Shown: positions 1 to 23,513 of the stretch, piece by piece
How the letters are laid out: each line of letters begins with the position of its first letter
Position numbering within the stretch: position 1 is the stretch's first letter
Source: a virus
Taxonomy: Duplodnaviria > Heunggongvirae > Uroviricota > Caudoviricetes
Virus record (IMG/VR): IMGVR_UViG_2690315815_000002
Strand: one strand, 5' to 3'
Length of the DNA: 23,513 nucleotides
Program-made: the position numbers and the translations under genes
Notes under the pieces: generated by a model
Database searches by the model: none
The model's input: only the letters and a program-made list of their open reading frames with translations
What the model was told of the DNA's origin: nothing

Positions 1-324
1 TCATCTGCCGGGGTGATAATCAGGCGCGTGGGTGTTGTAATTGGCACCAATCACATCAAGGTCATTACCGGCGGCACAGGCCAGCATCACCGCCCGTGCG
101 GCCTCATTCACACGCTGACGCCAGATAAGCTCACGATAAGCATTTTCCTCCAGCAGTTTGACGAGAGGCTCAGATTCCAGTGTCAGGGTACGGGCGACCG
201 CCTCCTGCTGGTCTTCCGGGTAAAGGGAAATCAGTGTCGCCTTGCGTTCGGCAAGAATGGTTTCAAAGTCCAGCTCCTCGACCACATCCGGTGCGGGTAG
301 CTGGTTCAGGTCGATAATCGGCAT
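1..324 (-). pseudogene. J: baseplate assembly protein J (gpJ), N-terminal part; frame broken near nt 30 so the ORF stops at 1-3 while another frame continues past the window edge
   Basis: ORF 1..324 begins MPIIDLNQLPAPDVVEELDFE, which I recognise as the P2 gpJ N-terminus; after GANYNT it hits a stop, whereas the adjacent frame reads on as TRLIITPADD without a stop. Confidence 0.8.
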
Positions 325-328
325 GGTT

Positions 329-675
329 TCAACTCACAGGGATGGTTAACGAAAGTGGCTGGCCGGTGTCGTTGTGCTGGCCGGTTAACGTGACCGTCAT
401 TCGCCCGTCAAAACTGCGCTCAGTGGTGACGGATGACAGGGTGACGCGGGGTTCCCATTTCAGCACCGCCATGTAACAGGCGACCTTAATCTGCAACTCA
501 AGCGCGGGGTCTGCGGCTGGTCAATCATTGACGCCAGCAACGAGCCGTAATCACGACGCATCACCCGTGAGCCGACCGGTGTGCGCAGGATATCGCCGAT
601 ACTCTGGCTGATATGCTCAAGGTCAGTGACAGTCAGGCCATCACTGCGATTCATTCCGAGATAACGCGCTGTCAT
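329..675 (-). pseudogene. W: baseplate assembly protein W (gpW), frameshifted near nt 505
   Basis: ORF 460..675 matches P2 gpW through ...MIDQPQTP then diverges (RLSCRLRS...*); the adjacent frame continues ALELQIKVACYMAVLKWEPRVTLS...LTIPVS to a stop at 329-331. Confidence 0.85.
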
Positions 676-1302
676 AAAGGACTCCCGGTTGTGCCGCCGC
701 TGTCGCCGGGGTGTTTATGGGTATGCAGTACCTTACCGTTTGATGAGAGTTCACCGCCGGTGTGTTCAATGTTGCCGCGCATCGTCCCGCCCTTCTGCAC
801 TTCCAGCGTGCCGGTGATCAGCTTGTTTGTGCAGACCACCTCCGGCGTGTCCAGAGTGATGCGGGTTGATGCTTTCACCATGACCACCGGCACCGTGGCA
901 GTAACAGAATCAGAAGCCGTCACGCTGGCCGTTTTAATTCCGCTTACCGTAAGCGCACTGGTTTCGGGTTCATACTCAATCACCGCCCCGTCAGGGAAAC
1001 GGATATGCAGGGCATCCGCCGACGCAGACGGCGCAGGGTTATCGCCGGAATAAATCCCCGGCAGAACGAACGCCGTGTCGAGTTCACCCCACGGCCAGAA
1101 TCAGCACCTGTTCCCCCACGGAAGGTGCCCACCATGTGCGCGAACCGGCGCGATGGGTCAGCCACTGAAGCCAGTCGGTGCACATGCCGCCGGTCTGCAC
1201 ACGGCAGCGACCGGCGTTAAGGTCGGTTTCAACGATAATGCCGGTACGAATCATGTTGCGCAGTGCGCGCGCGAGTTCCTGAATATTTGCGAGAGTGTCC
1301 AT
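672..1302 (-). pseudogene. V: baseplate spike/puncturing protein V (gpV), frameshifted near nt 1086-1090
   Basis: N-terminal part (MDTLANIQELARAL...VLILAVG) is in ORF 1084..1362; C-terminal part (GELDTAFVLPGIY...VIEYEPETS...GSPL) is in the frame of ORF 672..983; the two frames meet at a C-run at 1087-1090. Confidence 0.85.
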
Positions 1303-1621
1303 GCATGTGAGATTGCACAATATATAAAAAGTTATGCTATCTGGATTCATTTGTAGAACCACCAGACAACATTCAAGGAGAGCGTAATGTCAGCTATAAT
1401 GTGACTAATGTGTGGGAAGCTAATCGTTTTGTATCTTTTGGTCTTTGCAGTATTAGCATTTTTTAGCTTTGGTAAAAGTAACCTTATGAGGGCTTATTGC
1501 ACATTATTTCAAATTTGGATATTCAGACAAAAAATTAAAAAGACTGGACCGCGAGTGGCGCGACATTCAACTATTTAAAATACTTAACGGAATCAATGTA
1601 TCAGGCATCGAAGATGTGAGA

Positions 1622-1942
1622 ATGATACAGCAGGGGCTGATTGATGGAAAACTAAAAACATCGGATTTTTTCCTTACTCGCTTCTGGGGAGACATAACAG
1701 AACCGCCATGCATCACAAAAACAATGAGTGCAGTCCTGGCCGGAATTCTTTATATTATCTTCGCATGTTGCATACACAACGAGCAATCTGCCATAGTAGA
1801 GGATGCCATAGCCATACCATATAAAAATATGATGTACCATGTTTATAATGACAAGGTTCTTTTGTTCTCCGACAATAAAACAGATAAGTTCTATAAGCTT
1901 TTAGCATTGCCGATTGCAAGAGACTGCAGAACACTTTTGTAA
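1622..1942 (+). CDS. hypothetical protein in the V-S insert; start and integrity uncertain
   Basis: ORF 1616..1942 (108 aa) in the track; no clear RBS; the same frame upstream is open and protein-like, suggesting a disrupted longer gene. Confidence 0.25.
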   Translation: MIQQGLIDGKLKTSDFFLTRFWGDITEPPCITKTMSAVLAGILYIIFACCIHNEQSAIVEDAIAIPYKNMMYHVYNDKVLLFSDNKTDKFYKLLALPIARDCRTLL

Positions 1943-2003
1943 CAGACACACTTCCTGCAATCGCCTGCAATAAGCTCTTACAGCTAAACGAGGAGGACTC
2001 CGA

Positions 2004-2172
2004 ATGGTTAAGTCAGGAGATTAAAGATAATAACAGCCACAGAAAAACATTATTAATAATATCCCTAATCTATTTCATTTCAGGTCTATTTATATTCCTG
2101 TCATACACAAAATTCCTTTACGCCAATAAGAAGGTTTTAGAATACAAAGCATCAAATAAAAACCACTCATAA
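2004..2172 (+). pseudogene. small single-TM membrane protein (about 56 aa if repaired), frameshifted after codon 6
   Basis: Strong SD AGGAGGA at 1991-1997, ATG at 2004, then stop after MVKSGD; the +1 frame continues IKDNNSHRKTLLIISLIYFISGLFIFLSYTKFLYANKKVLEYKASNKNHS to a stop at 2170-2172. Confidence 0.4.
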
Positions 2173-2241
2173 ACCTCTAAACATTGCGACCAGCACGGCC
2201 GCTCAATGTTTAATTGCGCATCAGCCTCTGCCTGGATAAAA

Positions 2242-2693
2242 CTAACGCTCAAGGTGAGCCAGGATAATCTCTTCAATCATCTGCACATCCTCACCGGTAA
2301 AGCCGAGCAGAGGACGCGCCGGATAATCAGTTTTCTTACCGTCTTTCCGGGTTTCTTCCGACAGACCGAACTGATGCACACTGGCAATTTCGGCGACTTC
2401 CCGCCGTAAAACTCCATTGATGCCTGTTCCGGGCTGGCGCGGATATGCAAAAAACGACTGGTGATAAGTTTCGCAAACATTTTTCGCTTAACACGACCGG
2501 TCTTTTTTCTGGCGCTCTGCTGCTGGCGTGGCACGTAGGGTGTGCCGTCCGGGGCTTTCTGTGCCATCACCCGACGCTGCTGACTCTGACGCAGACGTTT
2601 CGCCAGTTCGGCGCTCAGTCGCCGACGCCCTGACGGTGACAGCGATTCAGTCAGTCCGGTCAGCCGGTCTTCAAAACGCTTAAACTCATTCAT
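2242..2693 (-). pseudogene. S: tail completion protein S (gpS), frameshifted near nt 2388-2390
   Basis: ORF 2277..2693 matches P2 gpS through ...MEFYGGKSPK then diverges; the adjacent frame reads IASVHQFGLSEETRKDGKKTDYPARPLLGFTGEDVQMIEEIILAHLER to a stop at 2242-2244; the frames meet at a TTT run. Confidence 0.85.
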
Positions 2694-3153
2694 CCCACTT
2701 GCTCACCAGTTCGCCATTGATATACAGCTCCATCGGGCGGGTAACCGGCTCCGGCGGCGGAGGTTCCGGGATATTCTTCACATGTAGCGCGCCTTCCACC
2801 TCACTGACCAGCGTGCGCTCGGTCAGCATCAGGCTGATGCTGATATCAAAGCTGCTGTCATTGTTGATGTCTGCATAAAACGTGAAGCCCTTTTTCTGGC
2901 CTTCGTCGGTGGTCATGATGTCTGGCTGATTTTCCCGCAGCCACGCCAGCACCGGCACAATGAGCAGGTCAAAATCACCGGTAAAGTCGGTCACAATCAC
3001 ATTGAGCGTGTAACGCTTTTCGAATGACATAGACGTCGCCAGTGTGGAGGCAATACTCCCGTTATCCACGAATATCCGCAGCATCTCGGGACTGGTTTTC
3101 AGCACCGTGACGGCGTCAGTCAGCGCCCTGCGCAGGCTGTCGGGTTTGAGCAT
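2686..3153 (-). CDS. R: tail completion protein R (gpR)
   Basis: 155-aa ORF recognisable as P2 gpR; start overlaps the S start region as in P2. Confidence 0.9.
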   Translation of the reverse strand: MLKPDSLRRALTDAVTVLKTSPEMLRIFVDNGSIASTLATSMSFEKRYTLNVIVTDFTGDFDLLIVPVLAWLRENQPDIMTTDEGQKKGFTFYADINNDSSFDISISLMLTERTLVSEVEGALHVKNIPEPPPPEPVTRPMELYINGELVSKWDE

Positions 3154-3406
3154 CGTTTTCGTCCTGACAGTGTTTAATCATTTTTACCTGGCTGGCACAG
3201 CGTGCCAGCGCGTTCTCAAGCTGCCGGATATCAGCACTTAAATCGCCGTTCGTCTGCGGGTCACTGCCCGGCATCGGGCAAAGGCTCACTTTCGGGCAGG
3301 CGTTGGCGACAATCACTGGCGTCGGTGCAGGCCGGACGCTGGTGCAACCGGCGCACAACATCAGGCAGGTCAGCGCCGTACCAGCGGCGAAAATCTTCGT
3401 TTTCAT
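3116..3406 (-). CDS. lysC: LysC, Rz1-like outer-membrane lipoprotein spanin
   Basis: Internal start MKTKIFAAGTALTCLMLCAGC (signal peptide plus lipobox Cys) inside ORF 3116..3523, overlapping the 3' end of lysB in another frame. Confidence 0.75.
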   Translation of the reverse strand: MKTKIFAAGTALTCLMLCAGCTSVRPAPTPVIVANACPKVSLCPMPGSDPQTNGDLSADIRQLENALARCASQVKMIKHCQDENDAQTRQPAQGAD

Positions 3407-3686
3407 TGAGTAACCTCGTGATGGTTTTCTCGCGCTGTGCTTCACGCTTCGCGGCGTTCTCCAGTTCCTGACGCAGTACCACCTGCGCCAGCTCGTTTTT
3501 GTCTGCTCTGGTGAGGGCAACATGAAGCTGATTTTTCAGCATGGTGATAGTCGTCTGCTGCCCGCTGGCGACGTTGTTCGCCCTGTCCAGCGAGGCGCGC
3601 AGGCTGGCATTTTTATGTTTCACCAGAAACAGCCCCGCCACCGCCAGCGATAACAACACAACCAGTACAATCATCAGCTTTGACAT
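3261..3686 (-). CDS. lysB: LysB, Rz-like inner-membrane spanin
   Basis: 141-aa ORF with N-terminal TM helix (MSKLMIVLVVLLSLAVAGLFLV) and coiled-coil-like remainder; P2 LysB position. Confidence 0.88.
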   Translation of the reverse strand: MSKLMIVLVVLLSLAVAGLFLVKHKNASLRASLDRANNVASGQQTTITMLKNQLHVALTRADKNELAQVVLRQELENAAKREAQREKTITRLLNENEDFRRWYGADLPDVVRRLHQRPACTDASDCRQRLPESEPLPDAGQ

Positions 3687-4099
3687 GGTTCCCGCCCCTC
3701 AAAACGCTGACGGCAGGCCGTACGTATCAGCCGGAAGAACACCGACGCCACGAGGTAAATCAGCGCAGTAAAAATCCACCCGGCAGCGACCAGCGAGATA
3801 AACGTCGCCACCATCACCACCAGAGCCGCCGCCCGTCTGCGCCACGGCACCGGCTGCAAAAACAGCGACGTGACAATCTTCACGGCCAGCGATTCCGGCG
3901 GCAGCTCCCGCCCGTAGCGTTCCAGCACATACTCCGTGGCATACACGCCGACACCACCGGCAACCACACAGATAACCGTCGCCAGAATCGCCCAGGTGGC
4001 GACAAAACTGACGGCCACGCTCTGCGGGTAAATCAGGGACAGTGCCAGCATCAGCGCCAGCGACACGTTCAGCATCAGTGAAAGGGATAATTTCTTCAT
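3674..4099 (-). CDS. lysA: LysA, lysis-timing membrane protein
   Basis: 141-aa multi-TM ORF at the P2 LysA position. Confidence 0.85.
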   Translation of the reverse strand: MKKLSLSLMLNVSLALMLALSLIYPQSVAVSFVATWAILATVICVVAGGVGVYATEYVLERYGRELPPESLAVKIVTSLFLQPVPWRRRAAALVVMVATFISLVAAGWIFTALIYLVASVFFRLIRTACRQRFEGREPCQS

Positions 4100-4113
4100 G
4101 GTGTTTACTCCGT

Positions 4114-4611
4114 TTAAGCCGGTACGCCGCCGGCGGTACGCCAGACGGTGACCAGTTTTTCCAGTGAATGCTCACGCTGACCGTAACCGGCACCCGGCAG
4201 GGACGCCCAGATATTGCGACAGCGTGAAATGGCGCGCTCAATGCGTCCCGCCCGGATGTCATCCAGTGCACCGCGTTCGCGGATCAACTGAATGGCGAGC
4301 CTGTCCTGTGACAACGGACTGAAATCCGGCAGGGCAAGCTGTTTGCGGTAGTGCGGCCAGAACAGGTAAAGCTGCTGATAGCGACCGGAGGCCGTGGATT
4401 TTTCACCGCGACGGTTAAACACCTTCGCCGGTCGGCCATGCGCGAACGGGTGGTCACTGTAGTCGGTGAAAATTTCCGGCTTTCCGTCCAGTCCGGTGAC
4501 TATCACGTCATAGCCCCGGTTTTTCGTCAGCGGATGATTCGCCGTCCCTTCGGACACGGCCAGCATGTCGAGAAAGGCGGCGATATTCTGATGCGTGTTA
4601 ATTACCGGCAT
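4114..4611 (-). CDS. K: endolysin (P2 gpK, lysozyme)
   Basis: 165-aa ORF recognisable as P2 gpK. Confidence 0.9.
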   Translation of the reverse strand: MPVINTHQNIAAFLDMLAVSEGTANHPLTKNRGYDVIVTGLDGKPEIFTDYSDHPFAHGRPAKVFNRRGEKSTASGRYQQLYLFWPHYRKQLALPDFSPLSQDRLAIQLIRERGALDDIRAGRIERAISRCRNIWASLPGAGYGQREHSLEKLVTVWRTAGGVPA

Positions 4612-4892
4612 TACGGTTTCCCCCTGCCCTTAAAGCGGCGCTGAATGGCAATCTCAATCACCTGATAACCGGCGATACCCAGCATGGAACCGATGCCGCA
4701 CACCGCAGGCAGTGACAGGTCAGGAAACTGCACCAGAACAACACCGGCAACCATCGAGACAAAACCGCCGAGCAACATGCGCCCGATAAACAGACGCGGG
4801 GTGATGGGTTCACCACCGGCAAGCACCTTGCCGACAACAATCAGCACCCCAATCATGAAAAGCGACAGGACGCTTTTTTCTTCTGCTGTCAT
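4611..4892 (-). CDS. Y: holin (P2 gpY)
   Basis: 93-aa ORF with TM segments; stop/start overlap with K. Confidence 0.9.
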   Translation of the reverse strand: MTAEEKSVLSLFMIGVLIVVGKVLAGGEPITPRLFIGRMLLGGFVSMVAGVVLVQFPDLSLPAVCGIGSMLGIAGYQVIEIAIQRRFKGRGKP

Positions 4893-4895
4893 GCG

Positions 4896-5099
4896 TTACT
4901 CCCACAGATTGACAGTTTCAGCCACGGGCGCGGTCTGAACGTCGGGCAGTTCGACGGCGGTGCCGTGTGGCAGCACCGCACCCAGTTCAGCCAGTCCCGG
5001 ATTTGCGGCGAGCACGGTCTCAACCACGCCCTCAGTGCGCCCGTAATACCGGACACAAATGGCGTCGAGCGTGTCACCCTGTAGCGCAAAGGTCTTCAT
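4896..5099 (-). CDS. X: tail protein X (gpX)
   Basis: Internal start MKTFALQGDTLDAICVRYYGRTEG in ORF 4896..5168 gives the 67-aa P2 gpX; start overlaps the L stop. Confidence 0.85.
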   Translation of the reverse strand: MKTFALQGDTLDAICVRYYGRTEGVVETVLAANPGLAELGAVLPHGTAVELPDVQTAPVAETVNLWE

Positions 5100-5608
5100 C
5101 AGATTTGACTCACGATGCAGCGCGGCTTGTCCTGGATACGCGCCACCGCCCAGCGCATATCCCGCCACAGTTCATCAATGGTGCTGTCAATGCTGTCGGC
5201 CTTCTTGTCGCCTTTCGCACTGGCATCCACGCCGCGATAACGCTCATAAAGCGACGCGGTCGCCATCGCACACACGGCGCGCTCGTAGTAAAAAACTTTG
5301 ATGCTTTCACCGTCGATGTCGTCCGCCGGAACGTCCGCCAGACGCGTAAAACCGGCGGCAATTTTCTGTTCGCGGTACTCGTACAGCTCCGCATTCGTCT
5401 CCGCCATGCCTGACTTGATGGCCTCACGCAGACGGGCGGGGGCGACGGTCTGCTCAAGGCGCATACGTTCCCGGACGCGCTTCGGGTCGATATCGGGAAA
5501 AAAGAACGTGTTTTTAATCACCGGCTCGTCGCCTGCCGGTTGCGGGATGACCACCGTACCCTCACCGGACACGGGAGCCTCCTTTCGCGGAATAATCAGC
5601 GTCATCAT
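5099..5608 (-). CDS. L: head completion/stabilisation protein L (gpL)
   Basis: Start at MMTLIIPRKEAP within ORF 5099..5668 gives 169 aa, the P2 gpL length. Confidence 0.88.
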   Translation of the reverse strand: MMTLIIPRKEAPVSGEGTVVIPQPAGDEPVIKNTFFFPDIDPKRVRERMRLEQTVAPARLREAIKSGMAETNAELYEYREQKIAAGFTRLADVPADDIDGESIKVFYYERAVCAMATASLYERYRGVDASAKGDKKADSIDSTIDELWRDMRWAVARIQDKPRCIVSQI

Positions 5609-5707
5609 GACTACCTCTGAAAAGTCGGGCGGTGGACGCCGGTGCAGTGTCAGGTGATTCACCCTCACTGACCGGCGTGCCGCCCTGGCGCGGGGCGCAT
5701 TCGGTTG

Positions 5708-6451
5708 TTAACTGGCTTTCTTTTTCGGGCGTCCACGTTTTGCCGGTGTCACGCTCCGGGTCTTACGCGGGGCGCGGGTGACCGCTTTGGGCTGCGGCTC
5801 CGGCTTCGGTTTCAGCTCCCGCTCCAGTCGTTCAATCTCTTTTTTGACGCCTGCCTGACAGTCGAGCTGTGTCGCACGTTGCAGGTGAGCCAGCGCACCG
5901 GCGGCATCACCAGCGTCACGCAGAAACAGACCGGTGATTTTGTGCAGCTTTGCGCGCACTTCATCAGGCATGTCAGCCGTGGCGGTCAGTTCAAGGGTCT
6001 CCGTCAGCAGGCGGATATCCACAGATTCACCGGCAGCGTGGGCACGCATGGCCGCGAGTGCGACCTCCTCGGTGAACATGTACGGCGGGGTGCGGCGGTG
6101 TTTACCCGGCATGGTCAGACCGTACTTCAGGGCATAACGGGCAATCTCCAGCGCACCGGCAATATCGCCGGTATCCAGACGCCACAGCATGACCGTCATC
6201 AGAATGTCATCCTGTGCACCTTTGCCCTGCTCCAGCACACCGTTCACCCACGGCAACCAGAACGGCAGCAGTTCGCGCTTTTTCGCGGCCTTAAGCTCTT
6301 TTGAATAAATCGCTTTCAGTGTGCGCTGGTCTGCGGCCAGCTTGACCAGCATCTGCTCATAGACAGTTGCATGTCGCAGCGGGGCGGCTTCCCGCTGCGC
6401 GGTCATCGCTGCCGAGACCCGCATCATGTGGCGCTGTGCGGGACTCGTCAT
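5708..6451 (-). CDS. M: terminase endonuclease (small) subunit M (gpM)
   Basis: 247-aa ORF recognisable as P2 gpM, basic C-terminal tail. Confidence 0.9.
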   Translation of the reverse strand: MTSPAQRHMMRVSAAMTAQREAAPLRHATVYEQMLVKLAADQRTLKAIYSKELKAAKKRELLPFWLPWVNGVLEQGKGAQDDILMTVMLWRLDTGDIAGALEIARYALKYGLTMPGKHRRTPPYMFTEEVALAAMRAHAAGESVDIRLLTETLELTATADMPDEVRAKLHKITGLFLRDAGDAAGALAHLQRATQLDCQAGVKKEIERLERELKPKPEPQPKAVTRAPRKTRSVTPAKRGRPKKKAS

Positions 6452-6454
6452 CGG

Positions 6455-7528
6455 TTACGCTCCCGGCTCTGCGGTCGCCTTAGCCGGTGTGGAGAAATCA
6501 CCGACCTTGATTTTTTCCACCAGACAACCGGCGGCGTAGTCTTCCACCACGTAATCAATGTTCATTGACTCGTAGTTCTCCACGCGGTCGAGTTTCGGGT
6601 TTTCCACAATCACGCGGCGATGGCTGTCATCCATGTAGTAGATAGACAGGTTTTCCAGCTTCGTGATGAGCATCGCATCCGCCGGGAAGTACGGGACGCG
6701 TACCGCTGGCAGGTTACCGATGCGTTTCTGGCTGATGATGACGTCAGCAGCCAGCATTTCGCTGTTATCCTGCTCCCTGTTGACGATGGGGAAATACTTG
6801 TCCGCCAGTAGCTGACGCCCCACAATCACCACAAGGTCAGGGTCTTCCTGATACCACGGCTCAATCAGGTTGTTGGTCGCATCCATCACCAGTGCATCGA
6901 GGCTGGCATAATCACCGCCCTTACCCACGCGGATGACCTCAGAGGTGGTGCTGCCTTCCTCGTCAGTGACCTTGCTCATCACGCGAGCCGGGGCTTCATT
7001 GCGGTATTTCTGCAGCCAGCCGACCGCCACATCCTGCAGCATCGGATTGCTGCTGCGGTCAGAGGTTTCGGCACGCTTCACGCCGTTAAAACCGGCCATG
7101 ATGAAATCAAGGGACTGGCGTTTGATAATGGCGTTACGGATACGGAGCTGGAAATCCTGATAACGCGCCCACAGGTCCAGCGTTTTGTAGCGGATATAAA
7201 AATCGAAGTTAATCTGGTCGCATTCGTACTTGTTTGACGCCAGCTTCGAGAAGTCCTTCGGCTGACGCTCGGTGCCACCGGCGGTGTCGGTGGTGCTGGC
7301 GATGGAGCCGGTGACACCAATACCAATTTTTTCCCCTTTCATTTCGCTGACCGGCACAATGTTGATGCGGGTCAGAAAGTCAGAGGACTCCTGCATGGTG
7401 TTCATCAGGGTCTGGGTGACCGACGGTTCAACAGTGAATTTTTTCGACACATCACCGGCATCAATGCCGTTCAGTTCGGCAACACGGGACAGGTAAGCAT
7501 TAAATTTAAAGCGGGTTTCCTGGCGCAT
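6455..7528 (-). CDS. N: major capsid protein N (gpN)
   Basis: 357-aa ORF recognisable as P2 gpN. Confidence 0.92.
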   Translation of the reverse strand: MRQETRFKFNAYLSRVAELNGIDAGDVSKKFTVEPSVTQTLMNTMQESSDFLTRINIVPVSEMKGEKIGIGVTGSIASTTDTAGGTERQPKDFSKLASNKYECDQINFDFYIRYKTLDLWARYQDFQLRIRNAIIKRQSLDFIMAGFNGVKRAETSDRSSNPMLQDVAVGWLQKYRNEAPARVMSKVTDEEGSTTSEVIRVGKGGDYASLDALVMDATNNLIEPWYQEDPDLVVIVGRQLLADKYFPIVNREQDNSEMLAADVIISQKRIGNLPAVRVPYFPADAMLITKLENLSIYYMDDSHRRVIVENPKLDRVENYESMNIDYVVEDYAAGCLVEKIKVGDFSTPAKATAEPGA

Positions 7529-7586
7529 AGTTTTTCCTGAAATTAAGGGTTAATCGTGAAGGTTTTCCCGGACTGACTGACGCCGG

Positions 7587-8441
7587 TCAGCAGTTCGTCA
7601 TCAGGCCGTCACCGCCACCACCGGTGGCCTTGCTGCGGCGCTGCTGGGTCAGACTTTCGGTGTGGTCGAGACTGTTTTTCAGGCGGGTGAATGCCTGGCT
7701 GGTTTCATCCGCCCTGTCAGTCACCGCCTGCTTAAGTGCGGAAAAGGCGGTTTCCATCTCAGCGAGGCGCTGCTCAGTGGCGCTCAGTTTTTCCTGCACA
7801 TGTTCAGCAACAGCGGTCACCGCTTCATGCACGTCATTCAGACGGGCGTCATCGCTGGCCTGTTTGCGGCCAAAAATGGATTTCACCTTTTCGGTCAGGG
7901 CGGTGAACACGGTTTCAGGCAGGTCTTCAAATTCCAGCTCAACGGGCGTTGCCACTGAAATCAGGTTTTCAGGGCTTAATTTGAAGCGGTTCAGAGGGTT
8001 GTGTTTTGCCGTGCGGCAGAATTCCAGGTATTCCGTGCCGAGGCTTGCCGGGTCATCGGTGACGGCCAGCCCCACCAGATAACATTTGCCGGTGTTGGCA
8101 AAGTTCGGCTGAATTTCCATTGAGGTGTAGACCTTCTGCGCGGCCTTGTTCATCGCGATAAGGTCATCGGTCGGGGTGATTTTCGCAAACAGCGCCCATT
8201 TGCCTTTCAGCGCCGAATCATCGTCAATCTTTTCGGCCTTCAGTTCGACCACATCGCCATAACGCTTAAAAATACCGTCAGGCAGGATGCCGCGCAGATG
8301 TTCCAGGTTAATGCGGCAACCATAGACTCGCGGGTCAAAGGTTTCGGCCATTTCCTGAATATCCTGCGCACTGATGACACGCCCGTCACAGGTGTCACCC
8401 TCAACGCCGATACGAAAGAATTTTGAGACTTTTTTTGCCAT
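7587..8441 (-). CDS. O: capsid scaffolding protein O (gpO); native upstream region replaced by an IS end
   Basis: Start at MAKKVSKFFRIGVEGDT within ORF 7587..8468 gives 284 aa, the P2 gpO length; start codon lies inside the IS target duplication. Confidence 0.88.
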   Translation of the reverse strand: MAKKVSKFFRIGVEGDTCDGRVISAQDIQEMAETFDPRVYGCRINLEHLRGILPDGIFKRYGDVVELKAEKIDDDSALKGKWALFAKITPTDDLIAMNKAAQKVYTSMEIQPNFANTGKCYLVGLAVTDDPASLGTEYLEFCRTAKHNPLNRFKLSPENLISVATPVELEFEDLPETVFTALTEKVKSIFGRKQASDDARLNDVHEAVTAVAEHVQEKLSATEQRLAEMETAFSALKQAVTDRADETSQAFTRLKNSLDHTESLTQQRRSKATGGGGDGLMTNC

Positions 8442-8442
8442 T
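8438..8442. repeat. target site duplication CCATT (left copy)
   Basis: CCATT immediately outside the left IS terminus; identical copy at 11024-11028. Confidence 0.75.
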
Positions 8443-8635
8443 TGCGTATTTTCATGAAAGGAGATCACTCAATAACTTCCATCGAGATCGGGTAATAACA
8501 TTTGAACAGATCGCTGAATAACATCGATGGAGATCACTTTTGACTCATTTTGTTATTCAGTGATCTCCATCAATGTTATTGGAACTTCACAGGTGTGTTG
8601 ATCTGTATCTTTTGCCATTCCGGTAAAGGATACCT

Positions 8636-10177
8636 ATGCCAACAGTTCCAATTTCTATGAGAAAACTTAAAGAAATTCTTAGGCTTAAATACGGTGTTGG
8701 ACTCAGCCATCGACAAATTGGTCGTAGTCTTGCAATCTCCCCTTCCGTTGTATCCAGATATGCTAATCGGGCGGCTCAACTTGGCATAAAGCAGTGGCCC
8801 TTACCTACAGGATGGGATGATACAAAACTAAAACATGCGTTCCTTCAGACCCAGGTTAAGATGAAGAAGCACTCTCTGCCTGACTGGGCTACAGTACACC
8901 GGGAACTGCGTAATAAATGCGTGACGCTGCAGCTACTCTGGGAAGAATACTGTGAGCGTAATCCAGGCGGTTTTTACAGCTATAACCATTACTGCCGGAT
9001 GTACCGTGAATGGCTCAAAACCACTTCACCATCAATGCGTCAGGTACATAAAGCTGGCGAAAAACTTTTCGTTGATTACTGTGGACCTACCGTTGGCGTT
9101 ACCGACCCTGAGACCGGAGAAATAAGAACTGCTCAGGTCATCGTAGCTGTTCTCGGGGCATCAAGTTACACATGGGCAGAGGCCACCTGGTCTCAGCAGC
9201 TTGAAGACTGGGTGATGAGTCATGTTCGCTGCTTCCAGTGGTTGGGTGGCGTTCCTGAACTTGTTGTTCCGGACAATCTGAAAAGCGCCACATCCAGGGC
9301 ATGTAAGTATGATCCTGACGTTAACCCTACCTACCAGCAGATGCTTGAGCATTATAATGTCGCAGTTTTGCCTGCGCGGCCACGTAAACCGAAAGATAAA
9401 GCCAAAGCTGAAGTTGGCGTTCAGGTTGTTGAACGCTGGATCATGGCCCGAATCAGGCATGAGATCTTCTACAGCCTTGCATCGCTTAATCAGCGCATTC
9501 GGGAGTTGCTGGAAAGACTGAATAACAAAATAATGCAGAAGTTGGGTTATTCACGTGCAGAACTCTTCATCCAGCTTGATAAACCCGCACTGAAGCCTCT
9601 TCCTGAAGCCAGTTACAGTTACACCCTGGTGAAGAAAGTCAGAGTTCATGCCGATTACCACGTGGAAATCGACAAACATTACTACTCGGTTCCATGTTCG
9701 CTGTTAGGCCAGCAACTGGAAGCATGGATCTCCGGAGAACTGGTAAGACTCTTCAATCAGGGGCAGGAGGTTGCTGTGCACCCGCGCAAGCGTACTTATG
9801 GCTACAGTACCCGCAACGAGCACATGCCTGAAGCTCATCGACAGCATGCCACCTGGACGCCAGAGCGTCTTCTGGAATGGGCGGGGCACATAGGCAGTGA
9901 AACTCATAGTTATGTGCTTCATATACTGAACTCTCGTCCACATCCGGAACAAAGCTATCGCTTCTGCCTTGGACTCCTGAACCTTCATAAAAAATACAGT
10001 AAAGCCAGACTTAATGCAGCATGTGCAAGAGCTCTGAAAACAAAGGTATGGCGTCTGTCAGGTATTAAATCGATCCTGGAAAAAGGTCTGGATAAACAAC
10101 CTGTTCAGGATCCAAAACCAGATCTGTTATCCACGATGGAACACGAAAACGTACGCGGCAGTGAGTATTACCACTGA
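8636..10177 (+). CDS. istA: IS21-family transposase IstA
   Basis: 513-aa ORF with the appearance of an IS21-family IstA (N-terminal HTH-like region then catalytic core); paired with an IstB-type ATPase. Confidence 0.85.
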   Translation: MPTVPISMRKLKEILRLKYGVGLSHRQIGRSLAISPSVVSRYANRAAQLGIKQWPLPTGWDDTKLKHAFLQTQVKMKKHSLPDWATVHRELRNKCVTLQLLWEEYCERNPGGFYSYNHYCRMYREWLKTTSPSMRQVHKAGEKLFVDYCGPTVGVTDPETGEIRTAQVIVAVLGASSYTWAEATWSQQLEDWVMSHVRCFQWLGGVPELVVPDNLKSATSRACKYDPDVNPTYQQMLEHYNVAVLPARPRKPKDKAKAEVGVQVVERWIMARIRHEIFYSLASLNQRIRELLERLNNKIMQKLGYSRAELFIQLDKPALKPLPEASYSYTLVKKVRVHADYHVEIDKHYYSVPCSLLGQQLEAWISGELVRLFNQGQEVAVHPRKRTYGYSTRNEHMPEAHRQHATWTPERLLEWAGHIGSETHSYVLHILNSRPHPEQSYRFCLGLLNLHKKYSKARLNAACARALKTKVWRLSGIKSILEKGLDKQPVQDPKPDLLSTMEHENVRGSEYYH

Positions 10178-10188
10178 TACGGGATCCA

Positions 10189-10938
10189 ATGATGAATCAT
10201 CTTTACGAACAACTGACCGCACTTAAACTCACCGGCTTCCGTGATGCGCTTAAAAAGCAACTTGCTCAACCGGGCACATACCAGGAGCTGGGCTTCGAAG
10301 AACGCCTGTCATTACTGACAGCAGAAGAACTAACCTGCCGTGAAAACAGGAAGGCAGAGCGTCTGATCAAACATGCACGGTTCAGACTTAATGCTGAGTT
10401 ATCAAAGCTGGATTATCGTAACAATAGAGGGCTGGACAGGGCCCTCATCCGTTCACTCAGTCAGGGAAACTGGTTAACCCTGAAACAAAATATTTTACTG
10501 ACCGGGGCCACCGGCAGCGGTAAAACGTTCCTGGCATGTGCACTTGGTCATAATGCCTGCCGACAGGGATACAAGGTCTACTATTATCGCCTTAAAGCGC
10601 TGATGGAACAGTGCTATCAGGGGCATGCTGATGGAAGATACAGCAAACTTTTGACCAGGCTGAATAATAGCGATCTGCTGCTTCTGGATGACTGGGGGCT
10701 GGAACCTCTCTCATCAGAACAGCGTAGCGACCTGCTGGAAATAGTGGATCTGATGTACCAACGAGGCTCAATCATCGTAGTGAGCCAGTTGCCGGTGGAA
10801 AACTGGTACAAAATGATCGGAGACTCCACACATGCGGATGCCATCCTAGATCGACTGGTTCATGGCAGTATCAAGATCGAACTTAAAGGAGAATCAATGC
10901 GGAAAATACAATCTCCGTTGACCGAAGGAGATCAGTGA
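10189..10938 (+). CDS. istB: IS21-family ATP-binding helper protein IstB
   Basis: 249-aa ORF with Walker A (GATGSGKT) and Walker B (LLLLDDWG) motifs, as in IstB/DnaC-like AAA+ proteins. Confidence 0.88.
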   Translation: MMNHLYEQLTALKLTGFRDALKKQLAQPGTYQELGFEERLSLLTAEELTCRENRKAERLIKHARFRLNAELSKLDYRNNRGLDRALIRSLSQGNWLTLKQNILLTGATGSGKTFLACALGHNACRQGYKVYYYRLKALMEQCYQGHADGRYSKLLTRLNNSDLLLLDDWGLEPLSSEQRSDLLEIVDLMYQRGSIIVVSQLPVENWYKMIGDSTHADAILDRLVHGSIKIELKGESMRKIQSPLTEGDQ

Positions 10939-11023
10939 AGGTAATTTAAAAACGGTTCTGTGAAAGTGACACGAACCGATCTCCATCGATGTTACTCACC
11001 GATCTCCTTCACGGTAATACGCA

Positions 11024-11028
11024 CCATT
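11024..11028. repeat. target site duplication CCATT (right copy)
   Basis: CCATT immediately outside the right IS terminus. Confidence 0.75.
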
Positions 11029-11200
11029 GTCAGGAGTCCTGAATAGTGATTAGAGGAGTCACATGTCGGCATCAGTTTCCCGACGATGCGCATCCTCCGC
11101 CATCAGTCCCGGATGGCTTATCACTGACACAACAGCACCTTAGCGAATCGCGGGGCGCGACTCAGTAGCCTTGCCGTGTATTCATCACGGCGAGGTATTC

Positions 11201-12973
11201 ATGACCATCACCACAGACACCACTCTTTTACACGACCCGCGTCGTCAGGCGGCGCTGCTGTACTGGCAGGGGTTTTCCGTGCCGCAGATTGCCGCCATGT
11301 TGCAGATGAAACGCCCGACGGTGCAGAGCTGGAAACAGCGCGACGGCTGGGACAGCGTTGCCCCCATCAGCCGTGTCGAAATGAGTCTGGAAGCGCGGCT
11401 GACCCAGCTCATTATCAAACCGCAGAAAACCGGCGGTGACTTCAAGGAAATTGACCTGCTCGGACGCCAGATTGAACGACTGGCACGGGTAAACCGCTAC
11501 AGCCAGACCGGCAACGAGGCAGACCTTAATCCGAACGTCGCTAACCGCAACAAAGGCGGGCGGCGCAAACCGAAAAAGAATTTTTTCAGTGACGAGGCTA
11601 TCGAAAAGCTGGAGCAGATTTTCTTTGAGCAGTCTTTCGACTATCAGTTGCACTGGTATCGCGCCGGGCTTGAGCACCGCATCCGCGATATCCTGAAATC
11701 CCGCCAGATTGGCGCGACATTTTATTTTTCCCGCGAGGCGCTGCTGCGCGCCCTGAAAACCGGTCATAACCAGATTTTTCTGTCGGCCAGTAAAACGCAG
11801 GCGTATGTGTTCCGTGAATACATCATCGCCTTTGCCCGTCTGGTTGACGTTGACCTGACCGGTGACCCGATTGTCCTGGGCAATAACGGCGCAAAACTGA
11901 TTTTTCTCGGCACCAACTCCAACACCGCACAGAGCCATAACGGTGACCTGTACGTCGACGAGATTTTCTGGATCCCAAATTTTCAGGTTCTGCGTAAGGT
12001 GGCATCAGGTATGGCCTCACAGAGTCACCTGCGCTCGACCTATTTCTCCACCCCGTCCACACTGGCGCACGACGCCTACCCGTTCTGGTCGGGTGAACTG
12101 TTCAACCGGGGACGCGCCAGCGCCGCCGAACGTGTGGAAATCGACGTCAGTCATAACGCCCTTGCCGGTGGGCTTCTCTGTGCGGACGGCCAGTGGCGGC
12201 AGATTGTCACCATTGAGGACGCCCTGAAAGGTGGCTGCACACTGTTCGACATTGAGCAGCTCAAACGCGAAAACAGCGCCGACGATTTTAAAAACCTGTT
12301 CATGTGTGAATTTGTTGACGACAAGGCATCGGTGTTCCCGTTCGAGGAGCTGCAACGCTGCATGGTCGACACGCTGGAAGAATGGGAAGACTATGCACCG
12401 TTTGCCGCCAATCCGTTCGGCTCCCGCCCGGTATGGATTGGTTACGACCCGTCACACCGTGGCGACAGCGCCGGATGCGTGGTGCTGGCACCGCCGGTGG
12501 TGGCCGGTGGCAAATTCAGGATACTTGAGCGTCACCAGTGGAAAGGCATGGACTTTGCCACCCAGGCTGAATCCATCCGCAAACTCACCGAAAAATATAA
12601 CGTCGAATACATCGGTATTGATGCCACCGGCCTCGGTGTCGGCGTGTTCCAGCTCGTGCGCTCGTTCTATCCCGCCGCGCGCGATATCCGCTACACACCG
12701 GAAATGAAAACCGCAATGGTGCTCAAGGCAAAAGACGTTATCCGCCGTGGCTGTCTGGAATATGACGTCAGCGCCACCGACATCACCAGCTCGTTTATGG
12801 CTATCCGCAAGACCATGACCAGCAGCGGACGCAGCGCCACCTATGAGGCCAGTCGCAGCGAGGAAGCCAGCCACGCCGACCTCGCCTGGGCGACCATGCA
12901 CGCCCTGTTAAATGAGCCACTCACCGCCGGTATCAGCACCCCGCTGACATCCACCATTCTGGAGTTTTACTGA
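11201..12973 (+). CDS. P: terminase ATPase (large) subunit P (gpP)
   Basis: Start at MTITTDTTLLHDPRRQAALLYWQGF within ORF 11171..12973; 590 aa, recognisable as P2 gpP. Confidence 0.92.
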   Translation: MTITTDTTLLHDPRRQAALLYWQGFSVPQIAAMLQMKRPTVQSWKQRDGWDSVAPISRVEMSLEARLTQLIIKPQKTGGDFKEIDLLGRQIERLARVNRYSQTGNEADLNPNVANRNKGGRRKPKKNFFSDEAIEKLEQIFFEQSFDYQLHWYRAGLEHRIRDILKSRQIGATFYFSREALLRALKTGHNQIFLSASKTQAYVFREYIIAFARLVDVDLTGDPIVLGNNGAKLIFLGTNSNTAQSHNGDLYVDEIFWIPNFQVLRKVASGMASQSHLRSTYFSTPSTLAHDAYPFWSGELFNRGRASAAERVEIDVSHNALAGGLLCADGQWRQIVTIEDALKGGCTLFDIEQLKRENSADDFKNLFMCEFVDDKASVFPFEELQRCMVDTLEEWEDYAPFAANPFGSRPVWIGYDPSHRGDSAGCVVLAPPVVAGGKFRILERHQWKGMDFATQAESIRKLTEKYNVEYIGIDATGLGVGVFQLVRSFYPAARDIRYTPEMKTAMVLKAKDVIRRGCLEYDVSATDITSSFMAIRKTMTSSGRSATYEASRSEEASHADLAWATMHALLNEPLTAGISTPLTSTILEFY

Positions 12974-14007
12974 TGAGCAAGAAAAAAGGGAAAACACCGC
13001 AACCTGCGGTGAAAACAATGACCGCCAGCGCCCCGAAAATGGAGGCATTCACCTTTGGTGAGCCGGTGCCGGTACTCGACCGCCGTGACATTCTGGATTA
13101 CGTCGAGTGCATCAGTAACGGCAGATGGTATGAGCCACCGGTCAGCTTTACCGGTCTGGCAAAAAGCCTGCGTGCTGCCGTACATCACAGCTCACCGATT
13201 TACGTCAAACGTAATATTCTGGCTTCAACGTTTATTCCGCACCCGTGGCTTTCCCAGCAGGATTTCAGCCGCTTTGTGCTGGATTTTCTGGTGTTCGGTA
13301 ATGCGTTTCTGGAAAAGCGTTACAGCACCACCGGTAAGGTTATCAGGCTGGAAACCTCACCGGCAAAATATACCCGCCGTGGCGTGGAGGAGGATGTTTA
13401 CTGGTGGGTGCCGTCCTTCAACGAGCCGACAGCCTTCGCGTCCGGCTCCGTGTTTCACCTGCTGGAGCCGGATATTAATCAGGAGCTGTACGGCCTGCCG
13501 GAATATCTCAGCGCCCTTAACTCTGCCTGGCTGAATGAGTCGGCCACGCTGTTCCGCCGCAAGTATTACGAAAATGGCGCACATGCTGGATACATCATGT
13601 ACGTCACCGATGCCGTGCAGGATCGCAACGATATCGAAATGCTTCGCGAAAACATGGTGAAGTCGAAAGGCCGCAATAACTTTAAAAATCTGTTTCTCTA
13701 TGCCCCACAGGGGAAAGCCGACGGCATTAAAATTATCCCCCTCAGTGAAGTGGCGACGAAGGACGATTTTTTTAATATCAAAAAAGCCAGCGCCGCTGAC
13801 CTGCTGGACGCGCACCGCATCCCCTTTCAGTTGATGGGTGGCAAGCCGGAGAACGTCGGGTCGCTGGGTGATATTGAGAAAGTGGCAAAGGTCTTTGTCC
13901 GCAATGAGCTTATCCCGTTACAGGACAGGATCCGCGAGATAAACGACTGGCTCGGTCAGGAGGTCATCCGCTTTAAAAACTACTCACTTGACACTGACAA
14001 CGGCTGA
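12973..14007 (+). CDS. Q: portal protein Q (gpQ)
   Basis: 344-aa ORF recognisable as P2 gpQ; ATG overlaps the P stop (TGATG). Confidence 0.92.
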   Translation: MSKKKGKTPQPAVKTMTASAPKMEAFTFGEPVPVLDRRDILDYVECISNGRWYEPPVSFTGLAKSLRAAVHHSSPIYVKRNILASTFIPHPWLSQQDFSRFVLDFLVFGNAFLEKRYSTTGKVIRLETSPAKYTRRGVEEDVYWWVPSFNEPTAFASGSVFHLLEPDINQELYGLPEYLSALNSAWLNESATLFRRKYYENGAHAGYIMYVTDAVQDRNDIEMLRENMVKSKGRNNFKNLFLYAPQGKADGIKIIPLSEVATKDDFFNIKKASAADLLDAHRIPFQLMGGKPENVGSLGDIEKVAKVFVRNELIPLQDRIREINDWLGQEVIRFKNYSLDTDNG

Positions 14008-14012
14008 ACATC

Positions 14013-14034
14013 GCCGCCTGCGGGCGGCTTTTTT
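14013..14034 (+). terminator. rho-independent terminator downstream of Q
   Basis: GCCGCC-TGCG-GGCGGC hairpin followed by TTTTTT. Confidence 0.7.
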
Positions 14035-14168
14035 ACATCCCGTCATCACGCCCTCACCACCGCACAAAACACCCCGCAGACACACCAACGCCCCAGCAGG
14101 CCGACTAAATGCCATCACGACGCGCTGAGACGCTGAAAAAATAAAATCAGCACCACCGCCAGCGCGCA

Positions 14169-14187
14169 GTGCTTTCCCCGCCTCGCC
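14169..14187 (-). other. cos site (19-nt cohesive end) of the P2-like phage
   Basis: GTGCTTTCCCCGCCTCGCC is the exact reverse complement of the P2 cohesive end GGCGAGGCGGGGAAAGCAC as I recall it; correct position just beyond Q. Confidence 0.8.
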
Positions 14188-14379
14188 CGCCCGCTTCATG
14201 GGGCGGTTTTAATGCAGTTGCATAGATACTATGGATCCGCACCAGTCCTGACCGCACGCAGCCTGAACGGACATCCCCGACGCATGCAAAAACATTCACT
14301 TGTTGCATGCAACGGCTTATTTAATGACAAATCAACTTAAATTTACAAAATCCACAGGTATGGATACTTTGCGAACATG

Positions 14380-14411
14380 ATAGGCTTACGAGAATTATCG
14401 AGCCTATTTTT
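14380..14411 (+). terminator. hairpin plus T-run immediately upstream of the RBS of the 313-aa gene
   Basis: ATAGGCT (14380-14386) pairs with AGCCTAT (14401-14407), 14-nt loop, then TTTTT; GGAG RBS at 14415-14418. Confidence 0.3.
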
Positions 14412-14425
14412 GACCGGAGCAATGT

Positions 14426-15367
14426 ATGCAAGGTAAAGTTGACGAACAGCAATCCAATGATATTGAAGCTGAGTTTGGATACTATCCAGTAGAAGTTAAC
14501 GTTGAAACTGATGATTTTTCTTTACTTACTTTACCCGGTCTAGCGGAAAAAACAAATCTTATAAACAATCACAGAAATGTTATTAACGGTTGGATATACC
14601 CAGGAAACCAAGAAGTATATAACCTCAATGGAGGCATATCCACAATGCCTTTTAGCCAACGAGTATTTGGCTTACCCAAAACACACTCACTAAAATTAAA
14701 AAATACATCTTCACTAGAAACTCTCAATTTTGCTGTGTGGTGTCTGTCTTTTTTCAAAGGGATAAGATTAACAACTACTGATGCCGGTTTTTTAGACGCA
14801 ACCCCAATAAAACCCAGCAAATTAACTGACTTTATTCTGGTCAAGTGCTCTGAAAAAGAGGTTATAGAATTAGCACTCAAATACATGTCTAGCGAGACAA
14901 AAACCAAACACGCACCAATAAATATAGCAGCAATAGTGCATGCACTATTTTTATCCCAAAACCCACAATACCTTAGCTTCGAAAAATTCCAGTATCTTTA
15001 TATGGCACTGGATAGTTGCTTTGCTTTAACATGGGCAGAAAAGAACAAGTGTACAGAAAAGACTCTAAATCACTCCAGGCGCTTGAAGTGGATCTGCAAA
15101 ACTTATGGAATACCACGACCATCATGGGTTACAGGCAAAAAAAACATTACAAACATCCGCAATGAAAACTTTCATGAAGCTATGTTTCATGGTCAACCAC
15201 TTGGCTTTACCACTATTAACAATTATCAATATGGAGATGACATATTACAACAAATGCAGGCTTTAATTTGCCGATTACTCGTTGCGATTCTTGGTGTTAA
15301 CGCCCCCGATTACATCACATCGAACGTGAACTCTCGTGAATATCATTCACTAACATTAAAAATATAA
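14426..15367 (+). CDS. hypothetical protein, 313 aa, AT-rich, with C-terminal R-x4-H motif (possible HEPN-like nuclease)
   Basis: Complete ORF with GGAG RBS 7 nt upstream; motif R245-NENF-H250 (IRNENFHEAMFHG) at nt 15158-15175; no resemblance to P2 core genes. Confidence 0.6.
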   Translation: MQGKVDEQQSNDIEAEFGYYPVEVNVETDDFSLLTLPGLAEKTNLINNHRNVINGWIYPGNQEVYNLNGGISTMPFSQRVFGLPKTHSLKLKNTSSLETLNFAVWCLSFFKGIRLTTTDAGFLDATPIKPSKLTDFILVKCSEKEVIELALKYMSSETKTKHAPINIAAIVHALFLSQNPQYLSFEKFQYLYMALDSCFALTWAEKNKCTEKTLNHSRRLKWICKTYGIPRPSWVTGKKNITNIRNENFHEAMFHGQPLGFTTINNYQYGDDILQQMQALICRLLVAILGVNAPDYITSNVNSREYHSLTLKI

Positions 15368-15382
15368 AACGACTAAAAATAC

Positions 15383-15408
15383 TCTCCAGTAACAATAAGT
15401 ACTGGAGA
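15383..15408. terminator. hairpin between the convergent 313-aa gene and the membrane-protein gene
   Basis: TCTCCAGTA / TACTGGAGA 9-bp stem with 8-nt loop; T-run follows on the minus strand. Confidence 0.4.
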
Positions 15409-15449
15409 TGTATTATCACTAAAACCAATAAAAAATCACAACTAATGCT

Positions 15450-16049
15450 TTACTTAGATAGTTTGTCTTTAATTATATTCAGAACACCAATTATTAATTC
15501 ACTGATTGGCGTGGCCAACTCAATAGTATTAGATGTCGACTTTGTTCTAAAGTCTTTATCTGTCGGGTGTTGAAATGCTGATTTAAGAAGAGTCAAAAGC
15601 AAAGTTAAACCCACACCAAGGATGAATGCAACAATAGCTATTAGAGAACTGGCCGATAACCAATCGGTGGATAAACCAGAAATAGATTTTCTAACTTTAT
15701 TAGTGTCTGAAGATGGTGTTATCCTCTCATCAGCCATCTTCGGATCCGAAGATAAAGCAGAACATTTTTCTGCTGAAACACAAGTTTGTGTATCTACTTT
15801 TTGTGTTATCGCTGCGGCAATACTGCTTTTCGCTTCCAGCAAGCCATTTCCAACAGCCAAAGCAAAGTTAAGCCCCTGCCATAGAAATGTACAAGCAAAA
15901 CAAAGCACAACGGCAGAGAGCACTAATCGCATACTTCTACGCTCTATACCATCCCGTCTATCTCGCCTTATAAGGATATCAGGATCTGAATCGCCCTTAG
16001 GAGTGGTTCCTTGCTCTGGGGACTGTCCAGATAAATCAATATCAGCCAT
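15450..16049 (-). CDS. hypothetical 2-TM membrane protein (199 aa from the first ATG; 160 aa if the internal ATG at 15932 is used)
   Basis: Two hydrophobic helices (LVLSAVVLCFACTFLWQGLNFALAV and LIAIVAFILGVGLTLLLTLL) separated by a Ser/Ala-rich linker; co-directional with and downstream of the peptidase gene. Confidence 0.5.
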   Translation of the reverse strand: MADIDLSGQSPEQGTTPKGDSDPDILIRRDRRDGIERRSMRLVLSAVVLCFACTFLWQGLNFALAVGNGLLEAKSSIAAAITQKVDTQTCVSAEKCSALSSDPKMADERITPSSDTNKVRKSISGLSTDWLSASSLIAIVAFILGVGLTLLLTLLKSAFQHPTDKDFRTKSTSNTIELATPISELIIGVLNIIKDKLSK

Positions 16050-16090
16050 AAAAAAATCACCCTTACATGTACAAACGTAAAGGTGATTTT
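16050..16090 (-). terminator. intrinsic terminator between peptidase and membrane-protein genes, directly abutting the downstream ATG
   Basis: On the minus strand: UCACCUUUAC / GUAAGGGUGA 10-bp stem (one G-U pair), 10-nt loop, then seven U, followed immediately by the ATG at 16049; the 3' arm contains the only SD-like sequence (AAGGGUG). Confidence 0.6.
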
Positions 16091-16115
16091 AAACAGGTTA
16101 AAAGTTAAAGGCTAA

Positions 16116-16601
16116 TTAATAAGCCATTCCTAAGCTCTTTAAGCGCCAATGCATAGCGGCTTCTGATACATTAAAGATGCTTGCTAATCTCAAAGTGCTA
16201 TCAATACCTTCTCTGGATACCAATTGACGTATAGCAGACTCAGGCATTAACAACTCAGCAGCAAACTTGTTTGCTTCAACCTCACGGTAATCACGAGCAC
16301 CTGTTGAATAATTCCCGACATTATCCCGATGGTACTCTCCGTCCTGGGTATGCCCCAGCACATGATGACCTAACTCGTGTGCAACAGTAAAACGTTGACG
16401 ATTAGAATGTTCACTAGAATCAAAATAAATCCTATGGACACCCTTTTTGATGACAGCCAGACCGCTTAACCCATCGTTGTTATAAGCCGATTCCTCAAGT
16501 GCTTCAACACGAGCACCCCACGCTTTAGCAAGCTTAAACGGATCGACAGGTAGTCGGCGATCCCAATAGCGGTCAAGCAGTTTTTTAGCTGCATAGCTCA
16601 T
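16116..16601 (-). CDS. ImmA/IrrE-family (M78) zinc metallopeptidase, 161 aa, with no adjacent HTH partner
   Basis: HEXXH motif HELGHHVLGH and the downstream EANKFAAELLMP signature typical of ImmA/IrrE peptidases; strong SD AGGAGG 5 nt upstream of the ATG. Confidence 0.8.
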   Translation of the reverse strand: MSYAAKKLLDRYWDRRLPVDPFKLAKAWGARVEALEESAYNNDGLSGLAVIKKGVHRIYFDSSEHSNRQRFTVAHELGHHVLGHTQDGEYHRDNVGNYSTGARDYREVEANKFAAELLMPESAIRQLVSREGIDSTLRLASIFNVSEAAMHWRLKSLGMAY

Positions 16602-16637
16602 GGTTGCCTCCTACGTTAAAAAAGTTAAGTATGCACA

Positions 16638-16666
16638 GCCATATCACAGTTGTTATTTTATGTCAA
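16638..16666 (-). promoter_or_regulatory. putative sigma70 promoter for the peptidase gene
   Basis: On the minus strand: perfect -35 TTGACA (16661-16666), 17-nt spacer, weak -10 TATGGC (16638-16643), about 35 nt upstream of the ATG. Confidence 0.35.
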
Positions 16667-17322
16667 GGCTGTTTTTCAGCCATTACTATAACACTAATCC
16701 ACGTTTTCCCATAACATTTTCGACATCATATATGCATTCCGTTCTGCATATAGAGCTTATCTTTGCTGATAACACGAGATGAATACGCGCAACCAGTCCA
16801 CGATTTATAAAAAACCTTATAAATCAGAATATTGAGTTAAAAAAACACTAACTACTTGCGCAGCGCGTTGTTAAACCTCAGCGACACTAAAAGAAAATTT
16901 CAGAGTCACCGAAGTTTCCACAGAAAACGCAACTTAATGATTTTATTGGAATTTATGTCGCTATTTTTAATTACTTGTTTAAATCCGCCATATTGAAACT
17001 GTGCATTTCTAGCCACTCACAACTTTAAAAAATTTACATTGCTTTCAAGACCTTATCATCCGTAGTCTCTGCTTTTTACTTTGAGCTATATCAAAAAAAG
17101 CTCAAACATCCTTGATGCAAAACCAGTATTACACAACATAAAATGCAACCAGAAACAACGACATACTATATGTTGTGTTGTTCAGGTCCTCTGTTCGGTG
17201 ATATGCCAGATCACTTTGCGTTTAAACAGAGCATTATTTCAGGGCAAGACTTCGCTCAATAGTCACTCCGCCTTAGAAGCGCATATATCGGCGGAAATTG
17301 CCCTCTGCTTACAGGAGGCGAT

Positions 17323-17436
17323 ATGAAGAAGTGCTATTACTGCATTCTCGTTCTGGCCCTCTTTGGCTATCCATATGGTAGTCCGAGTGGTTTGTCAGTA
17401 AACGTCAGTAATATCCATGTAAGTATTTTTCTTTAG
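17323..17436 (+). CDS. small hydrophobic peptide, 37 aa (MKKCYYCILVLALFGYPYGSPSGLSVNVSNIHVSIFL)
   Basis: SD AGGAGG at 17313-17318, ATG at 17323, stop at 17434-17436, terminator 12 nt downstream. Confidence 0.4.
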   Translation: MKKCYYCILVLALFGYPYGSPSGLSVNVSNIHVSIFL

Positions 17437-17448
17437 TATGCTTCAAAC

Positions 17449-17478
17449 AAAAAAACCACCTGCCAGGGTGGTTTTTTT
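17449..17478. terminator. bidirectional rho-independent terminator
   Basis: A-run (17449-17455), CCACC-TGCCAG-GGTGG hairpin, T-run (17472-17478). Confidence 0.65.
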
Positions 17479-17738
17479 GCGCCCGTCATCAATCCGATGA
17501 AAGACTAGCAAGACTTCGCTCGAGATGAATTATGCTTCGACATAAAGTCACTCGCAATGGTTTTATTAACCGAAATAGATGCTCTTTTATGACTCGAATC
17601 AAATAGCTGCCTTCAATTACATGCTAACGATTCAATACAATTTAGCCTTCTGATTCAACACGCTATTGCTCCTCATCTACCTTAGAGGTGCTTCGCATAA
17701 TCCATTCAAAGACATATAAAATCACGCTGTATTTTTAC

Positions 17739-20015
17739 TCAAATGGGTAACAAAAATCCCGGCCAATCATCAGCGACCTGATAAGTGAAAGGTTTCCCGT
17801 CATAATTTACGGTCGCGCCACGCGCCAGCGCCTCAAGCTCCCATCGTTGCGGCCTGATACCGTTCTGAGCGAGATCAACGCGGATACGGGTAATTTGCAA
17901 TCGTTCCGACCGGGTCAGTCTGGCCGATGGTGCAATTTCATGCGGTTTTAACGGGCTTCCGTTTCTTTGCTGACGGTTTGGCGTTCTCCGGTCGTGTTTT
18001 AATGCGCCCCTGAGCGCCCTCACGACCTCCGGGTCATTCCATTCGATAACATCGTCATCAACCAGATTAAGCACTGCTGCGGCGTGCTCAGAAGGTGTGG
18101 GAGCCGGTAACGAAGTATCACCACCGGTGAGCTTTCCACAGTTATTGACAGGACTCCGAGGCGCGGCGATGCCGCTTTTTAAAGTCAAAGGCTCAACGAC
18201 CGGAACTTTCGGCACAATGCGCCAGTCCGTCGTTCTGGTGATATGAATATGACGCGCGCCGAGATGCGGCGCGTAAATGCCGACCACCCTCTCGACCTCT
18301 TCCTCGTACTCGTTAACGTCATCCGACGGGCTACGGGCGACCCTGACAGTCTGACAATCGCGCGGGACATTTGCCCCACCCTGCGCGCTGATATACAACG
18401 CAAAATCACCACTGTCTGCGGCGGCGCGTGCAGCCTCGACGCGCTCGTCAAACTCATCAGCAATGCTGACGCCGCGCGGCAATTTGCGTAGTTCACGGTA
18501 AGCCCCCATTGTCGGCAGACCAACCGTTTTAAATTGCGGGATGCGCCACGTTGACGCCCATGCGGTAACAGCCGCAGCAGTGTCTTTCAGCGGCCTGCCG
18601 GTATCGTTATCGAGCTGACCATCCAGTGCATAGCCGTCGATGTTTTTTGAGATGTATTTCGCGATATACCCCGCAGCACCGCCCCGGTTAAGGTGTTTTG
18701 CCTGAAAACGGTTTCGCGCGGCTCCTCTTTCGTCGCCATCCTCTTTGAGCGCATAGCGACGCATGATTTCGATAATCTGGTTACGCTGGCGCGGATTACA
18801 AAAAAGCATCATATGCCAGTGCGGCGTTCCGTCGTGGTGTGGCTCGACGACACGCAAACCGTAGACCTGTAAATCATTATCCTTGAATGCCGTGCGCATC
18901 AGGCTCCAGATACGGCAGAGATAACGCTGCGCATCCTTTGGATTAAATGCCTCATCGTTCCAGCCGTGATTTAGCTGGACGGTTTTACTTTCGCCTTTTC
19001 TGACCTGACGTGTCGGGTGATACTTTGACGGCGCGGTCAGCGTGATAAACATCCCCACATCACCCTCTGCTGCGGCGTAACGCTCAATACCGGCAATGGT
19101 GTTCATCAGCTCCATCCGGCGAATTTCAGGATTAGAAATACTGCCCATCACCTTACTGATAAGGTCGATGCGCTCGCCGGTTTCCCTGTTTTCGAGATCA
19201 CACGATTTAAGAAATTCCAGATTTGCCTGGCGGCGTGCACGCACATCACGAATGGCATGTTTACTGGCATAAGGAGAACGGTCTTTATTGACCTCCCCGA
19301 CAGCAATCAGTAACGCCTCATGCCAGCGCATACGCTGGCCTTTAAGCTGATGGGTCCACCACTCATCGTTAAACAGACGGGCAATGGCAGAATATGCCTG
19401 CCTCGTGGTCATCTGCCCTTTACGGTATTTTTTCCAGTAGAGAGGGGAAATATTGAAAGCACGTGCAGCACCAGCAACATGACCATAGAGGTGAGCCTGC
19501 GCCTCATCCGTAAACAGCGATTCTTTTTCGCCATGCGCATCCACCCAGGCATCGCAGAGTTCCTCATACATCATGAAAAGCTGCGATGAGATACGGGCGG
19601 CAAACTTTTTCAGCTCCTTGTCATTCATCCCCGGCAGACGCGCATAATGGCCACGCTCTGCCAGAAACAGCAACGACGCGTCGGTGTTCATTTCATGGCG
19701 CTGATTCACACGCTCAATGCGCGGCCATAAACGACGCTGAAAAGTGGATGTGAGAAAATAAAACCCGTGCACCGGGCTTTTATTGCGCCGGATGTAGTCA
19801 TAGCGTGAAGTAAACAGCGAGCGCAAAAAGTAAGGCAGGCGGTTAATCGTGGATAAAACCCCTTGCACCTGACGCATCTCGTCACGTGTAAGGGGTCTTT
19901 CGCGCCCGACAGCCTCGCGTGGCGCGTTCCATGCATAAGCACCGGTAAACGCCTTACCGGTGCCTGCGGCAAATGCTGACGGAGGGACAAAACGCCCGGA
20001 GGCTTTAACGGCCAT
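17739..20015 (-). CDS. A: replication initiation protein A (gpA, rolling-circle nickase)
   Basis: ORF 17739..20057 recognisable as P2 gpA; ATG start chosen at MAVKASGRFVPPSAF (the longer track ORF begins at a TTG). Confidence 0.9.
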   Translation of the reverse strand: MAVKASGRFVPPSAFAAGTGKAFTGAYAWNAPREAVGRERPLTRDEMRQVQGVLSTINRLPYFLRSLFTSRYDYIRRNKSPVHGFYFLTSTFQRRLWPRIERVNQRHEMNTDASLLFLAERGHYARLPGMNDKELKKFAARISSQLFMMYEELCDAWVDAHGEKESLFTDEAQAHLYGHVAGAARAFNISPLYWKKYRKGQMTTRQAYSAIARLFNDEWWTHQLKGQRMRWHEALLIAVGEVNKDRSPYASKHAIRDVRARRQANLEFLKSCDLENRETGERIDLISKVMGSISNPEIRRMELMNTIAGIERYAAAEGDVGMFITLTAPSKYHPTRQVRKGESKTVQLNHGWNDEAFNPKDAQRYLCRIWSLMRTAFKDNDLQVYGLRVVEPHHDGTPHWHMMLFCNPRQRNQIIEIMRRYALKEDGDERGAARNRFQAKHLNRGGAAGYIAKYISKNIDGYALDGQLDNDTGRPLKDTAAAVTAWASTWRIPQFKTVGLPTMGAYRELRKLPRGVSIADEFDERVEAARAAADSGDFALYISAQGGANVPRDCQTVRVARSPSDDVNEYEEEVERVVGIYAPHLGARHIHITRTTDWRIVPKVPVVEPLTLKSGIAAPRSPVNNCGKLTGGDTSLPAPTPSEHAAAVLNLVDDDVIEWNDPEVVRALRGALKHDRRTPNRQQRNGSPLKPHEIAPSARLTRSERLQITRIRVDLAQNGIRPQRWELEALARGATVNYDGKPFTYQVADDWPGFLLPI

Positions 20016-20280
20016 ATGAGCCAAAAGCCTCTGAACAACGCTTGCTGAGTTGCTCAACCTGCACGTTTAAATCAGCAAAAGACTTTGCGCTTCCGGTCAG
20101 AATATCGTGATGCATCAGGCCGGAAACGAGCTGGCTTAATTTCGGGTAATAACCAACCACCGACAGCCATTCCTGACCGGCGTTTTTACCGCTTTCCGCT
20201 CTCTTTTTCTCGTGGAGAATAAACTGAAAGCTGTCACTGGTAACGACATAACGTTCGCCAATTTCAATACGAATACTCAT
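20005..20280 (-). CDS. hypothetical early protein (P2 orf83 position)
   Basis: 91-aa ORF in the small-ORF block between B and A; stop overlaps the A start region. Confidence 0.7.
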   Translation of the reverse strand: MSIRIEIGERYVVTSDSFQFILHEKKRAESGKNAGQEWLSVVGYYPKLSQLVSGLMHHDILTGSAKSFADLNVQVEQLSKRCSEAFGSYGR

Positions 20281-20501
20281 GCCGTTCTCCGGTAATGTTT
20301 GTTTTTTGCTTCAAAGACTGACTGACAGGAAACACAACGCGTGGCTGACGGATAAGCCGCACGACGGGCAGCAGGTATTGGCGCGTCACACTCTTCGCAA
20401 ACCAGCGCAGAAGCACCGCAATGTTTTACCCTTGCCGCGTTAATCTGGCGCTCCAGTAATTCAGTCTGTTGTTCCTGAATAAAATCTACGTTGTCCGGCA
20501 T
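20277..20501 (-). CDS. TraR/DksA-family C4 zinc-finger protein (P2 orf82 position)
   Basis: 74-aa ORF with CxxC...CxxC arrangement (CEECDAPIP...CVSCQ). Confidence 0.75.
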   Translation of the reverse strand: MPDNVDFIQEQQTELLERQINAARVKHCGASALVCEECDAPIPAARRAAYPSATRCVSCQSVFEAKNKHYRRTA

Positions 20502-20503
20502 TA

Positions 20504-20806
20504 TCAGCTCCTTTTATCGTTAAGTTTCCTGGATACATCAGCGCAATAACTGGCAAGTTCTGTCGTTAATTTTGTCAGTTCATCCACGGAGGAAATTTGC
20601 TTGTGGAATACAGCGCGTTTAACAAGTAAATTGACCACATCAGACAGGAGGTTTAATTCATTCTGATAAATCGCGATAACAGATTCAGTGATGTCGCGTT
20701 TTTCTTTATCAAGACAAAGTTGAATAAGAGACAAATCGCCATTTTTCATAACGGCGATTTTTAAGGCGTTATTCAGTAATACAACTGAATGAGAACAGGA
20801 CATCAA
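20504..20806 (-). CDS. hypothetical early protein (P2 orf81 position)
   Basis: 100-aa ORF, tightly packed with neighbours. Confidence 0.7.
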
Positions 20807-21027
20807 AGCACCTCCCCGCGAGACAATCCGATATTGTGAAATTTTTCCGACTCCTGACTGAGCAGCTCGACTATCTCCACGCGGGATAACTCCGCCTTTG
20901 TGATATGGCGAATCATGGCGTCAAGATGAGAAAAAAAGCGCGTCGCAGCGTCGGCCTGTGCTTCGGTTCTGGCCTGTTGCAGCAGTAATGCGTATTTACC
21001 GCACTGATTTTCAGAAACTGTATGCAT
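20803..21027 (-). CDS. hypothetical early protein (P2 orf80 position)
   Basis: 74-aa ORF, 4-bp overlap with the downstream ORF. Confidence 0.7.
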
Positions 21028-21090
21028 GACTTTCTCCAGGCAAAAAGAAGCCCCGCACGATTAAGTGCGTTAAAAACTCTGGTTAATTAT

Positions 21091-21591
21091 TTAATGCAAA
21101 TATTGCTCTGGTTTTACCGACGTCAGAATTGTCGGTGCATACTCAAACAGACTGAATAGTTCACGTAATGCACGGAATAAAGCATCACGCCAGTAACATG
21201 ATTCTTCATTAATTCGCCAGTATGGCTGGTTGAATTCTTTTTCAGTCAATCCGGCATGCATAAATAAAGTACGACGCTGACTGACTGTTAAAAAACTAAT
21301 ATATGCATACTCACTTGCGCCAACCTGACGGCGTTTTGAGAATGCCCCACGCAATTCATCAATTGCACAAACCAGCCGTTCACGTTCGACGTCGTTCATT
21401 TCTTCAAAACGCATCGTTGCGTGACGTTGTTTTAACTGCGCATGAAAGCAAACTGTTAGCCGTTCGCGCTCCATCATCTGATTATAATAATCACATGTAT
21501 CCTGCCAACGAGGGACGGCAAGATGCTTACCAATTATCCGGCGCATAGCTGCTGGCTGTTTTTCGACGAGATTGAGCGTCATCACTGTCAT
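21091..21591 (-). CDS. B: replication protein B (gpB)
   Basis: 166-aa ORF recognisable as P2 gpB. Confidence 0.88.
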   Translation of the reverse strand: MTVMTLNLVEKQPAAMRRIIGKHLAVPRWQDTCDYYNQMMERERLTVCFHAQLKQRHATMRFEEMNDVERERLVCAIDELRGAFSKRRQVGASEYAYISFLTVSQRRTLFMHAGLTEKEFNQPYWRINEESCYWRDALFRALRELFSLFEYAPTILTSVKPEQYLH

Positions 21592-21785
21592 TTCCAGACC
21601 CTCCGGCTTTTCAGAAAGGTCAGAGCCTTTTTTAACGGACTCTGTTTTTTGGTGCGGATAATGATTCCCTTGCGACCCTTCCCGTGGGTGATGGTGAAGT
21701 CAATCGCCCTGGGGCTTTCGTTACGCAATAACTGAGCAATACAACGCGGCTCATTCATAATCACAACCCCATCCACAAAAGCCAT
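21588..21785 (-). CDS. hypothetical early protein (P2 orf78 position); start uncertain
   Basis: 65-aa ORF between cox and B; the track start overlaps the cox 3' end, so an internal start (MNEPRC) is possible. Confidence 0.55.
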   Translation of the reverse strand: MAFVDGVVIMNEPRCIAQLLRNESPRAIDFTITHGKGRKGIIIRTKKQSPLKKALTFLKSRRVWK

Positions 21786-22033
21786 GCATCACGCTGTTCA
21801 ACCGGTCGGTTATAAAACGCCTCACGTACAGCGCGATTAAACTCAGGAATGAAAACCCATTTTTCACCGGCACGAGCCTTCGGTTTGCAAGGATCACGCA
21901 ATTCAATAATTGGTAATTTATTTGCCTTCACCATTTCACTGACGGCTGTCTTTGGCTTCCCTAATAAATCAGCAAATTTATCCACATGAACCGCATCAAG
22001 CGGATACTGAATCACATAATTTTCAGCGTCCAT
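21761..22033 (-). CDS. cox: Cox-like excisionase / early transcription regulator
   Basis: ORF 21761..22048; start taken at MDAENYVIQYPLD; shares motifs with P2 Cox (GEKWV, RDAWLLWMGL); divergent from C. Confidence 0.8.
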   Translation of the reverse strand: MDAENYVIQYPLDAVHVDKFADLLGKPKTAVSEMVKANKLPIIELRDPCKPKARAGEKWVFIPEFNRAVREAFYNRPVEQRDAWLLWMGL

Positions 22034-22110
22034 ATATGGTACCCTCATAGGATCCAGCCCTTTCTAAACCACTCAAAACCGTTTAGACGCTGGTTTATTC
22101 TCAAATCAAT

Positions 22111-22158
22111 GGAACCTATATAGGTTCCAGTTTTGAGGGAATTTAGTCCCTATATAGG
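22111..22158. promoter_or_regulatory. putative operator repeats of the C/cox genetic switch
   Basis: Perfect 18-bp palindrome GGAACCTATATAGGTTCC (22111-22128) and a second CCTATATAGG copy (22149-22158) 34 bp away, in the cox-C intergenic region. Confidence 0.4.
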
Positions 22159-22169
22159 CACCATGTCAA

Positions 22170-22463
22170 ATGAAATTAAGCGAAAAGATTAAGGCCTTGC
22201 GTGAGGCTGAAGGGCTAAGCCAATCAAAATTCTGTGAAATCATAGAGTTACCGCTAAGCACACTTAAAAAATATGAAGGAGGAAACTTTGAACCCGGTGG
22301 CACAGCTTTGCTAAAAATCACTATGCATCCCACATTCCAAAAATATGCTCTATGGCTTATGACAGATAAAACCGCGCCGGACGCAGGACAAATCGCACCG
22401 GCTCTCGCGCACATTGGGCCAGAGTCAACAGAGTCCAACCACTCCACGAAAAGGATTGGCTAA
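22170..22463 (+). CDS. C: immunity repressor C (P2 C-type)
   Basis: 97-aa ORF; C-terminal half (TFQKYALWLMTDKTAPDAGQIAPALAHIGPEST) resembles P2 C; located between cox and int. Confidence 0.85.
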   Translation: MKLSEKIKALREAEGLSQSKFCEIIELPLSTLKKYEGGNFEPGGTALLKITMHPTFQKYALWLMTDKTAPDAGQIAPALAHIGPESTESNHSTKRIG

Positions 22464-22532
22464 CTCTATATAAAGATTACATTTTCACCATTTGCTACCA
22501 AGATGGTGAATACAGCGCCGGAGGGCTTTCTT

Positions 22533-23513
22533 ATGGCAATTAAGAAGCTCGATGATGGTCGCTATGAAGTGGACATTAGACCTCGCGGTCGCGACGGAAA
22601 ACGCATCCGCAGGAAATTCGAAAGAAAAGCTGAAGCACTAGCATTTGAGCGATACACAATCGCCAATGCCAGTCAGAAAGAATGGGGAGGCCAGCGAGCA
22701 GACCGCCGGACTTTGAGTGAGTTGCTGGACATCTGGTGGAAATATCACGGGCAAAACCACGAGCATGGAACAAAAGAGTTTAATCATCTACTCAAAACCA
22801 TCAGCGGCATAGGTGATATACCAGTGAGCAGGATGAGCAAAAGGGCTTTGATGGATTATCGTTCCATGCGACTACGTGATGGTATCAGTGCCGCAACGAT
22901 AAACCGTGACATGTACAGATTATCCGGCATGTTCACAAAATTAATTCAATTGGATGAATTTTCCGGGCAACACCCAATTCACGGACTGCCGCCACTGGCG
23001 GAGGCCAACCCTGAAATGACGTTCCTGGAAAAAGCAGAAATCGAAAAACTGTTAAATGTTTTGGCTGGTGATGACTTACTTGTCGCGCTTTTATGTCTGA
23101 GCACTGGAGGAAGATGGACGGAAGTTGCCACGCTAAAACCAGCACAGATTACAAATTGCAGGGTTACCTTCCTGAAAACCAAAAACGGTAAAAAGCGAAC
23201 CGTGCCGATTTCTGAGGAACTGGAGAAAAAAGTTAAAGAGGAGGCCAGCGCCAAATTATTCAAAGTTGATTATGAGAAATTTTGCGGGATTTTACGCAGA
23301 GTGAAACCTGATATACCACCCAATCAGGCAACCCACATCCTGCGGCATACATTCGCAAGCCATTTCATGATGAACGGGGGCAATATAATCGCACTGCAAC
23401 AGATTCTGGGACATGCGAGCATTCAGCAGACGATGGCCTATGCGCACCTTGCGCCTGACTATCTGCAAAATGCCGTCGCTCTGAATCCACTAAAAGGCGG
23501 AGTGACGTTATAA
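22533..23513 (+). CDS. int: tyrosine integrase (P2 Int-like)
   Basis: Start at MAIKKLDDGRYEVDIRPRGRDGKRIRRKF within ORF 22503..23513; C-terminal catalytic motifs (HILRHTFASH..., LGHASIQQTMAYAHL) present; stop at the window end. Confidence 0.9.
   Translation: MAIKKLDDGRYEVDIRPRGRDGKRIRRKFERKAEALAFERYTIANASQKEWGGQRADRRTLSELLDIWWKYHGQNHEHGTKEFNHLLKTISGIGDIPVSRMSKRALMDYRSMRLRDGISAATINRDMYRLSGMFTKLIQLDEFSGQHPIHGLPPLAEANPEMTFLEKAEIEKLLNVLAGDDLLVALLCLSTGGRWTEVATLKPAQITNCRVTFLKTKNGKKRTVPISEELEKKVKEEASAKLFKVDYEKFCGILRRVKPDIPPNQATHILRHTFASHFMMNGGNIIALQQILGHASIQQTMAYAHLAPDYLQNAVALNPLKGGVTL

Follow-up and report, generated by a model that had tools for sequence, protein, structure and literature searches.

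Two kinds of described system bear on the locus reported here. One is the late region of phage P2; the sequence record that matches our locus (AF063097) annotates J, W, V, orf30 (labelled 'nonessential'), S and R under the match; it also marks where V transcription starts, places an activator site ahead of that gene and shows a terminator in the gap from orf30 to S. The other is the end of a chromosome-sized contig. The Circlator paper describes HGAP contigs of circular genomes with 'low-quality contig ends' and with terminal overlaps that are nearly identical (PMC4699355), and another paper states that long-read error rates lead to frameshifts and premature stops, which pseudogenise genes (PMC12007338).

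The stretch of DNA analysed here, designated as the window, is 23,513 nucleotides long and is filled by a P2-like (Peduovirus) prophage, the late genes of which run on the minus strand. From the window start, the gene order is J, W, V, orf30, S, R, lysC/lysB, lysA, K, Y, X, L, M, N and O, with orf30 on the plus strand. Beyond O lie an insertion sequence (IS), P and Q (plus strand), cargo genes, A, small early genes, cox, C and int. P2 matches window positions 1-2800 at 94.5% DNA identity with 100% of the stretch covered, and this identity, the order S-orf30-V-W-J and the opposite orientation of orf30 together place the region in the P2-like late gene module. A scan of the whole window against Rfam gave no match. 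Both window borders are stop codons, a false one in J at the start and that of int at the end, so the window was evidently cut at gene calls and the J frameshift set its left border. Downstream of Q are two proteins without a family match and a CapP-like ImmA/IrrE peptidase; the peptidase and other cargo genes are followed by an ORF-poor stretch of 1.1 kb.

The sequences closest to the window start are P2-like prophages of E. coli ST131. Up to about position 14,000, the window is identical base for base to the yegR-site type of these prophages (NZ_CP023849.1), except for a set of small indels and the IS. From 14,500 to 23,513 it shows only two differences in 9 kb from the cpxP-site type (e.g. 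NZ_OX637964.1). Judged by these alignments, the window is a mosaic in which one ST131 prophage type gives way to the other near position 14,000. The IS is a complete ISEc12 of the IS21 family (8443-11023, 2.58 kb). Its ends are inverted, the target site is duplicated over 5 bp (CCATT), and it matches other copies at 100% identity. It lies upstream of the capsid-scaffold gene, 1 bp away from the gpO start codon, and the head operon O-N-M-L has its promoter and ribosome-binding site displaced by the insertion. This insertion looks real and the prophage may be defective through it; a search of 5,426 complete E. coli genomes found its junction in none.

To call frames and indels, the window was aligned with the intact ST131 prophage NZ_CP023849.1 (L001), and the genes were translated one by one. 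Over window positions 1-8442 there were no substitutions and 11 indel events comprising 15 bases, all between positions 30 and 2389. The baseplate gene J, of which the window holds the 5' part (1..324, minus strand), is broken by a +G insertion at 30..32 (GG to GGG), where 14 other loci carry the reference allele. Residues 1-98 are encoded at 31-324 and residues 99-107 in the next frame at 3-29, so that a product of 302 residues in L001 is cut off at the false stop made by the frameshift, where the window ends. W, a baseplate gene of the gpW/gp25 family (329..675, minus strand; 115 residues when intact, as in L001), is broken by loss of a C at 505 (504..506, GCGCCGGGG to GCGCGGGG), with residues 1-57 at 505-675 and residues 57-115 at 332-508. 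The baseplate spike gene V (672..1302, minus strand) carries one frameshift, caused by a CG deletion at 1087..1090 (CACCGCCCA to CACCCCA), and one in-frame deletion, a loss of CGT at 1144..1146 (GAACGTCCGG to GAACCGG) that removes Arg54. Its residues 1-53 are thus read at 1144-1302, residues 55-73 at 1087-1143 and, after a change of frame, residues 74-211 at 675-1088. The non-coding PV promoter region has gained an A at 1326..1330 (AAAA to AAAAA), a site that lies between the Ogr/activator site and the start of V.

The non-essential P2 moron orf30 (1387..2172, plus strand; 261 residues when intact, with no Pfam family match) is broken four times: by loss of a G right behind the start codon at 1388..1389 (ATGGTC to ATGTC), gain of an A at 1417..1418 (GGGAGC to GGGAAGC), gain of a G at 1491..1493 (GG to GGG) and loss of an A at 1895..1896 (AAA to AA). 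These four events sum to zero, and orf30 is spread over three frames, with residues 2-11 at 1389-1418, 12-35 at 1420-1491, 36-170 at 1493-1897 and 171-261 at 1897-2169. In the non-coding gap between orf30 and S, a GA deletion at 2185..2187 (CATTGAGCGA to CATTGCGA) falls in the region annotated as a terminator in P2. Finally, the tail completion gene S (2242..2693, minus strand) is broken by loss of a T at 2387..2389 (TTTT to TTT), with residues 1-102 at 2388-2693 and residues 103-150 at 2245-2388; this is the last difference ahead of about 9 kb of perfect identity. Most of the indels lie in or beside short runs or G+C-rich stretches. The deletions of CG, CGT and GA (n=3) are not simple homopolymer errors and count against an artefactual origin.

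A first-pass annotation, made from the window alone, had reported that J, W, V, S and a small ORF, which is orf30, were frame-broken. Translation against L001 bears this out, with every break inside window positions 1-2390. Four of the five break points that it gave, near 30 (J), 505 (W), 1087-1090 (V) and 2388 (S), agree with the alignment. The fifth, at 2019-2022 in the small ORF, was wrong; that stretch is in frame, and the breaks in orf30 are at 1389, 1417/1418, 1491-1493 and 1895/1896. Its count of five sites was right as to the number of genes hit but fell short of the 11 indels, since V carries two, orf30 four, and two are non-coding. The gene calls uphold its statement that the genes from R through int are intact, although it missed the 2.58-kb IS directly upstream of O. 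It had also proposed comparison with the closest P2-like prophage, and in one of the closest, NZ_CP023849.1 of ST131, all five genes are intact.

The location of the indels became clear when the false products were looked up. An exact search for the false 138-residue gpS returned a single contig, FBYD01000004.1 (5,082,442 bp) of assembly GCA_900041715.1, with the record range running from base 1, and searches for the false 107-residue gpJ and 71-residue gpW also returned this contig. Window base 1 corresponds to contig base 287, and the window to bases 287-23,799 of this draft E. coli contig, which itself starts inside gene J. The 286 contig bases ahead of the window add one further deletion (contig base 143) and one substitution (contig base 3). 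Contig bases 1-2673 therefore differ from L001 by 12 indel events and one substitution, the sole substitution of the whole comparison, and the differences, spanning contig bases 3-2673, adjoin the physical end of the contig. By contrast with this zone, contig bases 2674-8728 (6,055 bases) and window positions 11024 to about 14000 (2,977 bases) show zero differences from L001. The clustering within the first 2.7 kb noted in the first-pass annotation is thus firmly established: of the 11,705 comparable bases, the first 2673 contain 13 of the 13 contig differences (p = 4.6e-9). The IS-extended gpO, a product unique to FBYD01000004.1, occurs at a single place in that contig, which implies that any overlap between the contig ends is shorter than about 8.7 kb. 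A look-up of the intact gpR (2,468 blocks) had no place in GCA_900041715.1 among the ten places listed. A literature search on GCA_900041715 and FBYD01 found no paper.

The spectrum of the changes is also unlike natural divergence. When the window outside this zone was compared, in the same genes, with the cpxP-site ST131 prophage L006, we counted 161 substitutions and one indel event; the ratio of 12 indels to one substitution in the contig-end zone differs from this 1:161 with a Fisher p of 1.4e-16. The indels strike essential genes, the non-essential orf30, the promoter region and the terminator region alike, with no bias for or against coding DNA and no signature of selection or of a gene-directed mechanism.

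Moreover, the changes are private to one assembly. Among the 20 loci compared, the window alleles at all 11 sites were seen only in the source contig, and the reference allele was present in 11-14 independent loci per site. Every relative compared had the same 11 or more gap openings against the window. Of 1,598 E. coli records that matched, the best had 99.5% identity over 2,807 bases, which corresponds to exactly 15 gap columns, so the best E. coli records have none of the indels. The false gpS and gpJ products were found in no contig other than FBYD01000004.1 in an index of 153 billion genes. A 36-mer across the V deletion (1087-1090) was absent from viral, genome and metagenome contig collections, a result that speaks for those collections only. 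For 10 of the 11 window indels, neither the relatives nor the indexes showed a recurrence. The remaining one, the W deletion that gives the false 71-residue gpW, recurs only in three short Logan contigs of other P2-like phages that are 2-4% diverged, each of which carries 2-6 further single-base indels in 1.1-1.5 kb. As these backgrounds are unrelated and noisy, its reappearance suggests an error-prone context (GCGCCGGGG) rather than inheritance from a common ancestor.

Taken together, the location next to the start of a contig, a spectrum made up almost wholly of indels, the abrupt boundary, the private alleles and the absence of a coding bias indicate that the frameshifts are almost certainly not mutations of the prophage but errors of a low-quality consensus where an uncircularised, chromosome-sized contig starts. 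Given the 5-Mb contig, the source assembly is most likely a long-read one, and its first ~2.7 kb was probably supported by few reads. On this account, the contig would begin at an arbitrary point inside J, and thin read support over about 2.7 kb would allow the consensus to keep typical long-read errors, insertions and deletions of 1-3 bases; gene callers would then split J, W, V, orf30 and S.

The first-pass annotation had left the choice between two causes undecided, and it is the second of these, base-calling errors near a contig end, that the evidence supports, by the contig-end site, the 12 indels versus one substitution, the abrupt stop at base 2673 and the alleles absent elsewhere. The first, that a cryptic prophage is losing its tail/baseplate module by decay, found no support; decay would bring substitutions, ignore the contig end and leave some lesions common to relatives. 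On the decay reading, these are true pseudogenes, accumulated by frameshifting in a prophage disabled, for example, by the ISEc12 upstream of O. In its favour, an IS with a proper 5-bp target duplication stands between the O-N-M-L head operon and the promoter and ribosome-binding site that serve it, so selection on the virion genes could be relaxed, and a prophage that may be defective anyway would be free to decay; replication slippage also acts at short runs, where most of the indels sit. However, twelve indels and one substitution would have accrued in 2.7 kb and none in the ~9 kb that follow, where the head and lysis genes are under no stronger selection; the natural rate in these genes is about 160 substitutions per indel, and the zone begins exactly at the contig end. 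Substitutions at the usual ratio, spread over the unselected genes, were not observed; apart from the IS, window positions 2390-8442 and 11024-14000 hold no lesion of any kind relative to L001. Nor are the lesions common to related isolates, since 11-14 independent loci are intact, and ten of the eleven do not recur in relatives or indexes, the W deletion being found only in diverged, indel-rich short contigs. We therefore regard decay as very unlikely.

A mixed consensus of two P2-like prophages in one genome, arising from a collapsed or mis-joined repeat, might also be thought to yield indels. Many ST131 genomes hold two P2-like prophages (L015 and L016 come from one genome), the window is itself a mosaic of the yegR-site and cpxP-site types, and repeats exceeding the read size are a common cause of contig ends. 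But from such a mixture one would expect substitutions in chimeric combination, not clean indels, and the mosaic junction, near 14,000, is far from the error zone. The two types differ by 18 substitutions in window positions 1-1302, and the window is of the L001 type at 18/18. With a single haplotype at every diagnostic substitution, we reject this possibility, which we consider extremely improbable. Programmed or tolerated ribosomal frameshifting, as in the P2 E/E' tail chaperone pair, can be dismissed outright. P2-like phages do have one programmed -1 frameshift, in E/E', and overlapping genes for a GpE-family protein and a tail assembly protein are annotated in L001, but the five genes considered here are single intact frames in every relative, so that there is no conserved frameshift site among the homologues. 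Moreover, the shifts vary in size and sign (+1, -1, -2, -3), two are non-coding, and orf30 would need four events. There is, finally, only the slightest chance that the isolate underwent a real, private burst of indels, without substitutions, over a tract of about 2.7 kb, conceivably through error-prone repair or gap filling after a break in J; the contig would then end there because the locus was heterogeneous in the sequenced culture.

If the frameshifts are consensus errors, as we hold, the locus serves mainly as a warning: in a draft contig, five genes of a tail/baseplate module that is apparently intact come to look like pseudogenes. At the false stop in J, a prophage caller would be led to cut the prophage short, and false truncated proteins enter the databases, where the 138-residue 'gpS' and the 107-residue 'gpJ' are already on record as unique products. 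The indel cluster is uninformative on prophage domestication, and the question of defectiveness belongs to the ISEc12 ahead of the head operon.

Compared with known systems, this prophage stands apart from other ST131 prophages in that its combination of the two types with an ISEc12 upstream of O is present in none of the 5,426 complete genomes searched. Its S-orf30-V-W-J region agrees with the P2 late region in gene order and strands, and the P2 annotations of the PV promoter and the terminator map onto the window; the difference is that P2 and every other relative have intact copies of the five genes, whereas the window carries 11 private indels. The genes are thus ordinary members of the P2 late module, and the feature, a known kind of assembly artefact, involves no new biology. 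It resembles the contig ends of the type described with Circlator (PMC4699355) in having a chromosome-sized contig, an arbitrary start inside a gene and false pseudogenes, as well as errors that are nearly all small indels confined to the first ~2.7 kb of a sequence with a perfect interior.

A complete copy of ISEc12, an insertion sequence of the IS21 family, occupies window 8443-11023, with istA at 8636-10177, istB at 10189-10938, ends that read TGCGTATT...AATACGCA and a flanking CCATT target duplication (8438-8442 and 11024-11028). The point of insertion lies 1 bp upstream of the minus-strand start codon of the capsid-scaffold protein gpO (8439-8441), and the element separates the O-N-M-L head operon from the late promoter and the ribosome-binding site that serve it. 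The insertion is a real candidate for the cause of prophage defectiveness. The element is 100% identical to ISEc12 copies found elsewhere in ST131 prophages, and its junction in the window was found in none of 5,426 complete E. coli genomes.

The prophage as a whole is a mosaic of two ST131 prophage types, with a junction at about 14,000-14,500. From position 1 to about 14,000 the window is identical to the yegR-site prophage of NZ_CP023849.1; from 14,500 to 23,513 it shows only 2 differences over 9 kb from the prophage of NZ_OX637964.1, the int gene of which adjoins cpxP. This exact combination of yegR-type and cpxP-type parts was found in no complete genome searched.

The one-base deletion in GCGCCGGGG (504-506) that breaks the baseplate gene W recurs in three short Logan contigs (from SRR22784730, SRR12299162 and SRR11485260), which derive from other P2-like phages diverged by 2-4%. 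In each the 71-aa product of the broken W is identical to that of the window, and each carries 2-6 further one-base indels. This looks like a position at which sequencing errors recur. The picture of an evenly noisy assembly is provided by another assembly of the same prophage (GCA_949811755.1, CATKVA010000001.1), in which frame breaks are found throughout the whole 20 kb and the portal, O, N, M, L, S, J, I, H and G genes are all split; in the window, by contrast, the errors are confined to the contig end. Both edges of the window are stop codons, a false J stop (1-3) and the int stop (23511-23513), and the window limits were therefore probably taken from the gene calls of a prophage predictor, the left border being where it is because a sequencing error in J created the false stop.

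Between the last of the cargo genes, which is ImmA/IrrE-like, and the replication gene A lies a 1.1-kb stretch (16602-17738) with ORFs of 81 aa at most and no Rfam match; the corresponding stretch is also without annotation in related complete genomes. The cargo genes themselves (14426-16601) lie downstream of the portal gene Q. The 313-aa and 199-aa products had no match in Pfam or PADLOC. The 161-aa product is an ImmA/IrrE metallopeptidase (Peptidase_M78), with no obvious HTH partner among the adjacent genes, and it resembles the CBASS regulator CapP (PADLOC, 1e-30).

What the first reader, a model, noticed from the sequence alone, without database searches (positions are those of the whole stretch)
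1303..2241. Second AT-rich cargo insert between tail genes V and S (P2 orf30 position)
About 940 bp of AT-rich sequence separates V from S, which are otherwise part of one contiguous tail operon. P2 itself carries a horizontally acquired ORF (orf30) at this junction. Here the insert carries at least one small gene with a strong RBS encoding a predicted single-TM peptide, now frameshifted, and a 108-aa ORF of uncertain reality, both transcribed against the tail operon. Small membrane proteins embedded in late operons are typical morons such as superinfection exclusion or host-modifying factors.
Basis: partly seen in the sequence, partly recalled or inferred. Interest (0 to 1): 0.45.

Follow-up and report, generated by a model that had tools for sequence, protein, structure and literature searches.

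The report
Phage P2 orf30 membrane-protein cassette
The AT-rich stretch between tail genes V and S is this prophage's copy of the long-known but never characterised phage P2 gene orf30: one 261-codon gene for a three-pass membrane protein, not two small genes, and its apparent frameshifts are most likely sequence errors.

Summary
Window 1303-2241 is a 939-bp block of 37% GC between V and S, whose flanks are 58% GC. About 70% of close P2 relatives have only a 66-nt spacer there.

It is not a new insert "at the orf30 position". It is orf30 itself: 90% nucleotide identity to P2, and identical apart from indels to an E. coli ST131-type prophage.

Four one-base indels break it. There are no substitutions, and all 11 indel events of the first 8.4 kb lie in window 1-2388, so poor sequence is the likelier cause.

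The block also holds the Ogr-binding site of the V promoter and a two-way terminator hairpin.

New here:
- Orf30 belongs to a very divergent family (phrog_2407, linked to Pfam DUF6216) with three TM segments and two conserved periplasmic cysteines.
- All 19 distant relatives found on viral contigs sit at the same V-S junction.
- That junction is a cargo hotspot (75 of 128 unique junctions hold other cargo), rich in anti-phage genes.

Function is untested. My best guess, at about 0.35, is a prophage-expressed envelope protein that blocks other phages.

The parts
672..1302 (-). Left boundary: baseplate spike gene V. Here it carries a 2-nt deletion at 1088 and a 3-nt deletion at 1145.
   Evidence: Identical, apart from those indels, to WP_001599799.1 'phage baseplate assembly protein V' in NZ_CP023849.
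1303..2241 (.). The whole orf30 cassette: 939 bp here, 940 bp in intact relatives, 37.4% GC. It replaces the 66-nt S-V spacer found in cassette-free relatives.
   Evidence: Composition. Matches P2 9368-10307 at 90.1% and E. coli 4/0 at 99.3%. Empty versus filled junctions compared.
1345..1372 (-). Ogr (late activator) binding site of the V promoter. It contains TGT-N11-ACA and the conserved CACAAC half-site.
   Evidence: Position transferred from the AF063097 annotation 'activator binding site; activation of pV promoter'. The CACAAC-type motif lies 55-70 nt upstream of the V ATG in all 17 loci compared.
1375..1380 (+). Ribosome-binding site AAGGAG of orf30, 6 nt upstream of the ATG.
   Evidence: Read directly from the sequence.
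1387..2172 (+). orf30 coding region: 261 codons plus stop in intact alleles. Here four 1-base indels (1389, 1417, 1490, 1895) spread it over three reading frames, and it returns to the original frame and stop codon.
   Evidence: The 19 related alleles (18 distinct) are all intact 261-codon ORFs with dN/dS 0.45. The protein hits phrog_2407 at 2.6e-137.
1408..1578 (+). Its first part (to about 1490) encodes Orf30 residues 11-35, including TM1. The rest is out of frame.
   Evidence: tblastn of intact Orf30 against the window.
1616..1942 (+). Up to 1895 it is Orf30 residues about 77-170 (cytoplasmic domain, TM2 and part of the periplasmic domain). Its tail is out of frame.
2178..2212 (.). Two-way terminator hairpin shared by orf30 and the O-to-S late operon. 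A 2-nt deletion at 2186 weakens it in this window.
   Evidence: Annotated in P2 as 'putative rho-independent terminator for O operon'. The intact hairpin folds at -20.9 kcal/mol (+ strand, z -6.3) and -26.4 (- strand, z -5.6). The window version folds at -11.0 and -16.5.
2242..2693 (-). Right boundary: tail completion gene S. Here it carries a 1-nt deletion at 2388.

Best explanation
**Identity (shown, about 0.97).** Window 1303-2241 is the orf30 cassette of a P2-type prophage. It contains one gene on the + strand (1387-2172), the Ogr-dependent V promoter facing the other way, and a shared terminator hairpin.

**The protein (shown).** Orf30 is a 261-aa inner-membrane protein.
- Predicted topology: short N-terminus outside; TM1 at about 10-30; a basic cytoplasmic domain of about 80 aa with the motif D-QLF(K/R)..NG(I/V)NV..DA; TM2 at about 112-132; a periplasmic beta-rich domain of about 90 aa with two conserved cysteines (C177, C194); TM3 at about 221-240; a basic cytoplasmic tail.
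- It belongs to a highly divergent family (phrog_2407, linked to Pfam DUF6216).

**State of this copy (inferred, about 0.7).** The four frameshifts are sequencing or assembly errors, and the gene is intact in the real prophage.

**Mechanism (inferred, about 0.35).**
- Orf30 is a lysogenic-conversion (moron) protein made from the prophage while the late promoters are silent.
- It acts alone at the cell envelope against other infecting phages. Its variable periplasmic and TM parts would meet an incoming phage component. The result would be blocked genome entry or premature collapse of the membrane.
- Alleles are exchanged between related phages at the S-V junction.
For: **Identity**
- 90.1% nt identity over all 939 bases to P2 orf30 and its flanks, and 99.3% to E. 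coli prophages where one 786-bp CDS is annotated.
- phrog_2407 hit at 2.6e-137.

**The gene is real**
- 19 alleles (18 distinct) are all intact 261 codons.
- dN/dS is 0.45 overall, 0.28 in the cytoplasmic domain and 0.13 in residues 196-220.

**Error-like frameshifts**
- 0 substitutions against 11 indel events in 8.4 kb, and all 11 lie in window 1-2388. They also hit J, W, V and S.
- None of the 464 complete E. coli genomes that carry the block exceeds 99.3% identity, which equals the window's seven gapped positions. So none of the best-matching genomes carries these indels.

**Family and architecture**
- A profile of close Orf30 sequences finds 42 relatives.
- 10 of 25 members hit DUF6216, and one is named a DUF6216 family protein.
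- Three hydrophobic segments, the charge bias and the two cysteines are conserved across 45 members.
- The AF2 model has pLDDT 78.

**Cargo behaviour**
- The block is absent from 55 of 78 close relatives.
- It is present in about 27% of P2-type copies in complete E. coli genomes: 482 of 1810 places.
- All 19 distant homologues on viral contigs lie at the same V-S site, antisense.
- Median pairwise identity is 28% for Orf30-like proteins against 72% for V and 56% for S. L112 versus L108/L110 has V at 86-87% and S at 93-95%, but Orf30-like at only 25%.

**Defence by location**
- Other cargo at this junction includes retron type VI RT (1e-104), Beta_protein/PD-Lambda-2_C, PDC-S19, PDC-S21, PDC-S33 (RelA/SpoT), PDC-S59 (AAA, one with TIR) and toxin-antitoxin-like pairs.
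- Relatives also sit in the int-att cargo site of 186-like prophages and are kept in prophage remnants.

**Not a late gene**
- It is antisense to the late operons.
- The Ogr site ends 15 nt before its ATG, too close to serve a promoter reading into orf30.
Against: - No experiment and no homology links Orf30 to any function. Pfam, NCBIfam and PADLOC give no hit for Orf30, and no meaningful hit for any of the 45 family members in NCBIfam or PADLOC.
- No convincing sigma-70 promoter for orf30 was found, so expression in the lysogen is assumed.
- dN/dS of 0.45 shows constraint but not positive selection. The periplasmic domain (0.36) is not the fastest-evolving part.
- Guilt by location is weak evidence. 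The same junction also holds cargo of unknown or non-defence type.
- From my own knowledge of the classical literature: P2 lysogens can be superinfected by P2, so any exclusion would not act against P2 itself.
- The prophage here carries an IS (ISEc12) between genes O and P. It may therefore be defective, which leaves real pseudogenisation possible.
Confidence: 0.4

Rival explanations
1. Orf30-family proteins serve the phage's own lytic cycle. They would be a non-essential membrane accessory for lysis timing, tail or baseplate assembly at the membrane, or genome delivery, rather than for defence.
For: - Family members keep the same place next to V in P2-like phages whose V proteins are only 64-86% identical.
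- In several loci the gene is packed so tightly that its 3' end abuts or overlaps the end of S.
- The lysis genes lie just upstream of R and S.
Against: - It is antisense to both late operons, and no activator site is placed to drive it.
- It is absent from about 70% of close relatives and annotated 'nonessential' in P2.
- Relatives occur beside int, in prophage remnants and in a chromosomal islet without phage genes.
Confidence: 0.12
2. Orf30 is a host-fitness moron unrelated to phage defence. Examples would be immunity to a membrane-acting bacteriocin or secreted effector, an envelope-stress or colonisation factor, or another change to the cell surface.
For: - It is a small multi-pass inner-membrane protein with a periplasmic disulfide domain, like many immunity proteins.
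- It is retained after prophage decay in Pantoea and Erwinia.
- The equivalent Z/fun site of a P2-like prophage in CFT073 carries the virulence-linked acyltransferase neaT (PMC3573123).
Against: - There is no conserved partner toxin or effector gene next to any family member.
- It has no enzyme domain.
- The family is almost confined to P2/186-type phages and their remnants.
Confidence: 0.2
3. The copy in this window is a true pseudogene in a decaying prophage, so nothing functional is made here whatever Orf30 does elsewhere.
For: - Four frameshifts lie in orf30, with more in J, W, V and S, and a 2-nt deletion weakens the terminator.
- An ISEc12 element sits between capsid genes O and P.
Against: - There are zero substitutions beside 11 indels.
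- All indels are confined to the first 2.4 kb of an otherwise identical 8.4-kb stretch.
- The indels are of mixed type (1-, 2- and 3-nt, not only in homopolymers).
- None of the best-matching complete E. coli genomes shares any of them.
- This pattern fits local poor sequence quality better than mutation.
Confidence: 0.25
4. One reading: the insert holds two independent small genes, a frameshifted single-TM peptide and a separate 108-aa protein.
For: Both appear as ORFs in the window as given.
Against: - Both are collinear fragments of one 261-aa protein.
- That protein is intact in P2, in the intact relatives examined here (only some of the 464 E. coli genomes that carry the block were inspected) and in 19 of 19 sampled alleles.
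Confidence: 0.02

Closest known systems
Bacteriophage P2 orf30 (AAD03281.1; PHROG phrog_2407)
   Same: - Same gene: same site between S and V, same antisense orientation and same 261-codon length.
- 90% nt identity over the cassette, and 81% aa identity between P2 Orf30 and the intact allele that the window matches.
- Same Ogr site and terminator.
   Different: - This is a different allele: the ST131-type prophage allele WP_001599798.1.
- Differences from P2 are concentrated in residues about 105-190.
- As given, the window copy carries four 1-base indels.
Pfam DUF6216 (PF19723), uncharacterised membrane proteins of Gammaproteobacteria
   Same: - Same length class (about 250-270 aa), three hydrophobic segments and the conserved cysteine pair.
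- Intermediate family members hit both the Orf30 profile and DUF6216.
   Different: - Orf30 itself does not reach the Pfam model even at E = 1.
- The link is transitive, at 17-25% identity.
- DUF6216 has no known function, so the link adds breadth but no mechanism.
Other P2 lysogenic-conversion genes in cargo hotspots (old, tin, Z/fun)
   Same: AT-rich, non-essential genes carried at fixed variable sites of P2-like phages. Related phages hold many alternative genes at those sites (PMC3091744, PMC9122126, PMC13586616).
   Different: - old, tin and fun have demonstrated phage-exclusion phenotypes. orf30 has none reported.
- There is no sequence similarity.
- The S-V site has received little attention as a defence hotspot.
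Membrane superinfection-exclusion morons (HK97 gp15, T4 Imm, P22 SieA); comparison from my own knowledge
   Same: Small inner-membrane proteins encoded by prophage or phage accessory genes. Some sit among tail genes, and they act alone at the envelope.
   Different: - There is no detectable sequence or fold relationship.
- Orf30 is larger, with three TM segments and two soluble domains.
- Function is untested.

Membership tests
P2 orf30 / phrog_2407 | Full-length sequence similarity to P2 Orf30. | tested here: met
   phrog_2407 hit at E 2.6e-137 over residues 1-261. 81% aa identity between P2 Orf30 and the intact allele. 90.1% nt identity of the window to P2.
P2 orf30 / phrog_2407 | Location between tail genes S and V, transcribed opposite to them. 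| tested here: met
   Window: V at 672-1302 (-), orf30 at 1387-2172 (+), S at 2242-2693 (-). P2 has the same order.
P2 orf30 / phrog_2407 | Uninterrupted 261-codon reading frame. | tested here: not met
   The window copy has four 1-base indels. Removing them restores a sequence identical to WP_001599798.1. The indels are probably sequence errors.
Pfam DUF6216 (PF19723) | Match to the Pfam model at its threshold. | tested here: not met
   Orf30 gives no Pfam hit at E <= 1.
Pfam DUF6216 (PF19723) | Homology through intermediate sequences. | tested here: met
   - A profile of five close Orf30 sequences finds P0036 (precomputed PF19723) at E 3e-7 over residues 15-251.
- 10 of 25 aligned relatives hit PF19723, best 8.7e-7.
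- P0055 is named a DUF6216 family protein.
Moron (extra transcription unit in a prophage) | Present in some and absent from other closely related phages at the same site. | tested here: met
   Among contigs with gpV at 95-99% identity: 55 empty, 17 orf30 and 6 other. About 27% of P2-type copies in complete E. coli genomes carry it.
Moron (extra transcription unit in a prophage) | Base composition different from the surrounding phage genes. | tested here: met
   37.4% GC against 58% in the flanks.
Moron (extra transcription unit in a prophage) | Own terminator. | tested here: met
   Hairpin 5 nt after the stop codon, -20.9 kcal/mol, z -6.3 in the intact allele. The U-tract is short. The simple terminator scan did not list it.
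Moron (extra transcription unit in a prophage) | Own promoter, active in the lysogen. | tested here: inconclusive
   No sigma-70 consensus match upstream of orf30. Only weak candidates (TTGCAC-N18-TATCTG) are visible by eye in the 83-nt divergent region. Expression cannot be tested with these tools.
Known anti-phage defence systems (PADLOC-DB v2) | Match to a defence-protein model. | tested here: not met
   No hit for Orf30 at E <= 1. Among 45 family members there are only chance-level hits, E >= 0.003.
Known superinfection-exclusion families (e.g. T4 Imm, SieB in Pfam) | Sequence or fold similarity to a characterised exclusion protein. | tested here: not met
   No Pfam hit. No significant match in PDB or BFVD fold searches.
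Known superinfection-exclusion families | Exclusion phenotype: reduced plating or DNA entry of a challenging phage. | not testable with these tools
   Needs plating and DNA-entry assays.

The most novel reading that the evidence does not exclude
Orf30/phrog_2407 (the DUF6216-related family) is a new class of single-gene, inner-membrane anti-phage protein of P2/186-type prophages, acting by exclusion or abortive infection. It would diversify by allele swapping at the S-V junction. That junction would be a third, largely overlooked defence hotspot of P2-like phages, alongside old/tin and Z/fun.
Probability: 0.3. Interest if true: 0.55.

Novelty: already known. Interest (0 to 1): 0.27.

Why it matters
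As a finding in this window it is ordinary. It re-discovers P2 orf30, annotated with the P2 genome (AF063097) as non-essential and of unknown function, and the apparent decay is probably a sequence artefact.

Two side results may be useful if they hold up.
- Orf30 is one member of a broad, extremely divergent membrane-protein family (phrog_2407, linked to DUF6216). In P2-like phages this family was found only at the V-S junction. It is present in about 9% of complete E. coli genomes and has never been tested.
- The V-S junction carries at least 56 different cargo protein clusters, many matching known or candidate defence models. This makes it a cheap place to look for new anti-phage genes, with Orf30 as an obvious first candidate.

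Tried and rejected
**Family libraries.** Pfam, NCBIfam and PADLOC scans of Orf30 and of 45 family members found nothing beyond phrog_2407 and the indirect DUF6216 link.

**Solved structures by sequence.** A profile search of PDB sequences gave only chance hits.

**Structure prediction.**
- The first AF2 run, with 5 close sequences, gave pLDDT 55.6 and was not used.
- The second run, with 14 sequences, gave pLDDT 78.3.
- The afdb50 library was unavailable.

**Word-indexed protein search.** It reached few relatives (4, 11 and 14 hits), which limited the alignment depth allowed for structure prediction.

**Locus searches.**
Sub-alignments worked.
- The genome-contig scan gave only 3 Enterobacter loci.

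**Literature.**
- No paper assigns a function to orf30 or DUF6216.
- The Christie & Calendar P2 review and two late-2026 preprints were not held.
- No supplements were held for the 2026 NAR paper.

**Promoter scan.** No consensus promoter was found for orf30.

**Ideas considered and dropped.**
- Exclusion of P2 itself: classical double-lysogeny work, known to me rather than tested here, shows that P2 lysogens accept P2 DNA.
- The family being strictly position-locked: relatives also occur beside int and in a chromosomal islet.

Full report
**1. What is in the window**

The window is a P2-type prophage with its late genes on the minus strand:
- J (1-324)
- W (329-675)
- V (672-1302)
- S (2242-2693)
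- R (2686-3153)
- then the lysis genes.

Between the V start codon and the S stop codon lie 939 bases, window 1303-2241. They have 37.4% GC, against 58% on either side. The only other stretch of the window this AT-rich is the cargo region between the portal and replication genes.

**2. Identity**

The 939 bases match bacteriophage P2 (AF063097, positions 9368-10307) end to end at 90.1% identity. The P2 record annotates three things in that interval:
- orf30 ('nonessential'), a 786-bp gene reading away from V
- the activator (Ogr) binding site of the V promoter
- the putative terminator of the O operon.

The best matches are prophages of E. coli ST131-type strains (for example NZ_CP023849) at 99.3%. 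There the interval holds one annotated CDS, WP_001599798.1, 261 aa, 'hypothetical protein'.

So this is not another insert that happens to occupy the orf30 position. It is orf30.

**3. The gene parse and the frameshifts**

I aligned the window to the intact E. coli allele. The span 1387-2172 has no mismatch and four one-base indels: G missing at 1389, extra A at 1417, extra G at 1490, A missing at 1895.

The protein is therefore spread over three frames:
- residues 2-11 at 1389-1418
- residues 11-35 at 1417-1490
- residues 36-170 at 1491-1895
- residues 171-261 at 1897-2169.

The last third, which carries TM3, was missed.

Over the first 8,442 bases the window differs from the E. coli 4/0 prophage by 11 indel events (15 bases) and no substitution. 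All 11 events lie in window 1-2388. They also break J, W, V and S and remove two bases from the terminator stem.

None of the 464 complete E. coli genomes that carry the block exceeds 99.3% identity, which corresponds exactly to the window's seven gapped positions. So none of the best-matching genomes carries these indels.

Indels without substitutions, of mixed length and clustered in one stretch, look like locally poor sequence rather than mutational decay. I put that at about 0.7.

The alternative cannot be excluded. This prophage also carries an IS21-family element (ISEc12) between capsid genes O and P and may be defective.

**4. Is orf30 a real gene?**

Yes.
- Nineteen alleles collected from P2, E. 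coli and IMG/VR contigs (18 distinct at the nucleotide level, 76-96% aa identity to the window's allele) all keep an uninterrupted 261-codon frame.
- Pooled dN/dS is 0.45.
- Constraint is strongest in the cytoplasmic domain (0.28) and in residues 196-220 (0.13). There is almost none in TM1 (1.06).

**5. Is it cargo?**

Yes.
- Among 78 viral contigs whose gpV is 95-99% identical to the window's, 55 have only a 66-nt spacer between S and V, 17 have the orf30 block and 6 have other inserts of 0.8-1.7 kb.
- An alignment of empty and filled junctions shows that homology stops at the S stop codon on one side and at the V start codon on the other.
- In complete E. coli genomes the P2-type V gene is found at 1,810 places in 1,581 genomes. 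The orf30 block is found at 482 places in 464 genomes, about 27% of copies.
- The literature already lists 'orf30' as one of three regions of P2-like phages where foreign genes are found (PMC3091744). Other genes have been noted there in R18C and in a Burkholderia phage.

**6. The protein and its family**

Orf30 has no Pfam, NCBIfam or PADLOC match. It falls in phrog_2407, function unknown.

An exhaustive HMMER search with a profile of close Orf30 sequences found 42 representatives. About 25 are full-length proteins of 250-270 aa at 17-38% identity. The link to DUF6216 rests on three results:
- Ten of 25 aligned relatives match Pfam DUF6216.
- One relative is named a DUF6216 protein by NCBI.
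- All 45 aligned members match phrog_2407.

I found no paper on DUF6216.

Across the 45 members the architecture is constant:
- a hydrophobic segment at about 10-35
- a basic loop (13.6 K+R against 7.6 D+E) with the most conserved motif of the family
- a second hydrophobic segment at about 112-132
- a charge-neutral region of about 90 aa with two conserved cysteines (C177 in 37 of 45 members, C194 in 45 of 45)
- a third hydrophobic segment at about 221-240
- a basic tail.

By the positive-inside rule this gives an N-out, C-in topology with a cytoplasmic helical domain and a periplasmic domain that probably holds a disulfide.

**7. Where the family lives**

- All 19 distant homologues recovered from viral contigs lie between V and S of P2-like phages. 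Each is antisense and starts 80-160 nt from the V start codon. An Enterobacter MAG prophage has the same arrangement.
- Among 19 non-redundant loci the median pairwise identity is 64% for W, 72.5% for V, 56% for S and 66% for R, but only 27.6% for the Orf30-like protein.
- Orf30-like identity tracks S (Spearman 0.56) and not V (0.07).
- Phages that are nearly the same around the junction can carry very different alleles. L112 against L108/L110 has V at 86-87% and S at 93-95%, but Orf30-like at 25%. This points to exchange of divergent alleles by recombination at the junction.
- A second home is the site just downstream of int in 186-like prophages of Pantoea and Erwinia.
  - There the gene is kept in prophage remnants and can occur twice in tandem.
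  - A 2026 survey lists this int-att site as a minor defence hotspot of P2 (PMC13586616).
- In two Enterobacter genomes a relative sits in a small AT-rich chromosomal islet.
- No partner gene is conserved next to it in any of these settings.

**8. The junction as a hotspot**

I made a less biased sample of 222 P2-like loci, seeded with three different V proteins. It gave 128 distinct junction sequences:
- 31 empty
- 22 with an Orf30-family gene
- 75 with other cargo of 0.56-3.2 kb, falling into at least 56 protein clusters.

Representatives of that cargo match the following:
- PADLOC models for retron type VI reverse transcriptase (1e-104)
- Beta_protein/PD-Lambda-2_C together with 'cll'
- PDC-S19 (DUF3644), PDC-S21 (DUF4917), PDC-S33 (RelA/SpoT domain) and PDC-S59 (AAA, one with TIR).

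Other cargo includes a pentapeptide-repeat membrane protein and DUF5677. Some clusters look like HigBA toxin-antitoxin pairs and ImmA peptidases, judged by eye from their sequences. The most frequent clusters are unknown, often membrane, proteins.

The defence-hotspot papers I could read centre on the old/tin and Z/fun sites. The S-V site is at most alluded to ('within the tail genes', 'downstream of GpL').

**9. Regulation (inferred)**

- The Ogr site of the V promoter (window 1345-1372) ends 15 nt before the orf30 start codon. A CACAAC-type half-site is conserved 55-70 nt upstream of V in all loci.
- That site is therefore too close to orf30 to activate a promoter reading into it. Any orf30 promoter must overlap the V promoter back-to-back.
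- The consensus scan found none, and only weak candidates are visible.
- The hairpin after orf30 is strong in both orientations in intact alleles (-20.9 and -26.4 kcal/mol). It serves as the end of the O-to-S operon in P2.
- I infer expression from the prophage at a low or H-NS-limited level, shut off when the V promoter fires. Nothing here tests that.

**10. Most likely function**

Shown:
- a real, mobile, single-gene cassette encoding a three-pass inner-membrane protein with cytoplasmic and periplasmic domains
- carried at sites where P2-type phages keep accessory genes, many of them anti-phage
- very fast divergence and allele exchange
- retention after prophage decay.

Inferred: a lysogenic-conversion protein that acts alone at the envelope against other phages, by exclusion or abortive infection.

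I give this about 0.35. The rivals are:
- a host-fitness or immunity role, 0.2
- a non-essential role in the phage's own lytic cycle, 0.12
- no useful function or something else, the remainder.

**11. Verdict**

The object is the already known P2 orf30, so novelty is 'already known' and interest is low. The family-wide view and the richness of the S-V hotspot are modest by-products worth a bench test.

Noticed in passing
window 1-2388 (positions 30, 505, 1088, 1145, 1326, 1389, 1417, 1490, 1895, 2186, 2388): All 11 indel events that separate window 1-8442 from the closest E. coli prophage fall in the first 2.4 kb. There are no substitutions anywhere in the 8.4 kb. The indels frameshift J, W, V, orf30 and S. 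This looks like a low-quality stretch, perhaps a contig end, rather than decay.
   Followed up: partly
window 8443-11023: A 2.6-kb insertion relative to related prophages lies between capsid scaffold gene O and terminase gene P, in the divergent late-promoter region. It is 100% identical to the IS21-family element ISEc12 (istA/istB), which is present in many E. coli genomes. It probably cripples late gene expression.
   Followed up: partly
window ~14100-17735: The classical old/tin cargo hotspot between portal Q and replication gene A is AT-rich (35-41% GC). Its cargo differs from the reference prophage: a 313-aa ORF (14426-15367, +), a 199-aa ORF with hydrophobic stretches, so possibly a membrane protein (15450-16049, -), and a 161-aa ORF with an HELGHH motif, which looks like an ImmA/IrrE-type peptidase (16116-16601, -).
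   Followed up: no
L003-L082 and L117-L272 (S-V junctions of related viral contigs): The S-V junction of P2-like phages is a rich cargo hotspot. 75 of 128 distinct junctions carry non-orf30 cargo in at least 56 protein clusters. These include retron type VI RT, Beta_protein/PD-Lambda-2-like, PDC-S19, S21, S33 and S59, and AAA-TIR proteins, plus HigBA-like pairs judged by eye. Several abundant unknown proteins are also present, often with hydrophobic segments.
   Followed up: partly
L083, L084, L115 (int-adjacent); L086, L114 (remnants): DUF6216-type relatives of Orf30 sit directly downstream of int, with overlapping stop and start, in 186-like prophages inserted by the aroF-tyrA-pheA locus of Pantoea and Erwinia. 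They persist where the prophage has been lost or degraded. L115 has two copies in tandem.
   Followed up: partly
L002, L095-L113 (gene S): Gene S falls into deeply divergent allele classes. The S alleles next to the distant Orf30-like genes are only 41-54% identical to the S of the P2 orf30-type loci (L002, L001, L045, L020). S identity co-varies with the Orf30-like allele (Spearman 0.56) but much less with V (0.20) or R (0.23). This suggests a recombination boundary at or within S.
   Followed up: no
L003 3932-4000 and other 'empty' junctions: The 66-nt S-V spacer of cassette-free phages starts with the GTTGTG activator half-site immediately after the S stop codon. It also contains a GC-rich hairpin (GCCGCCGG-TATGA-CCCGGCGGC) about 15 nt before the V start codon. 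Most loci that carry distant Orf30-like genes keep this type of V promoter region. The P2/E. coli orf30 cassette has an unrelated AT-rich version.
   Followed up: no
L093 7996-8817; L104, L107, L108, L110: Some junctions hold an Orf30-family gene plus one or more further cargo genes. One example is a 273-aa protein with an N-terminal hydrophobic stretch next to it in an Enterobacter MAG, and the inserts in L108 and L110 reach about 2.6 kb.
   Followed up: no

Follow-up and report, generated by a model that had tools for sequence, protein, structure and literature searches.

An ISEc12 copy at the start codon of scaffold gene O in a P2-like Escherichia coli prophage, likely blocking expression of the O operon

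Organization of the locus

The window, i.e., the whole stretch of 23,513 nucleotides analyzed here (IMG/VR record IMGVR_UViG_2690315815_000002), has the layout of a P2-like (Peduovirus) phage, with the Q-P and O-N-M-L late operons diverging from a stretch between P and O that holds their common activator site. P, Q and the genes from N to R are intact, and the window ends inside J. Gene O encodes the capsid scaffold/protease of 284 aa and occupies 7587-8441 on the minus strand (Pfam Phage_GPO, E=1.9e-109). Gene P, for the large terminase, lies on the plus strand at 11201-12973 and is also intact (Pfam Terminase_6N, 6C and 5; start mapped from P2). The space between the two genes is taken up by a complete insertion sequence (8443-11023, plus strand) and by the P-O intergenic control region (11029-11200), which is intact and was delimited from the annotation of phage P2 (AF063097) through an alignment of 100% identity.

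The same annotation places the pO start at 11067 on the minus strand, the pP start at 11178 on the plus strand, and the shared activator site at 11107-11137. The first-pass annotation had assigned the late promoters of P and O to this intergenic region, and the P2 record puts both of them there together with the activator site. No exact TGT-N12-ACA motif occurs in the P-O intergenic region. With one mismatch, the motif is found at 11114-11131, within the P2-annotated activator site, and its centre is 55.5 bp from both transcription starts. On this map, the place of the insertion sequence corresponds to +40 to +44 of the late transcript from pO. The element leaves pP, P and Q untouched, and its own genes, istA and istB, point in the same direction as P.

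Private frameshifting indels are present in J, W, V and S. These may be sequence errors; should they be genuine, the prophage is defective with or without the insertion sequence. Positions 1-2400 of the window also show an indel-only anomaly, with 11 indels and zero substitutions. We rejected prophage decay as the leading reading of these indels, since the same stretch is free of substitutions.

The inserted element is ISEc12

The element of 2581 bp is identical over its full length to copies annotated as ISEc12 on E. coli chromosomes and plasmids. The name was assigned by proxy, through copies with 100% identity over 2581 bp whose RefSeq genes are called 'IS21-like element ISEc12 family' (WP_001298859.1 and WP_001016257.1). 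Of 5426 complete E. coli genomes, 1909 carry ISEc12. A full ISEc12 also occurs in four unrelated phages of 52-54 kb (the PhiR12 series), where it adjoins tail-fibre genes.

Two genes are carried by the element. istA (8636-10177, plus strand) encodes a DDE transposase of 513 aa with the Pfam domains rve and Mu-transpos_C_2, and scores 310.5 bits on the NCBIfam model NF033546 (IS21 family transposase) against a cut-off of 160. istB follows directly 3' of it, with a start at 10189 after the istA stop at 10177, and runs to 10938; it encodes the AAA+ helper ATPase of 249 aa (Pfam IstB_IS21, PF01695, E=2.2e-67) and reaches 270 bits with NF038214 (cut-off, 200). Both reading frames are intact and the same as in the widespread copies, which is no more than suggestive of competence for transposition.

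The termini, TGCGTATT and AATACGCA, form a perfect inverted repeat of 8 bp with the TG...CA ends of the IS21 family; in imperfect form, it can be followed to 16 nt at 81% and to about 53 nt at 72%. At the left end (8443-8580), the repeat search found the terminal repeat (TGCGTATT...) together with subterminal repeats containing GGAGATCAC, two of them direct (8453-8469 and 8522-8538) and one inverted (8559-8580). The right end (10957-11023) has the terminal repeat (...AATACGCA) and repeats at 10978-10994 and 11001-11017. The repeats of both ends have the form of putative transposase-binding motifs of the L1/L2 and R1/R2 type.

The ends also contain promoter-like elements. There is a candidate -10 box, TATTTT, at 8447-8452 (IS positions 5-10), and a candidate outward -35 box, TTCACG, at 11008-11013, which ends 10 nt from the right terminus. 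Read by eye and by analogy with IS21 (PMC10122671), the two boxes would be 16-18 nt apart across a tandem or circular junction of 2-4 bp, and could form a candidate junction promoter. In the window, the left box is also part of a hybrid promoter-like site on the plus strand, TTGAGA-18-TATTTT (8423-8452), which is directed into istA; gene O supplies its -35 and the IS end its -10. This site is a consensus match only, at 9 of 12 positions, and promoter-like sites are not in excess in the region overall.

By its DNA identity, therefore, the element is the known ISEc12 and no new member of the IS21 family. The first-pass annotation had described an IS21-family element of 2581 bp with perfect 8-bp terminal inverted repeats; the size and the termini hold for 8443-11023, the family is supported by both NCBIfam models above their cut-offs, and the name can now be sharpened to ISEc12.

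Target site and the start of gene O

The pentamer CCATT is found on both sides of the element, at 8438-8442 and 11024-11028. When the window is compared by blastn with the prophage of JJ2434, two HSPs are obtained that overlap in the reference by exactly 5 bp (13096-13100), i.e., the target-site duplication. The chance of a 5-bp flanking match alone is 1 in 1024. Positions 11024-11215 are 100% identical to P2, where the sequence is uninterrupted (...TTTTTTTGCCATTGTCAGGAG...). We reconstructed the empty site as the two flanks with a single CCATT (1200 bp). This query gives a one-piece match at 100% in at least 21 complete E. coli genomes, and a one-piece match covering at least 80% of the query in 1544 E. 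coli records. Among phages, 116 records match it in one piece, e.g., fiAA91-ss and L-413C at 99.2-99.3%. Because of these empty-site matches, the uninterrupted P2 sequence and the 5-bp HSP overlap, 8443-11023 represents an insertion, not ancestral phage DNA.

The CAT within each CCATT is the O start codon. The left copy holds the ATG that gene O has kept (8441 to 8439, minus strand), and another ATG, also on the minus strand, lies in the right copy (11027 to 11025). Thus, the coding sequence of O is whole, and the left end of the IS now stands upstream in place of its own leader and ribosome-binding site. The original ribosome-binding site, AGGA, is at 11037-11040 on the minus strand, 9 nt upstream of the restored ATG. 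It is now used by an ORF of 11 codons, MVRITVKEIGE* (10992-11027, minus strand), which stops within the right IS end. The predicted anti-Shine-Dalgarno pairing in the 25 nt upstream of O was -4.0 kcal/mol originally and is +0.4 kcal/mol in the new context. The duplication on both sides, the start codon within it, the AGGA and the short ORF running into the IS had been read in the first-pass annotation and were recovered here, and the alignment of the flanks with an uninterrupted P-O region is likewise contiguous.

Likely effect on the O operon

Since pO, pP and the activator site map to the P side of the element, O is cut off from its own promoter, leader and ribosome-binding site. We read the events as follows. 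Staggered cuts 5 bp apart duplicated AATGG (coding strand), i.e., the last base of the leader, the O ATG and the base that opens codon 2. The pO promoter with its Ogr-type activator site remains on the P side, as do the leader of 40 nt and the ribosome-binding site, and the 11-codon ORF is all that they now serve. The O ATG is kept, but 2.58 kb further downstream, behind IS sequence that offers no ribosome-binding site. Late transcripts from pO would then have to cross about 2.5 kb of the IS in antisense.

Long untranslated IS RNA favours Rho termination. The antisense strand of the element has only a few short ORFs, of 54-99 aa, with no evidence of translation; over about 2.5 kb, transcription from pO would therefore probably end early, in the manner of classical IS polarity. 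According to the P2 record, the pO operon comprises O, N, M, L, X, Y, K, lysA, lysB, R and S, so that, besides the head genes, those for lysis and for tail completion (R and S) would be affected. Expression of O and of the genes downstream (N, M, L, X, holin, endolysin, lysA/B, R and S) would be largely lost, and the prophage could then neither assemble heads nor lyse the cell. From the sequence, the whole O operon, with its head, lysis and R/S tail genes, is likely blocked by polarity.

The alternative that survives best accepts the insertion and denies its effect: read-through from pO or a weak promoter in the left end would still supply O, translated from its ATG or from another start, and the prophage would be at least partly productive. 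We consider this improbable. The ATG and coding sequence of O are intact, as are the downstream genes N to R, and N, M, L and the later genes have their own start sites. There is also an in-frame GTG at 8468 on the minus strand, upstream of O, preceded at a spacing of 9 nt by a weak GGA motif (-3.4 kcal/mol); initiation there could give O an N-terminal extension of 9 residues. Against this, the O ATG has lost its ribosome-binding site, with the change in predicted pairing given above. As for a promoter, the scan at its default threshold found none facing O, and a relaxed scan of the minus strand yielded only two weak matches at 8 of 12 positions; the weak promoter-like site TCAACA-17-TAACAT at 8601-8573, on that strand, speaks for the alternative. 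An outward promoter supplied by the IS was thus rejected as positive evidence.

Six weak terminator-like sites lie on the antisense strand, where 2.7 +/- 1.8 are expected from shuffles; we find these unconvincing and rejected them as evidence for intrinsic terminators. Candidate Rho-loading windows, C-rich and G-poor, are modest (C 0.31-0.35, G 0.18-0.19). As no strong intrinsic terminator was found and such windows are modest, some read-through could reach N, M, L and the later genes. Read-through from pO across the IS would be a second escape route besides the outward promoter that the first-pass annotation had allowed for, and the abolition of head-gene expression it proposed is something that we infer. 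Still, some 2.5 kb of scarcely coding antisense RNA ahead of O favours Rho termination. Scaffold protein is required in large amounts for capsid assembly, and a strong drop in it should already be disabling. P2-type prophages are not known to be SOS-inducible, so the mitomycin C test suggested in the first-pass annotation would be uninformative here.

We therefore hold with considerable confidence that an ISEc12 copy transposed into an E. coli P2-like (Peduovirus) prophage at the start of O and likely blocks expression of the O operon.

Age and authenticity of the insertion

None of 5426 complete E. coli genomes contains the left junction, and neither do IMG/VR, the GTDB species representatives or the JGI metagenome collection. 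Given a junction absent from these collections, an ISEc12 identical to other copies and a perfect target duplication, sequence comparison dates the insertion as recent and makes it private to one genome.

That the junction was not found in other collections would also suit an assembly artefact, in which a repeat-resolved IS copy was put at the wrong locus, and the indel-only error profile of the left 2.4 kb points to imperfect sequence quality somewhere in the record. However, both junctions consist of exact IS termini and a perfect 5-bp duplication of what is single-copy in the uninterrupted site. A misassembly would not yield the duplication length typical for ISEc12 (PMC10711316), and the 600 bp on either side of the IS, like the IS itself, match references at 100%. 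An artefact is thus very improbable. The weakest reading, that the 2.6-kb segment is an ancestral moron of the phage lineage and no secondary insertion, we count as already refuted, since the segment is absent from this site in all 116 phage records and 1544 E. coli records with the region in one piece and P2 itself is uninterrupted there.

ISEc12 insertions inside gene O elsewhere

Four independent ISEc12 insertions were found about 115-123 bp into gene O, in E. coli NMBU-W13E19, Ec-U18 and GIMC1409 (L001-L003) and in an IMG/VR contig (L043). They involve the same IS, the same gene and the same phage type as the window; the insertions in the three E. coli genomes also share its orientation, and their ISEc12 copies have 0 mismatches to ours. 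The difference is that these four insertions split the O coding sequence, whereas the window copy spares it and severs the expression signals. The duplications at the gene-O-internal sites are 8, 7 and 5 bp, compared with 5 bp in the window, and across other ISEc12 copies they are 5, 6, 7 or 8 bp. A comparison of 17 distinct ISEc12 sites revealed no clear target consensus, and the likeness of CCATT-G and CCATA-G at two O sites may be chance.

At least five independent insertions thus fall in a stretch of 125 bp, including four in a stretch of 9 bp, and ISEc12 occurs there in either orientation. We tentatively raise the idea, which we think doubtful, that the promoter-proximal 5' part of gene O is a structural hot spot for ISEc12, where target choice through kinking by IstB repeatedly disarms the head-and-lysis operon. 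If true, prophages of E. coli would have a recurrent path to domestication, one that is biased by mechanism.

The insertion in the window is in itself an ordinary event, with an element and a process that are already known, and it probably cripples the P2-like prophage. For annotation, the prophage is best entered as disrupted by an IS and probably defective, and the element as ISEc12. Beyond annotation the case matters little, and its wider interest is in the clustered ISEc12 insertions at the 5' end of gene O, a possible natural test case for structure-based site selection by IstB.

Comparison with known systems

In gal or lac, an IS1 or IS2 copy between the promoter and the first gene blocks the operon through termination in the untranslated IS. 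We liken the ISEc12 of the window to these leader insertions, and polarity in the orientation of ISEc12 would be expected by that likeness.

Like IS21 and IS5376, ISEc12 has an istA-istB operon, TG...CA termini, multiple subterminal repeats and 5-bp duplications (PMC10122671, PMC11208146). IS21-family insertions produce 5-bp duplications and are free of strong sequence specificity (PMC10122671), and the target choice of IS21 and IS5376 follows DNA deformability, not sequence (PMC10122671, PMC11208146), a trait that ISEc12 would share. For the -10 of the left end and the -35 of the right end of IS21, equivalent places can be read in the ends of ISEc12, from which we infer a putative junction promoter. 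ISEc12 differs from IS21 and IS5376 in its longer IstA (513 aa versus about 390-400 aa), in its size (2.58 kb versus about 2.0-2.1 kb) and in its duplications, which range from 5 to 8 bp among its copies and are 5 bp in the other two.

The closest precedent is in E. coli ST131 clade C/H30, where ISEc12 with a 5-bp duplication inactivates tssM (PMC10711316). Both cases have the same 2581-bp element with istA and istB, a 5-bp duplication and, by simple insertion, inactivation of the locus, which for the window is the likely outcome. The tssM copy is fixed in its clade, whereas the window copy is private and stands at the boundary between the leader and the start codon of gene O in a P2-like prophage.

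Results

Identity of the element and evidence for its insertion

The 2581-bp element starts at 8443 with the terminus TGCGTATT, ends at 11023 with AATACGCA, and is directly flanked on both sides by the target duplication CCATT (8438-8442 and 11024-11028). The sequence confirms the length, termini and duplication that the first-pass annotation had described. Further inward, the inverted repeat extends imperfectly (81% over 16 nt, 72% over about 53 nt). On the plus strand, istA (8636-10177) encodes 513 aa with Pfam domains rve and Mu-transpos_C_2 and scores 310 bits against NCBIfam NF033546 (IstA; cut-off 160 bits), and istB (10189-10938) encodes 249 aa matching Pfam IstB_IS21 (E=2.2e-67), with 270 bits against NF038214 (IstB; cut-off 200 bits). 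The assignment to the IS21 family is thus upheld by two proteins above their cut-offs. The name ISEc12 comes from 100% DNA identity over all 2581 bp to RefSeq copies labelled "IS21-like element ISEc12 family". Several copies of a GGAGATC-containing motif lie in each end, in agreement with the L1/L2 and R1/R2 repeats of the IS21 family (PMC10122671). Judged by its sequence, the element is ISEc12 and no new member of the family. ISEc12 is carried by 1909 of 5426 complete E. coli genomes, at a median of 3 places per genome, and is also present in 978 plasmids of Escherichia, Shigella and Klebsiella.

The empty site was searched with a 1200-bp query in which the window flanks are joined with a single CCATT. 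It is found in one piece at 100% in at least 21 complete E. coli genomes and is unbroken (one piece, at least 80% query coverage) in 1544 records; interruption is rare: of 1561 records with a match, no more than 17 fail to reach that coverage in one piece. One-piece matches also occur in 116 phage records, with fiAA91-ss, L-413C and others at 99.2-99.3%. Aligned to the JJ2434 prophage, the window splits into two pieces whose overlap is exactly the 5-bp CCATT, and its stretch starting with CCATT and reaching gene P is 100% identical to phage P2. In both JJ2434 and P2 the P-O region is contiguous, with a single CCATT. We looked for related intact phages with the segment at the same position and found none, so the earlier claim of an insertion stands. 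The left junction is absent from complete E. coli genomes, IMG/VR, a one-genome-per-species GTDB set and the JGI metagenome collection. Since the duplication is perfect and the IS does not differ from other copies (0 mismatches to three fetched copies), the insertion looks recent.

Position in the P-O control region

The P2 record (AF063097) annotates the start of pP, the late promoter of the P operon, at 3016, an activator-binding site common to pO and pP at 3057-3087, the pO start at 3127 and the O start codon at 3167 (P2 coordinates). Its O operon comprises O, N, M, L, X, Y, K, lysA, lysB, R and S. Transferred through the 100%-identical alignment, these features place the pO start at 11067 (minus strand), the activator site at 11107-11137, the pP start at 11178 (plus strand) and the P start codon at 11201, in line with the proposal that the late promoters of P and O lie in this intergenic region. 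The two transcription starts each lie 55.5 bp from the centre of a TGT-N12-ACA element with one mismatch (11114-11131).

From this mapping, the IS enters the pO transcript at positions +40 to +44. The duplication, AATGG when read on the coding strand, covers the final leader base, the ATG and the initial base of codon 2. Promoter pO and its activator site stay on the P side, together with the leader of 40 nt and its ribosome-binding site AGGA (11037-11040), which lies 9 nt upstream of the ATG. The leader and its ribosome-binding site now serve an 11-codon ORF (MVRITVKEIGE) with its stop in the right IS end; both the AGGA spacing and this ORF had been reported before and are seen in the sequence. 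The coding sequence of O (7587-8441; Phage_GPO, E=1.9e-109) keeps its ATG, now preceded by ...CTCCTTTCATGAAAATACGCAA. Promoter pP and genes P and Q, in the same orientation as istAB, are unaffected.

Predicted effect on the O operon

We suggest that the late O transcript would start at pO and then cross about 2.5 kb of the IS in antisense. IS insertions in operon leaders classically cause polarity, so Rho-dependent polarity should follow here. The whole operon would be hit, including the holin, endolysin, lysA/B and R/S genes in addition to the head genes named in the first-pass annotation. The antisense strand of the IS holds only a few short ORFs (54-99 aa, translation not evidenced). Its terminator-like sites are weak and, at 6 against 2.7 +/- 1.8 in shuffled sequence, show no significant enrichment, and its C-rich, G-poor windows are modest. 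No promoter-like site facing O appears at the default scan threshold; a relaxed scan gives two 8-of-12 matches.

Leaky expression, in which read-through is combined with initiation at the retained O ATG or from the in-frame GTG at 8468, seems improbable. The GTG has a weak GGA motif (-3.4 kcal/mol). Predicted anti-Shine-Dalgarno pairing upstream of O is +0.4 kcal/mol now versus -4.0 originally. We favor polarity over the O operon.

The IS ends also carry promoter-like motifs. In IS21, the tandem junction alone brings a left-end -10 and a right-end -35 together as a strong promoter (PMC10122671). By analogy, TATTTT at left-end positions 5-10 of ISEc12 and TTCACG, which ends 10 nt from the right terminus, would be 16-18 nt apart in a junction of 2-4 bp and would make a candidate junction promoter. 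At the present left junction, a hybrid promoter-like site (TTGAGA-18-TATTTT, 8423-8452, plus strand, 9-of-12) reads into istA, with its -35 from gene O and its -10 from the left IS end. Matching the consensus only, it might raise istAB expression.

Target choice

The exact start-codon position is probably not meaningful in itself. The 5' neighbourhood of gene O, in turn, is favoured by ISEc12. In three complete E. coli genomes the IS lies about 115-123 nt inside O, oriented as in the window: NMBU-W13E19 (L001, 4077-4084, 8-bp duplication ACCATAGA), Ec-U18 (L002, 4079-4085, 7-bp CATAGAC) and GIMC1409 (L003, 4078-4082, 5-bp CCGTA). At this same spot, an IMG/VR contig (L043, about 10815) carries an oppositely oriented ISEc12. 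These four independent insertions fall within 9 bp (window-equivalent 8319-8327), 115 bp from the window insertion, and look like a local hot spot. Other P2-like prophages carry ISEc12 in Q, near the Q end and in gene A (L012, L022, L026, L040).

Among 17 distinct ISEc12 target sites, taken from L001-L003 and IMG/VR loci L004-L044, there is no clear consensus. Duplications measure 5 bp (9 sites), 6 (1), 7 (6) or 8 (1), and the IS is 100% identical. Copies without a duplication (L007, L029, L040) suggest recombination between copies. IS21-family insertions in vitro have no strong sequence specificity, some of them clustering near promoters (PMC10122671), and IstB picks kink-prone DNA by deforming it (PMC11208146); the ISEc12 pattern fits this targeting. 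That ISEc12 has a structural hot spot in the 5' end of O, and through it disarms P2-like prophages repeatedly, is a tentative idea, rather doubtful at present.

Sequence quality and the rest of the prophage

Compared with JJ2434, the closest prophage, window positions 1-2400 have 11 indel events (30, 504, 1087, 1143, 1326, 1388, 1417, 1490, 1894, 2185, 2387) and no substitutions. They recur against a second reference prophage, S14, where it aligns, and are common to no complete E. coli genome (best match 99.4%). They frameshift J, W, V and S (baseplate and tail) and a hypothetical gene. A profile of indels alone suggests sequence error near the window's left end; natural decay is disfavoured by the lack of substitutions there. 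If the indels were real, the prophage would be defective regardless of the IS. Because the IS, both junctions and 600 bp on each side are 100% identical to references, the insertion finding is independent of the quality of this region.

At 14052 there is an 8-bp deletion relative to S14, in a non-coding stretch past Q. Otherwise 14130-23513 is identical to S14 and the left part is nearest JJ2434, which makes the prophage a mosaic of known variants. Between Q and replication gene A, 14426-17700 holds cargo encoding a 313-aa hypothetical protein, a 199-aa ORF and a 161-aa protein, the last an ImmA/IrrE metallopeptidase according to the matching S14 record. This cargo fills the variable slot in which P2 carries old and tin.

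Discussion

IS-disrupted prophages are commonplace, and the sole new fact here is one further ISEc12 insertion site. Full, 100% identical ISEc12 copies adjoin tail-fibre-assembly genes in Escherichia phages PhiR12_1, _2, _2_star and _4 (PV340549-PV340553; four genomes of 52-54 kb, deposited hosts E. coli K-12 MG1655 or E. coli C). Since complete copies sit in these phages, ISEc12 can travel within phage genomes. An ISEc12 insertion in tssM, flanked by the 5-bp duplication ACTGC, is a marker of ST131 clade C/H30 (PMC10711316). The element is catalogued and active in E. coli, and the window case lies within this known kind and is no departure from it.

Follow-up and report, generated by a model that had tools for sequence, protein, structure and literature searches.

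ORF313 of a P2-like prophage, a predicted two-domain HEPN protein and candidate single-gene abortive-infection effector

Genes and signals of the cos-gpA hotspot

The window, i.e. the whole stretch of 23,513 nucleotides that was analysed, is a P2-like prophage. It carries genes for the terminase gpP (11171-12973), the portal protein gpQ (12973-14007, PF04860) and, on the minus strand, the replication protein gpA (17739-20057, PF05840, E 6e-123). Positions 14169-14187 hold a 19-nt cohesive end (cos) of the P2 type, GTGCTTTCCCCGCCTCGCC. The annotated cosR of P2 (NC_001895) has the identical sequence, and the 38 nt after it match the same P2 sequence with one mismatch. The linear record of Salmonella phage MET_P1_103_31 begins exactly at this cos, and is 99.9% identical to the window across the hotspot. 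The cos-gpA interval of P2-like phages is a validated anti-phage hotspot, and such hotspots hold non-defence cargo too (Rousset 2022, PMC9122126, where Odegrip et al. 2006 is cited for the variability of the locus).

The first gene inside cos, reading toward gpA, is ORF313. It occupies 14426-15367 on the plus strand, starts with ATG and encodes 313 amino acids plus a stop codon; the product is identical to WP_001161722.1. A GGAG ribosome binding site, read from the sequence, lies on the same strand at 14415-14418, 7 nt 5' of the ATG. It is kept in three other P2-like phages (P2-EC67, vB_EcoM-613R3 and VB-YPM-4) and is annotated as RBS in the AM157369 record. ORF313 is the sole plus-strand gene between cos and gpA, and the GC content of its region (14501-15500) is 0.35, as opposed to 0.53-0.58 in the flanking phage genes. 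The original prediction had described a complete, AT-rich gene with a good RBS that stands alone on the plus strand of the hotspot, and all of this was confirmed. The slot between gpQ/cos and gpA is variable and its cargo differs among related phages.

A match to the promoter consensus was found on the plus strand at 14324-14351 (-35 ATGACA, 16-nt spacer, -10 CAAAAT), which gives a predicted transcription start at about 14357-14360. The -10 element (14346-14351) aligns, with a 2-nt offset, with the -10 of the P2 old promoter. The old-tin mRNA starts are annotated in P2 (NC_001895), where the old mRNA begins about 170 nt from the cos end; in our own reading the P2 old promoter would be TTGAAT-17-TAAAAA, which is consistent with the annotated starts. 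We assign the putative promoter of ORF313 by homology to this element. The leader of ORF313 is homologous to the old leader of P2 (NC_001895), but it contains an 18-nt insertion (14306-14323) that moves the ancestral -35 (TTGAAT in P2, TTGCAT here) and supplies a new -35-like ATGACA at 14324-14329, which was also picked up independently by the consensus promoter scan. As the leader is shared with P2 old, the cargo swaps of the hotspot seem to fall downstream of a common promoter region. On the other side of the gene, a hairpin with a 9-bp stem (15383-15408) separates ORF313 from the convergent gene of a 199-aa protein. It gives a terminator-like match on both strands and is likely to be a bidirectional terminator, which supports the suggestion that ORF313 is monocistronic.

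The 199-aa protein is encoded on the minus strand (15450-16049). It matches phrog_8096 and no Pfam family, and has two apparent hydrophobic segments when inspected by eye (approximately residues 41-60 and 133-157). Next to it, also on the minus strand, lies the gene of a 161-aa ImmA/IrrE metallopeptidase of the M78 family (16116-16601; Pfam 3.8e-21; PADLOC capP 1.1e-30), which has no HTH partner. In Table S5A of Rousset 2022, this M78 peptidase is accompanied by differing small hypothetical proteins, with ORF313 present or absent, and phage P2DC1 has a 486-nt CDS that matches the M78 peptidase gene in the absence of ORF313. The peptidase and the 199-aa protein are a candidate for a separate two-gene module, consisting of a protease and a membrane effector.

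We note that the remaining part of the interval (16602-17738, about 1.14 kb between the start of the ImmA gene and the stop of gpA) contains no ORF longer than 81 aa and no Rfam match above the gathering score, and is without annotation in any RefSeq E. coli genome. It has matches in 150 of 5426 complete E. coli genomes, i.e. in more than the 98 that carry ORF313, and its gpA-proximal part of about 765 nt is approximately 86% conserved in many of them. The segment looks like an unexplained backbone element of this P2 lineage, such as a non-coding RNA, a regulatory region or a decayed gene.

Domain architecture and the catalytic motif

The predicted structure of the ORF313 monomer consists of two domains. 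The N-terminal alpha/beta domain (residues 1-160, 14426-14905, plus strand) is beta-rich and carries a conserved block of residues (T86-H87, W105, G112, R114, G121-F-L-D124 and D135). It is followed by a predicted HEPN domain (residues ~161-290, 14906-15295, plus strand) with helices H1 (163-176), H2 (184-206, with the invariant E186 and with D196), H3 (241-254, with R245-N246 and H250) and H4 (273-288, with the invariant R283). An insert helix that carries H216 and R219 lies between H2 and H3 (216-227), and a low-confidence loop (256-268) follows H3.

HEPN domains are defined by an Rx4-6H motif at the end of helix 3 whose arginine is directly followed by a polar residue (N, D or H), by a second conserved acidic residue in helix 2, typically within Ex3[KR], near the motif, and by an RNase activity that needs no metal and arises from a composite site in the dimer (Anantharaman et al. 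2013, PMC3710099). In the predicted structure of ORF313, R245-N246-x3-H250 lies at the end of H3, the polar N follows R, and the helix-2 acidic residues E186 (invariant) and D196 (91% conserved) are located upstream of the motif; the Ex3[KR] pattern itself is absent (E-K/R-F-Q-Y). The proposal of a HEPN-like C-terminus is thus supported by the predicted helices and by the position of the motif, and the upstream invariant acid would be in keeping with it, although the boundaries originally given for it (200-313) have to be corrected to ~161-290. By the same token, the N-terminal part left unassigned shrinks from 240 to about 160 residues. We regard it as highly probable that residues ~161-290 form a HEPN domain.

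There was no corresponding profile match to a recognised HEPN family. Scans with Pfam, NCBIfam and PADLOC gave no significant match for ORF313 or its homologs (33 or 68 sequences). The best HEPN profile scores were E=0.074 (HEPN_RiboL-PSP) and E=0.15 (HEPN_Apea), each in one of the 68 members, and PADLOC returned no family at E<=1 for ORF313, nor at E<=10 for more than a negligible part of the family. An hhalign comparison of the ORF313 family with one HEPN_MAE_28990 sequence gave a probability of 0.5%, the PDB sequence search matched no HEPN chain, and Foldseek against the PDB returned nothing at E<=0.001. The PDB sequence search also gave weak matches to ribonucleotide reductase R2 (E ~0.01), in which its N-terminus is aligned with some 40 residues surrounding the motif; they were rejected as spurious (domain E 0.13, no fold support). 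Among the PHROGs, ORF313 matches only phrog_5937, a group annotated with unknown function, over its full length. In other words, as judged from the predicted structure, ORF313 belongs to the HEPN superfamily at the level of fold and motif, and represents a sequence-orphan family in which the HEPN domain is fused to a domain without fold assignment.

The predicted catalytic motif R245-N246-E-N-F-H250-E251 is encoded at 15158-15178 (plus strand), the R245-N-E-N-F-H250 part that had been pointed out originally corresponding to 15158-15175. A single short motif had been called weak evidence, and rightly so: when the ORF313 protein was shuffled with its composition preserved (n=20,000), 50% of the shuffles contained the bare R-x4-6-H pattern, at a mean of 0.68 occurrences per sequence, and 2.9% contained the stricter R-[NDH]-x3-H. 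By itself, the R-x4-6-H motif is not beyond chance.

Conservation was investigated in an alignment of 68 homologs that are 25-48% identical to ORF313. Only seven of the 313 positions are invariant (H87, G112, E186, R245, H250, G260 and R283), and both R245 and H250 are among them. The R-x4-H spacing is kept in all 68 homologs, N follows R in 65 (96%), and the residue after H250 is always E or D (68/68), with E251 itself 96% conserved. The three spacer residues of the motif vary freely, with more than 60 combinations. The motif is significant because it is conserved across 68 divergent homologs, and not because it is present.

Distribution, neighbourhoods and previous predictions

A total of 603 homologs of ORF313 were detected, and clustering at 50% identity gave 663 representatives, which are spread over the Proteobacteria; nearly all are about 300 aa long. 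At least 1000 contigs of E. coli and Salmonella encode the exact protein, as do 98 of the 5426 complete E. coli genomes. Among sequenced phages the gene is confined to seven records, all P2-like, and it is rare on plasmids; most members of the family belong to bacteria of many genera (chromosomes, islands and plasmids) rather than to phages. The accompanying cargo differs between the P2-like phages: it consists of ORF226 and ORF73 in P2-EC67, of other hypothetical proteins and DinI in vB_EcoM-613R3, and of two small ORFs only in Yersinia phage VB-YPM-4. In the Yersinia phages ORF313 is the largest cargo gene.

The neighbourhoods were compared in 27 loci of Alpha-, Beta- and Gammaproteobacteria, 24 of them from species-representative genomes (Enterobacter, Pseudomonas, Acinetobacter, Xanthomonas, Stenotrophomonas, Comamonas, Thauera, Marinobacterium, Shinella, Ponticaulis and others) and three from P. 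aeruginosa, Aeromonas and Acinetobacter. Clustering of the neighbours in these loci revealed no conserved partner gene. The most widespread neighbour was common to five loci, all of which carry the same complete mobile element. Genes of mobile elements prevail in the neighbourhoods (P2- and P22-type phage genes, TrbI/TrbL/CagX, DUF932), and some insertions are flanked by housekeeping genes. Throughout the family, the 160-residue N-terminal domain is always fused to the HEPN domain. The differing co-cargo, the occurrence of the ImmA module without ORF313, the lack of a recurrent neighbour and the terminator hairpin all argue for the autonomy of ORF313.

Genes linked to defence were seen in several of the neighbourhoods. 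In a P. aeruginosa island the homolog lies near a Gabija-like OLD-TOPRIM ATPase and a UvrD helicase, and elsewhere AbiEii, a JAB/E1-E2/NucC CBASS set, PDC-S49, PDC-M06B and DpdB are found nearby. In Acinetobacter a DUF4238 gene is located directly upstream of the homolog, i.e. two types of P2-hotspot cargo are adjacent in an unrelated genus, as DUF4238 is a single-gene system validated from the P2 hotspot (Rousset 2022, PMC9122126). The enrichment of defence genes, as judged by inspection, is suggestive. In Acinetobacter seifertii CP065820 (L012 4907-5917) the homolog lies 83 nt downstream of the DUF4238 gene, on the same strand.

Four of the 50%-identity representatives (P0127, P0214, P0221 and P0205) have unusual C-termini that are rich in Arg, Ser and Pro, out of frame, and start at differing points. 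These sequences are frameshifted pseudogenes or assembly errors, and possibly reflect the inactivation of a costly gene. We considered swappable effector domains as an explanation and rejected it; the odd C-termini are the product of frameshifts and not of fusions.

The protein has appeared in two earlier surveys. In Table S5A of Rousset 2022 (PMC9122126) the exact protein, WP_001161722, is listed as 'hypothetical' within the arrangement 'Peptidase_M78 + hypothetical + hypothetical', and it is not among the systems cloned in that study; the 'Putative HEPN' construct pFR103 of the same work is unrelated to it by BLASTP. In DefensePredictor (Science 2026, PMC13092281), WP_001161722.1 carries the label 'Predicted novel defense gene' and lacks homology to known defence genes. 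The values given there are 9.68, 0.94, 8.82 and 11.32, which we read as the mean, standard deviation, minimum and maximum of the log-odds; the strict cutoff is 4, and the validation rate climbed with the score. The tables of tested constructs contain no sequence of the ORF313 family, and DS-40 (311 aa), which we considered as a relative, is unrelated. A literature search yielded no mention of WP_001161722, CAJ43160 or phrog_5937. In summary, ORF313 has already been predicted publicly to be a defence gene, its assignment to the HEPN fold has essentially not been published, and no published functional test was found.

Proposed mode of action and comparison with known systems

The reading that we prefer, with a probability of roughly 0.6, is that ORF313 is a self-contained, single-gene abortive-infection effector, carried as hotspot cargo of a P2-like prophage under its own promoter, that would sense a cue via its N-terminus and then cut RNA by its HEPN site. 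The prophage would transcribe ORF313 from the promoter just inside cos, and the protein would stay idle in the cytoplasm of the lysogen, probably as a HEPN dimer or a higher oligomer. A cue from infection by another phage, sensed by the N-terminal domain, may then lift the inhibition, so that the composite R245/H250 site could cut RNA without a metal cofactor. The target would most likely be tRNA anticodon loops or other RNAs of translation; translation would halt and the infection would be aborted. As ORF313 is found in P2-like phages that form virions, the carrier phage presumably does not trigger it, a property demonstrated for Gifsy-1 and HepS (PMC13043305).

The N-terminal domain holds the most conserved block of the family (T86-H87, G112, R114, GFLD124 and D135) and has no structural neighbour in the PDB. 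By analogy with the ApeA pocket and its deoxydinucleotides, we tentatively suggest, as a possibility that we rate below even odds, that it is a new infection-sensing module that binds a conserved small-molecule or nucleic-acid cue and allosterically activates the HEPN RNase. If this is true, the module would be a new sensor fold and ORF313 would belong to a new single-gene immune family across Proteobacteria.

The partner genes bear on two other readings. ORF313 could be a toxin that, together with an unrecognised antitoxin (a small protein or an RNA), makes up a toxin-antitoxin or addiction module and so stabilises its prophage or mobile element; it would then not be a dedicated phage sensor. 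HEPN toxins are common in such systems (e.g. HepT/MntA, or AbiF with its RNA antitoxin), the family rides on prophages, islands and plasmids, and frameshifted copies are expected of a costly toxin. Nevertheless, no conserved neighbour, MNT or otherwise, was found in the 27 loci, no tandem-repeat array of the RNA-antitoxin type occurs up- or downstream, there is no Rfam match above the gathering score, and the conserved upstream leader is accounted for by the cos and promoter shared with P2. Built-in regulation also fits the always-fused N-terminal domain better, and we consider a toxin unlikely. It is very unlikely, in our opinion, that ORF313 forms a three-gene system with the ImmA/IrrE peptidase (16116-16601, minus strand) and the 199-aa protein with two predicted TM segments (15450-16049, minus strand). 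Many genomes of E. coli and Salmonella do contain the trio in this order, the table of Rousset 2022 gives it as one arrangement, and ImmA-like CapP proteases, which the neighbour matches (PADLOC capP 1.1e-30), regulate other defence operons. However, ORF313 is convergent with the other two genes and separated from them by the terminator hairpin, its neighbours are entirely different in P2-EC67, 613R3, VB-YPM-4 and 24 non-P2 loci, and the M78 gene is found without it.

Two further readings concern the role of the protein itself. A non-defensive or counter-defensive function for the phage or element, e.g. RNA processing or a HEPN ring nuclease acting on cyclic-oligonucleotide signals, would be in line with the depletion of cyclic oligoadenylate signals by some HEPN domains, with carriage by virion-forming P2-like phages, including the Yersinia phages in which ORF313 is the largest cargo gene, and with the non-defence cargo of hotspots. 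This function is quite unlikely given that the family resides mostly in chromosomes, islands and plasmids with only seven phage records, all P2-like, that the DefensePredictor score for defence is strong, and that ORF313 sits in the slot of the exclusion gene old. The least probable reading is a non-catalytic HEPN-like domain that serves as a ligand- or nucleotide-binding part or as a scaffold, in which case any real activity would reside in the conserved N-terminal domain. Loss of Rx4-6H is typical of non-catalytic HEPN domains (Anantharaman et al. 2013, PMC3710099), whereas in this family the spacer varies freely between essentially invariant R, N, H and E residues.

The single-gene abortive-infection reading would place ORF313 among the single-protein HEPN nucleases (HepS, ApeA, DARNA, Tha), an emerging major class of immunity for which the key question is how infection is sensed. 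The family is abundant and goes unrecognised by Pfam, PADLOC and NCBIfam; in its members a predicted HEPN effector is combined with a conserved N-terminal domain. If validated, ORF313 would be a new, compact (313 aa) and easily testable sensor-effector, and a recurrent 'hypothetical' of the P2 hotspot would receive a function. If it fails to defend, it would be a useful false positive for defence prediction based on hotspots and machine learning. To a specialist ORF313 would be a strong and cheap-to-test candidate rather than a surprise, and the upside lies in the N-terminal domain.

Membership in the known systems was considered and rejected in several cases. A HepT/MntA or other HEPN toxin-antitoxin pair would require an MNT or other partner, and neither this (27 loci, at most five sharing a neighbour on one element) nor an RNA-repeat array is present. 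For ApeA, PF18739 matched one of 68 members at E=0.15, no PADLOC ApeA model matched, and the architecture is unlike that of ApeA. DARNA and HepS were rejected because of their different domain order and the lack of a profile match.

In terms of location, the closest counterpart is old of the P2 old-tin cassette, an exclusion gene expressed from the prophage. It occupies the same slot in the same orientation, as the first gene inside cos and reading toward gene A, and its leader and promoter position are homologous to those of ORF313. The products are different: P2 Old is an ABC-ATPase/TOPRIM nuclease of 586 aa that is unrelated to ORF313 in sequence and fold.

In terms of the protein, the relevant systems are HepS (PMC13043305), ApeA (bioRxiv 10.64898/2026.01.26.701840) and DARNA (bioRxiv 10.64898/2026.02.22.705581), all of which are single HEPN proteins that act as activated anticodon nucleases. 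In DARNA (PD-T7-3; bioRxiv 10.64898/2026.02.22.705581) the HEPN domain is N-terminal (R117/H122) and is followed by a helical C-terminal ssDNA sensor of 300 aa, whereas in ORF313 the order of the domains is reversed, the partner domain is a different one and there is no PADLOC match. ApeA (Gao 2020; PF18739; bioRxiv 10.64898/2026.01.26.701840) is, like ORF313, encoded by a single gene with a C-terminal HEPN domain, which is diverged in ApeA. Its N-terminal parts are non-catalytic, and an activating ligand is bound in a conserved pocket that is distant from the active site. Ec2ApeA has three predominantly helical domains with HEPN at 335-583, in contrast to the 313 aa and the beta-rich N-terminal domain of ORF313. 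HepS of the Gifsy-1 prophage of Salmonella (PMC13043305) is likewise a single prophage-encoded HEPN protein in an accessory-gene slot without a partner or inhibitor gene. It is a self-sufficient sensor and effector, and the spacing of its R-N-x3-H motif (N101/H105) equals that of ORF313. The motif lies near residue 100 in HepS and at 245 in ORF313, which has the extra 160-residue N-terminal domain, and the tail-tip trigger and tRNA targets of HepS have been demonstrated, whereas ORF313 is known from sequence and prediction. By analogy, it is probably HepS and ApeA that ORF313 resembles most in its likely mode of working.

Follow-up and report, generated by a model that had tools for sequence, protein, structure and literature searches.

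Two adjacent genes of a P2-like prophage, one for a minimal M78 zinc metallopeptidase and the other for a membrane protein with two transmembrane (2-TM) segments, probably form, at somewhat better than even chances, a self-contained toxin-antitoxin or abortive-infection module of the Rosmer type, carried as cargo in the cos-proximal hotspot between the portal gene Q and the replication gene A. The window, that is, the whole stretch of viral DNA that was analysed (23,513 nt), contains both open reading frames (ORFs) exactly where the original prediction had placed them. On the best reading of the sequence comparisons, the module would belong to the known Rosmer type, and what is new is the family of its predicted toxin.

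The first gene of the pair and its catalytic residues are located as follows:

16116..16601, minus strand: stand-alone M78 (ImmA/IrrE-type) zinc metallopeptidase of 161 aa, catalytic domain alone (Pfam, PADLOC, homology to RmrA(D25) of Gordonia phage Kita, dN/dS)
16365..16379, minus strand: HELGH zinc-binding/catalytic motif with H75, E76 and H79 (direct translation)
16281-16283, minus strand: third zinc ligand, E107, within EANKFAAELLMP (direct translation)

The identification as an M78 peptidase with an intact HEXXH site, made originally from the letters of the DNA, was borne out by a search against the Pfam profile Peptidase_M78 (PF06114), which the 161-aa product matched with an E value of 3.8e-21 and 75.6 bits (cutoff 22), and by the HELGH motif in the translation. 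Residues H75, E76, H79 and E107, equivalent to H97/E98/H101/E128 of CapP, are invariant in an alignment of 23 members of the M78 clade, which suggests that enzymatic activity is under selection; the dN/dS ratio of the gene, calculated between the window and phage P2DC1, is 0.04. The best PADLOC match of the protein is the capP profile (E 1.1e-30, profile positions 8-153 of 242). Fourteen PADLOC RmrA profiles also match, with E values down to 6e-17, through their peptidase part only (for example, positions 146-267 of 363). The best PDB match is CapP (7t5t), with residues 75-155 of the 291-aa CapP chain covered.

The peptidase-repressor switches CapP/CapH, ImmA/ImmR and IrrE/DdrO have the same M78 catalytic fold and motifs as the window protein, but the latter lacks the GAF/ssDNA-sensing domain and the cysteine switch, its gene has no HTH substrate gene beside it, and its conserved partner is a membrane protein. 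Comparison with the PADLOC profile and the structure located these absences: the C-terminal GAF domain, which in CapP forms an ssDNA groove with the peptidase domain, is missing from a protein that ends at residue 161; the cysteine-switch loop is also missing, the 161-aa sequence contains no cysteine, and an invariant arginine (R92) occupies the position aligned to the CapP switch. According to the CapP paper, the switch is not present in all CapPs. The original view of the enzyme as a signal-sensing protease is not supported by this comparison with the sensors of CapP and IrrE, and Rosmer peptidases behave as an antitoxin, not as an activator. Among ORFs of at least 30 aa, no HTH was found within 1.1 kb up- or downstream of the pair, in agreement with what had been noticed at first; the adjacent CapH-type HTH substrate gene of a CapP/CapH-regulated immune operon is thus missing within this distance, and capH gave no match. 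With ImmA/ImmR, the window shares the single-domain M78 peptidase and lacks the adjacent co-transcribed XRE-type repressor, the prophage repressor C being 5.6 kb away in another operon.

The link to toxin-antitoxin systems comes from the closest tested relative. The window peptidase is homologous over its full length to gp32 of phage Kita (YP_009301393.1; tblastn E 9e-20; BLASTP 38% identity, E 2e-29). This protein is the antitoxin RmrA(D25), from a RosmerTA pair that has been validated (Ernits et al., 2023; PMC10440598). Kita gp33 (YP_009301394.1), whose gene overlaps that of gp32, begins with an acidic N-tail, after which come two TM helices. It is RmrT(D5), which is toxic and both depolarises and permeabilises E. 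coli membranes; Kita RmrA neutralises it only partly, AlphaFold failed to model the complex, and the pair defends against a few BASEL myoviruses, two or three phages (Ernits et al., 2023; PMC10440598). As in the window, an HTH-less stand-alone M78 protein (~160-180 aa) comes first in Kita, a small acidic-tailed 2-TM protein follows immediately downstream, the pair is prophage or temperate-phage cargo, and the two peptidases are homologous end to end. The early suggestion of an architecture consistent with abortive infection fits this relative, with its depolarising toxin and narrow defence. Toxicity, neutralisation and defence have been demonstrated for Kita and are predicted for the window pair. 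The membrane proteins also differ, with 199 aa in the window and 119 aa in Kita, and that of the window is distinguished by its N-terminal D-L-S motif, by the Cys pair in an extended periplasmic loop and by an amphipathic helix at the C-terminus; furthermore, the window genes are split by a terminator hairpin, whereas the Kita genes overlap. Alignment of the 2-TM family with Kita RmrT(D5) by hhalign detected no relation (probability 0.1), and no PADLOC RmrT profile matched the 2-TM protein at E <= 1, so that its role as a toxin is argued from architecture and context only.

Canonical RosmerTA consists of RmrT and a 360-400-aa RmrA with HTH, M78 and C-terminal region (Millman et al., 2022). Two of its features are present in the window pair, the M78/ImmA-like zinc-peptidase antitoxin protein and the two-gene operon with an adjacent small gene of variable family in the toxin position. 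Both kinds of pair occur in defence islands and prophages and combine a zinc-peptidase antitoxin with a toxin of variable, unknown family, roles that are predicted in the case of the window. In contrast to the canonical arrangement, the 161-aa window protein corresponds to the peptidase segment only, without the N-terminal HTH of RmrA or its C-terminal region, the peptidase gene comes first, and the partner does not belong to a known RmrT family. Since the validated Kita RmrA also lacks an HTH, this domain is not obligatory for RosmerTA; in the NetFlax node D25, where the peptidase is likewise assigned as the antitoxin, an HTH is 'often' present. No profile of PADLOC-DB v2.0.0 matches the window pair as an RmrT or as a full-length RmrA. 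Among the NetFlax table entries listed, none carries the accession of a window protein, and searches of the literature brought up no publication devoted to this module or to the Rosmer mechanism.

The proposed pairing of peptidase and membrane protein turned out to be kept across many genomes and mobile elements. Among the matches listed, 14 M78 genes from unrelated genomes are the closest relatives, and 12 of them are immediately followed by a 2-TM ORF, against a background of 4.5% of the 100-270-aa ORFs of the same loci; more distant M78 genes have an overlapping upstream XRE HTH gene instead of the 2-TM partner. Gene order and spacing are preserved in many settings, namely P2-like phages of four genera (E. 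coli, Salmonella, Pseudoalteromonas, Burkholderia), a Klebsiella P2/HP1-like prophage, an Aeromonas Mu-like prophage (between mor and the endolysin gene), a Pseudomonas aeruginosa prophage (directly after the S24 repressor), an Enterobacter plasmid, a Serratia island and a Vibrio mobile element. Lambdoid prophages have the pair too. This distribution supports a conserved mobile two-gene module and the functional coupling of its two members. A scan of the genome collection with the 2-TM alignment gave 80 pattern matches, none of them confirmed by tblastn, probably owing to low-complexity or TM masking; the scan was repeated with the M78 alignment, and the matches listed came mostly from distant taxa. 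The 2-TM gene was never seen without M78, while two members of the M78 clade lack the 2-TM gene, which is the usual asymmetry between antitoxin and toxin. In a Salmonella Infantis genome the M78 gene is frameshifted and the 2-TM gene intact, which at first sight would speak against the peptidase as antitoxin; the sequence is otherwise 99.7% identical, and the two 1-nt deletions responsible are probably sequencing errors because they fall in homopolymer runs. The genomic company of the module is defence-like, as seen from the P2 Q-A hotspot itself and from Serratia, where a canonical RmrT/RmrA pair is located 1.8 kb away, so both types coexist. A convergent gene for a 313-aa protein was considered as a third component and rejected, since each can be present in the absence of the other: P2-EC67 and Yersinia phages have the gene and not the pair, TA280/P2DC1 the pair and not the gene. 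Strain CUWW10 has an IS inserted upstream of the 313-aa gene and thus outside the pair, so that it gives no information on the latter.

The same distribution bears on the possibility that the peptidase serves prophage induction, cleaving the XRE-type repressor C as ImmA cleaves ImmR; the 2-TM protein would then serve in lysis or exclusion, either as an accessory or without relation to the peptidase. HTH repressors are the classical substrates of M78 peptidases, repressor C (22170-22463, plus strand) has an XRE-type HTH, the homolog gp1 of Pseudoalteromonas phage ACA1 is annotated as 'antirepressor', and the P. aeruginosa pair is placed directly behind a repressor gene. However, the conserved partner is a 2-TM protein and not a repressor, and the module is kept equally well in Mu-like or lambdoid prophages, whose repressors are unrelated, as it is in chromosomal islands and on a plasmid. 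Its location is a lysogenic-cargo hotspot behind a terminator, and the Kita pair acts as a toxin-antitoxin in E. coli, where no phage repressor is present. Phage 186 gave no match at E <= 1e-15 in the phage collection, which indicates that the M78 protein is not a close Tum homolog. Cleavage of repressor C, which had been put forward in the original prediction, finds no support in these data, and a role in induction is very improbable.

The second gene of the pair encodes a protein with the following elements:

15450..16049, minus strand: 199-aa 2-TM membrane protein, phrog_8096 (unknown function), predicted toxin/effector (TM scan, AF2, homologs, selection, M78 upstream in every locus examined)
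16029..16037, minus strand: D-L-S motif, residues 5-7, conserved; candidate docking or cleavage site for the peptidase
15855..15929, minus strand: TM helix 1, residues 41-65 (Kyte-Doolittle scan, alignment, AF2)
15591..15659, minus strand: TM helix 2, residues 131-153, with the invariant core AFILGVGLTLxLTLLK (invariant alignment columns, pN/pS 0.08)
15456..15524, minus strand: C-terminal amphipathic helix IELATPISELIIGVLNIIKDKLS, conserved as (T/G)P(L/I)SEL...Y(L/I)KxK(F/L) (alignment, AF2)

A Kyte-Doolittle scan of the 199-aa product placed the two TM segments at about residues 41-65 and 131-153, in agreement with the 2-TM product first described, co-directional behind M78. The AF2 model has long helices across both stretches, at low confidence (pLDDT 65, pTM 0.40), and a Foldseek search of this low-confidence model against the PDB gave no match (best E 2.6). 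Judging by its homologs, present in Enterobacterales, Vibrio and Aeromonas, and by its pN/pS values, the ORF is a real gene. TM helix 2 is the most constrained part (pN/pS 0.08, against 0.31 across the N-tail), a basic juxtamembrane stretch, RRDRRDGIERRSMR, precedes TM helix 1, and the long periplasmic loop carries a conserved Cys pair. Residues 1-39 form a cytoplasmic tail that is disordered, acidic and variable in length, and the D-L-S motif marks its tip. A D[LFY]S sequence was found within the N-terminal 60 residues of 43 of the 73 partner proteins, mostly in the first ~20, compared with a background of 3.7%, and the proteins that have it range from E. coli to Pseudomonas, Burkholderia and Betaproteobacteria. 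The N-tail of P2DC1 has a 27-nt in-frame indel with respect to the window, which shows that 16049, the upstream ATG, is where translation begins. In many database records the gene is annotated from an internal Met instead, and the motif-bearing tail is thereby hidden.

The expression signals of the pair, and the terminators that flank it, are the following:

16607..16612, minus strand: Shine-Dalgarno sequence AGGAGG, 5 nt 5′ of the M78 ATG, identical in P2DC1
16638..16666, minus strand: promoter-like element, TTGACA (-35), 17-nt spacer and extended -10 TGaTATGGC (function inferred)
16050..16090, minus strand: intergenic hairpin with a 16-bp stem (-18 kcal/mol, RNAfold), then T7, abutting the 2-TM ATG
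15383..15408, no strand assigned: bidirectional terminator-like hairpin at the end of the M78/2-TM unit and of the convergent 313-aa gene
17449..17478, minus strand: strong intrinsic terminator A7-CCACC...GGTGG-T7, ~260 nt downstream of gene A (stop 17739)

Of the promoter and strong Shine-Dalgarno sequence originally ascribed to the peptidase gene, the latter stands (AGGAGG, 5 nt), and the promoter is plausible only (TTGACA-N17-(TG)n-TATGGC). A consensus promoter scan did not list the 16638-16666 element because of its weak -10; its counterpart in P2DC1 reads TTGACG...TGaTAAGGC. The two co-directional genes are separated by 66 nt, and the 3′ arm of the hairpin between them, AAGGGTGA, is the sole Shine-Dalgarno-like element of the 2-TM gene. 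This hairpin is read as a putative intrinsic terminator that would also occlude translation. When hairpins were compared by folding each sequence separately and counting the stems from the base, the same design was found to recur, with differing stem sequences, in the Serratia, Enterobacter plasmid, Vibrio, Klebsiella and Aeromonas loci, five lineages across which the hairpin is kept with covariation, and the stems of the window and P2DC1 differ by a compensatory change from T.G to A-T. In Pseudomonas, Betaproteobacteria and Kita the hairpin is replaced by an overlap of the M78 and 2-TM genes (ATGA). With either design, expression of the predicted toxin would not exceed that of the peptidase. 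The terminator at 17449-17478, mentioned here as context only, insulates the cargo from the early operon, and an Rfam search of 14000-17800 returned only sub-threshold chance matches.

The module is not new, since an earlier study had cloned its ortholog, taken from the P2 hotspot in E. coli TA280, as 'Peptidase + TM' (pFR104) (Rousset et al., 2022; PMC9122126, Table S2B). [quoted passage not shown] The TA280 locus shares with the window the Q-A hotspot, the two genes and the upstream non-coding region, and its M78 protein is 88% identical. In contrast to the window, the TA280/P2DC1 allele lacks the convergent 313-aa gene, and the TA280 membrane protein was annotated from an internal Met and recorded as '1 TM'. 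Given that Kita defends against only two or three BASEL phages, the negative result of pFR104 may reflect a narrow phage spectrum rather than a missing function. The N-terminal D-[L/F/Y]-S motif and the terminator hairpin with the Shine-Dalgarno sequence abutting the ATG are new details of the present analysis.

That result also weighs on a reading without suicide, in which the 2-TM protein would block DNA entry or act on lysis timing in the manner of a holin or antiholin, and the peptidase would only mature it or turn it over. An N-in/C-in 2-TM topology and a charged C-terminal tail resemble class II holins, and the conserved periplasmic Cys pair could contact envelope components. Class II holins, however, are 2-TM proteins of ~65-95 aa encoded in a lysis cassette by the endolysin, whereas the window protein has 199 aa, is encoded in a cargo hotspot and has no holin match in Pfam or PHROG; P2-like phages carry a lysis cassette of their own, and the pair precedes an endolysin gene only in the Aeromonas Mu-like prophage, an instance that does favour this reading. 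Exclusion brings to mind RexA/RexB of phage lambda, lysogen-expressed cargo in which a cytoplasmic component is combined with an inner-membrane effector able to collapse the membrane potential. The window pair likewise has a cytoplasmic and an inner-membrane part, and the P. aeruginosa pair is placed right after the repressor gene as rexAB is. This is a functional analogy only: the two pairs are unrelated in sequence and in domains, RexB spans the membrane with four TM helices, and RexA is no peptidase. The occurrence of the pair on plasmids and islands, the membrane depolarisation caused by the toxin of the homologous Kita pair when expressed alone and the lack of defence by the TA280 ortholog against the eight phages argue against exclusion or lysis timing, which is an unlikely explanation.

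Under the toxin-antitoxin reading, the toxin would be the 2-TM protein, inserted with both termini in the cytoplasm; free, it would oligomerise via the invariant second helix, with depolarisation or permeabilisation of the inner membrane as the result. The minimal M78 protein would be its cytoplasmic neutraliser, produced first and in excess owing to its strong Shine-Dalgarno sequence and to the position of the toxin gene behind a terminator hairpin that sequesters the Shine-Dalgarno sequence of the toxin. Most likely, it would proteolyse the cytoplasmic N-tail of the toxin, at or beside D-[L/F/Y]-S. An infecting phage that blocks host expression, or that inhibits or titrates the peptidase, would let intact toxin build up, and the cell would die or stop growing before phage release. 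The stricter proposal that the peptidase is an antitoxin by continuous destruction of the toxin, cutting the N-tail at the motif, and not by binding is a doubtful one at this stage. The variable middle residue of the motif is restricted to Leu, Phe and Tyr. These are residues recognised by the bacterial ClpS/ClpAP N-degron pathway, and a cut just before the middle residue could expose a degron and lead to degradation of the toxin. Alternatively, cleavage behind this residue would agree with the hydrophobic P1 of CapP, whose cleavage site lies between F82 and R83. A phage that stops the supply or the activity of the peptidase would then cause accumulation of the intact pore-former, and the low basal toxin level set by the terminator/Shine-Dalgarno hairpin would make such a kinetic scheme safe.

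The opposite polarity has to be weighed against the same observations. In this case the N-tail would be inhibitory and, on a phage cue, M78 would cut the D-L-S region to release an active pore, as in bacterial gasdermins; among the rivals, it is the nearest to the view of the original prediction. A motif on a disordered, length-variable tail and invariant catalytic residues would be expected of it too, and tight under-expression of the membrane protein also suits a dangerous zymogen. On the other hand, a constitutive protease without a sensor (GAF, ssDNA groove or cysteine switch) would fire constantly when located beside its substrate, and the Kita peptidase reduces toxicity rather than causing it. 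Further, Zn-peptidase proteins are the antitoxins of RosmerTA, and attempts to transform an rmrA deletion failed, for which toxicity is a possible reason. A pore activated by the peptidase is therefore improbable, though not negligibly so.

RosmerTA is widespread, and in it a zinc peptidase neutralises toxins of varied families. The pair described here links the 'Peptidase + TM' candidate that was negative in 2022 with an actinophage-validated toxin-antitoxin/defence pair and with a wider clade in prophages, plasmids and islands. Its minimal version, with the catalytic domain alone, a short N-terminal motif on the partner and a defined expression brake, may be the simplest case for study. If the continuous destruction of the toxin proved to be true, it would be the first mechanistic model for RosmerTA neutralisation.

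The window is a P2-like prophage whose gene order runs opposite to the P2 map. Between Q and A (14008-17738, 3.7 kb) lies the cargo hotspot that P2-like phages have near cos, occupied in P2 itself by old and tin (Rousset et al., 2022, PMC9122126). This interval is low in GC (0.40 vs 0.50 for the window) and contains three genes, encoding a 313-aa product, an M78 peptidase and a protein with two transmembrane helices (2-TM), among the following features:

7587-8468, minus strand: capsid-scaffold gene O
11171-12973, plus strand: terminase P, after the capsid genes
12973-14007, plus strand: portal Q
14426-15367, plus strand: 313-aa ORF (phrog_5937), convergent to the M78/2-TM pair
15450-16049, minus strand: 2-TM membrane protein, 199 aa (phrog_8096)
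16116-16601, minus strand: M78 peptidase, 161 aa (PF06114, E 3.8e-21)
17478-17449, minus strand: strong terminator, 3′ of gene A
17739-20057, minus strand: replication gene A
22170-22463, plus strand: immunity repressor C, 97 aa, with an XRE-type HTH N-terminus and a P2 C-like C-terminal half

The 313-aa ORF had no match in Pfam and PADLOC searches. P2-EC67 and P2-like phages of Yersinia carry it but not the pair, and it is missing from the related allele of E. coli strain TA280 and the P2-like phage P2DC1; it is cargo independent of the pair. The ~1.1 kb separating the M78 gene from gene A lacks any sizeable ORF. A 37-aa hydrophobic ORF (MKKCYYCILVLALFG...; 17323-17436, plus strand), with a perfect AGGAGG Shine-Dalgarno (SD) sequence 4 nt upstream, is convergent to gene A, ends at a bidirectional terminator (17449-17478) and is 97% conserved in P2DC1. 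Some 100 P2-like prophages of E. coli share the ~700 bp around it (16975-17668), ~87% identical, with no annotated feature beneath them in the E. coli records among the matches listed; LY180, the sole carrier inspected, has other cargo, an AAA ATPase pair. This ORF may encode a small membrane peptide or something akin to a type I toxin. Elsewhere, two extra genes between O and P (8636-10938, plus strand), encoding a 513-aa IstA-type transposase (rve, Mu-transposase C-terminal domain) and a 249-aa IstB ATPase (PF01695, E 2e-67), make up an IS21-family insertion that falls within the divergent late promoters of O and P, so that late genes may be poorly expressed or silent in this prophage.

The original prediction of an intact M78 metallopeptidase was borne out by the profile search and by the HELGH motif and downstream Glu ligand, and none of the small ORFs surrounding the pair encodes an HTH, as had also been proposed. 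The four zinc/catalytic residues are invariant in 23/23 members of the clade, and dN/dS between the window and P2DC1 alleles is 0.04. A role as signal sensor is disfavoured, since the GAF/ssDNA sensor and cysteine switch of CapP/IrrE are missing from the window protein. Residue R92 (16326-16328) aligns with the zinc-capping 'cysteine switch' residue of CapP and is an invariant Arg in the clade, most often with Asp or Glu next to it on the C-terminal side (HRD, FRE, PRD). As identities for the module, CapP/CapH was rejected for want of an HTH gene, GAF/ssDNA sensor or cysteine switch, and ImmA/ImmR for want of an adjacent HTH gene.

A closer precedent is RosmerTA, defined as a Zn-peptidase antitoxin (RmrA) with a toxin of unknown function (RmrT) (Millman et al., 2022). 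ImmA-type proteases form an antitoxin hub, and in the RosmerTA validated from Gordonia phage Kita, the toxin RmrT(D5) depolarises E. coli membranes and makes them permeable, RmrA(D25) partially neutralises this toxin, and together they protect against a few BASEL myoviruses (Ernits et al., 2023, PMC10440598). A tblastn search of 50,697 phage records matched the window peptidase to Kita gp32 (YP_009301393.1), which is RmrA(D25), over 98% of its length (BLASTP: 38% identity, E 2e-29). The next gene, overlapping gp32, is gp33 (YP_009301394.1), which is RmrT(D5), with an acidic N-tail and two transmembrane helices. The window pair is thus built like a validated Rosmer subtype, and the two peptidases are homologous. 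It shares the peptidase and operon design of RosmerTA; its peptidase lacks an HTH domain, as does the Kita member, and the 2-TM protein matches no known RmrT family and shows no detectable sequence relation to RmrT(D5). We would file the pair as a Rosmer-type member with a new, putative toxin family.

The 2-TM ORF is a real gene, and the two helices expected of its product were recovered. A word-indexed search gave 52 clusters of homologues, and 57 representatives came from exhaustive profile searching across 1.84 billion sequences. Constraint is strong over TM2 (pN/pS 0.08) and relaxed over the periplasmic loop (0.87). In P2DC1 the N-tail carries a 27-nt in-frame indel and the first ATG is conserved, which together show that the N-terminal 39 residues are translated. 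The acidic, disordered, length-variable tail bears at its tip a conserved D-[L/F/Y]-S-(G/A/Q) motif and leads through a basic juxtamembrane helix (ERRxMR) into TM1. In enteric forms a long, low-complexity loop with a conserved Cys pair follows, then a nearly invariant TM2 (AFILGVGLTLxLTLLK) and a C-terminal amphipathic helix. Positive charges beside both helices and the loop Cys pair suggest an N-in/C-in topology, which would put the N-tail and C-terminal helix where a cytoplasmic peptidase could reach them. D-[L/F/Y]-S occurs in 43/73 partner proteins vs 3.7% of control ORFs; partners lacking it are mostly N-terminally truncated gene calls or one Vibrio subgroup. Its Leu/Phe/Tyr set coincides with the bacterial N-degron residue set. 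Many annotations start the gene at an internal Met40 ('MRL...'), those of phage P2DC1 and of Rousset et al. (Table S2B: '1 TM in protein 2') among them; this error hides the conserved tail and motif (15930-16049, minus strand; 806-949 in comparison locus L002). That the protein serves in exclusion or lysis timing is unlikely.

Upstream of the M78 gene, the predicted strong SD is a perfect AGGAGG, and the predicted promoter is a promoter-like TTGACA/extended -10 site. Between the genes, a 16-bp hairpin is followed by seven T's with the 2-TM start codon (ATG) immediately after them, and the sole SD-like purines of the 2-TM gene (AAGGGTGA) are the 3′ arm of the stem. The layout of A-run, GC-rich hairpin, T5-7 and ATG is shared with the Serratia, Enterobacter plasmid, Vibrio, Klebsiella and Aeromonas loci, with stems that vary by lineage (TCACC.../GCCCTCA/GCCACC) and one compensatory change between the window and P2DC1. 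Our reading is that the hairpin is a putative intrinsic terminator and also masks the ribosome-binding site, so that far less membrane protein than peptidase would be made. Overlapping genes (ATGA) take the place of this layout in Pseudomonas, Betaproteobacteria, Kita and Burkholderia phage Carl1.

An M78 gene lies directly upstream of every 2-TM homologue examined, including those on an Enterobacter plasmid, in a Serratia island flanked by phn and nrdD, in a Vibrio harveyi element adjoining recombinases and on a phage-like contig. Stand-alone M78s of 40-50% identity likewise precede 2-TM proteins of 110-240 aa, in prophages of P. aeruginosa (right behind an S24 repressor), Klebsiella (P2/HP1-like) and Aeromonas (Mu-like), in Moraxella, Hydrogenophaga and other genomes, and beside cos in the Peduoviridae phages ACA1 (Pseudoalteromonas) and Carl1 (Burkholderia). 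By genome scan, 12/14 of the closest M78 relatives among the matches listed have a 2-TM partner, vs a 4.5% background; remoter M78s have instead an overlapping upstream XRE HTH gene, the classical arrangement. The pair is a mobile module, and the whole cassette occurs in 46/5,426 complete E. coli genomes. A canonical RosmerTA pair (L004/L005 8463-10246; RmrT E 8.5e-59; HTH-M78 RmrA E 2.7e-145) lies 1.8 kb downstream of the module in the Serratia nevei island, which has phnG-J on one side and nrdDG on the other, so that two Rosmer-like types coexist in one small defence island. In Salmonella Infantis CP148870 (L101 3001-3354), a 1-nt deletion in a G-run truncates the M78 gene beside an intact 2-TM gene, and a second lies in an A-run upstream; these homopolymer deletions look more like sequencing error than a natural antitoxin-less toxin.

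This distribution also bears on the proposal that the peptidase acts on C as an anti-repressor. The XRE-type HTH of C belongs to the substrate class of classical M78 peptidases, but the conserved partner is a membrane protein, and elements that carry the module may have unrelated repressors or lack one; in this context an anti-repressor role, with C as substrate, is very unlikely. We lean towards a toxin-antitoxin/abortive-infection module, given the Kita and Rosmer precedent, a peptidase gene that comes first, with expression predicted to be in excess, a 2-TM gene never alone among homologues examined, invariant catalytic residues and defence-type genomic company. The abortive-infection architecture originally envisaged is thereby retained, shorn of the peptidase as sensor. 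The 2-TM protein would depolarise the membrane, and the minimal peptidase would neutralise it enzymatically, presumably by cleaving its cytoplasmic part; a trigger and phage defence would complete the scheme. The best candidate cleavage site, an unproven idea, is D-[L/F/Y]-S, whose hydrophobic residue fits the hydrophobic P1 of the CapP site F82|R83 (CapP study). The reverse polarity, a pore activated by the protease, is unlikely.

The arrangement was tabulated among P2-hotspot loci, and the TA280 allele, from the end of A to the end of Q, was cloned as pFR104 'Peptidase + TM' but appears only under 'additional tested systems'; defence was reported for old-tin, DUF4238, a three-gene system and DprA+PRTase (Rousset et al., 2022, PMC9122126). 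The locus was thus catalogued before this analysis, and its one test was negative. Though neither surprising in kind nor unreported, the module is real and mechanistically suggestive, and the present analysis adds its connection to Kita RosmerTA, the wide spread of the M78-plus-2-TM clade, the corrected start codon, the motif at the N-terminus and the conserved putative terminator/SD hairpin.

Follow-up and report, generated by a model that had tools for sequence, protein, structure and literature searches.

Introduction

Partial intrinsic (Rho-independent) terminators inside operons set protein ratios, as exemplified by T1 of the rpsU-dnaG-rpoD operon and by the rplL-rpoB attenuator. To our knowledge, neither of these has been reported to hold the Shine-Dalgarno (SD) sequence of the distal gene in its stem, or to make contact with the distal start codon. 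The principle of partial intra-operon terminators has been discussed before (PMC4824070). In bacteriophage T4, the SD sequences of e, soc, 49 and I-TevI are located in a helix on transcripts derived from upstream, which bars the untimely production of a dangerous protein such as lysozyme or an endonuclease (PMC3014915). The abortive-infection gene abiD1 of Lactococcus lactis has a terminator just upstream, and its full-length mRNA arises by read-through only (PMC2661086). The ribosome-binding site (RBS) and a poly-U stretch of abiD1 are sequestered, basal expression is very low, and the phage protein Orf1 activates translation (PMC2661086).

Here we analyse a hairpin between the two genes of a prophage cassette, for which abiD1 is the closest documented case. 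Both have a terminator, here a putative one, directly upstream of a defence-type gene, together with masking of the RBS and poly-U stretch; the masking, the dependence on read-through and the very low basal expression are, in our case, predicted. However, abiD1 has a terminator and, separate from it, an RBS-masking stem-loop in its 5' leader, both of them weak (-9 kcal/mol), whereas here a single stable hairpin (-14 to -18 kcal/mol) between two operon genes would play both roles. With the T4 genes the locus shares an SD sequence that lies, here by prediction, in a helix on transcripts from upstream. The T4 structures, however, are not terminators, and late promoters within their 5' arm circumvent them; for our locus the case for an internal promoter is weak, with a -10-like hexamer at the foot of the hairpin and no -35 element. 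The likeness to rpsU-dnaG-rpoD T1 and rplL-rpoB lies in a Rho-independent terminator that would lower the dose of the distal of two co-transcribed genes.

Results

The cassette and its genomic context

The window, by which we mean the whole stretch of 23,513 nucleotides analysed here (IMG/VR record IMGVR_UViG_2690315815_000002), is a P2-like Escherichia coli prophage, with the replication protein gpA on the minus strand (17739-20057; PF05840) and the terminase gpP (11171-12973) and portal gpQ (12973-14007) on the plus strand. A low-GC island (~14300-17740; 30-46% GC, compared to 55-60% in the flanks) separates the portal/cos end from gpA. It occupies the site of the P2 old/tin cargo hotspot, which according to two studies serves as a reservoir of anti-phage systems (PMC9519451; PMC9122126). 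The hairpin sits within a two-gene cargo cassette on the minus strand, of which the upstream gene (16116-16601) encodes an ImmA/IrrE (M78) metallopeptidase of 161 aa with an HEXXH motif (PF06114, 3.8e-21), and the downstream gene (15450-16049) a membrane protein of 199 aa with two transmembrane helices. The identical cassette is present in 47 of 5426 complete E. coli genomes, and our literature searches returned no description of a system of ImmA and a membrane protein in P2 hotspots.

The best PADLOC model for the peptidase is capP (1e-30), and its RefSeq product name agrees with the assignment. An ImmA/IrrE (M78) peptidase is what the cassette has in common with the ImmR-ImmA and CapH-CapP modules. 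Among the ORFs flanking the peptidase we found no helix-turn-helix (HTH) gene that could encode an adjacent repressor. Because the peptidase lacks an HTH partner, the cassette is not an ImmR-ImmA or CapH-CapP module; its partner is a membrane protein instead, and control of that partner appears to be RNA-based rather than repressor-based.

The membrane protein belongs to phrog_8096, a family of unknown function, and has no match in Pfam, PADLOC or NCBIfam. We collected 52 homologs of it. The predicted order is a cytoplasmic N-terminal region, TM1 (approximately residues 41-65), a loop with two conserved Cys residues, TM2 (approximately residues 133-155), which is strongly conserved (AFILGVGLTLLLTLLK), and a C-terminal amphipathic helix. 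An AlphaFold model is helical, with a confidence (pLDDT 62, pTM 0.37) that is too low to justify a fold search.

A block upstream of the peptidase gene (16607-16666, minus strand), conserved in homologs from differing genomic contexts, holds the putative expression signals of the cassette. These comprise a candidate -35 element with the perfect sequence TTGACA (16666-16661), located ~65 nt upstream of the ATG, a weak candidate -10 element TATGGC (16643-16638), and the likely ImmA SD sequence AGGAGG (16612-16607), which is strong, invariant and 5 nt 5' of the ImmA ATG. A small hairpin, GGCUG-AAAAA-CAGCC (16667-16681, minus strand), abuts the putative -35 element and is conserved across Enterobacterales cassettes from varied contexts; it may be an upstream insulator, a terminator or an operator.

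At the other end of the cassette there is a terminator-like hairpin (15374-15408, minus strand; stem 15408-15383; -12.2 kcal/mol) with the tail GUAUUUUUAG, which is shared with a convergent gene on the plus strand. Most homologous cassettes likewise terminate in a GC-rich hairpin followed by a U-run. The convergent gene is an ORF of 313 aa (14426-15367, plus strand; phrog_5937, unknown function), a second cargo gene of the hotspot, which has no Pfam, PADLOC or NCBIfam match and is missing from most homologous cassettes. Just 3' of the stop codon of the membrane-protein gene, the sequence GTGATTTTTTATTGG (15425-15439, minus strand) is similar to the part of the internal hairpin that runs from the 3' arm through the U-tract to ATGG (GTGATTTTTTTATGG). 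It has no complementary 5' arm, and may be a chance occurrence or a remnant.

Between gpA and ImmA, a 1.1-kb AT-rich stretch (16602-17738) is found without a convincing ORF. Two Peduovirus P2 records contain it at 87% identity, without annotation, and Salmonella phage MET_P1_103_31 contains it at 99.8%; its only Rfam matches were below threshold. An IS21-family element (8636-10938, plus strand), consisting of a 513-aa transposase with rve and Mu-transposase C domains and a 249-aa IstB ATPase, has split the capsid-scaffold gene (7587-8468) from the terminase gene by its insertion. P2-type genomes have their divergent late promoters in this region, so that the prophage may be defective.

Start codon of the membrane-protein gene

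Judged by comparison with homologs, the ATG at 16049 (16047-16049, minus strand) is the genuine start of the membrane-protein gene. The RefSeq annotation uses the same start, and the N-terminal motif MADIDLSG is shared as MA-D-(I/V)-D-L-S-G by homologs with 45-63% identity. C-terminal to the motif come a Pro/Gln-rich linker, which varies in length, and a conserved D..ERR.MR segment that immediately precedes TM1. Over the first 11 codons, nine homologs differ from the window by 3-9 synonymous and 0-3 nonsynonymous changes, and the frame from this ATG stays open over N-terminal extensions of 39-100 codons. An internal start as the sole start was rejected, since the N-terminal extension is under purifying selection and its frame is kept.

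The internal Met40 (15930-15932, minus strand), located just before TM1, is nearly invariant across the membrane-protein family. Many homologs have a strong SD sequence 5' of it, with rare Arg codons (AAGGAGG; e.g. GAAAGGAGGGGGATG), and the corresponding sequence in the window is weak as an SD (GAGCGTAGAAGTATG). Some gene callers begin the membrane protein at Met40, resulting in versions of 144-168 aa, and a second, shorter isoform is possible.

Structure of the intergenic hairpin

Immediately before the membrane-protein gene, the minus strand reads 5'-AAAAUCACCUUUACGU-UUGUAC-AUGUAAGGGUGAUUUU-UUU-AUG. A sequence-only reading of this DNA had described a 10-bp stem, a 10-nt loop and seven U residues directly before the start codon, and each of these elements is exact: UCACCUUUAC (16086-16077) pairs with GUAAGGGUGA (16066-16057), including one G.U pair, the loop spans 16076-16067, and the seven U residues occupy 16056-16050, the last of them adjoining the A of the ATG. 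The SD-like element AAGGGUG, which it had named as the only one and placed in the 3' arm, is found there at 16064-16058.

The minimum-energy fold is larger, and adds to the 10-bp core two inner pairs, which reduce the loop to 6 nt, and four outer A-U pairs. The resulting RNA hairpin of 16 bp (16053-16090, minus strand) has its 5' arm at 16090-16075, its loop at 16074-16069 and its 3' arm at 16068-16053. The four outer pairs are formed by the upstream A-tract (16090-16087), which is thus part of the 5' arm, with the first four residues of the U-tract. In an 86-nt context the predicted folding energy is -23.6 kcal/mol (z -4.77), and none of 200 shuffled sequences folds as well; the values are -14.1 kcal/mol (z -4.9) for the 12-bp core and -17.9 kcal/mol (z -7.3) for the 16-bp form. 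The stem is AU-rich, with 4 G-C pairs out of 16, and contains two G.U pairs in the window; homologous hairpins have 9-16 bp with 3-6 G-C pairs.

Two features by which intrinsic terminators are recognized, a stable stem-loop that contains G-C pairs and a run of U directly 3' of the stem, are both present. From its sequence and its retention in homologs, the U7 tract (16050-16056, minus strand) would be the tail of the terminator as well as the spacer between SD and AUG. The site was missed by a consensus terminator scan of the window; the probable reason is that maximal extension of the stem pairs four of its seven U residues with the A-tract. The omission is a limit of the scan rule, and not evidence against the hairpin.

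Conservation and covariation across homologous cassettes

Loci were collected by exact-protein look-ups, a DNA pattern scan and profile-guided scans that included viral and metagenome collections; two scans of a species-representative genome collection confirmed no homologs. We obtained 57 loci with 27 distinct spacers between ImmA and the membrane-protein gene (among them loci L002-L012, L080-L083 and L097-L109), in which the identity of ImmA to that of the window ranges from 100% to 42%. The order is constant, with ImmA (161-174 aa), a spacer of 56-74 nt (66 nt in the window) and the membrane-protein gene, and the partner is kept in 57 out of 57 loci. The cassettes occur in P2-like prophages, on contigs with P1-type genes (RepL, P1 Gp16), on contigs with ParA/SopB partition genes, in other prophages, and in chromosomal islands of Salmonella, Pectobacterium, Serratia, Enterobacter, Citrobacter and Vibrio.

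The layout of A-tract, hairpin, U-tract and ATG is found in 26 of the 27 distinct spacers, and in all 26 the U-run ends 0-1 nt 5' of the ATG; the spacer of the most distant locus (L082) has no hairpin. The U-tract is U6-U8 or UUUUUA in nearly all homologs, with UUUUA and UUAUU as the two exceptions. Three unrelated stem sequences occupy the same position in this layout: AUCACC/GGUGAU, GCCACC/GGUGGC and GCCCUC/GAGGGC. The Enterobacterales class has the form AAAUCACC...GGUGAU-U6-8-AUG, and the second class AAAGCCACC...GGUGGC-U6-7-AUG, with the variants GCCAC...GUGGC-U7-AUG and GCCAC...GGGUGGCUUAUUAUG. The hairpin of the Vibrio group, AAGCCCUCA-AAAA-UGAGGGCUU-UUUAAUG, has the appearance of a textbook GC-rich terminator.

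Covariation was assessed in a MAFFT alignment of 23 distinct sequences over a 14-pair helix. In this alignment 92.5% of the cells are paired, compared to 31-66% when the 3' partners are slid by 1-3 columns, and two-sided changes are found in 7 of the 14 pairs. The covariation score is 0.249 versus 0.135 for shuffled alignments, and none of 500 shuffles reaches 0.249. All of these figures are conservative, because the two Vibrio rows, being misaligned, speak against the helix, although the shuffle control overstates the significance because the sequences share descent. A few lineages contribute the strongest covariation. In Enterobacterales the inner stem covaries (UUUAC/GUAAG, AUUAU/AUAAU, AUCAU/AUGAU), and the outer stem AUCACC/GGUGAU is invariant despite diverged synonymous sites in the flanking genes. 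Across the sequences compared, the conserved architecture together with the covariation is more than chance.

An inverted repeat of the form ATCACC...GGTGAT could also act at the level of DNA, as an operator or another protein-binding site. The outer half-sites are indeed invariant in Enterobacterales, and across the family the two strands fold about equally well, the sense strand being the more stable in 13 of 26 cases. However, the spacing of the half-sites varies (18-20 bp), the inner stem covaries, and in distant homologs the sequence is wholly replaced while the adjacency of hairpin, U-tract and ATG persists. In addition, the cassette encodes no DNA-binding protein, and in the window the two G.U pairs make the sense RNA 5.9 kcal/mol more stable than the antisense RNA. 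A DNA operator is thus unlikely, and we give this interpretation very little weight. Strand asymmetry was dropped as a general argument for RNA, since it is true in the window and fails across the family; because the antisense strand folds about equally well, the strand assignment rests on the polarity of the U-tract and on the adjacency of SD and AUG.

Predicted masking of the Shine-Dalgarno sequence

The only SD-like element of the membrane-protein gene, GGGUGAU (16056-16062, minus strand), which was assigned from its duplex energy with the anti-SD and its retention in homologs, lies within the 3' arm, and the AUG is not part of the helix. Its strongest pairing with the 3' tail of 16S rRNA is AGGGUGAUU. 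In the window this SD:anti-SD duplex reaches -10.2 kcal/mol, against -18.4 kcal/mol for the hairpin, so that the SD is predicted to be sequestered. In every lineage, the hairpin (-10.6 to -19.8 kcal/mol) is likewise stronger than the SD:anti-SD duplex (-2.9 to -10.2 kcal/mol). The predicted probability that the SD is unpaired is 0.001 at 30 °C, 0.003 at 37 °C, 0.004 at 42 °C and 0.05 at 70 °C. The earlier claim that the hairpin would occlude initiation agrees with these predictions, which place the SD in the stem and more than 99% paired at 37 °C. An RNA thermometer was rejected, as the hairpin does not melt between 20 and 50 °C, with the SD still masked at 42 °C.

The 5' arm contains AUCACC, which is the same sequence as the anti-SD segment of 16S rRNA and can be regarded as an intramolecular copy of it; in the 16S 3' tail, the complement of GGUGAU(U) is the segment GAUCACC (-9.1 to -10.2 kcal/mol). 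All Enterobacterales homologs have GGUGAU unchanged, and other lineages keep GGUG or GAGG, so that an SD-like GGUG/GAGG is found 8-9 nt 5' of the AUG in every lineage. The invariance of the outer stem may be explained by a double constraint, namely the pairing of the 3' arm with 16S rRNA and its concealment by the 5' arm. Opening of the region from -20 to +15 would cost 24.6 kcal/mol for the membrane-protein gene and 13.5 kcal/mol for ImmA; the former value is the second highest of the 23 gene starts in the window, high yet not unique. Masking of the SD to more than 99% leaves the making of any membrane protein unaccounted for, which counts against the explanation that we favour below.

Probable termination and read-through

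One role of such a structure would be that of a pure SD mask without appreciable termination, in which the U-tract is a single-stranded landing or standby site (for S1) and initiation is slow and tunable. The AU-rich stem, the pairing between A-tract and U-tract, which leaves three free U residues in the best fold, and the strong predicted occlusion of the SD are consistent with such a role. For abiD1 the poly-U has been suggested to aid translation, and removal of the terminator left reporter output unchanged (PMC2661086). However, the A-tract, the stem and at least five to seven U residues directly 3' of it are kept in three unrelated hairpins, including the GC-rich one of the Vibrio group. 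Since neither the U-run nor the A-tract is needed for mere masking of an SD, their retention in all three classes points to an intrinsic terminator, and we regard a purely translational function as rather unlikely.

The ImmA stop codon is located 25 nt 5' of the hairpin in the window (25-31 nt in Enterobacterales, 26-48 nt elsewhere), which leaves room enough for the hairpin to form. For the lambda terminator tR2 in E. coli, a trailing ribosome reduced termination, and efficiency was maximal beyond ~30 bp (PMC4824070); the gap of 25 nt is within the range where the trailing ribosome still lowered termination at tR2 (PMC4824070).

On the minus strand between 16050 and 16600, a promoter scan detected no sigma-70-like promoter with a match of at least 9/12. 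Because no such promoter is found between the genes, the membrane-protein gene seems to depend on read-through from upstream. A sigma-70 promoter of its own was rejected as a candidate, as only a -10-like hexamer without a -35 element is present.

That hexamer, TAAAAT (16086-16091, minus strand; 5/6 match), lies at the 5' foot of the hairpin, and could be an internal promoter or a mere part of the A-tract. In the former case the locus might be a switch with the fold-back inhibition logic of T4 e, soc and I-TevI or of IS10: the hairpin would silence transcripts from upstream, and an internal start in the 5' arm would yield an mRNA without AUCACC, with a free SD and without termination. A start ~7 nt downstream of the hexamer would indeed produce such an AUCACC-less mRNA, and T4 provides the precedent (PMC3014915). 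TAAAAT, TAGAAT or TACAAT is found at the same place in most lineages despite their differing hairpin sequences, and in one subgroup the sequence TATAAAT(C) matches the T4 late promoter TATAAATA at 7 of 8 positions (consensus from PMC3014915). The same succession of hairpin, U-tract and ATG also precedes an endolysin gene in unrelated phage contigs. However, the best -35 element is poor (3/6), there is no TG extension, and the hexamer was not flagged by the promoter scan. Moreover, the hexamer of the ATCAT subgroup lacks the key final T, the window has just 5 of the 8 positions of the T4 late consensus, and a U-tract would in any case call for an A-rich run to pair with. On balance, we consider an internal promoter of this kind unlikely.

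The sequence-only reading had gone further and proposed an attenuator, with expression of the membrane protein only upon antitermination. We find no support for this part of the proposal, as no conserved antiterminator, leader peptide, Rfam family or thermometer behaviour was found. In RNAs cut off ahead of the 3' arm, the 5' arm of the window forms no pairs and those of homologs show no consistent pairing, so that a conserved alternative pairing is absent. The 66-nt spacer contains no ORF, and thus no leader ORF, nor did we find a recognisable aptamer or protein-binding motif that might act as a sensor, or any gene that could be named as an activator. No Rfam family matches at its gathering threshold, and the best weak match (PyrR, 26 bits versus a threshold of 54, E 0.76) is at the level of chance (E <=1).

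A regulated attenuator, in which a signal such as a phage protein induces read-through or opens the hairpin, would nevertheless suit a cassette in the P2 defence hotspot, and abiD1 offers a precedent for a phage protein, Orf1, that activates a structure-masked Abi gene (PMC2661086). The distance of 25-31 nt between stop codon and hairpin is also in the range of the ribosome-proximity effect on tR2 (PMC4824070). Against it stand the negative findings on alternative pairing, leader ORF, Rfam match and temperature response, and since the cassette occurs in P2-like, P1-like and other contexts, it cannot depend on the antiterminator of one phage. We find this kind of regulation quite improbable.

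Of the interpretations considered, we think it probable that the hairpin is a constitutive, intra-operon intrinsic (Rho-independent) terminator, of which the 3' arm would double as the SD of the downstream gene and the U-tract as the spacer between SD and AUG. Transcription would begin at the ImmA promoter, and ImmA would be translated from its strong, open AGGAGG. Many transcripts would then end in the U-tract, with the 3' end on the AUG at 16049 or immediately 5' of it. RNA that is read through would refold into the same hairpin, in which GGGUGAU is held by the anti-SD-like AUCACC, and initiation would be rare. The net result would be a fixed, high ratio of peptidase to membrane protein, with a low basal level of the latter.

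Related hairpins in other phage loci

The same design is found before unrelated genes in a separate set of viral loci (L013-L079; e.g. L033 at 4079-4116, L025 and L063), which have AAUCACC/GGUGAU arms and at least 6 U residues before the ATG. The downstream genes include a 179-aa endolysin (phrog_181), a capsid protein (PF05065) and a Cys-rich family of 130-136 aa that has no Pfam or PHROG match. In the hairpin before the endolysin gene, compensatory changes in the stem are present between L033 and L025. Because this design precedes unrelated phage genes, it is not unique to the cassette, and phages seem to employ terminators that double as masked RBSs repeatedly.

Discussion

A brake on the membrane-protein gene at two levels, transcription and translation, is well supported by the sequence comparisons. 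The element most likely acts at both levels, with termination suggested by the retained U-run and A-tract, and the masking predicted from the folding energies. We further infer that termination occurs, that translation of the membrane protein is low, and that such an arrangement may serve to avoid the toxicity of a membrane effector in a prophage cargo cassette.

We speculate that the membrane protein is a toxic effector, or alternatively the substrate of ImmA. The idea of a toxic effector, like that of an involvement of phage infection, comes from the context only, namely the P2 cargo hotspot, the capP-like peptidase and the two transmembrane helices. Taken one step further, the hairpin might be an infection-gated lock on a new two-gene abortive-infection system, composed of ImmA and a small, pore-like membrane protein. 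The terminator and the SD mask would keep the effector nearly silent in uninfected lysogens. Upon infection, the invading phage might transcribe from the -10-like or T4-late-like box, which would give an mRNA without the hairpin and with a free SD, or a phage RNA-binding protein might melt the stem, by analogy with Orf1 and abiD1. In a variant of this scenario, the masked AUG and Met40 would give rise to two isoforms, in a ratio set by the hairpin, as with a holin and antiholin. We consider this scenario as a whole, including its routes and its variant, distinctly unlikely.

The hairpin by itself leaves the general understanding of gene regulation unchanged, as it is a device of a known kind, comparable to those of AbiD1 and T4 gene e. 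It combines two known brakes, partial termination and SD masking, in a single structure of 38 nt, and could be a compact and portable part, consisting of a terminator and a masked RBS, for the dosing of toxic genes. The cassette itself is uncharacterised, and our literature searches found no paper on the pair of ImmA and membrane protein. Within this mobile cassette of Enterobacterales and Vibrio, the hairpin has been upheld through complete turnover of its sequence. Such persistence implies that a low and tightly bounded dose of the membrane protein relative to the peptidase is essential to the cassette. The implied constraint on dose makes the cassette a good candidate for an uncharacterised toxic-effector, defence or exclusion module in the P2 hotspot.
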